Shown piece after piece: positions 1 through 64,000 of a stretch of DNA of 64,000 nt (position 1 is its first letter; each line of letters opens with the position of its first letter). This DNA comes from Squalus acanthias (lineage: Eukaryota): NCBI GenBank assembly GCA_030390025.1, contig CM059432.1, positions 57,228,001-57,292,000 on the forward strand, read 5' to 3'. The notes under the pieces were generated by a model that did no database searches, was not told where the DNA came from, and saw only the letters and a program-made list of their open reading frames with translations. Position numbers and translations under genes: made by a program.

Positions 1-362
1 ACCGATGATGCTGAGGCCAGCCCCGATCTTCTCTCCCCTCCACCGATGATCCTGAGGCCAGCCCCGATCTTCTCTCCCCTCCACCGATGATGCTGAGGCC
101 AGCCCCGATCTTCTCTCCCCTCCACCGATGATGCTGAGGCCAGCCCCGATCTTCTCTCCCCTCCACCGATGATGCTGAGGCAGGCCTCAATCTTCTCTTC
201 CCCCCCACCGATGATGCTGAGGCCAGCCCCGATCTTCTCTCCCCCTCCACCGATGATGCTGAGGCCAGCCCCGATCTTCTCTCCCCTCCACCGATGATGC
301 TGAGGCAGGCCTCGATCTTCTCTCCCCCTCCACCGATGATGCTGAGGCCAGCCCCGATCTTC
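1..362. repeat. Minisatellite, ~40-42 bp unit (ACCGATGATGCTGAGGCCAGCCCCGATCTTCTCTCCCCTCC), ~9 copies, runs off the window start
   Basis: Unit visibly repeated. Probably lies inside a Harbinger-type MITE whose right end (AAAATCCAGCCC) is near 647. Confidence 0.9.
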
Positions 363-1199
363 CCTTCCCCTCCCACGATCCTCCGGTGGCCGGATACGGT
401 GTTCCCTCCCCCCCGATCCTCCGGCCCCGATCCTCTCTCCCCCCCCCCACCCATCCTCCGTCGGCCGACCCCAGCCCCCACTCGATCCCTCCCTCCCTCC
501 TCTGTGTGGCCTAATGCCGCAGGCCTACCTGCCCTGAGCCAGCCAGCCTCTCCATCTGGCTGGTCATTCTACTGGGTTTCCTGCCCGCCCGCCCACCTCG
601 GATTCCCCCCCACCCCCCAACCCGCCTTCCCCATTAAAATCCAGCCCAGTGTTTCAGTGCAGTTGCTCATGTAATGTTTGTTAGTTCCCTAACTTTCTCC
701 CAATGTCTTCTGAAGGCATGACTGACACTAGGGTATGGTTCCATACATGCTGACTTCCCTGAGGTTATTCATGTGAATGGTCCTACTTCTTGTCTAAACT
801 AACGTGTAAACTAATGTGTAAACATTGGCCCAGAATTTGCTGAAAAAATAACGGCGTGTGAATGATGGACACCGTCATTAATGTGCAAATCAGCCAGCAA
901 CTTGTGGCGCGGAAGAGATGTCCCGTGAATTACGAATCGCCACAAATTTCTGGATGATTTGCACTAATCCACCGTAGCTTGCAAGTAATGACATTAGTTG
1001 GGGTTATTGTCATTGCCTGTCTAAGAGTGGATCACTCTTGCTGGTCTGCATTCTTCTCCTGTGAGGTGGTTTGAGTGTTTCGGGGGTGGCCTGTCGGGGT
1101 ACAAAGCCAAGTGAGTCTCCAATAATGGGCTTGGTATTTCTACAGTCCCAGATGGAAGTCAAACATCACCTGCTAGAATTGGGATTTGTCACACATTTC

Positions 1200-1745
1200 A
1201 CCATCTACAAGGCACAAGTAAGGAGTGTGATGGAATACTCTCCACTTGCCTGGATGAGTGCGGCTCCAACAACACTCAAGAAGCTCAACACCATCCAGGA
1301 CAAAGCAGCCCGCTTGATTGGCACCCCATCCACCACCTTAAACATTCACTCTCTGCACCACCGGCGTACCGTGGCTGCAGTATGTACCATCTACAGGATG
1401 CACTGCAGCAACTCGCCAAGGCTTCTTCGGCAGCACCTCCCAAAACCGCGACCTCTTCCACTTAGAAGGACAAGGGCAGCAGGCGCATGGGAACACCACC
1501 ATCTCCAAGTTCCCCTCCAAATCACACACCATCCTGACTTAGAAGTATATCGCCGATCCTTCATCGTCGCTGGGTCAAAATCCTGGAACTCCCTACCTAA
1601 CAGCACTGTGGGAGTACCTTCACCACATGGACTGCAGTGGTTCAAGAAGGCAGCTCACCACCACCTTCTCAAGGGCAATTAGGGATGGGCAATAAATGCT
1701 GGCCTTGCCAATGATGCCCACATCCCACAAATGAATAAAAAAAAA
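1200..1745 (+). mobile_element. 3' fragment of CR1-superclade LINE, family B
   Basis: RT C-terminal peptide YKAQVRSVMEYSPLAWMSAAPTTLKKL, then 3' UTR ending GAATAAAAAAAAA. Same sequence recurs at 8608, 29964, 56990 and 63088. Confidence 0.85.
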
Positions 1746-3715
1746 CCACAGGTGCTTCAGCTTTATGCTTGTGTGCAGAGGGGTGGAGATGTGGATGTAT
1801 TTCACCATAGTGGAAGGCTGCACCTTTCTTGCAGTTAGTACTAATAGCAATGCATGTCCTGATTTTGATCCTGGAGTTAAAAAAGGGTTCACCAAACAAA
1901 CCAATTCTTTCACTAGAGCCATATTCTATTTTTCTACCAGCTACTAATTTCACCTTGACCAGGATGACCTAAATTACTACCTCTAGATTTCATACTTCCT
2001 CCAAAATCCAGTAATATTTCTCAAACTCTGACATGAGATGATCCCTGGAACTGCCCAGATTTTGGGGTCAGTAGCGAAGTGACAGCACTCGCTGATGACC
2101 TCGAAGAAAGCTGCCCACAAACTTTTAGTGGGTTCTGTGGCATCAATTTCACCTTTCCCAATGTTTATTTCATTCTGGAGTCATCTATAAGGGTTCTCTG
2201 GCGTCCAGCAACAGTGTTGTCGTCAAGCAGGCTAAGCAGCCAATCACATTGAGGAATTATCACAGGCAGCAAACCAGGAAGTAAAAAGTAGGTTTTATTA
2301 TTCACTTTCTATAATTTTACATAAAGCAAAATAAAGATTGGTATATACGCATGGGATTAAGGTAGAAGCTGAAATAACATAAATAAACTTTTTAAAAATC
2401 AAATAAAAATTAATTTTTATTATTTAAAAAATCTATGCAATTTTATTATGGAATGGAGAAAATAACACTCTACAAATATAAAATTAGTTTTTCAGGGCCA
2501 GAGAAGCTGTTCATCAGTAATTATGACTTATTACACCGTTAATAGCTTACGTTTTTGGAGCGATTTTACTGCGAGATTAGAGTGTAAAAAGTGGAAGTTC
2601 ACGTCAATTCAGTGATTTCTAATTGATTTCTGTCTGCGAGGACTGCAACAGCGTACCCTGTGGAGGATCAGGGTATCACTGACAGCAACTTCAGGATTTA
2701 AATGCGCATGTGCAGACTCCAGAAGTTGCTGTCAGTTTTACAGAGTAATGATGGTGAACACTGAAAGTTTTGCCATCATTACAACTGCAAATTCATGGCC
2801 AATGTCTATTCCCCAGCAGCCCCCACCCCTAGACACATCTGCATCCTATGCACTATGTTAATCTTCATGGCAGAAGAAAACACATTAAACATGATGAGTT
2901 GCTTTGGAACAAGACTTAAGTCTTTGGTTAATGTAAGAGGACTGGTCAGAGGTTTGGAGACAGACCCTCAACATTACCACCTTCAGCAAAATACGCAAGG
3001 GCCAAGTCAAGATCATACATCGTAAGGACTGTGCATACCACATTCGCACAAGCTCCACAAATTTAACTCCACCATATTAGACAATTTCAGCATCGTATTG
3101 CATTGAAAAAGTGTCAGCAGTAATATCAAATATTTGGCCAATCTAGTGAGTGCGAATTCTGATCCATGAAAAAGGGCATTCAGCACATCAATTCATTTTG
3201 CTTATTAATCTCTATGGCCAGCTAAAAAGATAAGGCCTCCATTACCCATTAATTTGAACTGGGTTCAAATGAAAGGACAACATTCCAAACCATTGTGCCA
3301 CCAAATCCCTATCCTGGCAGTTGTTTAAAAAAAAATCTGGTGAAAGCTTAGTGAAAACCTGAGCCACTAGGCATAGGTCTCAGAGATGTATGCTAGTTAG
3401 TAACCACTCAGTAATTTTATTGGGATAATAGCCAATTACAGCAGTCTTTGAGTACTAAAGTTTCCCTTTCTAGGATAATTCATAAATGCTTCTTATCTGA
3501 AACATATAAGAATGACATCTTGGTAAGTCATAAATGCTCCACGTTACAATTACAGCACAAACTGCAACTGATATTTATAAGTAATATTGTCTGTGAAATA
3601 CTAAGTAACCTTTTTGATATGATGCCTCAACTTCAAAAACAAATTATATTAATAAATATCCTTGAAGTTGATAAACATAAACATAAGTCACTTATCACTT
3701 GGAGGGTGCGAGTCT

Positions 3716-4450
3716 AGGTGGGGTAGAGGGATCTAGGAGTACAAATACACAAATCACTAAAAGTTGCGACACAGGTTAGCAAGACCATAAAAAAAGCAAA
3801 CCAAGCACTAGGGTTTATTTCTAGAGGGATAGAATTGAAAAGTAGGGAAGTTATGCTAAACCTGTATCGAACCTTGGTTAGACCACACTTAGAGTACTGC
3901 GTGCAGTTCTGGTCGCCATATTATAGGAGAGAGGTGGAGGCACTGGAGAGGGTGCAGAGAAGATTTACAAGGATGATACCAGAAATGCGAGGGTATACAT
4001 ATCAGGAAAGGATGTAACAGGCTGGGTCTCTTTTCTCTTGAAAAAAGAAGGCTGAGGGGTGACCTAATGGAGGTCTTTAAAATTATGAAACATTTTGATA
4101 GAGTGGATACAGAGATAATGTTTCCACTTGTGGGGAAGAGCATAACTAGAAGTCATTAATATAAGATAGTCACCAAGAAATCCAATACGGAATTCAGAAG
4201 AAACTTCTTTACCCAAAGAGTGGTGAGAATGTGGAACTCACTACCACAGGGAGTGGTTGAAGTGAATAGTATAGATGAATTTAAGGGGAGGCTAGAGAAG
4301 CATATGAGGGAAAAAGGTGTAGAGGGTTATGCTGATAGAGTTAGATGAGGAAAGATGGGAGGAGGCTCGTGTGGAGCATAAATGCCGGCATGGACTGGTT
4401 GGGCCGAATGGCCTGTTTCTGAGCCGTATATCCTATGTAATCCTATGTAA
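3716..4450 (+). mobile_element. CR1 LINE 3' fragment
   Basis: LYRTLVRPHLEYCVQFWSP motif and (ATCCTATGTA)2 tail. Confidence 0.9.
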
Positions 4451-5097
4451 AGAAAATACTGGCAAGAAAAGAATGTATGGCTTCTTCACGTCACAGCCTA
4501 CTGTTAGTCTCTTCTGTGCAATTTTATATTTTTACCTCTCCATTGCTCTCCATTGTTCTATTCAGTCATTTATTTTTCAATAGCTGAAAATACTCTGTGG
4601 TATCGCAGTACCATTTCATCATGATCGAAAGGCCAAATTAATTTTAGACATGTGGCTTCTTAGGCAACATTAAATGAAACGATATGTCATTCAGCAAGCC
4701 AATGAAATAAAAACTTTATTAATAACTCTAAGGACTAGATTTATGACAAAGTTAATTAAAGAGACAAAATAGATAATGGTTTCATTAATAATGTTATTTC
4801 ATAGCATCACTCTGATCATTATTGTCCCTTGGAAGCCATTAGTGAACTGTAAGATTGCTTGGTAGGGGAATGGCTACTTAGGGCCCTATAAAACTGTAGT
4901 CCCATGAAAAGTAATGTTACAGATTGTCTCGCTGGATTACATGGAGAGGAATGTATAAGGCAGGCTACAAATGGATATATTCTTTCTAAAATTGGTAGGC
5001 CCTTGCTAGAATACTCTCTGATACAGTCTGACTACAGATTGTTCATAGGTCCCTCAATGATACTCATACAATGTAAGGGACACTCATGTTATAATTA

Positions 5098-5265
5098 AAC
5101 TTTCAAAACTTTCAAAAGGTAATTGGATAAATACATGAAAAGGAACAATTTTCAGGGCTATGGGGAAAGAGCAGGGGAGTGGGACTAATTGGATAGCTCT
5201 TTCAAAGAGCTGGCACTGGCACGATGGGCCGAATGGCCTCCTTCTGCACTGTATGATTCTATGCT
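5098..5265 (+). mobile_element. CR1 LINE 3' UTR fragment
   Basis: GGGCCGAATGGCCTCCTTCTG followed by ATTCTATG tail, shared with other CR1 copies. Confidence 0.75.
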
Positions 5266-5499
5266 ATCTTCAAAACATGCTCAAAATATAGTAATATAGG
5301 AAGGGTCCAATCTTTAGATGCATATTTCTATCTCATTACATTTTATCATTGCTATTTCCTCATGTTAGATCAGCCAATGCAGCCTCCAATGCTGACTTGC
5401 TTTCTCTAGCTAGAACAACAGGATTGCATAAGCCTTGGACTTCCTGTTGACCACCATCAATGCAATTATGTAATCTGCTAGCAGAGTGGGGTGCTTCAT

Positions 5500-7260
5500 G
5501 AGGGCCGATTAGAGACCAAAAAGTTAACCTATGTGTGGAGGCGGAAGATGTGGGTATGGTTCTTAATGAATACTTTGCATCTGTCTTCACAAAAGAGAGG
5601 GACGATGCAGACATTGCAGTTAAGGAGGAGGAGTGTGAAATATTAGATGGAATAAACATAGAGAGAGAGGAAGTATTAAGAGGTTTAGCATTTTTGAAAG
5701 TTGATAATCACCAGGTCTGGATGAAATGTATCCCCAGGCTGTTAAGAGAGGCCAGGGAGGAAATAGCAGAGGCTCTGACCATCATTTTCCAGTCCTGTCT
5801 GGCTGCAGGCTTGGTGCCAGAGGACTGGAGGACTGCTAACATTGTGCCATTGTTTAAAAAGGGAGAAAGGGATAGATCGAGTAATGACAGGCCAGTCAGC
5901 CTAACCTTGTTGGTAGGAAAATTATTGGACAAAATTCTGAGGGACAGTATAAATCGTCATTTAGAACGTCATGGATTAATCAAGGACAGTCAGCATGGTT
6001 TTGTTAAGGGAAGGTCATGTCTGACTAACTTGATTGAATTTTTTGAGGAGGTAACAAGGAGGGTTGATGAGGGTAGTGCATTTGATGTAGTCTACATGGA
6101 TTTTAGCAAGACCTTTGACAAGGTCCCACATGGCAGGTTGGTCAAAAAAGTAAAAACCCATGGGATCCAAGGGAAAGTGGCAAGTTGGATCCAAAATTGG
6201 ATCAGTGGCAGGAAGCAAAGGGTCGATGGGTGTTTTTGTGACTGGAAGGCTGTTTCCAGTGGGGTTCCACAGGGCTCAGTACTAGGTCCCTTGCTTTTTG
6301 TGGTATATATCAATAATTTAGACTTCAGTGTAGGGGGCATGATTAAGAAGTTTGCAGATGATACAAAAATTGGCCATCTGTTTGATAGTGAGGAAGATAG
6401 CTGTAGACTACAGGAAGTTATCAATGGACTGGTCAGGTGGGCAGAAAAGTGGCAAATGAAATTCAATCCAGAGAAGTGTGAGGTAATGCATTTGGGGAGG
6501 GCTAACAAGGCAAGGGAATACACAATCAATGGCAGGATACTGAGAAGCCTAGAGGAACAGAGGGACTTTGGACTGCATGTCCACAGATCCCTGAAGGTAG
6601 CAGGACAGGTAGATAAGGTGGTTAAGAAGGCATACAGGATACTTTCCTTTGTTAGCCGAGACATAGAATATAAGAGCGGTGAGGTTATGTTAGAACTGTA
6701 TAAAACACTAGTTAGGCCACAGCTACAGTACTGCGTACAGTTCTGGTCACCACATTATAGGAAAAATGTGATTTCACTAGAGAGGTTACAGAGGAGCTTT
6801 ACGAGGATGTTGCCAGGACTGGAGAATTTTAGCTATGAGGGAAGATTGGATAGGCTGGGGTTGTTTTCCTTGGAACAGAGAAGGCTGAGGGGAGACTTAA
6901 TTGAGCTGTATAAAATTATGAGGGGCCTAGATAGAGTGGATAGGAAGCATCTATTTCCCTTAGCAGAGAGGTCAATAACCAAGGGGCATAGATTTAAAGT
7001 AATTGGTAGAAGGATTAGAGGGGAGTTGAGGAGACTTTTTTCACCCAGAGGGTGGTGGGGGTCTGGAACTCACTGCCTGAAAGGGTGGTAGAGGCAGAAA
7101 CCCTCATCACATTTAAGAAGCGCTTGAGGTGCCGCTAACTGTAAGACTACGGACCAAAAGCTGGAAAGTGGGATTAGGCTCTTTTTCGACTGGCGCAGAT
7201 ACGATGGGCTGAATGGCCTCCTTCTGTGCCATAAATTTCTATGATTCTATGATTCTATGA
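5500..7260 (+). mobile_element. 5'-truncated CR1 LINE with RT ORF (5535-7091)
   Basis: 518-aa ORF with QHGF, YMDFSKTFDKVPH, SGVPQGSVLGP and FADD motifs, plus (TTCTATGA)n tail. Confidence 0.95.
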
Positions 7261-8607
7261 GGTTGTGGAATTAGAAGAGGGAATGAGGAATGTACTGGAT
7301 TTGTAATTTTTTTCCTTCTAAGGTGAAGCTCAGTGTTTTTCTGAATATTGTGTTTATTGGCTCAGCAAAGAGCTGGGAAGACTTTCTCAATGAGGACAGT
7401 TACGCTCAAGTGCCAGGCAAAGCTGGGATTTAAATTTATAACACTCTGTAGTCCATTCATCATGCCTGCCTCCCTCACAGTACAACAAACAAACTAAAAA
7501 TACTCTCTGAAGCAAAAAGTTCAATCCTGTCCTGCTCTGGCTATTGATTTTTATCCAATTTTGAACTAGTAAACTGTGTATAAATTTAATAGCTATTAAA
7601 ATTATAATGTACCTTTAGCTGATTAAAAATATCATGCTTGGTGAAAATGAGCTCAGGCAATTTGTGTAACATAAAACAATTCAATTAGAATATTAACATT
7701 GAAATGTCAAATCACTAAGGCAACCGATGTAGAGTTAAAATTAGATTTGGCAAGTTTAGCATATGATAATTTATAGATATATTTCTGGACTATACAGTTT
7801 CCTGCTTCATAACAAATAAAACATTGCAAAATATAGAATTTAGTATACAAAAGGTGAAGTAAAAATAAGCTGGAGCGTGATAGTGGCAAATCCTGTACCA
7901 CAAGGCTGTGTACACCTATGCTACATTACTATCAGCAGTATTGCCCTAGGTTCTACGTCACGCAATGGAAATTCTTATCTGGATAAGGGAAACAGAACAT
8001 TTTTCATATAAAAATAATAAATCACTGTCCTTTAGACTAGTCATAAAATGTGTACTGTATTCTTCACCTCAAAATAACAAGGTGCTAACAGAAAACTGTA
8101 ATATTTGCATTCTCTCTATTCTTTAGATTGTACACTCTCTGCCTTTGTCTTTCTCTCTCAAGCACACACTCACAAACACACAAACACATTCATAGTCACT
8201 GACATACACAGATACACACACAGACTCAAAATACACCTGATCTCACACAAAACTTTCTCGCATATGCAGTCATGACACATATCGACAAACCCACTCAGAC
8301 ACAGTCACTGATCCATACAAACTCACAAATGCCCACTCACAAATGCACAGACTACAAAAATTAAATATTATACACTATAGTTGTTTGCCTGAACTTAGCA
8401 TTGAGAATAATGGTGAGGCTAACAGTGCTCACTGTTATTATGGAGTAAATCGGACAGCAACTTACGGAGTACACACATGCGCAGTTAAACGTGGAAATCC
8501 GGAAGTTGCAGTCTGAGATACCCTGCTACTCCACAGGCTGTGCTATAATAGAACCTTGTCGATAGATTCAGCATTGAAATCAATGTAAGGGCATGAAGTT
8601 GTGGTAC

Positions 8608-11600
8608 TTTTTTATTCATTCATGGGATGTGGACGTCGCTGGTAAGGCCAGCATTTATTCCCCATCCCTAATTGCTCTTGAGACGGTGGTGATGAGCCGC
8701 CTTCTTGAACCTCTGCAGTCCGTGTGATGAAGGTACTCCCACAGTGCTGTTAGGGAGGGAGTTCAAGGATTTTGACCCAGCAACGATGAAGGAATGCGAT
8801 ATATTTCCAAGTCAGGATGGTGTGTGATTTGAAGAGAAACTTGGAGGTGGTGGTGTTCCCATGTGCCTGCTGCTCTTGTCCTTCTAGGTAGTAGAGGTCG
8901 CGGCTTTGGGAGGTGCTGTCGAAGACGCCTTGGCGAGTTGCTGCAGTGCATCTTGTAGATGGTACACACTGCAGCCCCGGTACGCCGGTGGTGAAGGGAG
9001 TGAATGTTTAAGGTGGTGGATGGAGTGCCAATCAAAGTGGGCTGATTTGTCCTAGATGGTGTTGAGCTTCTTGAGTGTTGTTGGAGCTGCACTCATCCAG
9101 GCAAGTGGAGAGTATTCCATCACACTCCTAACTTGTGCCTTTTAGATGCTGGAAAGGCTTTGGGGAGTCAGGAGGTGAGCCACTCGCCGCAGAATACCCA
9201 GCCTCTGACCTGCTCCTATAGCCACAGTATTTATGTGGCTGGTCCAGTTAAGTTTCTGGTCAATGGTGGGGGATTCTGCGATGGTAATGCCGTTGAATGT
9301 CAAGGGGCGGTGGTTCATCTCTCTCTTGTTGCAGATGGTCATTGCCTGGCACTTGTGTGGTACAAATGTTACTTGCCACTTATCAGCCCAAGCCTGAATG
9401 TTGCCAAGATCTTGCTGCTTGTGGGCATGGACTGTTTCACTATCTGAGGAGTTGCAAATGGAACTGACTACTGTGCAGTCATCAGCGAACATCCCCACTT
9501 CTGACCTTATGATGGAGGGATGGTCATTGATGAAGCAGCTGAAGATGGTTAGGCCTAGGACACTGCCCTGATGAACTCCTGCAGTGATGTCCTGGCGCTG
9601 AGAAGATTGGCCTCCATCAACCACCTTCCTTTGTGCTAGGTATGACTCTAGCCAGTGAAGAGTTCCCCCCCCGATTCCCATTGACTTCAGTTTTACTAGG
9701 GCTCCTTGATGCCACCCTCGGTCAAATGCTGCCTTGATGTCAAGGGCAGTCACTCTCACCTCACCTCTGAAATTCATCAATTTTGTCCATTTTTGAACCA
9801 AAGCTGTGATGAAGTCTGGAGCAGAGTGGTCCTGGCAGAACCCAAATTGAGCATCGGTGAGCAGTTGCTGCTTGATGGCACTGTCGATGACACCTTCCAT
9901 CACTTTGCTGATGTTTGAGAGTGGACTGATGGGGTGGTAATTGGCTGGATTGGATTTGCCCTGCTTTTTGTGGACAGGACATACCTGGGCAATCTTCCAC
10001 TTTGTAGGGTAGATGCCAGTCTTGTAGCTGTACTAGAACAGCTTGGCTAGAGGTGCGGCTAGTTCCGGAGCACGTCTTCAGCACTACAACTGGGATGTTG
10101 TCGGGGCTCATAGCCTTTGCTGTGTCCAGTGGCTCAGCTGTTTCTTGATATTAGGTGGAATGAATCGAATTGTCTGAAGACTGGCTTCTGTGATGGTGGG
10201 GACCTCAGGATGAGGCCGAGATAGATCATCCCCTTGGCACTTCTGCCTGAAGATTGTCACAAACACTTCAGCCTTGTCTTTTGCACTCACATGCTGGTGA
10301 TTGTTCATGGAGCCTCCTCCTCCCGTTAGTTGTTTAATTGTCCACCACCATTCATGACTGTTGTGGCAGAACTGCAGAGCTTTGATCTGAACCGTTGGTT
10401 GTGGGATCGCTTAGCTCTGTCTATAGCATGCTGCTTCCGCTGTTTAGAATGCATATAGTCAGTCCTGTGTTGTAGCTTCACCAGGTTGGCACCTCATTTT
10501 TAGGTACGCCTGGTGCTGCTCCTGGCATGCTCTTCTACACTCCTCATTGAACTAGGGTTGGTCCCCTTGCTTGATGGTAATGGTAGAGTGAGGGACATGC
10601 CGGGTTATGTGAGGTTACAGATTGTGGTGGAATACAATTCTGCTGCTGCTGATGGCTCACAGCGCTTCATGGATGCCCAGTTTTGAGCTGCTAGATCTGT
10701 TCTGAATCTATCCCATTTAGCACGGTGGTAGTGCCACACAACATGATGGAAGGTGTCCTGAGTGGGAAGACGAGACATCGTCTCCACAAGGACTGTGCGG
10801 TGGTCACTCCTACCAATACTGTCATGGACAGATGCATCTGCAACAGGTAGATTGGTGAGGACGAGGTCAAGTAGGTTTTTCCCTTGTGTTGGTTCTCTCA
10901 CCATCTGCCGCAGTCCAGTCTGGCACGTATGTCCTGCAGGACTCAGCCAGCTCGGTCAGTAGTGGTGCTACCGAGTCACTCTTGGTGATGGACATTGAAG
11001 TCCCCCACCCAGAGTACATTCCGTGCCCTTGCTGCCCTCAGTGCTTCTTCAAAGTAATGTTCAATATAGAGGAGTACTGATTCATCAGCTGAGGGAGCGC
11101 AGTAGGTGGTAATCAGCTGGAGGTTTCCATGCCCATGTTTGACCTGATGCCGTGAGACTTCATGGGGTCCAGAGTCATTGTTGAGGACTGCCAGAGCCAC
11201 TCCCTCCTGACTGTATACCACTGTGCCGCCACCTCTGGTGGGTCTGTCCTGCTGGTGGGACAGGACATACCCAGGGATATTGGTGGAGGAGTTTGGGACA
11301 TTGGCTGAAAGGTATGATTCTGAGAGTATGACTATGTCAGGCTGTAGCTCTCCCAATTTGACACAAGTCCCCAGATGTTAGTGAGGAGGACTTTGCAGGG
11401 TCGACTGGCCTTTTTCTAGGTCGATGCCGGGTGGTTTGTCTGGTTTTATTCTTATTATTGCAATGGTTTGATATAACTGAGTGGCTTGCTCGGCCATTTC
11501 AGAGGGCAATTAATAGTCAACCACATTGCTGTGGGTCTGGAGTCACATATAGGCCAGGTAAGGACAGCAGATTTCCTTCCCTAAAGGGCTTCAGTAAACC

Positions 11601-11790
11601 AGATGTGTTTTTATGACAATTCGGTAGTTTCACGGTCACCATTACTTATACTAGCTTTTTATTCCAGATTTATTTAATTGAATTTAAATTCCCCAGCTGC
11701 CGTGGTGGCATTTGAACTCATGTCTCCAGATCAGTAGTCCAAGCCTCTGGATTCTTAGTCTAGTTAGATAACCACTATGGTGCCTTATCC
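8608..11790 (-). mobile_element. Near full-length single-ORF LINE, family B (APE endonuclease + RT, frameshifted), with tRNA-like 5' head
   Basis: APE motifs (PDIVILSES, GDFNVHH, LDLVLTN, SDH) at 10605-11356, RT motifs (LDIKAAFDR, QGSVLG, FADD) at 9142-9903, A-rich tail at 8608, ~400 bp 5' UTR and no ORF1 visible. Confidence 0.9.
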
Positions 11791-13598
11791 ACTAATTCCC
11801 CACTAAACATGCCAGAAAAAAGTTAGGGTTGGTGCATTCAGGTGTAAGTGAATTTTTAACGGCGTGATAAGTCAAACAACCTTTCTGGTCCTGAAAATTA
11901 AATTTTACTGGTGTGGAGTCTCATTCCTTCAGAATTGAATTAGTGTTGGAGATTTAAAAAAAATCATTTTTTTTAAAACTTTTTCTGTCTGTCTCTTTTA
12001 TCTCTCTCTCTTAATCCCATCTTTTGTTCCCTCTCTTTAATTCACTTTCTGTCCATTATTTAAATCTAATTTATATTTCCTGGTTTATACTTCCTGGTTT
12101 AGACTCTGCGTGCCTCAGTGAGGATTCTTCAATCTGATTGGTTGAAGAGACACTCTGTTTCTTGACCTGCTCACAGACACCACCCTGTAGAGGGCGTGCG
12201 CTGGATCAAATGCTGGATGACAGCAAGTCTCTGCTCAAAAGCCCGCAAAAACTCTGTGGGCAGCTGCCAGAGTAGTGAACGGCGAGCGCTGTTCCTTTGC
12301 CGCTGACCACAAAATCTGGGCCATATTATATTCCTTTTAAGAAGTGATTGGCTAGCTTGTGTCTGTACATCAGTCATAAATTTTGGTTGGATTTTATTTT
12401 TTAAAATCTATCTAACTCAGATGTGTAAACAAAATCAAATTAACCACATTCCAAGACTCTTAAATTATGTACCAGCAAAATGTAATGAAGTGCTAATTTG
12501 TCTGACTGAGAAGTGTGAAAAAAGACATTAACCAGATTGCACACTTCCTTAAAATAGACGTCCTTTAAAATAAGGTTAACATCTGTGCAGAAAAAATGCA
12601 TAAATGAACATAATATGACCACATTAAACATTTCTGTGAACTTCACCGATTCAAATTTCTATCCTCTAATCTAATCAAGTCATCTCTCATCTCAGCTAAG
12701 GGCTCACATGATGTGCAGTTGAAATCGTTGACTGAATAATGCTGCCAGATACCGTTTGTAACTCACTGTGTAAATTTAATGTGCTAAATAAATCTCAAAT
12801 ATTTACCTTTTTAAAACTGAGTAATTTCTATTTTTTGCTAAAAATGTAACTTATGCTGAATCTATGATTTTGTGTTGTTTTTAAAAATCTATATTTAGGT
12901 ATGTTCGTAATTCAATTTTATTCCAATCAGTTTAGCAAAAGGATCACAAAAAATTATAGCACTCTTTCTCAATGATTCAAAATGATTTATTTGTATCTTT
13001 CATGGCTAATTATTTGCCTTAATAAGCCTTCCCATTCTTCAACCTCATCACATGTGAAAACTCATGGCAAAAACTATGGATGTCACGACTTCTCAAGAAA
13101 TGAAGATTTAAAAATTAAAAGAAAAGGGAACATGTACTCAGAAAATATATTCAGCCCTAATGTACAGTGTGCTGGCCTTTTCTTTTCTTTCTAACAAACC
13201 ATACAGTGGGCTGGTCACAGGTCCTGCAGCTGTCAACTGTCATATCCTTCGTTAACACTGACATAGCAAAAAGGAGACAGGAGTCCTAATCTGGATATTT
13301 CCTGTACAGAGGCAAAATTCGGTATTGAGACTCTATGCAAGTTCCAAATGTGATACATAAACCTTTACCCCTACCTCACTGCCCCAGTCCTAGTGATACT
13401 TTTCAATTATTAAGTATCTGGCTCAAGTCGTCCTGAACCTTCTTTAGATACCCCATCCTGACTCTGAAAGGAGGGACAGTGCAATCATAAATATATTTGT
13501 CCCGGAATGAAAGTCATGCTTTAAACAAATGCACAAACCAATCTCTGGTGATGCTGTGTTAAGCCAGTGCAGAAAATACATAGCATGTATCAAATATA

Positions 13599-14374
13599 GG
13601 CCCGTAATTTGCGGTGTAATAACAGCGAACGAATAGGGTTCGCTGTTATTACCCCTTTGAAACTGACCGCAACTTCAGGATTTAGCGCATACACATCCTA
13701 ACGTGGAAATCCTGAAGTTGCGGTCAGTCATTCACTGCTCCAACACTGGCTGCGGTATGGCCCTTCATAGCCGGCAATCAGTGTAATCAGGGAAATCAGT
13801 CAAACTGACAAAAACTTGGGCTTTTCCGTGGTAATATCGCTGTTAAATACCCCATTAAAAGTTAGACCTTGTTGGATTAGGTGTAACTAGGGTTTTAACA
13901 GTGTATTGGCTGCTAAACAAACATTATGGCCCTGAAAAACTGATTTTAATTTTGTGGAGTGTCACATTTCTCTATTATAATAAAAATTACAATTTTTAAG
14001 AAACTTTAAAATAAAATAATCTTTTTTTAAAGTTTGTTCATATTTATTTCAGGTTTACCTTTCCCCCATGTGAGAGCCTTAATCTTTGTTTTGCTCTCTA
14101 TAACATTTTTAAAAAGTCAGAATAAAAGGAGCTTCTTCACTTCCTGGTTCCCTGTCTGTGAGAATTCTGCATTGTGATTGGCTGCTTGGACAGCTTTTTG
14201 ATGTCACAGCAGCTCGCGCTATGGAATTCCCACTACACTGCACTGATCTCAACTGAAAGTCAAAAAAGCCAAACTTCTCACCACAGAGATCGCAAGAAAC
14301 ACCTCACTGGAAGGATGTTGGCCCATAATTAGCGGTGAATGTCTTTGCTTCGCCGCTGACCGCTAATTATGGAC
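13599..14374. mobile_element. PIF/Harbinger-type MITE (AT-rich core family)
   Basis: Imperfect TIRs GGCCCGTAATT...AATTATGGACC. Internal similarity to copies near 830, 2050-2800, 8400-12322 and 60262-60787. Confidence 0.6.
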
Positions 14375-17300
14375 CAACATCCTTCCAGTGAGGTGCATTT
14401 CCAATATAAATGCTTTGAATTGGCACTGGGGGATAGGTCAGACCCTTATATCCATCAATACAACTTGCATTTATATAGCATCTTTAACGTAAAACATGTC
14501 CCAATTCTCTTTATGGAGGGATAAGGAAAAGACATAAAAGGCTTTGTGGGACAGTTAGGAGAGGTAACTAAAAGCTTGGTGAAAAAATTTGGATAGGTAG
14601 GGATGGAATCATGTGAGGGCAGTCCCACAGAGGTGTACAACAGATGAGAGGCAATAGTGGAAGAGAGTGTGGTCAACCACATTGAATGCTGCAGAGAGGT
14701 TGAGGTGAACAATGAGCAATAACATGCCATGGTCAGTGAATATCATTCATGATCACTCCATGAATCAAGAAGAAAATCATTCTCCAGAATGAGATTCATT
14801 TATCAAATCCTCCAAAACAGCTGTAGGAGCAAACCTAAGGGCTGAATCAACCATCTGGTGTTTCCAGTGGGGAATGGTGCTCACAGGTAGAGCATCTCTG
14901 AAAATCATGGGCCGTGCACTTGCTACTTCCCAAGATGCTATCCCTGCACGTATTTTGTCCCACTGGAAGTGACAATTCTCAAAATCACCTGTTTTGTGTC
15001 TCACGTTCCCTGTAGTTTATCTGAGGTATTTGTGGAGTCATTTGATGGATATAAAGATATCTATACGTTAAGTGAATTTAGATTTCCTTTTCCATGTGCA
15101 GTAGGAGAGCGAGTGGGCAGGCTGCTACATCCACTCCCATCACACAACAGTGAATGGCCAATTGAAGTTCTTCTCCTACCTCTTCTTAGTAGAATGGGTT
15201 GGGTTAGATTGCACTTGAGAGTCGGGAGCCATTGGTAACACACAATTGATCCCTTTCTTATTTTGTATATAGGAAGATACTTTTCAATTGACCCAGGGCA
15301 TTCCTACCAGCCCAATGCAGTATGAAATGGCAGACTTACAGGGTACGAAAGTTCATTGACTGAGTTGTAGAGCCATGCAGACCAGGAAGGTCTCAATTTT
15401 GATCTCCAGTCTCAGCCAGGACAAGGGTAGGATGCTACAGTTGGCCTCTGCCCCTGCATTAGGGAGGGGAACAAGTCAGCCAGAGTCCACAATCATGATT
15501 GCTATCTCCTGCTGTAAATGCATGCCTGTGGATATCAGTCTATAAGGCCCTGGCCGATGAACACTCAACATTCACTGCCGAAGAAACATTTGATTAATGC
15601 CCATTTGGGTGAGATGTGGGAAGATGAGTGAGAGCTGTGGACCTGTGCCTCAAAAAAGCACCAACATTTCAAGTGAGAATGGGAGAGAAAAATTAGTGAA
15701 GAAATGGTAGAATTGGAAAAAATGAAAGACATCCTTGTTTTTTGGGGGAAAATTTGCTTTTCTCTTGTTGAAAGGCAAGAAAGCAATCCCTTGACTTTAA
15801 TTATTCACCAGTTCTATTACTCTATTGTTCCCCAGTCAATGCACAACATGTATAGGAACATCAGGATTTGAGTGTAAGAGTAACCTATAATCTTAATCAC
15901 TGATGGACACATGGGATGATTCATCCTAATGCTTATTGTTGACACCTCAAATCACTAGCATGATCAGCAATTCTGAAAATGGATATCCCTGTTGGTTTCC
16001 TCCACACTGAGATAATGATTGTGGAGTAATACTTAGAAGTACCGAGACTCTAAGGATAGAATATGTGGTATGAATATAACAGAAGGGCCATTCTCAGATC
16101 CATGTTCAACAATGGGTAGATTTTGACATCAATCTCATCTCCTATGTGGCCCAGGCACTTGGTACATTATATTGCGTAGCCTCCTCGAAGTAATTTAATG
16201 GCAGCTGTTAATGCAATCCATCTGAGTAGATTTTAGGAAGACATAGATAAGTTAGCAGAATGAACAGATAGGTAGCAGATGCAATTTAATACAGCGAGGT
16301 AATACATTTTGGGAGGAAAAACAAGTGATGGGAGTACTAACTCAATGCAAAGGTGCTGAAATATTTGGAGGAACAGAGACACCTAGGGGTACAAATACAT
16401 AATTCCTGAAAATGTGAGTGCAGGTAGATAAAGCCATAATTTGGCCAACAGCATTTAGGTTTTATAAATAGGGCCATAGAGTACATGAGGTTGTGATAAA
16501 TTTGTACAGTTATGCCACAATTAGAGTACTCTGTGCAGTGTTGCATGCCCCATTCGAGAAAGGACAGTAAAACTGTAGATAGCATACAATGTAGATTCAC
16601 CAGGGTAATAGCAGGCAAAGTACCTGCAGAAGGGGCAGGAAAATGAGGTGCAGCGACAGGAATCTCAGAAAAGCAGCTGCATGTCAGGGGTCAGATCATG
16701 GTATCTTCTGGCTTTTGATGGTGATCAGTAGCCATAAGGTCCAGATTGGACTTTAAAACCTGATGCTGCGGGGGTGGGATGGATAAAATAAATTGCAGTC
16801 CTTCGTCTGCTCCTGTGACCCATGTGGACTCTCAGTGGGGGTTTGGGGATGGCCACAACATCATGTTCTGGACGACCAGCAAGCAGCCAAACACAGACAT
16901 GAGGCAGGAGGCTGGAATTGCCATGCCTACCTCATTAGCATTCCTCTGACTGGCCTGTTCCTATCACAGTAGGTGCCATGTCCCTTCCAGAATAGCCACA
17001 GAAACCTTGTGGCTATATCAAGGAGATGGAGACCAGGCATTTTGGCTTCCACCTCTTTTTCCTGAAGTTTGTGTCTGGGGAACTGGAGGTCAGGGCAGTG
17101 GTCTTAATGTAAGAAACAACTAGATGCTGTAATGGGAATGCAGTAAGTCTGGAAGAATGTGATCAAATGTGCTGAAACGTCTTCGTCATCTAGACCTATC
17201 TGATAATCTCTTCTGAAAGCCTGGACGGATGCTGGGGTATAGTTCCATGAGTGATGGCCATCATCTGATATCTTACCCAACTGACCAATCTTCATGTTTA

Positions 17301-17407
17301 AGCCATGACAGTGAGTGTTAGTAGGCTAACCATCTATAAAAGGGGCATCACAACTGAATTAAATCATGTCCTCACCTGATGTGTAGGTACGTGCACTTTC
17401 CAGCACA

Positions 17408-17853
17408 GATAGAAACATAGAAACATAGAAAACTAGGAGCAGGAGTAGGCCATTTGGCCCTTCGAGCCTGCTCTGCCATTCAATATGATCATGGCTGATC
17501 TTCTATCTCAATACCATATTCCTGCTCTCGCCCCATACCCCTTGATCCCTTTTGTGTCTAGAAATCTATCTATTTCCTTAAATATATTCTGTGACTTGGC
17601 CTCCATAGCCTTCTGTGGTAGAGAATTCCACAGGTTCACCACCCTCTGAGTGAAGAAATTTCTCCTCATCTCAGTCCTAAATGTCCTACCCCGTATCCTG
17701 AGACTGTGACACCTCGTTCTAGACCCCCCAGCCAGGGGAAACATCCTCCCTGCATCCAGTCTGTCTAGCCCTGTCAGAATGTTATACGTTTCATCCCCTC
17801 TCATTCTTCGAAACTCTAGTGAATACAGGCCTAGTCGACCCAATCTCTCCTCA
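17408..17853 (-). mobile_element. CR1 LINE 3' fragment
   Basis: RLGLYSLEFRRMRGD peptide and (CATAGAAA)n tail. Confidence 0.9.
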
Positions 17854-18027
17854 TCACTGCTCAGTGATCAAGCGGGGCAATCCAGGCTTCCCTAGACCAG
17901 AGATGTTATGGCCACTTGTAGCATCCGAATCAACTTCCTAGCTGAGATTAGCAAACTCATCAAACCTGGGGACTTTCTGGTCTGTTTTGGTACAATCTAG
18001 TGCAGCATATTTACCCATTAAATCATC

Positions 18028-18280
18028 AACAACAACAACTTGTATTTTATAGCGCCCTTAACGTCGTAAAATGTCCCAAGGCGCTGCACCGGAGTATTAT
18101 AAGACAAAAAATTTGACACCGAGCCACATAAGGATAAATTAGGGCAGGTGACCAAAAGCTTGGTCAAAGAGGTAGGTTTTAAGGAGCATCTTAGAGGAGG
18201 AAAGAGAGGTAGCTAGGCGGAGAGGTTGAGGCAAGGAATTCCAGAGCTTAGGGCCGAGGCAACAGAAGGCACGGCCACCA
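18028..18280 (-). mobile_element. L2-type LINE 3' end fragment
   Basis: (CAA)n-CTTGTATTTTATAGCG tail. Similar ends at ~14457, ~38450 and ~45190. Confidence 0.55.
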
Positions 18281-20525
18281 AGGACGGTTATATGCACTTA
18301 AATCAAGCGTAATGTTGCATTCTTGAGTGTGTGGGATCCTCCATGCACTGCTCTTTGCAAAGGCATTTCCTGTTGCTCTTGGTCCCAGCCTCCTCCTCTG
18401 TAAGAAAAACTTGCCTTTTCACTCAAATCAGTATTTGGTGTTAAGGTTAAAGAAAAACTGATACCACCTAGATTCTAATGCAGTGTTACCTAGCAACGAT
18501 ATCATTGAAGCCATTATAGGTTGACCTGAAGTAGGTTTCTCAGCCATTACATGTAATGTGATACAAAACTAACGTAAATCATTGAAAAACATTGCGGACA
18601 ACACAGTATTTTTAGACGCAGACTGAAACTGATACTCAATGTTTTCTTGTCAGCCGAGTCATTTCCTTAAATCCATAATCATGGTTCACAAACAATGACA
18701 CAATCTGTGTTTATTTAGAAATACAGTTGAAGCCAGTTAAATGGGGCACTGAGGTTGGAATAAATGTGTCCCAAATATCAGGTTATCCACCAGTGACCAA
18801 AACTCATCTGTACCGAGTAAAATAGTTCCTGAACTATTGAGGCTTTGCCTAAAAGTATGCAGGTGCTATCAAATCTTTTCATCCGTGTGTAATGTCTTTC
18901 CCTCAGCTTTCAAAATATAAGTAAAACAACCTGTTTTTGAAGCTAGCCTTCCAGTTTATTAATAGTACACTAGTTATTTAAAAATGAGTTAAAATTGGCT
19001 GCTGAGTATTACCTTTTGAAACCCCAATCACATTAACATCCAATGGACTGCTGGAAACAATAACTAGTAATTGTACACTTCAGCAGAGAGAGTCTCAATT
19101 ACAATCTATTCCATTTAACTGTACAGTTTTGTTTATTTTAAAGCCAAACCTTTTCCCTTATTCCTTTTTATGACACTTGCTTGTTCTAAGTGTATGATAA
19201 TATAAATAATATCACTTTATATATATAGCAATATGGGTTATGTCATTTTAAGTGTAGAATAATAAGGGTAATTTCACTTTAAGTGTATGGTAATAAGGAT
19301 TGTGTCATTTTAAGTATATGGTAATACAAGTAATGTGAGTTTTAATGTATGGTAAAAAGAGTTATGGGGAGCAAATTTTAACATCCCTTTCCAGACAGTT
19401 AAAATAGAGCAGGAGTATTACCCGCAGTCTTCTCGCCCAGATCATGCCAACTGCAATTTAAATTGCAGGTGCCAAGGGCACCACCCGAAGCCAGTGGGGT
19501 CCTTGTTTAAATATGCAGATCGGGTTCTGATGACGTCAATATTAACTCCAGGCGTGCATGGAGTAGCCCTCACAGCGTCCCCGCCAGACCAAACCTGCCA
19601 GGAACAGGAGTTGGGGTCAGAAGAGGCCCAGCAAGCTAGGCTTTAAAAAAAAATTATTTCCTTGTGGGCCAGGAAGGGCAGAAATGCTCCTCCGAGCCTC
19701 AAAATTAAACCATGAACCTTCCCCTCCCTCCACACCATCACCTCCGGACCCCTCCATGACCACTTACTTGATGCCAGAGACCGTTCCCTCTGGCCGTCTG
19801 AAATCCTGCTCCTGCCCACCTGCCAGCCTCCTCAGCATTCCCGCTGGGTTTGGACGAAAGACCGTCCTGCAGAATGTAAATGAGACCTGGTTGCTAAAGC
19901 TATCTAGGGCTCCATGCTATCACTCCTAGATGGGCCAGCTGCTTGCTGGGCTGCGTTCCTGCCTGGGAGTTAAAATCAACCCCATGGTTTTAAGTGTATA
20001 GTTTTCGTTCTGTACTTCCATTGCCACCATTGCAAGTATTCATTCATTATTTGTTCGTCTATCTTTTGCATTCTATCCAGTTTAGACACAAGCTTTGCTG
20101 TTATAGATACTTAAAAACATATTTATTTCAATGGTTATTGGCACCAGTTACAGGAGTGTCCTGTTTCATCTATAACAGATACTCTATAATTGGTGTTAAG
20201 CGACAATCATCTGTTGGATTTGGCAGGTCAGTTATAGTAACATTCTCCCACTCAGTCAGCTCCAGTAATGTAGATGTATCTTTATGTTAAAATTGCATAG
20301 AGGATACTAATCACCTCTCAGTGGATAACAAGACAAATGATCCAATCGAGCCATTAAGATGACACGATAAATTCAAGCAGTTTATATGTCATCTAAACCC
20401 CTCGACTAGATTGGTATCTTAAATTAATGGATGACTACCTAGTAGTATTTATAATATGAACATGATGCTGAATTAGTAATTGACAACAGGTGATCTGGCA
20501 TCATTAAAAGTTCCATGTGATAAGG

Positions 20526-22727
20526 TGTAATGGAATAAGCCATATTCCAAGAAATACATCATCCCATGAACAGATTTTGATATTATTAATACAAGACATA
20601 CTGAGTCTAAAAGTCTGGAAAGCCTTGGCAACACAGGCTGCAAACACAATACAGGCTTCTGAGATAAGATGAAGTGTTAACACAAAAGCTGTAAAACACC
20701 ACAAGCTTTGAAATGGGAGATGGTTGTAAACACAAAAACAATGCCCCTATTGAAGCAAACCATTGGCGCTTCCAGAAGGTCTGGAGTTTGGGAGAAACAC
20801 AATGGAATGACCCAAGTAAAGTGTTAAAATCTAACACTTCGAACAAGAAACACAGAACATTAAAACAACCATATGCCTTCATAAAGTAACATCAAATAAG
20901 ACAGGAAACACGATTAAATATGCAACCAATTGAGATAGCAAGAAAACAAGTAAACACCCTAAGAGAAGTGGTTTTGATTTACATATTGTAAACGATACCT
21001 ACAGAGAGGCTTCGAAGATATAATATCAATAGATGATACCAAGCAATTACATTGTGTTCAGTGTGCCAGTGCAGCCTTCGGTCGCCTGAGGAAGAGAGTG
21101 TTTGAAGACCAGGACCTCAAACCCGGCACTAAGCTCATGGTCTACAGAGCAGCAGTGATACCTGCCCTGCTGTATGCCTCAGAGACATGGACCATGTACA
21201 GCAGGCACCTCAAAGCACTGGAGAGGTACCACCAATGCTGCCTCCGCAAGATCCTGCAAATCCATTGGCAGGATAGGCGCACCAATGTCAGTGTTCTTGC
21301 TCAGGCCAACATCCCCAGCATCAAAGCTTTGACTACGCTCGATCAGCTCCGATGGACGGGTCACATTGTCTGCATGCCTAATACGAGACTCCCAAAACAA
21401 GCGCTCTACTCGGAGCTCCGGCACGGCAAGAGAGCCCCGGGTGGGCAGAGGAAATGCTTCAAGGACACCCTCAAAGCCTCCTTGAAAAAGTGTAACATCC
21501 CCACCGACACCTGGGAATCCCTGGCCCAAGACCGCACAAAGTGGAGGAGAAGCATCCGGGAAGGCGCCGAACACCTCGAGTCTCTTCGCCGGGAGCAAGT
21601 GGAAGCCAAGCGCAGGCAGTGCAAGGAGCGCACGTCAACCCAAGCACCCCACCCACCCGCCCCTTCAACCACCATCTGCCCCACCTGTGACAGAGACTAT
21701 AGGTCCTGCATTGGATTCATCAGTCACCTGCGAACTCATTTTTAATGTGTAAGCAAGTTATCCTCAGTTCCGAGGGACTACTTAAGAAGAAGAAGAAGAC
21801 ATTGTGTTTGTATTGAACTTGGAACACCACGGAGTCAAGACGTCTGGTTTACAAGCAGTTAAGTGATATTAAGAATTCAATAGAAAGACTTCCTAAGAAT
21901 GGCATCAAAAAGATAAATCTATAATAACCATTTTATGATAGTTTTTGAAACACCTAAAGGTAGAGACAGAATTCTAAAAGTTGACAGCTGAAATGACAGT
22001 AAGAATAGAAAATAATTCAATAGAGTATCACTAGAGACAATTAGCTTACATCAGTGGAAAACTTCAAAGAATATACCACTAAAAAAGAGTATAAAAATAA
22101 AAGCTTTTCAGATAGAGTGTCAGAAGTCGCCGGAAGGGCAAGCGTTTCTCAACTTCACAGGCATGCTCTGTAAGTTTTTAACTCTGAGTCTCGGGTAATC
22201 AAGGTGTTTGATTTTGGTGGATATTCTGGATTAAGAAATAAGTAGAAGTGTGGAAATGTAACGAAATTAAGATTTGAGAATAAGGATCTCTGATAAGAAA
22301 TGTAAGCTATTTGTATTTTGAACGGTTAAAGTTGCGATTGCCATACCAGCTGTTAACTAGATGTCGGTTCTTTAATAAATCTATATATTTTTAGAATAGT
22401 CTCAAGTAATATTTCTGTATCAATCTCGCGAACTCAATTTCGGTACACTCTTCAGTAAGGAGTTGCAGAATTCTGGGGGGGGTTTCCCGGACACTCATAA
22501 TATGCAGAGGGTTACAGGCTAGTTAAACTTGTTAAAAGTGCTATCCGGAGGATGGTAACATCTTCAGGCCATTCCTTTCCTTTAGGGAGAGATAGTCTGA
22601 ACCTTTAGACCCAATTAAGCGTCTCTAGGATTCGGCTACCGCTAACTTTAGTTGAAGGTGAACGTCTGGGGAATACGCCTGATCTGGGGTAGCCCAAAAA
22701 GGGCTAGGACTAGTAATTATCCCTTCA
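20526..22727 (+). repeat. 5' LTR (~1452 bp after removing the RTE insertion)
   Basis: Starts TGTAATGG, ends CCCTTCA, direct repeat of 27403-29748. TATAAAA at 22090-22096, AATAAA at 22374-22379. Confidence 0.95.
21059..21798 (+). mobile_element. 5'-truncated RTE-clade LINE inserted in the 5' LTR
   Basis: ORF 21098-21745 (LLYASETW...LPKQALYSEL, C-terminal CxxC...HLRTH), (AAG)n tail, 10-bp TSD ACATTGTGTT (21049-21058 / 21799-21808). Site is empty in the 3' LTR (28821-28830). Confidence 0.92.
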
Positions 22728-22729
22728 GT

Positions 22730-22747
22730 TGGCGCCCAACGTGTGTG
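22730..22747 (+). promoter_or_regulatory. Primer binding site, tRNA-Lys1,2 type
   Basis: TGGCGCCCAACGTG gives 14 contiguous matches to TGGCGCCCAACGTGGGGC, 2 nt after the LTR end. This is the PBS used by foamy viruses. Confidence 0.9.
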
Positions 22748-23022
22748 TTAATGAGTTGATACAGAACCTATACTTATATTTATATCTATATCCATCTTGT
22801 AGATTGTTAAGTATAGAAGGAGTGTTTACTGACAGTGGTACTAAGACCCAGATTTAAGTTTCTGGAGATGACAAGTCCCTGATCAGGCCTTGTAGAACTT
22901 AAATCAGAACTCCCTCAACATACCATTGAGGTCTAGAAATTTCTTATAAAGTTCATATTAAACCCTAACCGAGGTTAGGTCCTGACGAAATTAAACCCTA
23001 ACCGAGGTTAGGTCCTGAAGAA

Positions 23023-24600
23023 ATGACAAACCCTGTCGGAATTGGCCAAGTCTTTTTATTAGAAAATTTAAACGATTGCTTTATTAGGGGAAATAATCCT
23101 ATCCCTGTAGCTCCACAAAACCAAGTGATAATTTTTGAAATAGAAGGCTTTGATGCCGAAGGAGCCGTTAGAACTCATGGCACGATTAATGTTGATCCCC
23201 AGAACCAGGGGATACAGAATATCCAGTGGGATAATCAAACAAATACTCCAGAGCCAATAAATTCCTTAATGATAAAGTGCACACCTGCACAATTGGGAGG
23301 CCTAATGAACGGTGCCCAACAAGGTGGTGGCAACCATGGCCGAATAGCAGGACCTGGAGCAGCCTATGCTCCTGGGGGCCATGGATTCCGGTTAAGGTGG
23401 CAAACTCATGAAGAAATAAATGCCAACAATCTTCGAGAAAATGATAGACAGCTTAGAATTCATTATAATCAATGCCGACAGGCACTAGCTCACTCTTATC
23501 TAAATGCTGGAGGCGCAATGATTAATGGTCCAGTAAACCGACCCCAGCAGCCACAAATTGCACCCCTAGGTCAAGTAAACCTGAGCTCTATCTACACGAT
23601 GTGTGGTAAACCAGGAAACACCAGCCAGGAAAAAACCTGCTGGATTCTAACTAACCTTGATAAATTGGAAACCTGTTGCCAAGATTGGAAATCCCAACAC
23701 CTGAGGCAACTACTGCAAATGATACTAAGTTCAGACTTAATTCCCCCATTAAACCAGTGTAACAACTGGGTTCAAATATACGCTTATGTTCTCACAGCAA
23801 CTCAGGGAGGGCGTGTAATGGGTTCCATCAAGGAAATACTCACTAATACAACCACAACTAAAGGGCTGGTAGCTGCCTACAGAATAGGCAAGGTACTTAC
23901 ACAGGATAACTGGGATATTGTCCACGGTTGCCTGGCCAATCAATACCAAAATACAGCCCTCAAACTTGCTTGTGAGGGTGCTCTAAACGATTATCGAGAT
24001 AACCAACAAAGATGGGATAATGTCAATCGCATTATCCAATTAAACCATGACCTCTTAGGTCTACCTCAAACTAAACCTATAATGAGATCAGAAACTAGGG
24101 ATAAAAAAACCGGAGAAGGTACCTTTGGTACTCAGAAAGAAGGACTGTATAGACCCAAGTCTCAAGTCCACCCTGCCTAGACACAAACTCATGGCTCGGG
24201 ACCCCCAAGGGGATATTCCAGAAGGTTTGCACCCCAAACTCGCCCACAATACGAGACAGATTTCTCCCCAGAAAGATGGGATAGACGAGGGGCTAGACCT
24301 CGAAAGGAAAGCGAAGGACAGTGGACTCCCTATGGGGACAGCTTTTACACTGGCCAAAGTTATCAGCGAGCCATGGGAGGATATCGAGAAAACCGATATG
24401 GGGATCAAAAAGATTCCCGGCAGAACCAATGTCCACCTCAACAGGAGGATCGTCCAGATAATAAACAGTCCGACTAAACCCCTCAGGGATCTGGAAAACA
24501 TGAAACCCCCAAGAGGGAGGAACAAAAATCAGTTAAAATAATTAAAGACAAAGAAGCAAATAAAACTCAGGATTCTGAGGATGAACAATCCCAGGATTGA
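23023..24600 (+). pseudogene. gag: Foamy-type gag, 525 codons with two in-frame stops (TAG 24178-24180, TAA 24475-24477)
   Basis: GLVAAYRIGKVLTQDNWDIVHGCL resembles PFV GVATAYTLGMMLSGQNYQLVSGII, and HDLLGL resembles the YxxLGL motif. The frame continues past the stop into a Gly/Arg-rich tail (GPPRGYSRR, WDRRGARPR) with no CCHC knuckle. Confidence 0.88.
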
Positions 24601-27023
24601 AGGCCTGGCACGCAGCCAGGGCCTCTTGAATTCACCTATGCCTTGGCAACCTTGCCCACAAACACACAAGTGAAGGCCCTGTTTGATACGAGAGCTGATT
24701 ACACTGTAATACATCCTGCAATTATAAAAACTAAGTGGACAGGTTTGGGAAGTCCAATTTGTAAAAGACCATTAGGGGGATTCACACAAGACAAAACCAA
24801 GATAATTAATTTTTACAAAATACCTATTACTATATATGGAATCACGGTGACCCTAGATGTAGGACTGGTACCACAATTGGCCTGTTCCCTCATTATAGGA
24901 CAAATAAACATGAAACATTACCTTAAAATCTCAACCAAACCTGTACAAGCATCCACATGGATGACAGGGAAAAACATGTTCGAACATAGCTTGATCGAAC
25001 TTGCCTAGAGGGGGGAGGCAAAGACCTCCTCGAGCAACTCATAAAAAATACTATCCTTATCTACAACGCCATCCAAATCAATGTGGAAAGATAGAGCATC
25101 TCCCCATCATGGAGGATGATGATACGGAGGAGGGAATCAGACAAATACCTATGAGACCGCTTATAGAATACCATCAAGTTATTTACTGTGATGGAACGTC
25201 AATGACAATTAAAAAAGGGACATTCCAACAATTTTCAGCTGGGATGGGGATAGTAGTAGGGACTTTGAGATTCCTATTCTTTTTATCCAGAAGAATTTCT
25301 GTCTAAACCCCTTGGCCATAAGACAGCGCAATATGCTGAAGCCGCAGCATTATGGTATGCTTTAGAGAAAGAAGACCTTATTAAACCCACATTGTGGGAA
25401 GACATTCTCCGTTCGAGGATGGAGAAACAGAATTGTCAGGTGATTCATGTAAACGGGCATACCACTGGGACAGTACACTCAAAAGGAAACAGCCTTGCTG
25501 ACGAACAAGCGAAACATTCAGTCTGCATGATACCCCCTCGAGAGGGGCCTGCCAATGTTAGTGTAATCACTAAGGCAGAACGGGCAGCTAATCAGGATGA
25601 GGAACTGATTCAGCTATTAGACCCGATAACAGAGAATCCACCAGAATATCCACCAAAGTACTTTTACTCGGAAACCCCTATGGGTATTGTGCTAGTTAAG
25701 TTGCCCAAGGGAAAATGAGAAGTACCCCCGAGCCGCAAATGAGAACAGCTTGTAAAAGAAGCTCACAAGGGCATAAGCTAAGTACATTGTAGTGCCAGAA
25801 CAACATTCTGCAAATTGACCCTCTTATATTGGTGGCCAGGCATGCTTAGAGCCTGTAAAACATACGTAGCAAATTGTGAGCCATGCTATTCGACCAATAA
25901 GTCATCACTAAATTAAGCCACCACCATTGGCTCCTGTGAAAGCTGATGAGCCAATGGGAAAATTCTTTATTGACTTTATTAGACCACTTTCCCCATCTTT
26001 GGGATATAGACATGTTCTCGTTTGTGTGGATGGATGCTCTTCCTTCTGCTGGCTGGTCCCCACAAAAACTGTTTCGGAAAACGCACTCGCCAGGGCTATT
26101 TCTGATATAATTACTGTAGCTGGTGCACCCAAAATCTTACACTCCGTTAAAGGCGGAGCCTTTGTATCCAAGGTCTTCAAAGCCTACTGTGAACAAAGGG
26201 GGATTGGGTTAGAGCACAGCATGCCACATCATCCGCAATCAGCGGGGCTGGTGGAATGTAAAAATCGGGGAGTAATAAAGTTATTGGTCAAACTGTTGAG
26301 AATCAGGGGGAATAAGTGGACCGCCATCATTCCGGAAGTACAGCTATCACTCAATAATGTGCCCACATCTGCATCAGGGACAGTGTCCCCTAAAACTCCA
26401 TATTATCTGATGTATGGGGTTGAGATGAATACACCGCTTACCCATAGTTCTTTTATTGCCTCTACACACTTTGAGTCCTTGACCCGACAGCGACAGTTAG
26501 AAAAAAAAAGTAGTAACAGAGGAGATTCATCGAATTGATCAGAGGATAAGGGAAGCAAATAGGCAGAAAAAATTGACAAATAAAGCATGGCAACCCATAG
26601 TAGGAGAATGGGTACAGGAAAAGAAGTTCGAGCAGAAATCTGGTTTAAGACCGAAGTGGAAAAAAACCTGTTCAAATACATTCTGTTATTAACGAAAGAA
26701 CAGTTCAAATACATATTAACCAGCCGAATGGCAAGCATATTTTTAAAACTGTCTCCATAGACAATATCAAGAGATGTCCTGCAGGATACCGAAAAAGAGG
26801 AATAATACAAGGTGCAGTTGTACACTGTTTTTTAAGACCCAGCTTGGAGCACGACATAGGAAATGGGTGCGATCGAATTACTGACGATGGGAAGTCAGAA
26901 GGTGTCGTTGGCTCTTCTACACATTGCTTGGATTTGCGAAAAGCAACAACCGAAACAAGGAAAGATCAACGAGTTACTTTAACGAAGGAGGAAGACATCG
27001 TGGATGAAGAAGGAATCAACTGA
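24581..27023 (+). pseudogene. pol: Foamy-type pol remnant: protease, RNase H, integrase; RT polymerase domain deleted; frameshifts and stops
   Basis: PR: ALFDTRAD (DTGA mutated). Linker: YYPYLQRHPNQCG. RNase H: IYCDG, AGMGIV, PLGHKTAQYAE, HSKGNSLAD. IN: YPPKYFY, YWWPGM..CEPC, KFFIDFIRPLSPSLGY, HPQSAGLVE, WQPIVGEWVQEK, LRPKW, TVSIDNIK. Second catalytic Asp of IN is Val (HSVKG). Confidence 0.92.
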
Positions 27024-27392
27024 GTGCCTGGCAAGGCCTTTACGAATACAAGCATCTGTACACATGCCGGATCGAAGGAACAGCGTGTCAAGCTTCAACT
27101 AGTTTCAAATGACATCTCCTTGAATCGTATGAATAACTCACCTCTACAGAATGTACATCTGCCGATTGGACATTCTAAGTACATGTTGTTTCGCTCATTG
27201 CATGACTATATACTTATCATCCTTTTAAATTGTGTTCAATTTAAAATAAGGCAAAACATTGTCCTAGGATGATTTAAAAGGAATTTTCATGTCGCACATG
27301 ATTGTGCATCTCCTGAACTTAATATGCTATTGTAACCGTATGAGTATCATTGACCAAACTCTGCCCTGATGTTATAAGCTCATCTTTTGGTC

Positions 27393-27402
27393 AAGAGGTG
27401 GG
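27393..27402 (+). promoter_or_regulatory. Polypurine tract
   Basis: AAGAGGTGGG immediately before the 3' LTR TG. Confidence 0.7.
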
Positions 27403-29748
27403 TGTAATGGAATAAGCCATATTCCAAGAAATACATCATCCTATGAACAGATTTTGATATTATTAATGCAAGACGTATTGGGGGAAAAATTCAGTTGGTT
27501 GCGCCTCCCGTTAGCGCCTTAAGAGGGCGCTAATGGGGCGCAAAGCAGCTAGCGCCCAGGTGCGGCGATGTTTGTGCCGCTCGCGAAATTAACTAGACAT
27601 TTTGCGGTGGCGCTAAACACTACCGCCACGATCTCCTGCGCCGGCAGATCATGACGTCAGTCGAGTGCGCAATGCCCCGGTATCGCCCCGGAGTGGATAT
27701 TGAGTGGCGCCCCCTGCCTTACCGCCTGCCGCTAGCAACGACAGGTTGAGGGGAGCGTTTTGCAGTCAGGAAGGGACTGGGGGAGCGCTATTTAAAGGCG
27801 ACTGCTTCCTGCCTTTTATTGTTGGTGACATTTTTGAACCACGCATTCTGAAAGAGAGAGAGAGAGACTTCTGGAGAGATTCAACGCTGTGTGAAGGAGT
27901 TTTGGGTACTGAGCAGCACTTTGCAGGTTCATTTTGATTTGCCCTTCCTTGTATCGATTTAGAAGAGACTGTGGGGGCTGCACTCTGAGCTCTTTCCCTG
28001 GTACTCTCCATTGTTCTTTCCAGCAGATTTGATGTACAGGTCTCTCCAGGCCGAGATTCAATGCTGCAATGAGCAGGATGTGGATGGAAAGCAAGATCAA
28101 CCCTCCCCTTTAAGAACTGGCCCACGCCATTGTGTGTGTGTTCCATTGCTGACTGACATCACATGAGCTTCGCCAGTGCTCTGAGGTAGCGCCTCGCTTC
28201 TCGGCCTTTGCGCCTTAAGACAGGTGTGAAGCACCTGATTTAGCGCTCCAATCAACTCCAGGGGCGATAAAAGTTAAGTTTGCAGTCGGAGGCGATAATT
28301 AGCGCCAGGCGCTAATCTTTGTGCCCGGCTGATAATTGCGCCCCAAATGGGACGATACTGAATTTCTCCCCCATTGAGTTTAAAAGTCTGGAAAGCCTTG
28401 GCGACACAGGCTGCAAACACAATACAGGCTTCTGAGATAAGATGAAGTGTTAACACAAAAGCTGTAAAACACCACAAGCTTTGAAATGGGAGATGGTTGT
28501 AAACACAAAAACAATGCCCCTATTGAAGCAAACCATTGGCGCTTCCAGAAGGTCTGGAGTTTGGGAGAAATACAATGGAATGACCCAAGTAAAATGTTAA
28601 AATCTAACACTTCGAACAAGAAACACAGAACATTAAAACAACCATATGCCTTCATAAAGTAACATCAAATAAGACAGGAAACACGATTAAATATGCAACC
28701 AATTGAGATAGCAAGAAAACAAATAAACACCCTAAGAGAAGTGGTTTTGATTACATATTGTAAAAGATACCTACAGAGAGGCTTTGAAGATATAATATCA
28801 ATAGATGACACCAAGCAATTACATTGCGTTTGTATTGAACTTGGAACATCACGGAGTCACGTTGTCTGGCTTACAAGCAGTTAAGTGATATTAAGAATTC
28901 AAAAGAAAGACATCCTAAGAATGGCATCAAAAAGATAAATCTGTAATAACCATTTTATGATAGTTTTTAAAACACCTAAAGGTAGAGACAGAATTCTAAA
29001 AGTTGGCAGCTGAAATGACAGTAAGAATAGAAAATAATTCAATAGAGTATCACTAGAGACAATTAGCTTACATCAGTAGAAAACTTCAAAGAATATACCA
29101 CTAAAAAAGAGTATAAAAATAAGAGCTTTTCAGATAGAGAGTCAGAAGTCACTGGAAGGGCAAGCGTTTCTCAACTTCACAGGCACGCTCTGTAAGTTTT
29201 TAACTCTGAGTCTCGGGTAATCAAGGTGTTTGATTTTGGTGGATATTCTGGATTAAGAAATAAGTAGAAGTGTGGAAATGTAACGAAATTAAGATTTGAG
29301 AATAAGGATCGCTGATAAGAAATGTAAGCTATTTGTATTTTGAACGGTTAAAGGTGCGATTGCCATACCAGCTGTTAACTAGATGTCGGTTCTTTAATAA
29401 ATCTATATATTTTTAGAATAGTCTCAAGTAATATTTCTGTATCAATCTCGCAAACTCAATTTCTGTACACTCTTCAGTAAGGAGTTGCAGAATTCTGGGG
29501 GGGTTTTCCGGACCCTCATAACATCCGGAAGGCTACAGTCTAGTTAAACTTGTTAAAAGTGCTATCCGGAGGATGGTAACATCTTCAGGCCGTTCCTTTC
29601 CTTTAGGGAGAGATAGTCTGAACCTTTAGATCCAATTAAGCGTCTCTAGAATTCGGCTACCGCTAACTTTAGTTGAAGGTGAACGTCTGGGGAATACGCC
29701 TGATCTGGGGTAGCCCAAAAAGGGCTAGGACTTGTAGTTATCCCTTCA
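27403..29748 (+). repeat. 3' LTR (~1450 bp after removing the MITE)
   Basis: Direct repeat of the 5' LTR. TATAAAA at 29112-29118, AATAAA at 29396-29401. Confidence 0.95.
27480..28372. mobile_element. PIF/Harbinger-type MITE inserted in the 3' LTR
   Basis: 16-bp TIRs GGGGGA(A/G)AAATTCAGT with 1 mismatch, 3-bp TSD ATT, absent from the 5' LTR, left end similar to 41619-42314. Confidence 0.9.
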
Positions 29749-29963
29749 AAGCAATCTCACAATACTCCACTGAACAAAATGATTTCTCTGCTGCTGAGCC
29801 ATGAGAGGGAGAATATTGCCCAGAAAGCAGCAGGCCAGGGTTGGATAGAGTGGATGGTTGAATATTCTGGTGTCTTTGGGGATCAAGGAGATTTTATGCA
29901 GAACTTTCCTTGAAAAGATTAAATAGGTCAGGTAGAGTCCATGACAGGGCAGATTATACATGA

Positions 29964-30965
29964 TTTTTTTTTATTCGTTTATGGGATCAGGGCGTCGCTG
30001 GCAATGCCAGCATTTATTGCCCATCCCTAGTTGCCCTTGAGAAGGTGGTGGTGAGCCGCCATCTTGAACCGCTGCAGTCCGTGTGGTGATGGTACTCCCA
30101 CAGTGCTGTTAGGTAGGGAGTTCCAGGATTTTGACCCAGCGACGATGAAGGATCGGCGATATACTTCTAAGTCAGGATGGTGTGTGACTTGGAGGGGAAT
30201 TTGTAGCTAGTGGTGTTCCCATGCGCCTGCTGCCCTTGTCCTTCTAGGTGGAAGAGTTCGCGGGTTTGGGAGGTGCTGCTGAAGAAGTCTTGGTGAGTTG
30301 CTGCAGTGCATCTTATAGATGGCACACACTGCAGCCACGGTACGCCGGTGGTGGACGGAGTGAATGTTTAAGGTGGTGAACGGGGTGCCAATCAAGCGGG
30401 CTGCTTTGTCCTGGATGGTGTCGAGCTTCTTGAGTGTTGTTGGAGCTGCACTCATCCAGGCAAGTGGAGAGTATTCCATCATACTCCTTACTTGTGCCTT
30501 GTAGATGGTGGAAAGGCTTTGGGGAGTCAGGAGGTGAGACACTCACTGCAGAATACCCAGCCTCTGACCCGCTCTTGTTGCCACAGTGTTTATGTGGCTG
30601 GTCCAGTTAAGTTTCTGGTTAATGGTGACCTCCAGGATGTTGATAGTGGGGGATTCAGCGATGGTAATACCATTGAATGTCAAGGGGAGGTGGTTAGACT
30701 CTCGCTTGTTGGACATAGTCATTGCCTGGCACTTCTGTGGTGCGAATGTTACCTGCCACTTATCAGCCCAAGCCTGAACGTTGTCCAGGTCATGTTGCAT
30801 GCGGGCATGGACTGCTTCATTATCTGTGGAGTTGCGAATGGCGCTGAACACTGTGCAGTCATCAGCGAAGATCCTCATTTCTGACCTTATGTTGGAGGGA
30901 AGGTCATTGATGAAGCAGCTGAAGATGGTTGGGCCTAGGACACTGCCCTGAGGAACTCCTGCAGC
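29964..30965 (-). mobile_element. LINE family B 3' fragment (RT C-terminus)
   Basis: FADDCTVF and YKAQVRS peptides, T-rich tail at 29964. Confidence 0.9.
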
Positions 30966-31139
30966 AAGGAGCAGGCTTGATCAGCAAATCTGTTTGCATG
31001 CTTTCATTCTTATGAAAATGCTATTCATGGCACATGCATCAAAAGATGTGATTTAGGGCCACAAAGTGTTCTGGGTTATTTCCGATAATAGACTGTTTAA
31101 TATTACCTAAGAATTATACAAATGCTATATAAATTAAGC

Positions 31140-31395
31140 AAAAATCCAATAAGGAATTCAGGAGAAAGTTCTTAATTCAGAAAGTGGTGAGAATGTGGAA
31201 CTCACTACCACGTGGAGTGGTTGAGGCGAATAACAGAGATGTATTTAAGGGGAAGCTAGATAAGTACTTGAGGGAGAAAGGAATAGAAGGATATGTTGAT
31301 AGAGTGAGATGAAGCAAGGTGGGAGGAGGCTCATGTGGAGCATAAATACCAGCCTGTTGGCCAAATGGCCTGTTTCTGTGCTACAAATTCTAATT
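31140..31395 (+). mobile_element. CR1 3' end fragment
   Basis: Matches 4180-4430. Confidence 0.75.
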
Positions 31396-31550
31396 AAATA
31401 GTCTAGAGACATCACAAAGTGATACCAGTTGTACTTGAAGGTCAAAGTTTATGATGAAGCAATTCTTTACCTTGCATCATGTACAAAATGTAACGTGATC
31501 TGAGCCTGCCTGCATAAACACCAGAACTAAGGCTTCAAAGTCATGATATT

Positions 31551-32255
31551 GGTGCAGAAATTCCGATCCCTACGGGTGTGTACGCGCTGTGTACTCACCC
31601 GTAGGGACATCGGAAATGCCAGTTTCAGGCATGCACTGCGCATGCGCTGGAAACCGGCATTTCCGATCTGTCAAGAAAGCTCTTGACAGATCCTCCGCCT
31701 GCCCCGGAGAAGGGCCTCTGCGGGTGGAGAGTTCCGTTTTTTGGAGACCCTCCGCCCGCAGAAAACACTTACAATTCTTGCGCCTGCTTTTACCAGGATA
31801 AGAGTTGAAAAAAGTTAAAAAAAAATGTTTTCACTGATTTATCATTTAACAATACTTTAAAGAAAGGTAAGTTTATTTTTAGCCCTGTTAAAAACTTTAA
31901 TTATTTTTTTCAGAAAATAAATTTTTTGTTTAAAATACTTAATTTATTGTAATTTAAAGTCATTTTAAAAATGTGATTTTTAAAAAAATTTATTTAAAGT
32001 TTTACTATGTTTTGGGGGTGATCTCTATTCATATATTTGACAGGCCTTCTTTGATTGGCTCCCCATGGCCCACGTGATCCCAGGGACGCTGCGAACCGCC
32101 TGCGCCTCTGGGATACGTGGGCCCTGCGCACCGGCAGTTTGGAGAGGCCCAGTAGCGGAACTCTGCGCCTCCCGGGAGCCCTCCGGTCTTAGGGCAGATT
32201 TTTCCAGATCGCAGGCCTCCGCCCGCGGGAGGCCTGCGATCGGAATTTCTGGGCC
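31551..32255. mobile_element. PIF/Harbinger-type MITE
   Basis: TIRs GGTGCAGAAATTCCGATC / GATCGGAATTTCTGGGCC, TSD ATT, inverted relative of 51250-51994. Confidence 0.8.
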
Positions 32256-32329
32256 ATTATTATTATTTCTGTTTGTAAAGTGAACAGATTTTAAAATATA
32301 AATTTCAACTAAATTCCAAAGAAGTTCTC

Positions 32330-32755
32330 CTTGGGTTGTTCTCCTTAGAGCAGAGACAATTGAGAGGAGATTTGATAGAGGTGTTCAAAATCATGAGGGG
32401 TCTGGACAGAGTAGATAGAGAGAAACTGTTCCCACTGACAGAAGGGTCGAGAACCAGAGGACAAAGATTTAATGTGATTGGCAAAAGAACCAAAGGCGAC
32501 ATCAGGGAAAACCTTTTTACTCAGTGAGTGGCTAGGATCTGGAATGCAATACCTGAAAGGGTGGTGAGGCAGACTCAATCATGGCTTTCAAAAGGGAGTT
32601 GGATAAGTACCTGAAGGAAAAAAATTTGCAGGGCTACAGGGAAAGGGCGGGGGAGTGGGATTAGCTGAAGTGCTCTTGCAGAGAGCTGGGACGGGCTCGA
32701 CGGACCGAATGGCCTCCTTCTGTGCTGTAACCATTCTATGATTCTGTGATTCTAT
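32330..32755 (+). mobile_element. CR1 3' fragment
   Basis: FSLEQRQLRGDLIEVFK peptide and ATTCTATG tail. Confidence 0.88.
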
Positions 32756-34397
32756 AAAAGCTTTCCTTCCCATTAAGTGGCTTGGTAAAACCCAATTTGG
32801 CCTTCAGTTTTTATGATATAGAAATCTTGAATGCTGTTCAGATTTTGCTTCTCTTTTAATCTTTGATAGTTTGGCATTTCTGCTGTAAAGGTGTTTTTCT
32901 TCCATTAATTTAGCTCATAATGCCTGTAAATCCAAATTAAAAGAAAACATCAATGTTTTAATTCTTTCCAATTTAGAGACTGCTTTTGAAAGACAAATTT
33001 TCTGCATAGGCTAGCATACTGCATGGTTGTACAAGTATGGTTGCCAATTCCTGAACAAATGTAATGAGATTTTTAGATCAGCAGATGAGAGAACAAAAAC
33101 CTTCTCCGTGACCCCAAATATTTTTCCCACCATTCTCCCTTTACTTCCCATTTTAACCTATGTTTTCTTTTCAAAAGTGCAGATGCCTTCCTCATTGTTA
33201 TTTATTTGTATCTGGAGCTGTCTCACATTTGCTTTGTCATTTCATTTTACTTCACGTTTCCCTCTTCTTTTCCTTTCATCGTTTATTTTCTGCTTCAGTG
33301 GATCTGTCAGGTCCTTGCACCTCCTTGTTTGCTGGTCATGCAAAGTAGAAAGAGACACAGGGGAATTGCAGACTTAAAGTGTGTTAACACTACAGCAACC
33401 AATTCACAATAAATATTGAACTGTAAAGTGTGGTACTTTATTCTGATCACAATTCCAAGTTGAAAACTCTCACTTTGTGACAGCTGTGCTGACGACTTGC
33501 ATCTGGGTGATATAACACCAGAGGCAAATGGGGTAGACATTTTCTATAAGAAAGAACTTAGAGCACATCAGGTTGGTAATGCCATTCCAGTTTGCAAATG
33601 TGCTGAACCTGAGTTGCACTGAGTGAAAACCTTAACTTAAAACGCAGTGTATATATTAGCAATCAAATGGGACCACAAAGAGGAACGACCTCCTTGTTTT
33701 CCATGAATTGATGCGAGTTTATTTCTAAGTATCAAGACAGCATCACATGCTTATGGTCCTTGTCTTATTTTTCCTAGTGTGTGCATTCCCAACTGCAGTC
33801 CTCATGTACATTGCCAAGTATACCCTTCTTTATCTGTGAGCCAAACAGTGATTGTTAGCATGCTATTTAACTGTGAAGGTCATCACATCCTGTCCTTACT
33901 TGATATCGATGCACATAAGTTTTCCAGCAAGTTAGCGACAGGAGTGGGGACCCTCATTTATTTTTCCTTTTCCCTGCCCTGGCATTGAGATAATTTGCAG
34001 TACCCCAGCTGCTACCTGGCTGATATCAATTATCTAGGAATCAAACTTGGGACCTTTTGGTCTGCATGGCTTAGTACTCTACTGGTTGGTGCCTTTTCCC
34101 AATGGGAAGTGTTTAAGGGGTTCTATGATACACCATATGATGAGTCAAAGTTTTCAGTGAGCCTCCATACAAATGACCATTCTCAAGACTCGGAATCTCA
34201 GGGTATTTCTACTCCTCAAAGTCTGACATAATTCGTGGAATATCTAGAAGTTGCATGATTCAAGAGTTTTAACTTGACTTTTTCAGAATTTGGCATTTTA
34301 AACAAGTTATTGCCCATCAGAATCCACCAGAAAGCTGCTATTAGGTGTAAGAAATATTTGACCAACGTCATGTTTGATTCAAATACTTGTCACTGTA

Positions 34398-35087
34398 ATG
34401 AAGTCGCTGAAGGTAAGCATGCAGGTGCAGCAGGCGGTTAAGAAGGCAAATGGTATGTTGGCCTTCATAGCGAGAGGATTCGAGTACAGGAGCAAGGATG
34501 TCTTGCTGCAGTTGTACAAGGCCTTGGTGAGACCACACCTTGAGTATTGTGTGCAGTTTTGGTCGCCTTATCTGAGGAAGGATGTTCTTGCCATGGAGTG
34601 CAAAGAAGATTTACCAGACTGATACCTGGGATGGCAAGAATGATGTATGAAGAGAGATTGGGTCGATTAGGCTTATATTCGCTAGAGTTTCGAAGAATGA
34701 GAGGGGATCTCATTGAAACTTATAAAATTCTAACAGGACTAGACAGACTAGATGCAGGAAGGATGTTCCCGATGGCGGGGAGTCCAGAACCAGAGGTCAC
34801 AGTCTAAGGATAAGGGGTAAGCCATTTAGGACTGAGATGAGGAGGAATTTCTTCACCCAGAGAGTGGTGAACCTGTGGAATTCTCTACCACAGAAGGCAG
34901 TTGAGGCCAATTCATTAAATATATTCAAGAAGGAGATCGATATATTTCTTAAGGCTAAAGGGATATGGGGAGAAAGCAGGGACAGGGTACTGAATTTGGA
35001 TGATCAGCCATGATCTCATTAAATGGCGGAGCAGGCTCGAGGGGCCGAATGGCCTACTCCTGCTCCTATCTTCTATGCTTCTATGAT
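34398..35087 (+). mobile_element. CR1 3' fragment
   Basis: LYKALVRPHLEYCVQFWSP peptide and (CTTCTATG)2 tail. Confidence 0.9.
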
Positions 35088-35638
35088 TAGCTATTACTAA
35101 ACACAGATATAGAGAAAAGGAGGGGTGCTGTAAACCAGAAACCGTTGTATTAAAATATTTCTTATTTTACATTTATGACTGGGATGTGATTTGAAGAAAA
35201 GTATTATAAGAACTTTGTTTTACTGCAATATGAAACATAGACAGCAGAATTATATAACGTTATGAAATTGGATGAAACAAAACTTTGGAACATTTGGGAA
35301 CGATAACACACAATAGTTTTCCTTAATAAAAAGGCATATTAATTAAAGGAATGGATTAAAGCATTATCCTTTCACCAAAATGACCAGGGTCTTAATCCAA
35401 TAATAAAGGCAGAATGAACATGATCATATCCTCCTCAAAAGTGAGAAGTCGCACAACACCAGGTTATAGTCCAACAGTTTTATTTGAAATCACAAGCTTT
35501 CGGAGCTGCTGCCCCTTCGTCAGGTGAAGTGAAGGAATACGAATCGGCAAAGCATATATAGACAGGGAACAATGCCTGTGTAGCGTACAATGTCAGACGA
35601 CTACATTTAATCTTTCTGACTGCCTTTCATCACACCTC

Positions 35639-37498
35639 ACCCGAGCACAACGCAACGCCATCCACGCTCTCAAGACCAACAGCAACATTGTCATCAAACC
35701 AGCGGACAAAGGAGGAGCCATCGTCATACAGAACAGAATGGACTATTGCAAAGAAGCATACCGACAACTGGACAACCTGGAACACTACAGACAGTTACCC
35801 GCAGATTCGACCAAAGAACACACCCGCCAACTCAATAGACTGATCAAGACCTTCGATCCAGACCTTCAAAGCATCCTACGCGCTCTCATCCCACGTACTC
35901 CCCGCGTGGGAGACTTCTACTGCCTCCCAAAGATACACAAGGCCAACACACCCGGACGTCCTATCGTATCAGGCAACGGAACCCTGTGTGAGAACCTCTC
36001 TGGATACGTCGAGGGCATCCTGAAACCCATCGTACAGGGAACCCCCAGCTTCTGCCGCGACACCACAGACTTCTTACAGAAACTCAGCACCCATGGACCA
36101 GTTGAACCAGGAACACTCCTCGCCACGATGGACGTATCGGCACTCTACACCAGTATCCCCCACAATGACGGCATCGCTGCGACAGCCTCAGTACTCAACA
36201 CCAACAACAGCCAATCTCCAGACACCATCCTACAACTCATCCGCTTCATCCTTGACCACAATGTCTTCACCTTCGACAACCAGTTTTTTACCCAAACACA
36301 CGGAACAGCCATGGGGACCAAATTCGCACCCCAATACGCCAACATCTTCATGCACAAGTTCGAGCAAGACTTCTTCGCTGCACAGGACCTCCAGCCAACG
36401 CTGTACACCAGATACATCGACGACATTTTCTTCCTTTGGACCCACGGCGAAGTATCACTGAAAAGACTACACGATAACATCAACAAGTTCCATCCCACCA
36501 TCAAACTCACCATGGACTACTCCTCAGAATCGGTTTCATTCCTGGACACACGAATCTCCATCAAAGACGGACACCTCAGCACTTCACTCTACCGCAAGCC
36601 CACGGACAACCTCACGATGCTCCACTTCTCCAGCTTCCACCCTAACCACGTTAAAGAAGCCATCCCCTATGGACAAGCCCTGCGAATACACAGGATCTGC
36701 TCAGACGAGGCGGAACGCGATGGACACCTACGGACGCTGAAAGACGCCCTCGTAAGAACGGGATATGACGCTCGACTCATCGATCGACAGTTCTGACGGG
36801 CCACAGCGAAAAATCGCATAGACCTCCTCAGAAGGCGAACACGGGACACAACCAACAGGGTACCCTACGTCGTCCAGTACTTCCCCGGAGCGGAGAAACT
36901 ACGCCACGTTCTTCGCAGCCTTCAACATGTCATCGATGACGACGAACACCTTGCTAAGGCCATCCCCACGCCTCCACTACTCGCCCTCAAACAGCCGCCT
37001 AACCTCAAAAGTACCATCGTTCGCAGCAAATTACACAGCTTTCAGGATAACAGCGACCACGACACCACATAACCCTGCCATGGCAACCTCTGCAAGACAT
37101 GCCAGATCATCAACACAGATACCATCATCACATGTGAGGACACTACCCACCAGATACATGGTACATACTCATGTGACTCGGCCAACGTTGTCTACCTCAT
37201 ACGTTGCAGGAAAGGATGCACCGGAGCATGGTACATCGGCGAGACCATGCAGACACTGAGACAACGTATGAACGGACACCGCGCAACAATCGCCAGGCAG
37301 GATTGTTACCTCCCAGTCGGGGAACACTTCAGCAGTCAAGGACATTCAGCCTTGGATCTGCGGGTAAGCGTTCTCCAAGGCGGCCTTCGAGACACACGAC
37401 AACGCAAAATCATCGAGCAGAAACTGATAGCCAAGTTCCGCACCCATGAGGATGGCCTCAACCGGGATCTTGGGTTCATGTCACGCTACATGACGTAG
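35639..37498 (+). pseudogene. Penelope RT + GIY-YIG endonuclease ORF with two in-frame stops
   Basis: ORFs 35738-36796 and 37247-37498 are in the same frame, with stops at 36794-36796 and ~37070. Confidence 0.88.
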
Positions 37499-37812
37499 AG
37501 TCATCCAGACTCGAGTCGTCGTTGGCTTGTTCACAGATGTGATTTCCAGTAAAAAAAAGTAAAAATTTTAAAGTTTATGGTTTTCCATACAGACTGCATT
37601 TGACACATTAGACCCCCTGTGACCCCACCTCATTGTCTCAGTTGTATCTTGCTATGTCTTTGATGTGGTGCCTTCCTGGCTGACCTGATTGTTTCTCTGC
37701 CGAAGTGTGATGAAAGGCAGTCAGAAAGATTAAATGTAGTCGTCTGACATTGTACACTACACAGGCATTGTTCTCTGTCTATATATGCTTTGCCGATTCG
37801 TATTCCTTCACT

Positions 37813-37850
37813 TCACCTGACGAAGGGGCAGCAGCTCTGAAAGCTTGTGA
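37813..37850 (+). ncRNA. Minimal type I hammerhead ribozyme motif in the Penelope pLTR (inverted copy at ~35490-35527, - strand)
   Basis: TCAC-CTGACGA-stem II-GAAA-GCTT-GTGA: CUGANGA/GAAA core, stem I TCAC/GTGA, palindromic AAGCTT stem III. Confidence 0.75.
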
Positions 37851-39112
37851 TTTCAAATAAAACTGTTGGACTATAACCTGGTGTTGTGCGACTTCTCACT
37901 TTTGTCCACCCCAGTCCAACACCGGCATCTCCGCATCATATCCTCCTCAGACAGACGTTGAAACCAAATTAACTACCAGCAATATCATTTCATATTCTCA
38001 CAGTGAACAAAACAATTCTTGGAAAATAGTTCTGTAATTTTTTGAACTCATCAATGTGAAGGATGTTAGTGCTGGGAATAGAACACTTTGCATTTTGGAC
38101 ATCCAGTATCCCTGGTTAGGTATTAAAAACTGTTCTGAATCTTGTTCAAGTTCTGAGTTTAGTCACAACAATAAGACAAAGACATGAATGAGAAGGGTAT
38201 GTTAATAAAACTGACATTCGGTATTTTGCATTCAATACTCTCACACATCCTTGTCAAAGCCTTCTGCCTTGTTACATCTCCTTCCACTTTCAAAAGCCTC
38301 TTCAAAACCAGCCTCTTCAAAACCTACCTCTTCAAACGCTCCTATGGTTGCCTCTCCTAAAGCTCCTCCCATTTCCTGCTTGTTGTCTAGCTCCTCTTTG
38401 TATTGCACTTTGGGGTGTTTTGTTACATTAAAAGGGTTATATAAGTGCAAGTTGTCGTTCATGAATGTTGTGTACTCAACAAAGCACTTTTATTCATGAG
38501 TATGCCTAAGAGCCTTAAACATTTAGTCAACAAATAAGCTTAATTTTATCAACATTGGTAATCTACATTACCTTTATTGTAACTAACTGTTCGCCAGTAA
38601 TATTTTTCTCTCCTTTCTCAAAGTTATGTCCCCTTCCTCACATTTAAACTTCTATGTAATTCACCTATCAGGAGGATGAAATGAGCCAACCTAATGACAT
38701 TTCCATAGAAGGTTGGTCCTTGGGTCACCCATCAGGATCTCCGTGTGAGTACTACATGATCCTGGAGCAGACCCAAGTGTGAGTCAGTCTACACTGGGAC
38801 CTGGCATAACTCAGGTCTCCCAGACAAAAGGTGAATGCTCCAATCTTGTGAGTAGTAGGCCATCTTTTAACAATTGAGTTTTTCCTGTGTCTTATGACTT
38901 TTGTATCTTATAGGATCATAAAATTTTGTAGGACAGATAGTGGTCATATGGCCCATCACACCTCTTGTCAGCTTGCTTAAAGAGCTACCCAGTTAGTCCT
39001 ATTGCCCAACCCTTTCACCAAACCAAAATGTTCTTTTTCAAATATTTATCCACTTCCCTTTTAAAAACTGTTATGGAATCTGTTTCTGCCAATGCTTCTG
39101 ATAGGTTACTCC

Positions 39113-39268
39113 GGCCGAGAAATTCGTCTCGGGCGGTGGTGCAAAACGGGCGGTATCGGATCGGCCGCCTGTTATTCGCAGCGCCTCAGGCCTCAGGTGC
39201 TGCATATAACGGGCAGCCGATCCAATACCGCCCGTTTTGCACCACCGCCTGAGACGAATTTCTAGGCC
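39113..39268. mobile_element. 156-bp fully palindromic Harbinger-type MITE
   Basis: GGCCGAGAAATTCGTCTC...GAGACGAATTTCTAGGCC, TSD TCC. Confidence 0.85.
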
Positions 39269-40025
39269 TCCATGTCTTAACAAGCCTCTGCATGAAAAAT
39301 GTCTAACCTCTCCATTTGATCTGTTTGTGATGATCTTAAATTCATGCCTTCTGCTTACTGACTCACCAATCAGCGGAAAGAATTTTTCCCTATTGACCTT
39401 ATCAAAACCCCATATAATTTTGAACACCCCTATCAGATCTCCTCTTAACCTTTTTTGTTTTAACAGAAAGAGCCCCTGTTTCTTTAGTCTATCATCATAA
39501 CTAAAGGCTCTCATCCTTGGTACCATTTTAATGAATCTCTTCTGTACCCTCTCCATTGCCTCGGCAGGGCATCCAAAACTGGAAACAATATTCCAACATT
39601 TTAATACAATAACCAATGATTTGTATAGGTTTAGCATTACCTCTCTGCTTTTGTAATTGATGCCCCATTTAAGAAAGCCAAAGATCCACTTTGTTTTCTT
39701 TCACAGCTTTATCAACTTGTCTTCCCACTTTTAAAGATTTGCATTTCTGAATCTCTAAGGCCGGAATTGTGCCTACCTGTGTGGGTCCGGTGCGGCTGGT
39801 GCCCGTGGCGGGTCGCGACCTTGCTGTTGGCTCCATCCCGCTGTTAAAAATGAGCCCACTCAGTGAGTTAACCGGCCCAATGAGATGGAGTGGGTCTGGT
39901 GATGTCATTCATGACGTGTTTTCAGCCAGGATATTTAAAGGGACGATGGCCACATTAGATTTGACGTTTAATCTAACATAGTGCTGTCAGTGCACTACCG
40001 CATTGGAGTGCTGCAAACACTGACA

Positions 40026-40262
40026 ATGACTGTACAGAGGCAGAGGGCTGCACCCAGGTTCTCCGATGACTCCGTCCATATGCTTATGGAGGGAGTCACA
40101 GCACGCAGGGAGGTCCTCTTCCCTTCCGTTGGGCGGAAGAGACCTCCCCAGGAGACCAAGACAGCCTGGTTGCAGATTGCAGAGGAGGCCACAAGCAGGG
40201 ATGTGGTCAGGAGGAACTGGGTGCAGTGCCACAAATATTTCAATGATCTCAGTAGATCAGGA
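40026..40262 (+). pseudogene. Harbinger Myb/SANT-like DNA-binding protein, first exon remnant
   Basis: Trihelix pattern RF...L...W..IA...R.W.QC..F.DL. Confidence 0.75.
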
Positions 40263-40942
40263 AACATTAGTACAAAGCCACACTCAACCTCATCCTGCTG
40301 TGCCTCTCATCACATCCCCATAACTCTGTCTTCCCTACCCTACTCCTGCACATCCTTACTCACACCAACTTACCTTGCACCTCCACCCGTCCCTCTCTAT
40401 CTACATTATCACATCCCCATCTCACTAGCCACTGCTCACACTCACCCTCACCCTCATCCTAATGCAATCATACCAACTAACAACACACAAGGGTAGCCAC
40501 TTGGGTGTTTTATCCACTGTTTATGTAAAGTTTCTGTTAATGTGGTGTCAAACATAGAAATCTTTATTTTCAACACTTTGGACAGATTTGTGTGCAGCTT
40601 TGGAAGTGGCCTAGTGAGTTACAGTGAATGGTGAGACATAACGTTACTCCCGCAATGGTGCCAACCTGGCGCATCATGTGGCAACCCTATGTGTGTACAA
40701 CGTAAAGTTAACTAAATCTGGCCATGATGAGGCCATCCCTGGCCTCCTGGGCAGCAATGTGGTCGGGTGCTGATGCCCTGTGTCCTGTGTCCTGTGCAGC
40801 ATCAGTTGATTGCGGAGAAGTTTGGTGTTGTTGTTGGTGCTGCTGGTGTGCCTGGTGCTGCTGGTGTTGGGGCTGATCGTGGTCCGATCCTGAGGACCAA
40901 GGTGAGACAGTATAAACGGCACCCCTGTTGATGGAATAGATG

Positions 40943-41139
40943 TGAGAAGTCGCACAACACCAGGTTATAGTCCAACAGCTTTATTTGAAATCACAAGCTT
41001 TCGGAGCGCTGCTCCTTCGTCAGGTGAAGGAGCAGCGCTCCGAAAGCTTGTGATTTCAAATAAAGCTGTTGGACTATAACCTGGTGTTGTGCGACTTCTC
41101 ACTTTTGTCCACCCCAGTCCAACACCGGCATCTCCACAC
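40943..41139 (+). mobile_element. Fold-back mini-Penelope (pLTR only) with hammerhead motif
   Basis: 77-bp perfect arms 40942-41018 / 41026-41102 plus pLTR tail, TSD GATGGAATAGATG. Confidence 0.9.
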
Positions 41140-41618
41140 GATGGAATAGATGGCAGGTGAAGTACAGATGACAGAAGCGATCTGCCAATGGTGAGAGAGT
41201 TCTTTCAATGAGGCGAGACTGGATGGAGACTTTGCTGGAAAGACTTGCAGCCTGCAGAATCTGTGCTGGAAATGGACTGAGCAACAGCTTCTGCATAAGG
41301 AAAATGATCATCTGTCAGGTGGGAGCTTTTACTGTACATTTCATGCTGTCAAGTAATCAGCTGGAGTAATGGCCACTGAACTCCCACCACAGGTTGACAG
41401 ACGTGGTTCCCGAGCTGTGTGAATCCCATGGCCATGCAGGGAGATTTAAAAAGTGAGTGGAAAAAGGCTCTTAAGTGCCTGTAAACTACCTGATAATCAT
41501 TTCAATTGGGTCACCTGCCGCTGCCGGTCGGGTCGGCTCTGCGATGACAGACGCACCTCGGGGAAAGGCGCAAGGGAGCGAGATGATAGCGGGTTCCCGA
41601 CCTGCTGTCAAAAATAAC

Positions 41619-42314
41619 GGCCTAAAAATTCGGTTGCTTTGCGTCTCCCGTTAGTGCCTTAAGAGGGCACTAATGGGGCACAAAGCAACTAGCGCCTGGG
41701 CGCGGTGCCGCCAACGCCTCCCGCGAAATTCAGCGGGAGGTTAGCGACGGCGGTAACTGTTAGTGCCCCCACGGCGCTGCGCCACCGGCGATGACGTCAT
41801 CACCATGCACAGCGCCCCGCTCGTGCCCTGGCCGCGATCTTCGGTAGCGCCCCCTGACTTACTGCCGGGGTGGCGAAAATTAAAGGGGAGGTGCCGGGAG
41901 GCCATTTTTGTTGCTGGCCACCTGCCAGCACCTGCCCCCTCTGCTGTCTCCGGCCTCCTCTGCAGCCCCCCCGTGGAGTGCTGGCTGCGCTCCGTGAGCC
42001 CGGCACTTCTCTTGAGTGCCGGGCTCTTTTGCCGGCACTCCAATCCCTGGTGGCCCAGCTGGGCCCTGGGTCGCGCTGTGCTAGGCCCCTGCAGTACCAC
42101 AGCGCAACGTGCCGCAGATTGTGGTGCTGCGGCAAGTAGTGCCACAATATTCACTCGCAGCACCCCAAGAGGAAGGCGGTGCGCTTCCAGTAGTGCCCTG
42201 CCTCCCTCTTGGGGCGCTACCGGTGAATTTCGGCCGCCAATTTTTTCGGGGCGCTAAAAGTAGTGCCCCGGCGAAGTTAGCGCCCCAAAGGGGGTGCAAC
42301 TCAATTTTTCCCCC
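41619..42314. mobile_element. GC-rich Harbinger-type MITE nested in the Harbinger element
   Basis: TSD AAC. Ends GGCCTAAAAATT / AATTTTTCCCCC. First ~100 bp align with 27480-27590. Confidence 0.8.
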
Positions 42315-43591
42315 AACAACTTTCTCACCCGATTGTGCCCACTCCTACCTCAGAAAATTCCGGCCTAAGTCTCTCTGTTTTGCTACTCCTTTTAAAGTTT
42401 TATCATTTAGTGCATATTTCGTCTTATTCTTCCTTCCAAAAAATGTATCACCTCACATTTCTCTGCAATAAATTTCATCTGATTTATATGTTCCCAATCT
42501 ATTGACCTATGCCCTCCTAAAGTTGATTACAGTCCTCTTTATCAATGCACTTCATTTTATCCTCAAAGAACTCCATTGTCAGTTACAAGTAGCCTATCCA
42601 TATTGGATGTCCATAATTAACCCATGTCTTTCTAAGTGTGTATTCATTTTTACCTGTATTATGGCTTCTAGAACTTATCCACTACCAATGTTAGGCTGAC
42701 AGGTCTATAGCTACCTGATTTCTTTCTTTCTTCCTTCTTGAACAGCAGTGTTACATTAGCGACCCTCCTGTCCTCTGGCACAAGTTCCATATCCAAGGAT
42801 ATTTGAAAGATTGTTGCCCAGAGCATCTGACAATTCTTCTCTGAGTTCCTCCAGCATTCTAGGATGCATGCCATTCCACTATCACTAATCTATGAAAATT
42901 GAGGCAAAGAATTCATTTAGTTTCTCTGCCATTCCTTACATAGGATTACATAGGATATATGGCACAGAAACAGGCCATTCGGTCCAACCAGTCCATGCCG
43001 GCTTTTATGCTCCACTCGAGCCTCCTCCCATCTTTCCTCATCCTTCATGCTCTAGAAGAATACCTTTCTCCTCTCTGATCAGCGTCACCTTTTCTTTAAC
43101 TTTTCTTTATTTTTTATGTGTTTATAAAATCCTTCACTACGGTCCCCACCGCTTCTAGGCAGCGCATTTGTGTGAATGCGATTTGCCTGCTATACGCGAT
43201 AGCTTGTATAATGCAGTAGCTTTAATAAAATTAAAAATCATTCCAGTTAGTTGCTCCTGAGTAGCTGCTGAGCAGAATTTGTCCCTGCGGACTAATTTTA
43301 GGACTAAGACAAAGTGTCCTGGGAAAAAACCCAGCTATCAGGCAGTTTAAGTCGAATCAGTGTGTGGAGTGTAATACGCATTTAGGAGACCATCCTTGGA
43401 CACTTGCAAAGAACTCTATTCCCTGGACAATATATTTCATGATAGGAAAGGACAGACAAACTGTCTGCTTTATTCTAGCATGAAAAAAAATTCCATGCAA
43501 AGTTTTATATTAGTTTTAGGTCTTAAAATGCAGCTTTGGGCTACAGTTTTACTACACCAAATAGACACCAGAGCCTCCTGTATTTAATGTA

Positions 43592-43923
43592 CAGGAAACT
43601 TTCGTTTATCCGGCACCCAAATATCCGGAATTCTCGCTTAACCGGCAAAAATCAGGTAAGTTTTATTATACAGACAAGACCCCGATTCTGACCTTTCGCC
43701 CCCACGAAAGGGGGGTCAACGTTCTTCTGACTCGGACCTGTCGCCGCCTGGGAGGAAAAAGCCGGAGTCTCGTTTACTTTCCCTCTCCGGGTCCCAATTG
43801 TTAAGCCTGTGGCCGTGTACGGGGCTCTCGTACCTTGGTAAGTATACCTCTCTGTAATCCGGCACTTTCGATCAACCGGCACCACGCCGGTCCCGTCGGT
43901 GCCAGATAAACGAAAGTTTCCTG
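43592..43923. mobile_element. Tc1/mariner (pogo/Tigger-like) MITE
   Basis: 26-bp TIR CAGGAAACTTTCGTTTATC(C/T)GGCACC, TA TSD on both sides. Confidence 0.9.
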
Positions 43924-45387
43924 TACTTGGTAGCCATAGTGGGATCGGTTTCTCAAGTTACTATATACTTTCATGTAATTATACGAACTAGTGAGTAAAC
44001 ACAGCTGTTTCTGTCCAAAATAAATGCAGCACTTACGACGCTACAACCAGAAACTTTGAAATTGAAATTAATGCAAATGTATAATGGTTATTGGTTTTTG
44101 GTCAATATAAGCAATGGATGTTTTAAATGGTGGGAACTGTATGTCCCTTTATGCCACCCATCAGTTTTGCTTCATGCTAGTTCTTAATCTTCTAATCTTC
44201 TTTTTTGCTTCCTCTCTATATTATTTTCAATACTCTGCTTGATTTTCTTTTATACTACTAGACTTAGATTTGCACATGTCTCTTTCTTAAGTATCGTTTT
44301 TAAGTTCTCTATTTATTCAAGGAGCCTCAGTTTTTGCTACACTCCTTGTGTTTCATGTGCAAATATGTCTGTTTTATACTGTAAGCATCTCCTTTTTGAA
44401 AGCTTCCCACAGTTTATCCACTGTCTTATCGACCAATTCTTATTTCTAATTTTTCTGAAGTAGTTTTCTTTTTATCTCTTTGAAATTGGCTTTTTTTAGT
44501 TAAATATCTTTAGCTTTTAACTTTCCTTTTCAATTTTTATACCAAACCTAATTATGTTATAGTTATTGTTTCCTAGATGTTCGCCATCCCCTATAATACC
44601 TCTTTGCTCCACTTAATTTCCTAGAACTAGATCCAGCATTGCCACCTTTCTTGTTGGGCTAAAAACATACTGATCTAGAATGCAGTTCTAGGCGCATTGT
44701 AGAAACAATTCCCCTTCTTTGCCACTTATATTACCAAAATGATCTGCAGTCCTATTATTTTTGCTCTCATAGTTTAATATTTATCCCTATGCACATGCAA
44801 TGATATAATAGTATTAATGTGCCCATATCTTAAATATATGTCTTCAGTGTAATACAGAGTGTACAGTACACTCCTTCAATTGAAAATGCCATCAATCATC
44901 AATAAACATAAGATAAAAAAGGCACTGTTCATGAATAATACAGAACATAATAAGCCTGGCCATAAAAAATAAAATGGCTGAACTAGGTCTGTTTGAAATC
45001 ACAACAGGAGAACAATCATCATTGCTAAAATACAACAGATTAGCAAATGGTAGAATCTAATCTCTAATTGTTTTAACAGCTGTGAGATGGAAAACATTAC
45101 ATTGGTAAAGGTATTAAAGAATGACTTGCATTTATTTACACATCTCTGAAATGTCTCAAAATGTTTCACATACAATGAATTCATTTGACTACAACAACAA
45201 CAACTTGCATTTATAAAGAGCCATTAATGTAGAAATAATGTCCCAAGGTGTATAATTGTTATGTAGGCAAATGCAGCAGCCATTTTACACAGAAGAGGAT
45301 CCCACAAACACCAATCAGATGACAAACTAGTTAATGGGCCGGAATTTCCTCAATCCGACTCATGCTGAAATTACACTGAGCTTGATG

Positions 45388-47326
45388 ATAGAATCATAGA
45401 ATCATAGAATGGTTACAGCATGGAAGAAGGCCATTCGGCCCATTGAGCCCGTGCCGGCTCTCTGCAAGAGCACTTCAGCTGGTCCCATTCCCCCGCCCTT
45501 TCCCCGTAGCCCAGCAAGATTTTTCCTTCAGATACTTATCCAATTCCCTTTTGAAAGCCACGATTGAATCTGCCTCCACCACCCTTTCAGGCAGTGCATT
45601 CCAGATCCTAACCACTCACTACGTAAAAAAGTTTTCCTCATGTTGCCTTTGGTTCTTCTGCGAATCACCTTAAATCTGTGTCCTCTGGTTCTCGACCCTT
45701 CTGCCAGTGGGAACAGTTTTTCTCTATCTACTCTGTCCAGACCCCTCATGATTTTGAACACCTCTATCAAATCTCCTCTCAACCTTCTCTGCTCTAAGGA
45801 GAACAACCCCAGCTTTTCCAGTCTATCCATGTATCTGAAGTCCCTCATCCCCGGAATCATTCTCATAAATCTTTTCTGCATCCTCTCTAAGGCCTTCACA
45901 TCCATCCTAAAGTGTGGTGCCCAGAATTGGACACAATAGTCCAGTTGAGGCCGAACCAGTGTTTTATAAAGGTTCATCATAACTTCCTTGCTTGTGTACT
46001 CTATGCTTCTATTTATGAACATGATGCGGAGATGCCGGTGTTGGACTGGGGTGGACAAAATTGAGAGGTCGCACAACACCAGGTTATAGTCCAACAGTTT
46101 TATTTGAAATCACAAGCTTTCGGAGCTATCGATTTGCTCCTTCCTCAGGTGAGGAAGGAGCAAATCGATAGCTCCGAAAGCTTGTGATTTCAAATAAAAC
46201 TGTTGGACTATAACCTGGTGTTGTGCGACCTCTCTATTTATGAAGCCCAGGATCCCGTATGCTTTTTTAACCGCTTTCTCAACCTGCCTTGCCACCTTCA
46301 ACGATTTGTGCACATGTACTCCCAGGTCTCTCTGTTCATGCATCCCCTTTAGAATTGTACCCTTTAGTTTATATTGCCTCTCCTTGTTCTTCCTACCAAA
46401 ATGTATCACTTTGCACTTTTCTGCATTAAATTTCATCTGCCACGTGTCTGCCCATTCCACCAGCCTGTCTATGTCCTCTTGAAGTCTATCACTATCCTCC
46501 TTGCTGTTCACTATACTTCCAAGTTTTGTGTCATCCGCATATTTTGAAATTGTGCCCTGTACACCCAAGTCCAAGACATTAATATATATCAAGAAAAGCA
46601 GTGCTCCTAGTACTGACCCCTGGGGAACACCACTGTATACCTTCCTCCAGTCCAATAAACAACCGTTCTCTGTTTCCTGTCACTGAGCCAATTTTGTATC
46701 CATGCTTCCACTGTTCCATTTATTCTATGGGCTTCAACTTTGCTGGCAAGCCTATTATGTGGCACTTTATCAAATGCCTTTTGGAAGTCCATGCACACCA
46801 CATCAACCGCATTACCCTCATCAACCCTCTCTGTTACCTCATCAAAAACTCAATCAAGTTAGTTAAACACGATTTGCCTTTAACAAATCCGTGCTGGCTT
46901 CTCTTAATTAATCCACACTTGTCCAAGTGACTGTTAATTTTGTCCCGGATTATCGTTTCGAAAAGCTTCCCCACCACCGAGGTTAAACTGACTGGCCTGT
47001 AGTTACTGAATTTATCCTTACCCTTTTTTGAATAAGGCTATAACATATGCAATTCTCCAGTCCTCTGGCACCACCCCCGTATCTAAGGAGGATTGGAAGA
47101 TTATGGCCAGTACCTCCACAATTTCCACCTTTACTTCCCTCAGCATCCTAGGATGCATCCCATCCAGTCCTGGTGACTTATCTACTTTAAGTACAGCCAG
47201 CCTTTCTAGTACCTCCTCTTTATCAATTTTTATCCCATCCAGTATCTCAACTACCTCTCCTTTCACTATGACTTTAGCAGCATCTTCTTCCTTGGTAAAG
47301 ACAGATGCAAAGTACTCATTTAGTAC
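45388..47326 (-). mobile_element. 5'-truncated CR1 LINE, apparently inserted in a MITE (45336-47581) and itself interrupted by a mini-Penelope
   Basis: RT motifs DFQKAFDKVPH, GVPQGSVLG and YADD, plus (CATAGAAT)n tail. Confidence 0.92.
46020..46232 (-). mobile_element. Fold-back mini-Penelope with hammerhead motif
   Basis: Arms 46063-46147 / 46150-46234, pLTR tail on the left, TSD TCTATTTATGAA (46008-46019 / 46233-46244). Confidence 0.9.
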
Positions 47327-48871
47327 ATTGGCGAAATTTATGCTCGTTCAGAACAGGTGTAAATGTAGGAAACCCGTGTTCTCTGGTCTTTTGCACAGGT
47401 TAATGAGTTAAGTTGGATCTTGGCAGATGTAACTCAGGAGTGGCGCAAATGATTGAGGAAATTTGCACATAGTGATGTAAAACTGGGGTAAATCAGTTAC
47501 GTGCAAATTTCCAAGGTAAAACATGGTGCAACTCTGCTCTATGCCATAGTTACACCAAAACTTTCCAGAAAATTCCAGGCCAGTATGTTTTTTGGTGGTG
47601 GTTAACGGAAGAATCTTGCAAGGTTGTGTATAGATGTGAAGGATATGCATCAAATATTTAACTGTATTTATGTCTTCATTCAATGAATTGTTAATACAGT
47701 GATTTTACTGTGTTTTCCCCCCTCTGGCACAACCACGCTTTGCTCTTCAGTCAGAAGAGTGGGACAGGCTGACCTGCTGACACTGCAGTGGGTCCTGACA
47801 ATGGTTGTTCTTATGCTTTTATTAGAATTTGTATAACCTTTGTTCACATTGGAGGATCCAATTGTAAACTTTAATTGCAGCAAAACATTTCCCATTTTTT
47901 CTCCATTGTTTAGTATTACCAAACTAGGCAAAGCTGAGAAATAAATTGATTTCTAATTGTGTTTTTTACAAGTCCACAGGACACTAGATATGGATAATAT
48001 GTTGCTACGTTTAACCTGGAGATAACAACACATTTTAGAAGCCAAACTATTTTTTGTTTCGTGTTTTCTGTCACATATGTCTTTGAATTGCTGACTGAAT
48101 GAAAGGGTAACAAGGTGCTAGAGGCTATTTTTATCTAGTTGTTGTTGAAATCCCAGTTCAAATCTTGGCAATCTAGTTATGTTTTTATTAGGATTGAAGA
48201 GTACATATTTAGAAGCTGAGTGGTATTGTGGATTGAAACCTCTGGAGACATGGGTCCAAGTGCATTCCAGTAATGAACATTGCCTTTACCAATGTCACAT
48301 GTTAAATGAGTTTGGTTGATCTTGGTCAAGTCCCCAGTCTCCAGTCCCCCAATCAACTTGAATCCACAGTATAATAATTCTCAGCTGTTTTCTTCTTAAA
48401 ACATGTCAATTTAGATTTGTGAGACCTTGGGTTCATTTTGTAGCAGAATGAATTGCTATGCTTGCTTACATTTATAGTAACTCCATGCTTTTAGTTACCA
48501 TTGTTGTTTGTTGTCAGCATTCAAACTTGATGTGAAAGACTAAAAAATTAAAGGTTTTTGTTATATCATGCTTTAATGAAAATATATCTGAGAATTTTTC
48601 ATTCCTATTTGATGGTTATGTGTACACTTTAAACATTTCAAAGGCAAGTACGTTGCAGTGCGGAGAGAGCACAACACCTGTGTCAGGTGTCAAAGGTCAA
48701 CAAGAAATAATGAGGAATAATATAATCTTCAAAACTGAATATTTTCCAGTAAGGAAGGGCTGGCACTTATTGTCCAGGGTATTTTGTAAAGTTTTATGAT
48801 TAAGAACACAAACACCCAAAGACTCTGGGTGTGCAATTTGACTAATGAATGTGTTTTGTTTTGCTTTGCAG

Positions 48872-49713
48872 GATATGGCCATGCAGCTCCAGACACTGAT
48901 GCAGGTAAAGCTTTTTGCATGTTTTATGCCGTGCTGGGAATACCACTGACCCTAGTCATGTTCCAGAGTCTGGGAGAACGGATGAATACGTTTGTCAAAT
49001 ACCTTTTGAAACGAATAAAGAGATGCATCGGCATGAAAAACACGGACGTGTCTATGGAGAACATGGTGACCGTGGGTTTCTTCTCTTGCATGGGGACCCT
49101 ATGCATCGGAGCAGCCGCCTTCACACATTATGAAGGCTGGAACTTTTTTCACGCGTATTACTACTGCTTCATCACATTGACTACAATAGGGTTCGGGGAC
49201 TTTGTGGCCCTCCAGAAAGATAAGGCCCTGCAGAAAAGGCCGCTCTATGTGGCCTTTAGCTTTATGTATATTTTAGTGGGTTTAACGGTTATTGGAGCTT
49301 TCCTCAATCTGGTGGTTCTCAGGTTTTTGACCATGAACAGCGAAGACGAGCGGCGGGATGCCGAAGAGCGAGCTTCTTTGGCGGGGAATAGGAACAGCAT
49401 GATCATCCATATCCAGGAGGACCCCCAACAGGGCCGGCAGCGGTACAAAACTGAGGTGACAGACCTGCAGTCCGTTTGCTCCTGCATGTGCTACAGGTCC
49501 CACGAGTATACCAACCAGGTGGTCTCTCACCAGAATTCGTTCAGTTCCCAACTCAACCCTCAGTACTTTCACTCAGTATCTTACAAGATAGAAGAGATTT
49601 CACCGAGCACATTGAAAAACAGTCTGTTCCCGTCCCCTGTGAGTTCTGTGTCGCCGGGTTTGCACAGCTTCAACGAGAACCACAGGCTCATGAGAAGGAG
49701 GAAGTCCATTTGA
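48872..49713 (+). CDS. KCNK9: KCNK9 (TASK-3, K2P9.1) final coding exon
   Basis: Acceptor TTTTGCTTTGCAG| splits the P1 GYG motif. [37 protein letters not shown]2 TTIGFGD, TASK-3-type [24 protein letters not shown]-terminal 14-3-3 motif RRRKSI. Confidence 0.95.
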
Positions 49714-51080
49714 AACACTTTTTGTTTTGTTTTGTTTTTGAGCGTGCTGGAGAAGAAGAAGAAGAAAATAAAGAAGCCTTTCTCTGGAACTCAGAAACCA
49801 AGCATGAAGCATGGTTAATAACAGCTCCACAGCAGCAACAATATGCCTTACAGGTGGCAGCTGGAATTTTAGGAACAAGCAACATGTTGGGCATCCATCG
49901 AAACTACATACAAGAGGACTCGTTTGATTGGCATTAAACTGCTTGGGAGAGATGGTAAACTGTTAGAATGAGAGAGTGTTATTGAGGAAAGTGGTTTGTG
50001 TGAGGAAACAATGCATCAGGTATTAATTTTGTAAAACAGTTTAAATACTGAGTTTCAGACTTGACCAACAGAACAGAAGAACCCAAATCCTGTTGCCAAA
50101 ACAGCATGCACATTAACACATGAAGCAGTCGGTATACCGGATGTGCCATTGTATTTTCAACAGCTGGCTCTTTATTACTGGATTGTAAAGTGCAGAAAGA
50201 TCATTTTAGCATGCCAGTTAAAATGCATGCGCTTTGTAAAACTGGTATGCATTGTAACTTACCTGAAAACACAACTTAACTAGCAATGAAATTAATAAAG
50301 CAATTAATATTTATTGATTTATGACAAGTATTTATGCTTTTGCGGCAATTCCGGCCATTCACTCTTTCTTGCCTTTTGAGGGGGGGGGGGGGGGTGGGGG
50401 GGGAGGAGTAAAAATGAATGGCTGGAGTTGCATTTAGTAACTTTAGTGCAGTTATGACCTGCATGACCTGGAATTAGTTTTTGAATGCCTGGATAAAGAG
50501 AGTAAGACTAGAAAAATAACAACAACAAAAAAAAGATTTTCCTTTCCAGAAGGTCTAACAGTTTAAGTGATTTTAACTGTTACTTCCAAAACTGTTTTTT
50601 TTTGCTGTTCTAAGAAATAGTTCAAATGAGAGGAGGCTGTAACAATATGTTTACAACTCAAGGTAGATCTCAAACTCGTGTATAAAATGTAATTATTGGG
50701 GTTGCTTCTTTTTTGTAATGAATGCACTAACATGTATATATTTTACATTGTCTTTACAATTACTGCAGTGTTGTAAAATAATGCACTTTTCTATTTTTTT
50801 CATTAAAATATGGCACGTTTCAAAATGTACATTGTTGCTTTTATAATGAATGTACATGGTTAAGGAAAATCCTGTAAATTTGCACCACAGAAGCTAACTT
50901 CAGTGGTAGTATTTTGTACAAAAGAACAGGCATCTATAGAGATTTATGAATATATATAATATATATATTCAAATTTGAATGAAAATGTACAGAGAAGATT
51001 TAACTGATGAATTTAAGTATAAAGAGATGTTATAAATGACAAATATTTTGCATGCAATAAAAAGTACATTTTTGACAAGT
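49714..51080 (+). other. Probable KCNK9 3' UTR with candidate polyA signal AATAAA at 51056-51061
   Basis: Repeat-free AU-rich stretch after the stop. The end is uncertain (ATTAAA also at ~50802 and ~51132). Confidence 0.55.
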
Positions 51081-51249
51081 GTTATGTGCAAAGTGACATT
51101 CACAAATTTTCCCCAATCAGATTTACAGTCAATTAAAAAGTTGTTCACAATGACTGGATGAATGAACACGCTGGTAAAAGATTACCACCACCTCCCCCCC
51201 CCCCCACCCCACACACACATCCCCCAACCCGTCTTCTATGTAACATAAT

Positions 51250-51994
51250 GGCCCAGAAATTAAAGACGGAGCCTTCCTGCGGGGGTAAGGCTTCCCCGCG
51301 ATATCTCACTGCGCGCCTGCCTTTTCATTCCGAGCTCACACGAACTTTACTTTCAAGACTGCAGCTGTGCAGTGCTTGCGTATCCCACAGACGCAGTTAA
51401 TTCGTGCGAGCTGTGGGATCACGTGACTCAGTTAGAGCCAATGGCAGCACACCATCTTTCATTCATAGTTTTCACAGCAAGGGCTGTGAAAGCTGTGAAT
51501 CTATACCCCCCCAAAAGAACAGCTAAACCTCAATTAAATTTTTTAAAAAAAACCATCACATTAATAAAATAAGTATAGTTAAATAAATTAACCACGTTAA
51601 ACAAAAAATTAAATTTTTGAAAAAATTTAAAATCTTTTTAAAAGTTATAAAAATAAACTTACCTTTCTTTAAAGTCTCTAAAAATGATATACCTGTTGAA
51701 AAAAATTCAAAATAATACTTAATTAACTACTTACCTTGTTAAAAGAGGGTCTTTCGCCTCCTTTCTTTATGTGCAAAATCTTCCATGCTTACCTGCGCGT
51801 TCAAAGCACTAAGTGCACTGCGTGCGCGCAGCCTGTAGCGCGCACGCGGTTCACTTAGGAACCGCCCCCTTTTGAAATCACCAAGTGCCGGTTTTCAGCG
51901 CATGCGCAGTGCATGCAGAAAACCGGCAATTGGAGACAGAATACGCGAGAGTACACAGTGCGTACTCTCGCGTAGTGAGACTAATTTTTGGGCC
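51250..51994. mobile_element. PIF/Harbinger-type MITE
   Basis: TIRs GGCCCAGAAATT / AATTTTTGGGCC, TSD AAT. Confidence 0.82.
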
Positions 51995-52395
51995 AATGGC
52001 AGCACAGGTGTCAACAAACATGACCAGTCTAGAGCATTTGATTTTTCATTAACAGGCTAAAGAACTTTTTGGGTTTAGTTGTTTTGGCTATCGCATAATG
52101 TGACTACGGCTTTTAAAGGGTGCAAGAAATATCTGGACCTTTTCCCTGTCTGACTGCTGTAACATCTTAGACTCAGTACAGGCAACTTGGTGAAGTCAAA
52201 TTGAGCTCATGTTAGACTTACCAGCACAAAGGATTGATCTTGATCAGAATGTGGACCACACTGCACTGTACAGGCTTACAGCAATGTACAGTGCCAGAGA
52301 CTGTCATGCACTTGTAGTTCATAGAAATGGCTTGCACATATTAAGTCGCACTTCTCAGCCTAATCAGCCATGGTACGAAACAAACCTTTAATGTA

Positions 52396-52846
52396 AAAAG
52401 AAAGACTTGCAATTATATAGTGCATTTCACGACCACCGGACATCCAAAAGCGCTTTATAGCCAATGAAGTACTTTTTGAAGTGTAGTCACTGTTGTAATG
52501 TAGAAAACGCAACAGCCAATTTTCACACAGCAAGCTCCCACAAACAGCAATCTGATAATGACCAGATAATCTGTTTTAGCGATGTTGATTGAGGGATAAA
52601 TATTGGCTAGGGCACCGGGGATACCTCCCCTGTTCTTCTTTGAAATAGTGCCATAGGATCTTTTATGTCCACCTGAGACGGTTTAATGTCTCATCCGAAA
52701 GACGTCACCTCCGACAGTGCAGTGCTCCCTCAGTACTGCACTGGAGCGTCAGTTTAGATTTTTGTGCTCAAGTCTCTGGAGTGAGACTAGAACCTGCAAC
52801 ATTCTGACTCAGAGGCAAGGGTGCTACCAACTGAGCAACGGCTGAC
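52396..52846 (-). mobile_element. tRNA-derived Deu-domain SINE (SacSINE1-like)
   Basis: Reverse strand shows A/B-box head GTCAGCCGTTGCTCAGTTGG..GGTTCTAGTC, Deu-like TCTTTCGGATGAGACATTAAACCG, and L2-like tail ATATAATTGCAAGTCTTTC. Confidence 0.75.
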
Positions 52847-53603
52847 AAATATGTAGCACAAATGACCCAAAATGACCAACTTTAGATAGTACCAAAAGTC
52901 TTTCTTATCCATCATTTACTGCTGTCTGTGTTTCAATAAAATGAACTCCGTCTCATTCCCTTGATGGCCCAGTGTGTAGCTGAGCCATACAGACCTGGAC
53001 TGGGAAACACGATTATGGTTCATTGGGCCATTCTGAAAGTTTGGAAAGTATCATACACAACCCTGTCTCTTACACCCATCACTCACTTTCTTAATCAAAT
53101 AGCCATTCAGCTCCCTCTAAATGTACCACTGCCATCTCATGCAGTCTATTGCACACCTTCCCTATCCTATGTGTAAAACAATTTAATTTACATTGTCTCT
53201 TTATCTCTCACCTTTTGAGCTAAGGTGTGTGGCACCTGTAGAATTTGTGACTAGTAGTTATTGTTGGTGATATTAGCGGTTGAATGCTTAGCACATTCCT
53301 CTGTCTTTTATTTTAATGGAGGCGTTAACCATTTAAAATAAATGAGTTAACATCTCTGTTAAAATAGCGACTGTGAAATATATAAAAATGTTAAGTGTTC
53401 ATTCTCTACTATTGCCACAGCCTTTTGATAGCAAACATATTATTAACACTAGTCAATCTCCCATGGTGTTGCACAATGCAGGGCGGGGGCGGTGTGCGTG
53501 GGGAGGGTCAGACCAAGTGTCGTCTTCAGGTGTGGTGGAGATAGAGGGCAGGGGATAGTTGGACCAACATGTGCAGATGTAAGATTTTTTAATAAGATAT
53601 ATT

Positions 53604-53742
53604 GCCCTGAATTTCCTCGGACTTTCTGCTGCTCCGTTGCCATAATGTCACTGAAGGCGCGCTCACTGGCGGTGGGTTTCCGCTGAACTTCCAGCGAAGT
53701 TACGGCAATGCAGTGGCAGAAAGTGTGAGGAAATTCAGGGCC
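53604..53742. mobile_element. Short palindromic Harbinger-type MITE
   Basis: GCCCTGAATTTCCTC ... GAGGAAATTCAGGGC. Confidence 0.7.
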
Positions 53743-55299
53743 ACGTAACATAAAATATATACTTATTCAGTGTCCATTTTAAAGTCATGCATTCTGTCCT
53801 TATTTTAAAATTATACTTTGATTTGATATAGTTAAATAACAAAACTTATGGCAGTTTGGGAAGCAGAGATGTAGAGCTGGTTGGAGCTTATGAGTTTCAC
53901 TGCAGTGCAGACTGAGGAGCTGGGAGACACAAAACTGACGCACTGCAGCACCACCCCTTGTGGAAGGTTATAATTACAACGTGACAAATTTGCACAGTCA
54001 GTTTCTATTATCGGAACTTATAATGAGTACATAAGGATGAGTGCAATCCATGACTTACTGCTCATTGGGAAGGGTTCATCATACCTGTTTAGTGGGGAGG
54101 GGGGTGTATCTCGGTCATAGGGAAAGTATCGGGTGGAGGGTTTCTTTGCTCATTTCAATCAAATGCTGGCAACTACTGTTTCTTCAGGGATTCAGTATCT
54201 AACATAATTGTTGCACACTTTGACTTACAGTCTTCAAGCTATCGTCTACCTTGGCAAGGAGCCGAAATCTTGCTTGGTAGGAGACAGGATGAGGGTTGAA
54301 AACTTGCTGGGAGGGGGCGGAATGGAGGCCACAAACTTGTTTGGAGGGGTAAAATTTGACTTGGTGGACAGGGTGGGACAGGGGACGAAATGTCGTGTAG
54401 TGGGGGGGCGATAGAGGATGCAAATTTTCTTGGGGGGGAGAGCAGGAGCAAAAAAACTTGCTTAATGGGGTGGGGGATGGGAAGGAGGCCAGTCACTGGG
54501 GCCATTTACAGTGTCTACCTTGGATGGGAGGTAGGAAAATCGCTGCGGCGCTTTGCAAAAGTGTAAATTGGCCTGCAGTCTCTTCTGAACGTTTTTTTTT
54601 AAATGAACATTTTTACCATTTGAAATATGGCGGCTTCCCTGATGCAATTGACGTATTTTAATTATTTGCCTCTCATTATAATATTTGTGTGCATGTATTT
54701 TATGCCTGACGTCACTTCCAGCAGAAAATTCCAGAACTGCCATGGGGTGAGGAGTGAGTGGTGGTGGGAGGCGGTGGGTGGGGGACACTGTCTGCCAAAT
54801 TTTCCTCCCCTGTCCAGGTGGCAAAGCCAGACAGGAAATTTGGGACAAAGATGTCCCTACTGCAGTACAGTGACCAGAATTTGATAGTTTCCATGGCGGG
54901 TTAGACCAATGCTCTGTACAAACTCAGTACCATATCCTGGTACGTATGATTTATTCCTCTGACTATCTATCCCAAGCCATATTTGCTGTCTTTACTGCTA
55001 CTGCACAACGTGCCAATATCTTCACCCAGTGCCCCTGATCCCTTTCCTGTATTGTGTCCTGTAGATTACTACTGCTAAGTTTATATTCTTTCTGCTTATT
55101 CCCTTGCCTTTTTCTCCGTAATCTGCATTTATTCACATTAGATCAGTGTTGTTCAATACGCTGGCCACTGGATAGAGAGCACGTGTGGGTCTGATGTGTC
55201 TCATTGTGAGAGTCAACATTCTCAGCAATCACTTTGATGAAGTCAAAATATGGCTCGAAACTGCTGGATAAAATCCTAGAAGCTGCACTAAAACGTGGT

Positions 55300-56039
55300 G
55301 GGCTGGATTTTGTCTTGGGGTCGGGTCGGGGTCGTGTCATCCGCATTTCGTGTTCCCCCCCGACTCCAGATTAATGTGGATGAATGATGCAATTTTCACT
55401 TAATTGGGCAATTGAGTTCCAGCATGTGGGAATCCATGAACTAATTAGTGGTTTCAGTCTGAAAGTCGCCTCTGATGATGTCATCATTGCTGCCTGCCTG
55501 GTCTCAGAGACAGTCTGGCTTTTGATGTGAGTGGACCTGGATGCAAAATGGAGAGAGAGAGAATTTTTTTGCATCCATGTCCTCTCACAGCAAAGGCCAT
55601 GCAGTCTCTGAAGACATTCAATGCAGCAGCATCAGATGCGACTTTCAGACCTAATACTAGTACCCATCACAATACTACTACCTTCATCACGTCTCTGTTG
55701 TAATAGTGGACCTGCAGCTGATAGTCAGCTATCCACTTGTGCTCCTGCCAGGTTTCACTGGAGTGTTTCACATCAGGCGCACTTCACGTCGAAAAAGGGT
55801 TAAACTAGCTAAAACGTTTCAAAATGGCATTACAGAGCCAATTTACGCCTTGTTAAGGGCTTTAATGGCCTCTCCCGCCTCTTGGAGGCGGGACGGAGTC
55901 GGGAACCCTGTGACTGATTTTGTCAAAATTGCGTGGAGGCGGGATGGAGTCGGGTTGGGGTCGGGACCCCCCGACCCCGCAAATTTAACCCCCCACACGC
56001 CTCCAAACATGACTCCATGGGTCATTCAAAATCCAGCCC
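55300..56039. mobile_element. Harbinger-type MITE
   Basis: TIRs GGGCTGGATTTTG / CAAAATCCAGCCC. Confidence 0.7.
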
Positions 56040-56989
56040 GGTGTGTCCAATAAATTCATGCCAGAATTGAAAACTTTGGTGAAAGAGAAATAGACAGCAA
56101 AGTTTCGCACTGAATGCTGGTAACCATTTGTTAAGTAAATATACATGTGAAGCACATTTACCTGTATTGTGTGAGTGCATGTAAGGGGTTTTCTACTAAA
56201 ATTGGTGCATGTGGCTAAAATAGTATCGCCTGTGGTTAGTTAGTGATTTCTATTGGACAACACGGCAGCAGACCACAATTGCTATTTGTCAATCCAGCTT
56301 TCCGAATTATCTCATTTCTCTATATTGTGTTTTTATTTGTTACTTGTGACCCCTTCCCCTCCCCCTGTTTTCTATAATCAGTGAACTTATTACAGCTTTT
56401 ATTTCACACTCAACTTCCAAATCATTATATGTATAAAATAAACAATCATGGCCCCATTACTGTTGGTCCTCGATTCAATACTCAGTCTTTGCACAGTTAT
56501 CTGAGTTCAGCTGGGTGGTGGCAGAGCTCTACAATTGGCCGATGCCTCTGGGCTAGGGAAGAGAAATGCAGCTGGGATCCCAGACCTGATCACCATCCAC
56601 CAACTCCTGCTGGCCTTCCCCGTGTGTGGATGTTAGCTGAGGGCAAAATCAGTCTCAGTTTAGATGTCTCTCTTGGACAAGTAGCCACCTACACTCACTG
56701 TCAAGACTCACATATGAATAATGCTCCCTTGGGTGAGGCGTTGGAGGATGATGGGTGCCTGTGGAGCTGTGTCTTAATTAGAATTCCTGTCTTCAAGGTA
56801 GGAGGAAAGAGGGTGAAGAGAGGTGGAGAAAATGAGTGAGAACAACAAAAAAAGATAGTTACATATATATGTAATTCATGAATTCGTTGTTGATATCAAT
56901 CAAATCAGTCTCTATCATCAAAAACTTTCAGTCTGTGACTCTCTTCAAATATAGAACAGTTAGAACACAGATACAAACCTACTAACTCT

Positions 56990-57610
56990 TTTAAAAAATT
57001 TGTTCATGGGATGTGGGCATCGCTGGCAAGGCCAGCATTTATTGCCCATCCCTAATTGCCCTTGAGAAGGTGGTGGTGAGCCGCCTTCTTGAACCACTGC
57101 AGTCCATGTGGTGAAGGTACTCCCATGGTGCTGTTAGGGAGGGAGTTCCAGGATTTTGATCCAGCGACAATGAAGGAATGGCGATATACTTCCAAGTCAG
57201 GATGGTGTGTGACTGGGAGGGAACTTGTAGGTGGTGGTGTTCCCATGCGCCTGCTGCCCTTGTCCTTCTAGGTGGTAGAGGTCGCGGGTTTGGGAGGTGC
57301 TGCCGAAGAAGCCTTGGCGAGTTGCTGCAGTGCATCTTGTAGATGGTACACACTGCAGCCATGGTATGCCGGTGGTGAAGGGAGTGAGTGTTTAAGGTGG
57401 TGGATGGGGTGCCAATCAAGCGGGCTGCTTTGTCCTGGATGATGTTGAGCTTCTTGAGTGTTGTTGGAGCTGCACTCATCCAGACAAGTGGAGAGTATTC
57501 CATCACACTCCTTACTTGTGCCTTGTAGATGGTGGAAAGGCTTTGGGGAGTCAGGAGGTGAGATACTCGCCACAGAATACCTAGCCTCTGACCTGCTCTT
57601 GTTGCCACAG
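56990..57610 (-). mobile_element. LINE family B 3' fragment
   Basis: ORF 57039-57608 contains YKAQVRSVMEYSP. Confidence 0.9.
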
Positions 57611-60261
57611 TCTACATTCAAGAGTTTAATAAGTGCTTTAGGATGGTCTGCCTTCCAGATGTTTGGACAATTGTCAGCATCGCTATGTAGATAGAGCTAG
57701 CCCAACATACATATATAGTGACAGTGAAAATCCTCAATTAAAATAGAGCCTCTAGTATCAATGAAGGGCTTTTAGTACCGCTACTACTAGCATAGCCCCA
57801 CCTTTTCTTGTTTTCTTACTCTCAGGTGAGAGATAACAAGAAGAAAAATTCCCAAATCTCACACCCAGGCTAGCTATGAAGAGAGAAAGAGAAATATGGA
57901 AAATGAGACGCAACGTGTTGACATATCCAGAGAGGGTTTCTATGTGTGTAACTCTTCACAAAATGAAGAACAACGAGGAGAGAAAGACCTGGACTGTGCC
58001 TCACCATTGATTTGTAGGAAGTTTAGGAGAAAAAAATAGGGCTGCTTTTCCTGACATTTGCTCCAGGAAATACCCATTTCATGGAGTGCAAAGATCAGGA
58101 AAAAGGAGGTGGGTTTCTGCCTCCTTTACTTTGCCCTGGGTTTTCTGCAACTTCCCTAGGAGGAAGCTGAGCTCGCACCTAAGGTAGAGCTAAGCACATT
58201 TCAGTGATGCAAATGAAGTGGGAGGAGCATTACCGCCTCCTGCCTCACATTCCTAACATCATCCCATTGGGTGCCCAATCAGTGGAGTAGCTGAAGAAAC
58301 CAGGAATTGGGTATAGTACTAGGACCCTCATGGACCAGAGTGTTTGTGAGGGTCCTTGCAGCAGCCTGAGAGAAAAGAAGAAGGAAAGGTATTTATTTTT
58401 GACACCTCCCTAGGATGATTATCAGGCTTCTGGCTGCTACTCTCCAGTTGTTTCCTGCCCTGCTTCCAGTGCTAATGCTAGGGGTCACCAATGCCACATT
58501 AAGGGCCCAGGACAGGAAATAGCAGTGACAAGTGCAACATATTTTGGACGTGCTGTTCGTGTCCAGTGTTGTGGGGGGGGGGGGGGGGGGGGGAGGCATT
58601 TACAGGAAAATAGGACCTACTGTAACTCCACTAAAATTTAGGGCAGATAGGAGACTGGTCTTGAGTGTGTGACTCCCACACATATTCTTCATAAATATAT
58701 ACAAACCATGAATACACTTCAAGCAGGGCATGGGTCCTTATTGTCTAGTTTGTGGAACTTAGTTCCTAGAAAATAGAAAGTATATTGCGGGTAGATGGAC
58801 TTAAGATATTGATCAGCCATGATCTAATTGAATAGAGGAACAGGCTCGAGGGGCTGTATGTCCTACTCCTGTTCCAATGTATTTCATTCAGGTTCAAAAA
58901 TCATGTTTTACACATGTCTGCTTCAGTGCAGATTTTAGTTAACTTATAGAAATACCCATAACATTGTAGTTGTTACAATAATTTACTGGTATTTACTAGG
59001 AAGTTAGCTTAATTGCATCACTTTAGCAGAAACTTGATTTCGCTGAATGCAAATATATTATTAAAGAACAGCATGTAAGCAGCAGATTAGTTATGTGTTA
59101 CTAACAGAGCCCTTGTAAATCACAATTGTGCCCAGTCAGCCTAAATGCATAATTTAAGTGACTATTGTATTCAGACAGACTATCTTAGCGACTTTTAGGT
59201 TCAGGTACTGTATGTAATAAATGATAGGTTCACAGAGCCTAGATATATGACTTACGGGTCCAGGCAACATAAACAAGGAATTTATAATTTTAACAGTATT
59301 TATATATAATTCTTAGTCTTATACACTGTAAAACAAAGTATCTTAATGGTAAAATACAATTTCACTGTTCAGAAGCAGCTCCTATGCTTTGAGATTTTAT
59401 TGAGTGCTAATCTGTATCATTAAGATAGACAATCATGGAAATACTTCCATGAAATAAACTATATTATACATAGACAGAAGTGAAGAAAGCGGCTAGAATG
59501 TGAAATAACTTTCGCGGAGAAATCTTTCACTTCACCCTACAAGTATGGTTGTTCCATTTATGTACTTTCCTAGAAGCACTCAAATATATATCCTAAAACC
59601 AATCTACGAAAGGATTAATTAAAGTTTTGCTGTTGTATTGACTAGAATTAAGTAAAAAAAATGAAATTGGGAATCTCAGCATCAGAATTTCTTTTAAAAA
59701 TCAAATAATTGCAACAAAATTGTAATTAACATTAATATGCAATAGTTCTGACTATTTCTGTCAGTTTTTCCATAATTAGTTTCTGTTGAGCAATGACTGC
59801 TAATGACATCACCATAGAGTACTGGCTGAAGGAGTTACTGACTCTAATTGCAAGGAAGCTAAATTAACCTTAGTAGAGATACAGCCATAAATGCAGGGAT
59901 GACTCAGCACCAACTACGTATATGCCAAACCAATAGCTACGATGATGTCATTGTGTTTAACCAAATATATTTTTTCTAACAATGCAGAGGACAGAACAAG
60001 TTATAATTCTTTATAACTGATCTCCCAATTGACCTCTGATGATGAGACTATCATTAAGTTTTTATTAATTCCTTAATGACTTTGAGGGTGTTATACATTT
60101 ATTTCCTTTTCTATTATCTTTATTACATTCCCATTGTAATAATGTGTGTTATTATATTAGGAATGCAAAACATTTCACAATTAAGGAGACTCGCCTTCAA
60201 ATTCAATTCTGCTTTTAAATAGGAGTACTACCCTCAAATGATTTATGTTGCTCAAAACTAT

Positions 60262-60787
60262 GGGCCAGATTTTACTGTCAAAATAACAGTGAGGCTAATG
60301 GCGCTCACCAGTATTTATGTGTAAATGATGCAGAAACGTCAGGTAAGGAGCAGATGCGCAGTTAAATGCGAATATCCAAAGGTCGCTGTTTGAGGTGTGG
60401 CGCTCTGCCGTTAGGTTCTCCACTTTCTGTCTCACCATTGACATGCATTGAATGTCATGAAGTTGCTGTATTGGCATTGTAAATACGAACTAAACCCACC
60501 GCAGATATTTTGGGCTAGTAATTACATGCGTAAATACCCTTTTAATGACGTGATAAGTCCTTCCGCTGTTTATTTCCCAATCCTTAAATCTCATTGGTTA
60601 AGGAGATACCCTGTTGGTTGCACTGTTCACTCAAGTCCCAGGTGCCCTGTTTCCCTCGCTGCACCATTATCAGCTCACACTTTTCAGCAACTTTGTGGGC
60701 AAACATCTTTTGAGCTGAAGGGTGCAGGGGCAAATCTAACTAATGGCAGACACCGTTAGATGCTCTGCTACAGCAAAATCTAGCTCT
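60262..60787. mobile_element. Harbinger-type MITE
   Basis: GGGCCAGATTTT ... AAAATCTAGCTC, similar to the 13599-14374 family. Confidence 0.6.
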
Positions 60788-60897
60788 ATATTTTATACAA
60801 AATGTTTGTGCCAAAGCTGACAAGATTTTTATATGAAGAGTATCGTCAGAGGTTAGCCTCATGCAGAGAGATAGCAGTGGAATTTAAGAATCATGGT

Positions 60898-61588
60898 ATA
60901 GAACATAGAACATAGAACATTACAGCACAGTACAGGCCCCTTCGGCCCTCGATGTTGTGCCGAGCATTGTCCGAGACCAAGATCAAGCTATCACACTCCC
61001 TATCACTCTGGTGTGCTCCATGTGCTTATCCAATAACCGCTTGAAAGTTCCTAAAGTGTCCGACTCCACTATCACAGCAGGCAGTCCATTCCACACCCCA
61101 ACCACTCTCTGAGTAAAGAATCTACCTCGGACATCCCTTCTATATCTCCCCCCATGCACCTTATAGTTATGCCCCCTTGTAACAGCTGCCTCTACCCGAG
61201 GAAATAGTCTCTGAACATCCACTCTATCTATCCCCCTCATCATCTTATAAACCTCTATTAAGTCGCCTCTCATCCTCCTCCGCTCAAAAGAGAAAAGAGA
61301 AAAGCCCCAACTCCCTCAATCTTTCCTCATAAGACCTCCCCCCCAAACCAGGCAGCATCCTGGTAAATCTCCTTTGCACTCTTTCCAATGCTTCCACGTC
61401 CTTCCTATAGTGAGGTGACTAGAACTGCACACAATATTCCAAATGTGGTCTCACCAAGGTCCTGTACAGTTGCAGCATAACCTCACGGTTCTTAAACTCA
61501 AACCCTCTGTTAATAAACGCCAACACACCATAGGCCTTCTTTACTGCTCTATCCACTTGAGTGGCAACCTTCAGAGATCTGTGGATAT
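60898..61588 (-). mobile_element. CR1 3' fragment
   Basis: MRGDLIEVYKMMRG peptide and (ATAGAAC)n tail. Confidence 0.9.
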
Positions 61589-61865
61589 TTTTCTTTGGAT
61601 GCTAAATTTTATGAAAAAGTAGATGTGAGTAAACTAGTGAACAAAAGTGGTAATGAACAATTTTCCTGTTCCTGCAGCCTCACTTTTGCTCACAGTCTAA
61701 AATAGATGTAAGGAGAAAAGAAAAGAAACCAAAAGTACACTAAAGGCTTGTTAATTCAGGTGAAAGCACTGTTAAAACCTATGTTAAGAAACACACACAG
61801 TTTTGCTTAGGGGTGAGGAACAGATACATGTAAAATAAACGAATGTCATAAACTCCTATTCAGAA

Positions 61866-63087
61866 TGGAACATAAGAACATAATAGGAGCAGAAGTAGTA
61901 GAAACGGCCCCTCGAGCCTGCTCCACTATTTAATAAGATCGTGGTTGAACTTTTAGATCAATTCCACTTTCCCGCCCTATCCCCATATCCCTTTATTCCC
62001 TTAGTTCTCAAAAATCTATTGATCTCACTCTTGACTATACTCAACGACTGAGCATCCACCGACCTCTGAGGTAGAGAATTCCAATGATTCACCAACGTCT
62101 CAGTGAAGAAATTTCTCCTCATCTCAGTTCTAAATGACTGACCCCTTATCCTGAGACTATGACCCCTAGTTCTAGGGGTAAGGTGGCATAGGTAGTTATG
62201 TTACTGGACTAATAATCCAGAGGCCTGGACTAATGATCCAGAGTATAAGAATTCAAATCTGGAATTTAAAAAAAAGCTTCGATCAGTAATGATGACCATG
62301 AAGCTACGATTGTCATAAAAACCCATGTGGTTCACTAATGTCCTTTAGGGAAGGAAATCTGCCGTCCTTACCCAGTCTGGCCTATATGTGACTCCAGACC
62401 CACAGCAATGAGATTGACTCTTAACTGCCCTCTGAAATGGTCTAGCAACCCATTCAGTTGTATTCAAGAAGGTGGCTCACCACCACCATTGTCCGTTAAC
62501 CAATCCTCAATCCATGCTAATATACTACCCCAATCCCATGAACCCTAATCTTGTGTAACAACCTATTGTGTGACATCGTATTTAATGCCTTCTGAAAATC
62601 CAAATATACTACATCCACTGGTTCCCCCTTATCTACCCTGCTAGTTACACACTCAAAAAACTCTAATAGATTTATCAAACATGATTTCCTTCTCATAAAA
62701 TCATGTTGACTCTACCTAATCATATTGTGATTTTCCAAGTGCCCTGTTACCACATCCTTAATAATAAATTTAGCACTTTCCCTACTACTGATGTCAGGCT
62801 AACTGGCCTACAGTTCCCTGCTTTCTCTTTTCCTCCTTCCTTGAACAGTGGGGTTACATTTGCTACCTTTCAATCTATGGGAGCTGTTCTGGAATCTAGG
62901 GAATTCTTGAAGATCAAAACCAATTACTTTAAGTTCCTTACTCTCATTAGACCCTTGGTTCTCCACACTTTCCAATATGTTATTTGTGTCTTCTACTGTG
63001 AAGACATACACAAAATATTTGTTTAACGTCTCTGCCATTTCCTTATTTCCCATTATAGTTTCTCCTATCTCTGCCTCTAAGGGATCC
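61866..63087 (-). mobile_element. CR1 fragments flanking a SINE-like insert
   Basis: CR1 3' end at 61866-62174 and RT-region sequence at 62490-63087. Confidence 0.75.
62175..62488 (+). mobile_element. SINE-like element: family B LINE 5' head joined to family B LINE 3' tail
   Basis: Aligns with the reverse complement of 11470-11790, then jumps to TTCAAGAAGGTGGCTCACCACCACC (cf. 1641-1666). Confidence 0.8.
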
Positions 63088-64000
63088 ATTCCTAGTTGCC
63101 CTTGAGAAGGTGGTGGTGAGCCGCCTTCTTGAACCGCTGCAGTCTGTGTGGTGAAGGTACTCCCACAGTGCTGTTAGGGAGAGCGTTCCAGGATTTTGAC
63201 CAGTGACGATGAAGGAATGGCGATATGCTTCCAGGTCAGGATGGTGTGTGACTTGGAAGGGAACTTGGAGGTGGTGGTGTTCCCATGTGCCTGCTGCCCT
63301 TGTCCTTCTAGGTGGTAGAGGTCGCGGGTTTGGAGGTGCTGCTGAAGAAGCTTTGGTGAGTTGCTGCAGTGCATCTTGTAGATGGTACACACTGCAGACA
63401 CGGTACGCCAGTGGTGGAGGAAGTGAATGTTTAAGGTCGTGGATGGGGTGCCAATCAAGCGGGCTGTTTTGTCTTGGATGGTGTTGAGCTTCTTGAGTGT
63501 TGTTGGAGCTGCACTCATCCAGGCAAATGGAGAGTATTCCATCACACTCCTAACTTGTGCCTTGTAGATGGTGGAAAGGCTTTGGGGAGTCAGGAGGTGA
63601 GACACTCACTGCAGAATACCCAGCCTCTGACCTGCTCTTGTTGCCACAGTATTCATGTGGCTGGTCCAGTTAAGTTTCTGGTCAATGGTGACCCCCAGGA
63701 TATTGATGGTGGGGGATTCGGCGATGGTAATGTTGTTGAATGTAAAGGGGCGGTGGTTAGACTCTCACTTGTTGGAGATAGTCATTGCCTGGCACTTGTG
63801 TGGTGCGAATGTTACTTGCTATGTATCAGCCCAAGCCTGAATGTCATCCAGGTCTTTCTGCAAGCGGGCATGGACTGCTTCATTATCTGAGGAGTTGCGA
63901 ATGACACTGAACACTGTGCAGTCATCAGCCAACATCCCCACTTCTGACCTTATGATGGAGGGAAGGTCATTAATGAAGCAGCTGAAGAGGGTTGGGCCTA
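63088..64000 (-). mobile_element. LINE family B, continues beyond the window
   Basis: YKAQVRSVMEYSPF and ADDCTV peptides. Confidence 0.9.

Follow-up and report, generated by a model that had tools for sequence, protein, structure and literature searches.

The element and its host locus

The 64,000-nt stretch of DNA that was analysed, hereafter the window, contains a two-LTR endogenous retrovirus (ERV) of foamy type in a shark genome, and its presence is confirmed (Table 1). This copy is dead and internally deleted, and is a derivative lacking reverse transcriptase (RT) and env that belongs to a high-copy family. With exon 1 of KCNK9 situated some 10 kb upstream of the window, the element sits in a KCNK9 intron in sense orientation. 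A cartilaginous fish had been proposed as host, with KCNK9 as the means of checking it. The gene matches a shark cluster at 98%, the next match reaching 91%, and a shark host is supported.

Table 1. Features of the element and of the host locus (positions in the window).
Feature	Position	Strand	Remarks
5' target-site duplication copy AAGG	20522..20525		3' copy AAGC at 29749-29752; family solo LTRs with 4-bp duplications
5' LTR	20526..22727	+	1,450-nt LTR plus one LINE insertion
Later insertion in 5' LTR	21059..21798	+	LINE 3' fragment, GAA tail, 10-bp duplication
Primer-binding site of the Lys1,2 type shared with foamy viruses	22730..22747	+	
gag	23023..24600	+	Foamy-type capsid domain, Arg/Gly-rich tail, no Cys-His box; two internal stops
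Single TGA between gag and in-frame protease	24598..24600	+	Candidate for readthrough; predicted 9-bp hairpin after it
Protease and first RT residues	24601..25091	+	Degenerate: catalytic motif altered, frame breaks
RT deletion junction	25092..25100	+	About 1.27 kb missing, 9-nt microhomology; common to many copies
RNase H remnant	25101..25560	+	About 110 nt deleted internally, with junction at 25390-25393
Integrase (N-terminal part, core, C-terminal SH3 part)	25561..26831	+	Stops, frameshifts; catalytic triad altered
env deletion junction	27052..27115	+	Lacks about 3.2 kb that an env-bearing sibling has
Polypurine tract	27393..27402	+	Adjoins 3' LTR, GGG/TG junction
3' LTR	27403..29748	+	1,450-nt LTR plus one DNA-transposon insertion
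Later insertion in 3' LTR	27480..28368		889-nt non-autonomous DNA transposon, terminal inverted repeats, 3-bp duplication
Host KCNK9, second coding exon	48871..49713	+	

Both LTRs begin with TG and end with CA, and each carries one later insertion (about 750 nt in the 5' LTR and about 900 nt in the 3' LTR). The LINE fragment is presumably of RTE type, and the DNA transposon is taken to be Harbinger-like. After removal of the insertions, the LTR pair aligns over 1,450 columns with 44 mismatches, corresponding to a K2P distance of 0.031 (3.1%). The primer-binding site (PBS) follows 'CA GT' and shares 15 of its 18 bases, the first 14 exactly, with 14 of 15 foamy virus records; the fifteenth gave no match. 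Its assignment to Lys1,2 tRNA follows PMC3185757, and the GGG/TG junction where the polypurine tract (PPT) meets the 3' LTR has been described for foamy viruses and fish foamy-like ERVs (PMC5210030). An Rfam scan of positions 19000-31000 returned no match. The original prediction had listed TG..CA LTRs of about 1.45 kb, a Lys1,2 PBS, a PPT and a 4-bp flank AAGG/AAGC, all of which were recovered. The interpretation drawn from them is partly supported: the copy keeps LTRs, PBS and PPT but is not a well-preserved provirus, RT and env being deleted.

Foamy virus ancestry

The family is of foamy (Spumaretrovirinae-type) ancestry, as had been proposed, which is seen in its trees and in foamy-specific Pfam domains in Gag, protease and the Env of family members. 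The window Gag scores 54.9 bits against Gag_FV_central (cut-off 30), and its LLGL lines up with the LGL motif of foamy viruses. No CCHC or Cys-His box was found in it, in agreement with the foamy Gag that had been predicted from an LGL-like motif, a GR-rich tail and the lack of such a box. The Gag model matches the prototype foamy virus (PFV) capsid with E 1.2e-7, a match that is not independent because the input alignment contained foamy Gags, while the N-terminal domain gave a weak match only (E 0.23). Spuma_A9PTase was detected in the sibling copy L061 (26.3 bits, cut-off 21), and the degenerate protease of the window gave no Pfam match to the A9 protease. Foamy_virus_ENV is matched above cut-off in env-bearing siblings. 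For the integrase (IN) core, the best PDB match is PFV IN (E 8e-46), against 6.5e-7 for HIV IN. The foamy Pol L076 contains every RNase H and IN motif quoted in the prediction, and the four other foamy Pols checked contain some of them.

The family Pol is 36.9-39.6% identical to 15 foamy Pols over 1,062-1,134 aa (655-720 bits), whereas the next best match reaches 209 bits. Shark and foamy sequences group together in the RT tree (100/99) and the whole-Pol tree (100/100), and the window's own IN also falls into the foamy grouping (SH-aLRT 85). A grouping with Gypsy, ERV-L or epsilonretroviruses had been named as a refutation; the Gypsy-like, gamma-like and epsilon-like rows are placed elsewhere in the RT and whole-Pol trees, which contain no ERV-L, teleost, coelacanth or amphibian references. 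In the whole-Pol tree, the shark family is sister to 10 mammalian foamy viruses. In the RT tree, the shark rows form a long branch within the mammalian foamy viruses, with weak support (80/87). The sister position suggested by whole Pol is preferred, with mammalian monophyly unstarred at 82/97.

These results bear on the suggestion that the element is an ERV-L-like class III or Ty3/Gypsy element merely resembling foamy viruses. The loss of env, the high copy number and the in-frame TGA resemble traits of ERV-L or XtERV-S, and the trees could not place ERV-L itself, but three foamy-specific Pfam families (Gag central, A9 protease, Env) lie above cut-off, Pol aligns with foamy Pol from end to end at 37-40%, and both the PBS and the PPT junction are of foamy type. 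Such an identity is barely credible and largely refuted by the domain evidence. Pfam dUTPase families were found neither in the sibling Pol nor in the window frames scanned.

Closer relatives were sought by several searches. Word-index protein searches with the window Gag and, among longer proteins, with its IN returned nothing at E ≤ 0.001, which is weak evidence of absence. A profile-free search with the window Gag gave five matches, two of them Pleurodeles proteins. The top Gag match (P0121) was set aside as spurious, being a 48-aa repeat match in a protein of 2,574 aa. A related-locus search of viral contigs found no relative. A metagenome scan gave 56 loci; where the RT frame is readable, the score against the shark Pol does not exceed 209 bits, and none of these loci is foamy-like. 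One metagenome locus served in two trees, while eight viral and several metagenome loci were dropped for want of a usable RT frame.

The region downstream of env was inspected for accessory genes. In one env-bearing copy, the gap between env and PPT measures about 550 nt. Stop-free frames there extend to no more than 48, 97 and 144 aa in three decayed copies, and those of 14 U3 regions to 49-74 aa. The 144-aa frame after env has no Pfam match, and no tas/bel2 frame was found in the decayed family copies examined.

A large and almost wholly env-less family

A genome-wide LTR search had been suggested as a check. With queries of 800-928 nt taken from different copies, it and the parallel searches returned 4,753 candidates for the LTR, 505 for IN, 201 for gag, 162 for RT and 8 for env, which are first-look numbers and not copy numbers. 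All eight env candidates were scored, and they are located at seven places. The family is thus large and almost wholly env-less. Three structural tiers are present, namely env-bearing, env-less and RT-less copies, and deletion junctions are shared between copies. Five loci were inspected over 8 kb and three over 9.5 kb.

Among the 30 IN loci nearest to the window, itself included, the RT junction is present in 15, the RNase H junction in 18 and the env junction in 22, and one IN catalytic residue is substituted in 14 of the 15 RT-deleted copies; all of these counts are inflated by the ranking of loci by likeness to the window. The RT junction is spanned by 40 of 40 scored matches, at no fewer than 40 places. 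In a DNA tree of IN, env-less copies (94/79) and RNase H-deleted copies (92/77) are nested inside env-bearing ones, on unstarred branches and with the root set on an env-bearing copy by assumption. The RT-deleted copies lack essential enzymes, keep the cis signals and carry the same deletion in multiplied form, as is characteristic of non-autonomous LTR retroelements. After transition correction, their IN has a dN/dS of 0.67 (0.47-0.96), a value below 1 that counts against a pure-passenger status. The dN/dS comparison did not separate the tiers.

Of 30 LTR loci taken, 25 could be parsed at both ends, and 20 of these are solo LTRs. Their flanks differ between loci, and a perfect 4-bp duplication is found at 15 of the 20, three matching positions out of four at a further four, and 5 bp at one. 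The 4-bp duplications of the family are of the integrase type. Individual flanks and duplications of this kind, together with RT-junction copies on at least 12 large contigs, make it very improbable that host segmental duplication was the main source of the high copy number and the shared deletions. What speaks for such a source is a cluster of five near-identical copies within about 0.7 Mb of contig C1, and some of these neighbours may indeed be segmental duplicates.

Arrangement of gag and pol

In the env-less copies, gag and protease share one frame across a single stop. Specifically, 17 of 18 copies have TGA as the stop, all 18 have the protease in frame with it, and 17 lack a methionine ahead of the protease motif. 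These counts cover env-less copies; the gag-pol junction is deleted in two env-bearing copies, and none of the 100 listed among 251 matches to the gag-pol junction pattern lies near an env locus. In one RT-bearing copy, a 17-nt deletion has put Gag and protease out of frame with each other; this deletion is absent from the window copy and from one env-bearing sibling. The layout differs from that of mammalian foamy viruses, whose pol has its own ATG and lies in the +1 frame (13 of 13 records).

The layout suggests that Pol of the env-less family is probably made as a Gag-Pol fusion by TGA readthrough rather than from a spliced mRNA. The canonical foamy route, in which the TGA would merely end gag and Pol would be translated from a spliced mRNA with a start codon from an upstream exon or an unrecognised ATG, appears unlikely. 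One of the defining traits of foamy viruses is a separate, spliced mRNA for pol, and the +1 frame does contain an ATG 17 nt ahead of the stop. However, in 17 of 18 copies this ATG does not share the protease frame, and in 15 of 18 its own frame runs into a stop. In the window, the interval from 120 nt ahead of the stop to the protease motif contains no AG with a pyrimidine-rich upstream tract (at least 13 of 20). Furthermore, the distance of 29 codons from stop to catalytic residue is similar to that in gamma-type records (27), and the same in-frame TGA also occurs in XtERV-S, a class III element. The predicted hairpin after the TGA is not significant (z -1.6), as 14 of 200 shuffles fold equally well.

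The in-frame gag-TGA-protease order bears on when Gag-independent Pol, the most distinctive foamy trait, arose. A tentative proposal, held with less than even confidence, is that the deepest foamy lineage used a TGA-readthrough Gag-Pol, a state also seen in XtERV-S, and that spliced, Gag-independent Pol was a later invention. The shark lineage would then have become an env-less foamy 'superspreader', and its natural deletion series would map foamy packaging signals. A literature search found no env-less foamy 'superspreader' of this kind described. The loss of RT and env, the large env-less family and the in-frame order of gag, TGA and protease had been overlooked in the original prediction.

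Mode of spread

The favoured reading, with a probability of roughly 0.75, is that a foamy virus turned into an intracellular retrotransposon, probably with a Gag-Pol made by stop readthrough, and that the window copy was mobilised in trans. From the copies and their deletions we infer intracellular retrotransposition, mobilisation in trans and the order of the losses. A foamy-type retrovirus would have entered the shark germ line, and env would have been lost in one lineage, in which copying continued inside cells. Foamy capsids need Env to bud, and their reverse transcription occurs in the producer cell; loss of env would favour re-integration because capsids without Env cannot leave the cell in which they reverse-transcribe. 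Env-less masters with RT may then have given rise to shorter derivatives, one of them without RT and part of RNase H. Such derivatives, having retained LTRs, PBS, leader, 3' pol and PPT, would have multiplied with proteins supplied in trans. The window would hold one such passenger copy, later struck by two other mobile elements. In cells, Env-deficient PFV retrotransposes, and cis-acting sequences are located in the leader and 3' pol (PMC3185757).

Repeated infection is a quite improbable alternative, in which an env-bearing helper virus packaged env-less and RT-less RNAs and no true intracellular retrotransposition took place. It is in line with the presence of env-bearing members in the same family, whose RT is 88-94% identical at the protein level, and with the fact that foamy vectors require only cis elements that the family copies keep. 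The numbers argue against it, since env is found at seven places against hundreds of IN candidates. In addition, the 39 other scored RT matches share 97-99% identity with the RT of an env-less copy, whereas env-bearing copies are basal and less similar to the window (83-91% in pol).

Endogenisation of foamy viruses is described as rare (PMC10581153), and their intracellular retrotransposition is known from cell culture, where it was called artificial (PMC3185757). With thousands of LTR candidates and env at few places, the shark family, if retrotransposed inside cells, would be a natural case of this process.

Comparison with known relatives

That a shark genome carries a foamy ERV is, by itself, not new. 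The foamy virus of sharks and rays studied by Wang, Chen and Cui is reportedly basal to the other vertebrate foamy viruses, a placement that fits the sister position found here. This endogenous foamy virus of cartilaginous fish has been published previously (Wang, Chen and Cui 2023, J Virol 97:e0181622, PMC9972966), which makes the novelty weaker than the original prediction stated, and the shark family may be a member of it. Two further foamy-like ERVs of cartilaginous fish, ERV-Spuma.0-Sca of a catshark (PMC10699275) and CmiFLERV of the elephant shark (PMC5512871), were compared by description. The former groups with elements of ray-finned fish and has no detected Gag domain, and only pol was found for the latter, whereas the shark family has foamy-specific Gag and Env.

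With mammalian foamy viruses (PFV and 15 records), the family shares the Gag capsid domain, A9 protease, Pol and Env, as well as the Lys PBS, long LTR, GGG/TG junction, 4-bp duplication and lack of a Cys-His box. Unlike them, it is endogenous, high-copy and almost wholly env-less, and no tas/bel2 frame was found in its decayed copies. Amphibian and coelacanth endogenous foamy viruses have Gag_spuma and Foamy_virus_ENV domains, as here, and the amphibian families comprise 18, 64 and 131 copies with gag-pol-env plus accessory genes (bioRxiv 10.1101/2020.12.18.423569; PMC5512871). The shark family, in contrast, has about 500 IN and 4,700 LTR candidates.

In its env-less intragenomic spread, the family resembles ERV-L, and XtERV-S likewise carries gag and pol in a single frame interrupted by TGA (PMC8278194). 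ERV-L and XtERV-S have a non-foamy Gag and a dUTPase, whereas the shark family has a foamy Gag and foamy Env ancestry. Thus, its env-less lifestyle looks convergent with that of these class III elements.

Foamy identity and published relatives

The predicted foamy identity of the element is supported by domain matches and by trees. The Gag encoded in the window matches Gag_FV_central above the cut-off, with relatives including a named simian foamy Gag and two salamander proteins, and its integrase (IN) core matches that of prototype foamy virus (PFV) with an E-value of 8e-46. L061, a reverse transcriptase (RT)-bearing sibling with 90% DNA identity, in which gag and protease are broken, matches the spumavirus protease family. 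Its score with a foamy PR-RT structure is 477 bits, compared with 120 for MLV and 115 for Ty3 RT, and its Pol shares 36.9-39.6% identity with 15 foamy Pols. The shark family groups with foamy viruses in the RT tree (100/99) and is sister to 10 mammalian foamy viruses in the whole-Pol tree (100/100), while the IN of the window itself groups with foamy viruses at an SH-aLRT of 85. Motif scans of viral contigs supplied the reference genomes for the trees and layout comparisons. A Pfam check of four of them gave two foamy genomes, a gamma-type one and one with a zinc-knuckle match only. A further one was linked to a named Gag, and the remaining group labels are based on similarity, layout and general knowledge. 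The trees contain no ERV-L, teleost, coelacanth, amphibian or published shark elements, and among foamy viruses the placement is relative to the mammalian ones.

A foamy lineage in a shark is in itself no longer new. An endogenous foamy virus of cartilaginous fish was reportedly described by Wang, Chen and Cui in 2023; such elements are thus in print and the basic novelty is claimed. Among other relatives, ERV-Spuma.0-Sca groups with teleost elements, no Gag domain being detected (PMC10699275), and CmiFLERV is described as pol only (PMC5512871). The literature search, with supplements and Wang, Chen and Cui 2023 outside its scope, returned no endogenous foamy family described as env-less, non-autonomous or high in copy number, and no readthrough in such a family. 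The remaining interest lies in an env-less expansion with non-autonomous tiers and in a non-canonical gag-pol layout.

Element structure

The two-LTR architecture was confirmed, including the LTR pair, the PBS, the PPT junction and the 4-bp duplication. With two insertions removed, a LINE fragment in the 5' LTR and a DNA transposon in the 3' LTR, the LTRs differ by 44 mismatches over 1,450 aligned columns (K2P 0.031). With the published shark rates of 2.2e-10 (PMC4422223) and 0.5e-9 (PMC10699275), both assumed here, this gives ages of 71 and 31 Myr, respectively. Fifteen of the 18 PBS bases are matched in 14 of 15 fetched foamy records, and the PPT adjoins the 3' LTR with the junction GGG|TG, as reported in foamy viruses and fish foamy-like ERVs (PMC5210030). 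Of 30 LTR loci, 20 were parsed as solo LTRs, carrying a perfect 4-bp duplication (15), one with a single mismatch (4) or one of 5 bp (1). By this pattern, the flanks AAGG/AAGC are a 4-bp duplication in which one base has changed.

Features of the window
Feature	Position	Strand	Remark
Foamy-type element	20526-29748	+	two LTRs
RT deletion junction	25092-25100		9-nt microhomology
Inverted-repeat DNA transposon	27480-28368		889 nt
Tandem repeats	1-414, 19184-19369		units of ~41-42 nt and 31 nt
LINE-like and Penelope-like reverse transcriptase remnants	5502-7091, 9142-10032, 35528-37498, 45528-46679		labels by eye

The DNA transposon occupies the identical LTR position in L007, L017, L018, L023, L025 and L030, in both orientations, and this recurrence across independent copies points to a preferred target site within the family LTR. 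A second insertion hot spot lies at 21049-21058, the insertion point of the LINE fragment, near which the LTRs of L013 and L026 carry differing insertions of ~760 nt with inverted-repeat ends.

Inherited deletions and family tiers

Compared with its siblings, the window copy lacks ~1.27 kb of RT, ~110 nt of RNase H and ~3.2 kb of env. Among the 30 nearest IN loci, including the window, these junctions recur in 15, 18 and 22 loci, respectively, and all 40 scored matches span the RT junction. Because the same three junctions recur across the family, the deletions are inherited and not local decay. Of 15 RT-deleted copies, which were selected for their similarity to the window, 14 have a substitution at one catalytic residue of IN. 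A 33-36-nt mid-env remnant persists at the env junction of L053, L055, L061 and L064, which suggests a two-step loss of env. A second non-autonomous lineage (L055, L058, L063, L064) has lost most of gag through RT and kept the leader and RNase H-IN; a joint of 23135-25189 in contigs of another organism (run X3) agrees with this deletion.

A first look at the 3.7-Gb genome yielded 4,753 LTR, 505 IN, 201 gag, 162 RT and 8 env candidates, which are not copy numbers. All eight env candidates were scored and fall in seven places. The contrast between env and the other counts is large, env absence being directly observed only at loci whose flank reached the env junction. The env-bearing loci match Foamy_virus_ENV and belong to the same family as the window. 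In a DNA tree of IN from 38 loci, with an env-bearing copy as root, the 35 other copies are nested within the env-bearing ones (94/79), and all 18 RNase H-deleted copies are nested among those 35 (92/77), neither branch being starred. The IN dN/dS of 0.45-0.74 after transition correction did not separate the tiers. Five near-identical truncated copies (L032, L033, L034, L039, L046) are clustered at 98.96-99.64 Mb of host contig C1, probably through segmental duplication.

Foamy Gag is described as having no membrane-targeting signal, budding as requiring Env, and foamy reverse transcription as occurring in the producer cell (PMC3185757). Once env is lost, capsids would thus be retained inside germ cells, which would favour re-integration. 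Env-deficient PFV constructs retrotranspose (PMC3185757), and env loss has reportedly been linked to proliferation (Magiorkinis 2012). Foamy packaging signals are located in the leader and 3' pol (PMC3185757). Deletion variants with LTRs, PBS, leader, 3' pol and PPT would be carried along. IN is better retained than gag or RT, which agrees with this, albeit only as a hint.

Gag-pol layout

Foamy viruses are described as the only retroviruses without a Gag-Pol fusion (PMC3185757), and pol is in +1 in all 13 mammalian foamy records. In contrast, in the 18 env-less copies covering the site, the protease motif shares its reading frame with the codon at 24598. This codon is TGA in 17 of 18, as many have no Met between it and the protease motif, and a nearby +1 ATG does not share the protease frame in 17 of 18. 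Of 17 assessable env-less copies, 14 have the gag tail in the frame of this codon. That the gag frame is no artefact of the window follows from an env-bearing sibling, which aligns collinearly with the window over 23980-24392. A genome pattern with fixed stop-to-protease spacing gave at least 69 exact matches, 66 of those listed being assigned to the family by eye. TGA readthrough would be the simplest reading of this layout, which is known from env-less copies alone. An in-frame TGA is likewise described for the class III element XtERV-S (PMC8278194), and an in-frame TAG occurs in six gamma-like records and L096. The hairpin predicted 3' of the stop is not significant. Among the one-mismatch pattern matches listed, six family copies on host contigs C1-C3 carry a sense codon at the gag-stop site. 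Three of them have another variant in common and may represent a sub-lineage in which gag and pol are fully fused in one frame.

Host and insertion site

The shark host is supported by KCNK9 exon 2 in the window, which shares 98% identity with a shark protein cluster and 91% with the next match. Exon 1 lies ~10 kb upstream of the window, and the element is therefore intronic in KCNK9, in sense orientation. Sampled words of its 3' interior are shared at 13-49% by runs of seven organisms. In runs of four organisms, the family is present in three (A, B, D), with almost nothing in H. The flank contig of organism A extends 28 nt into the LTR with no differences, the bridging threshold being 31 letters. 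In B and D the flank matches up to 20524, followed by 244 and 241 unlike letters, respectively, from which we infer an empty site in both organisms.
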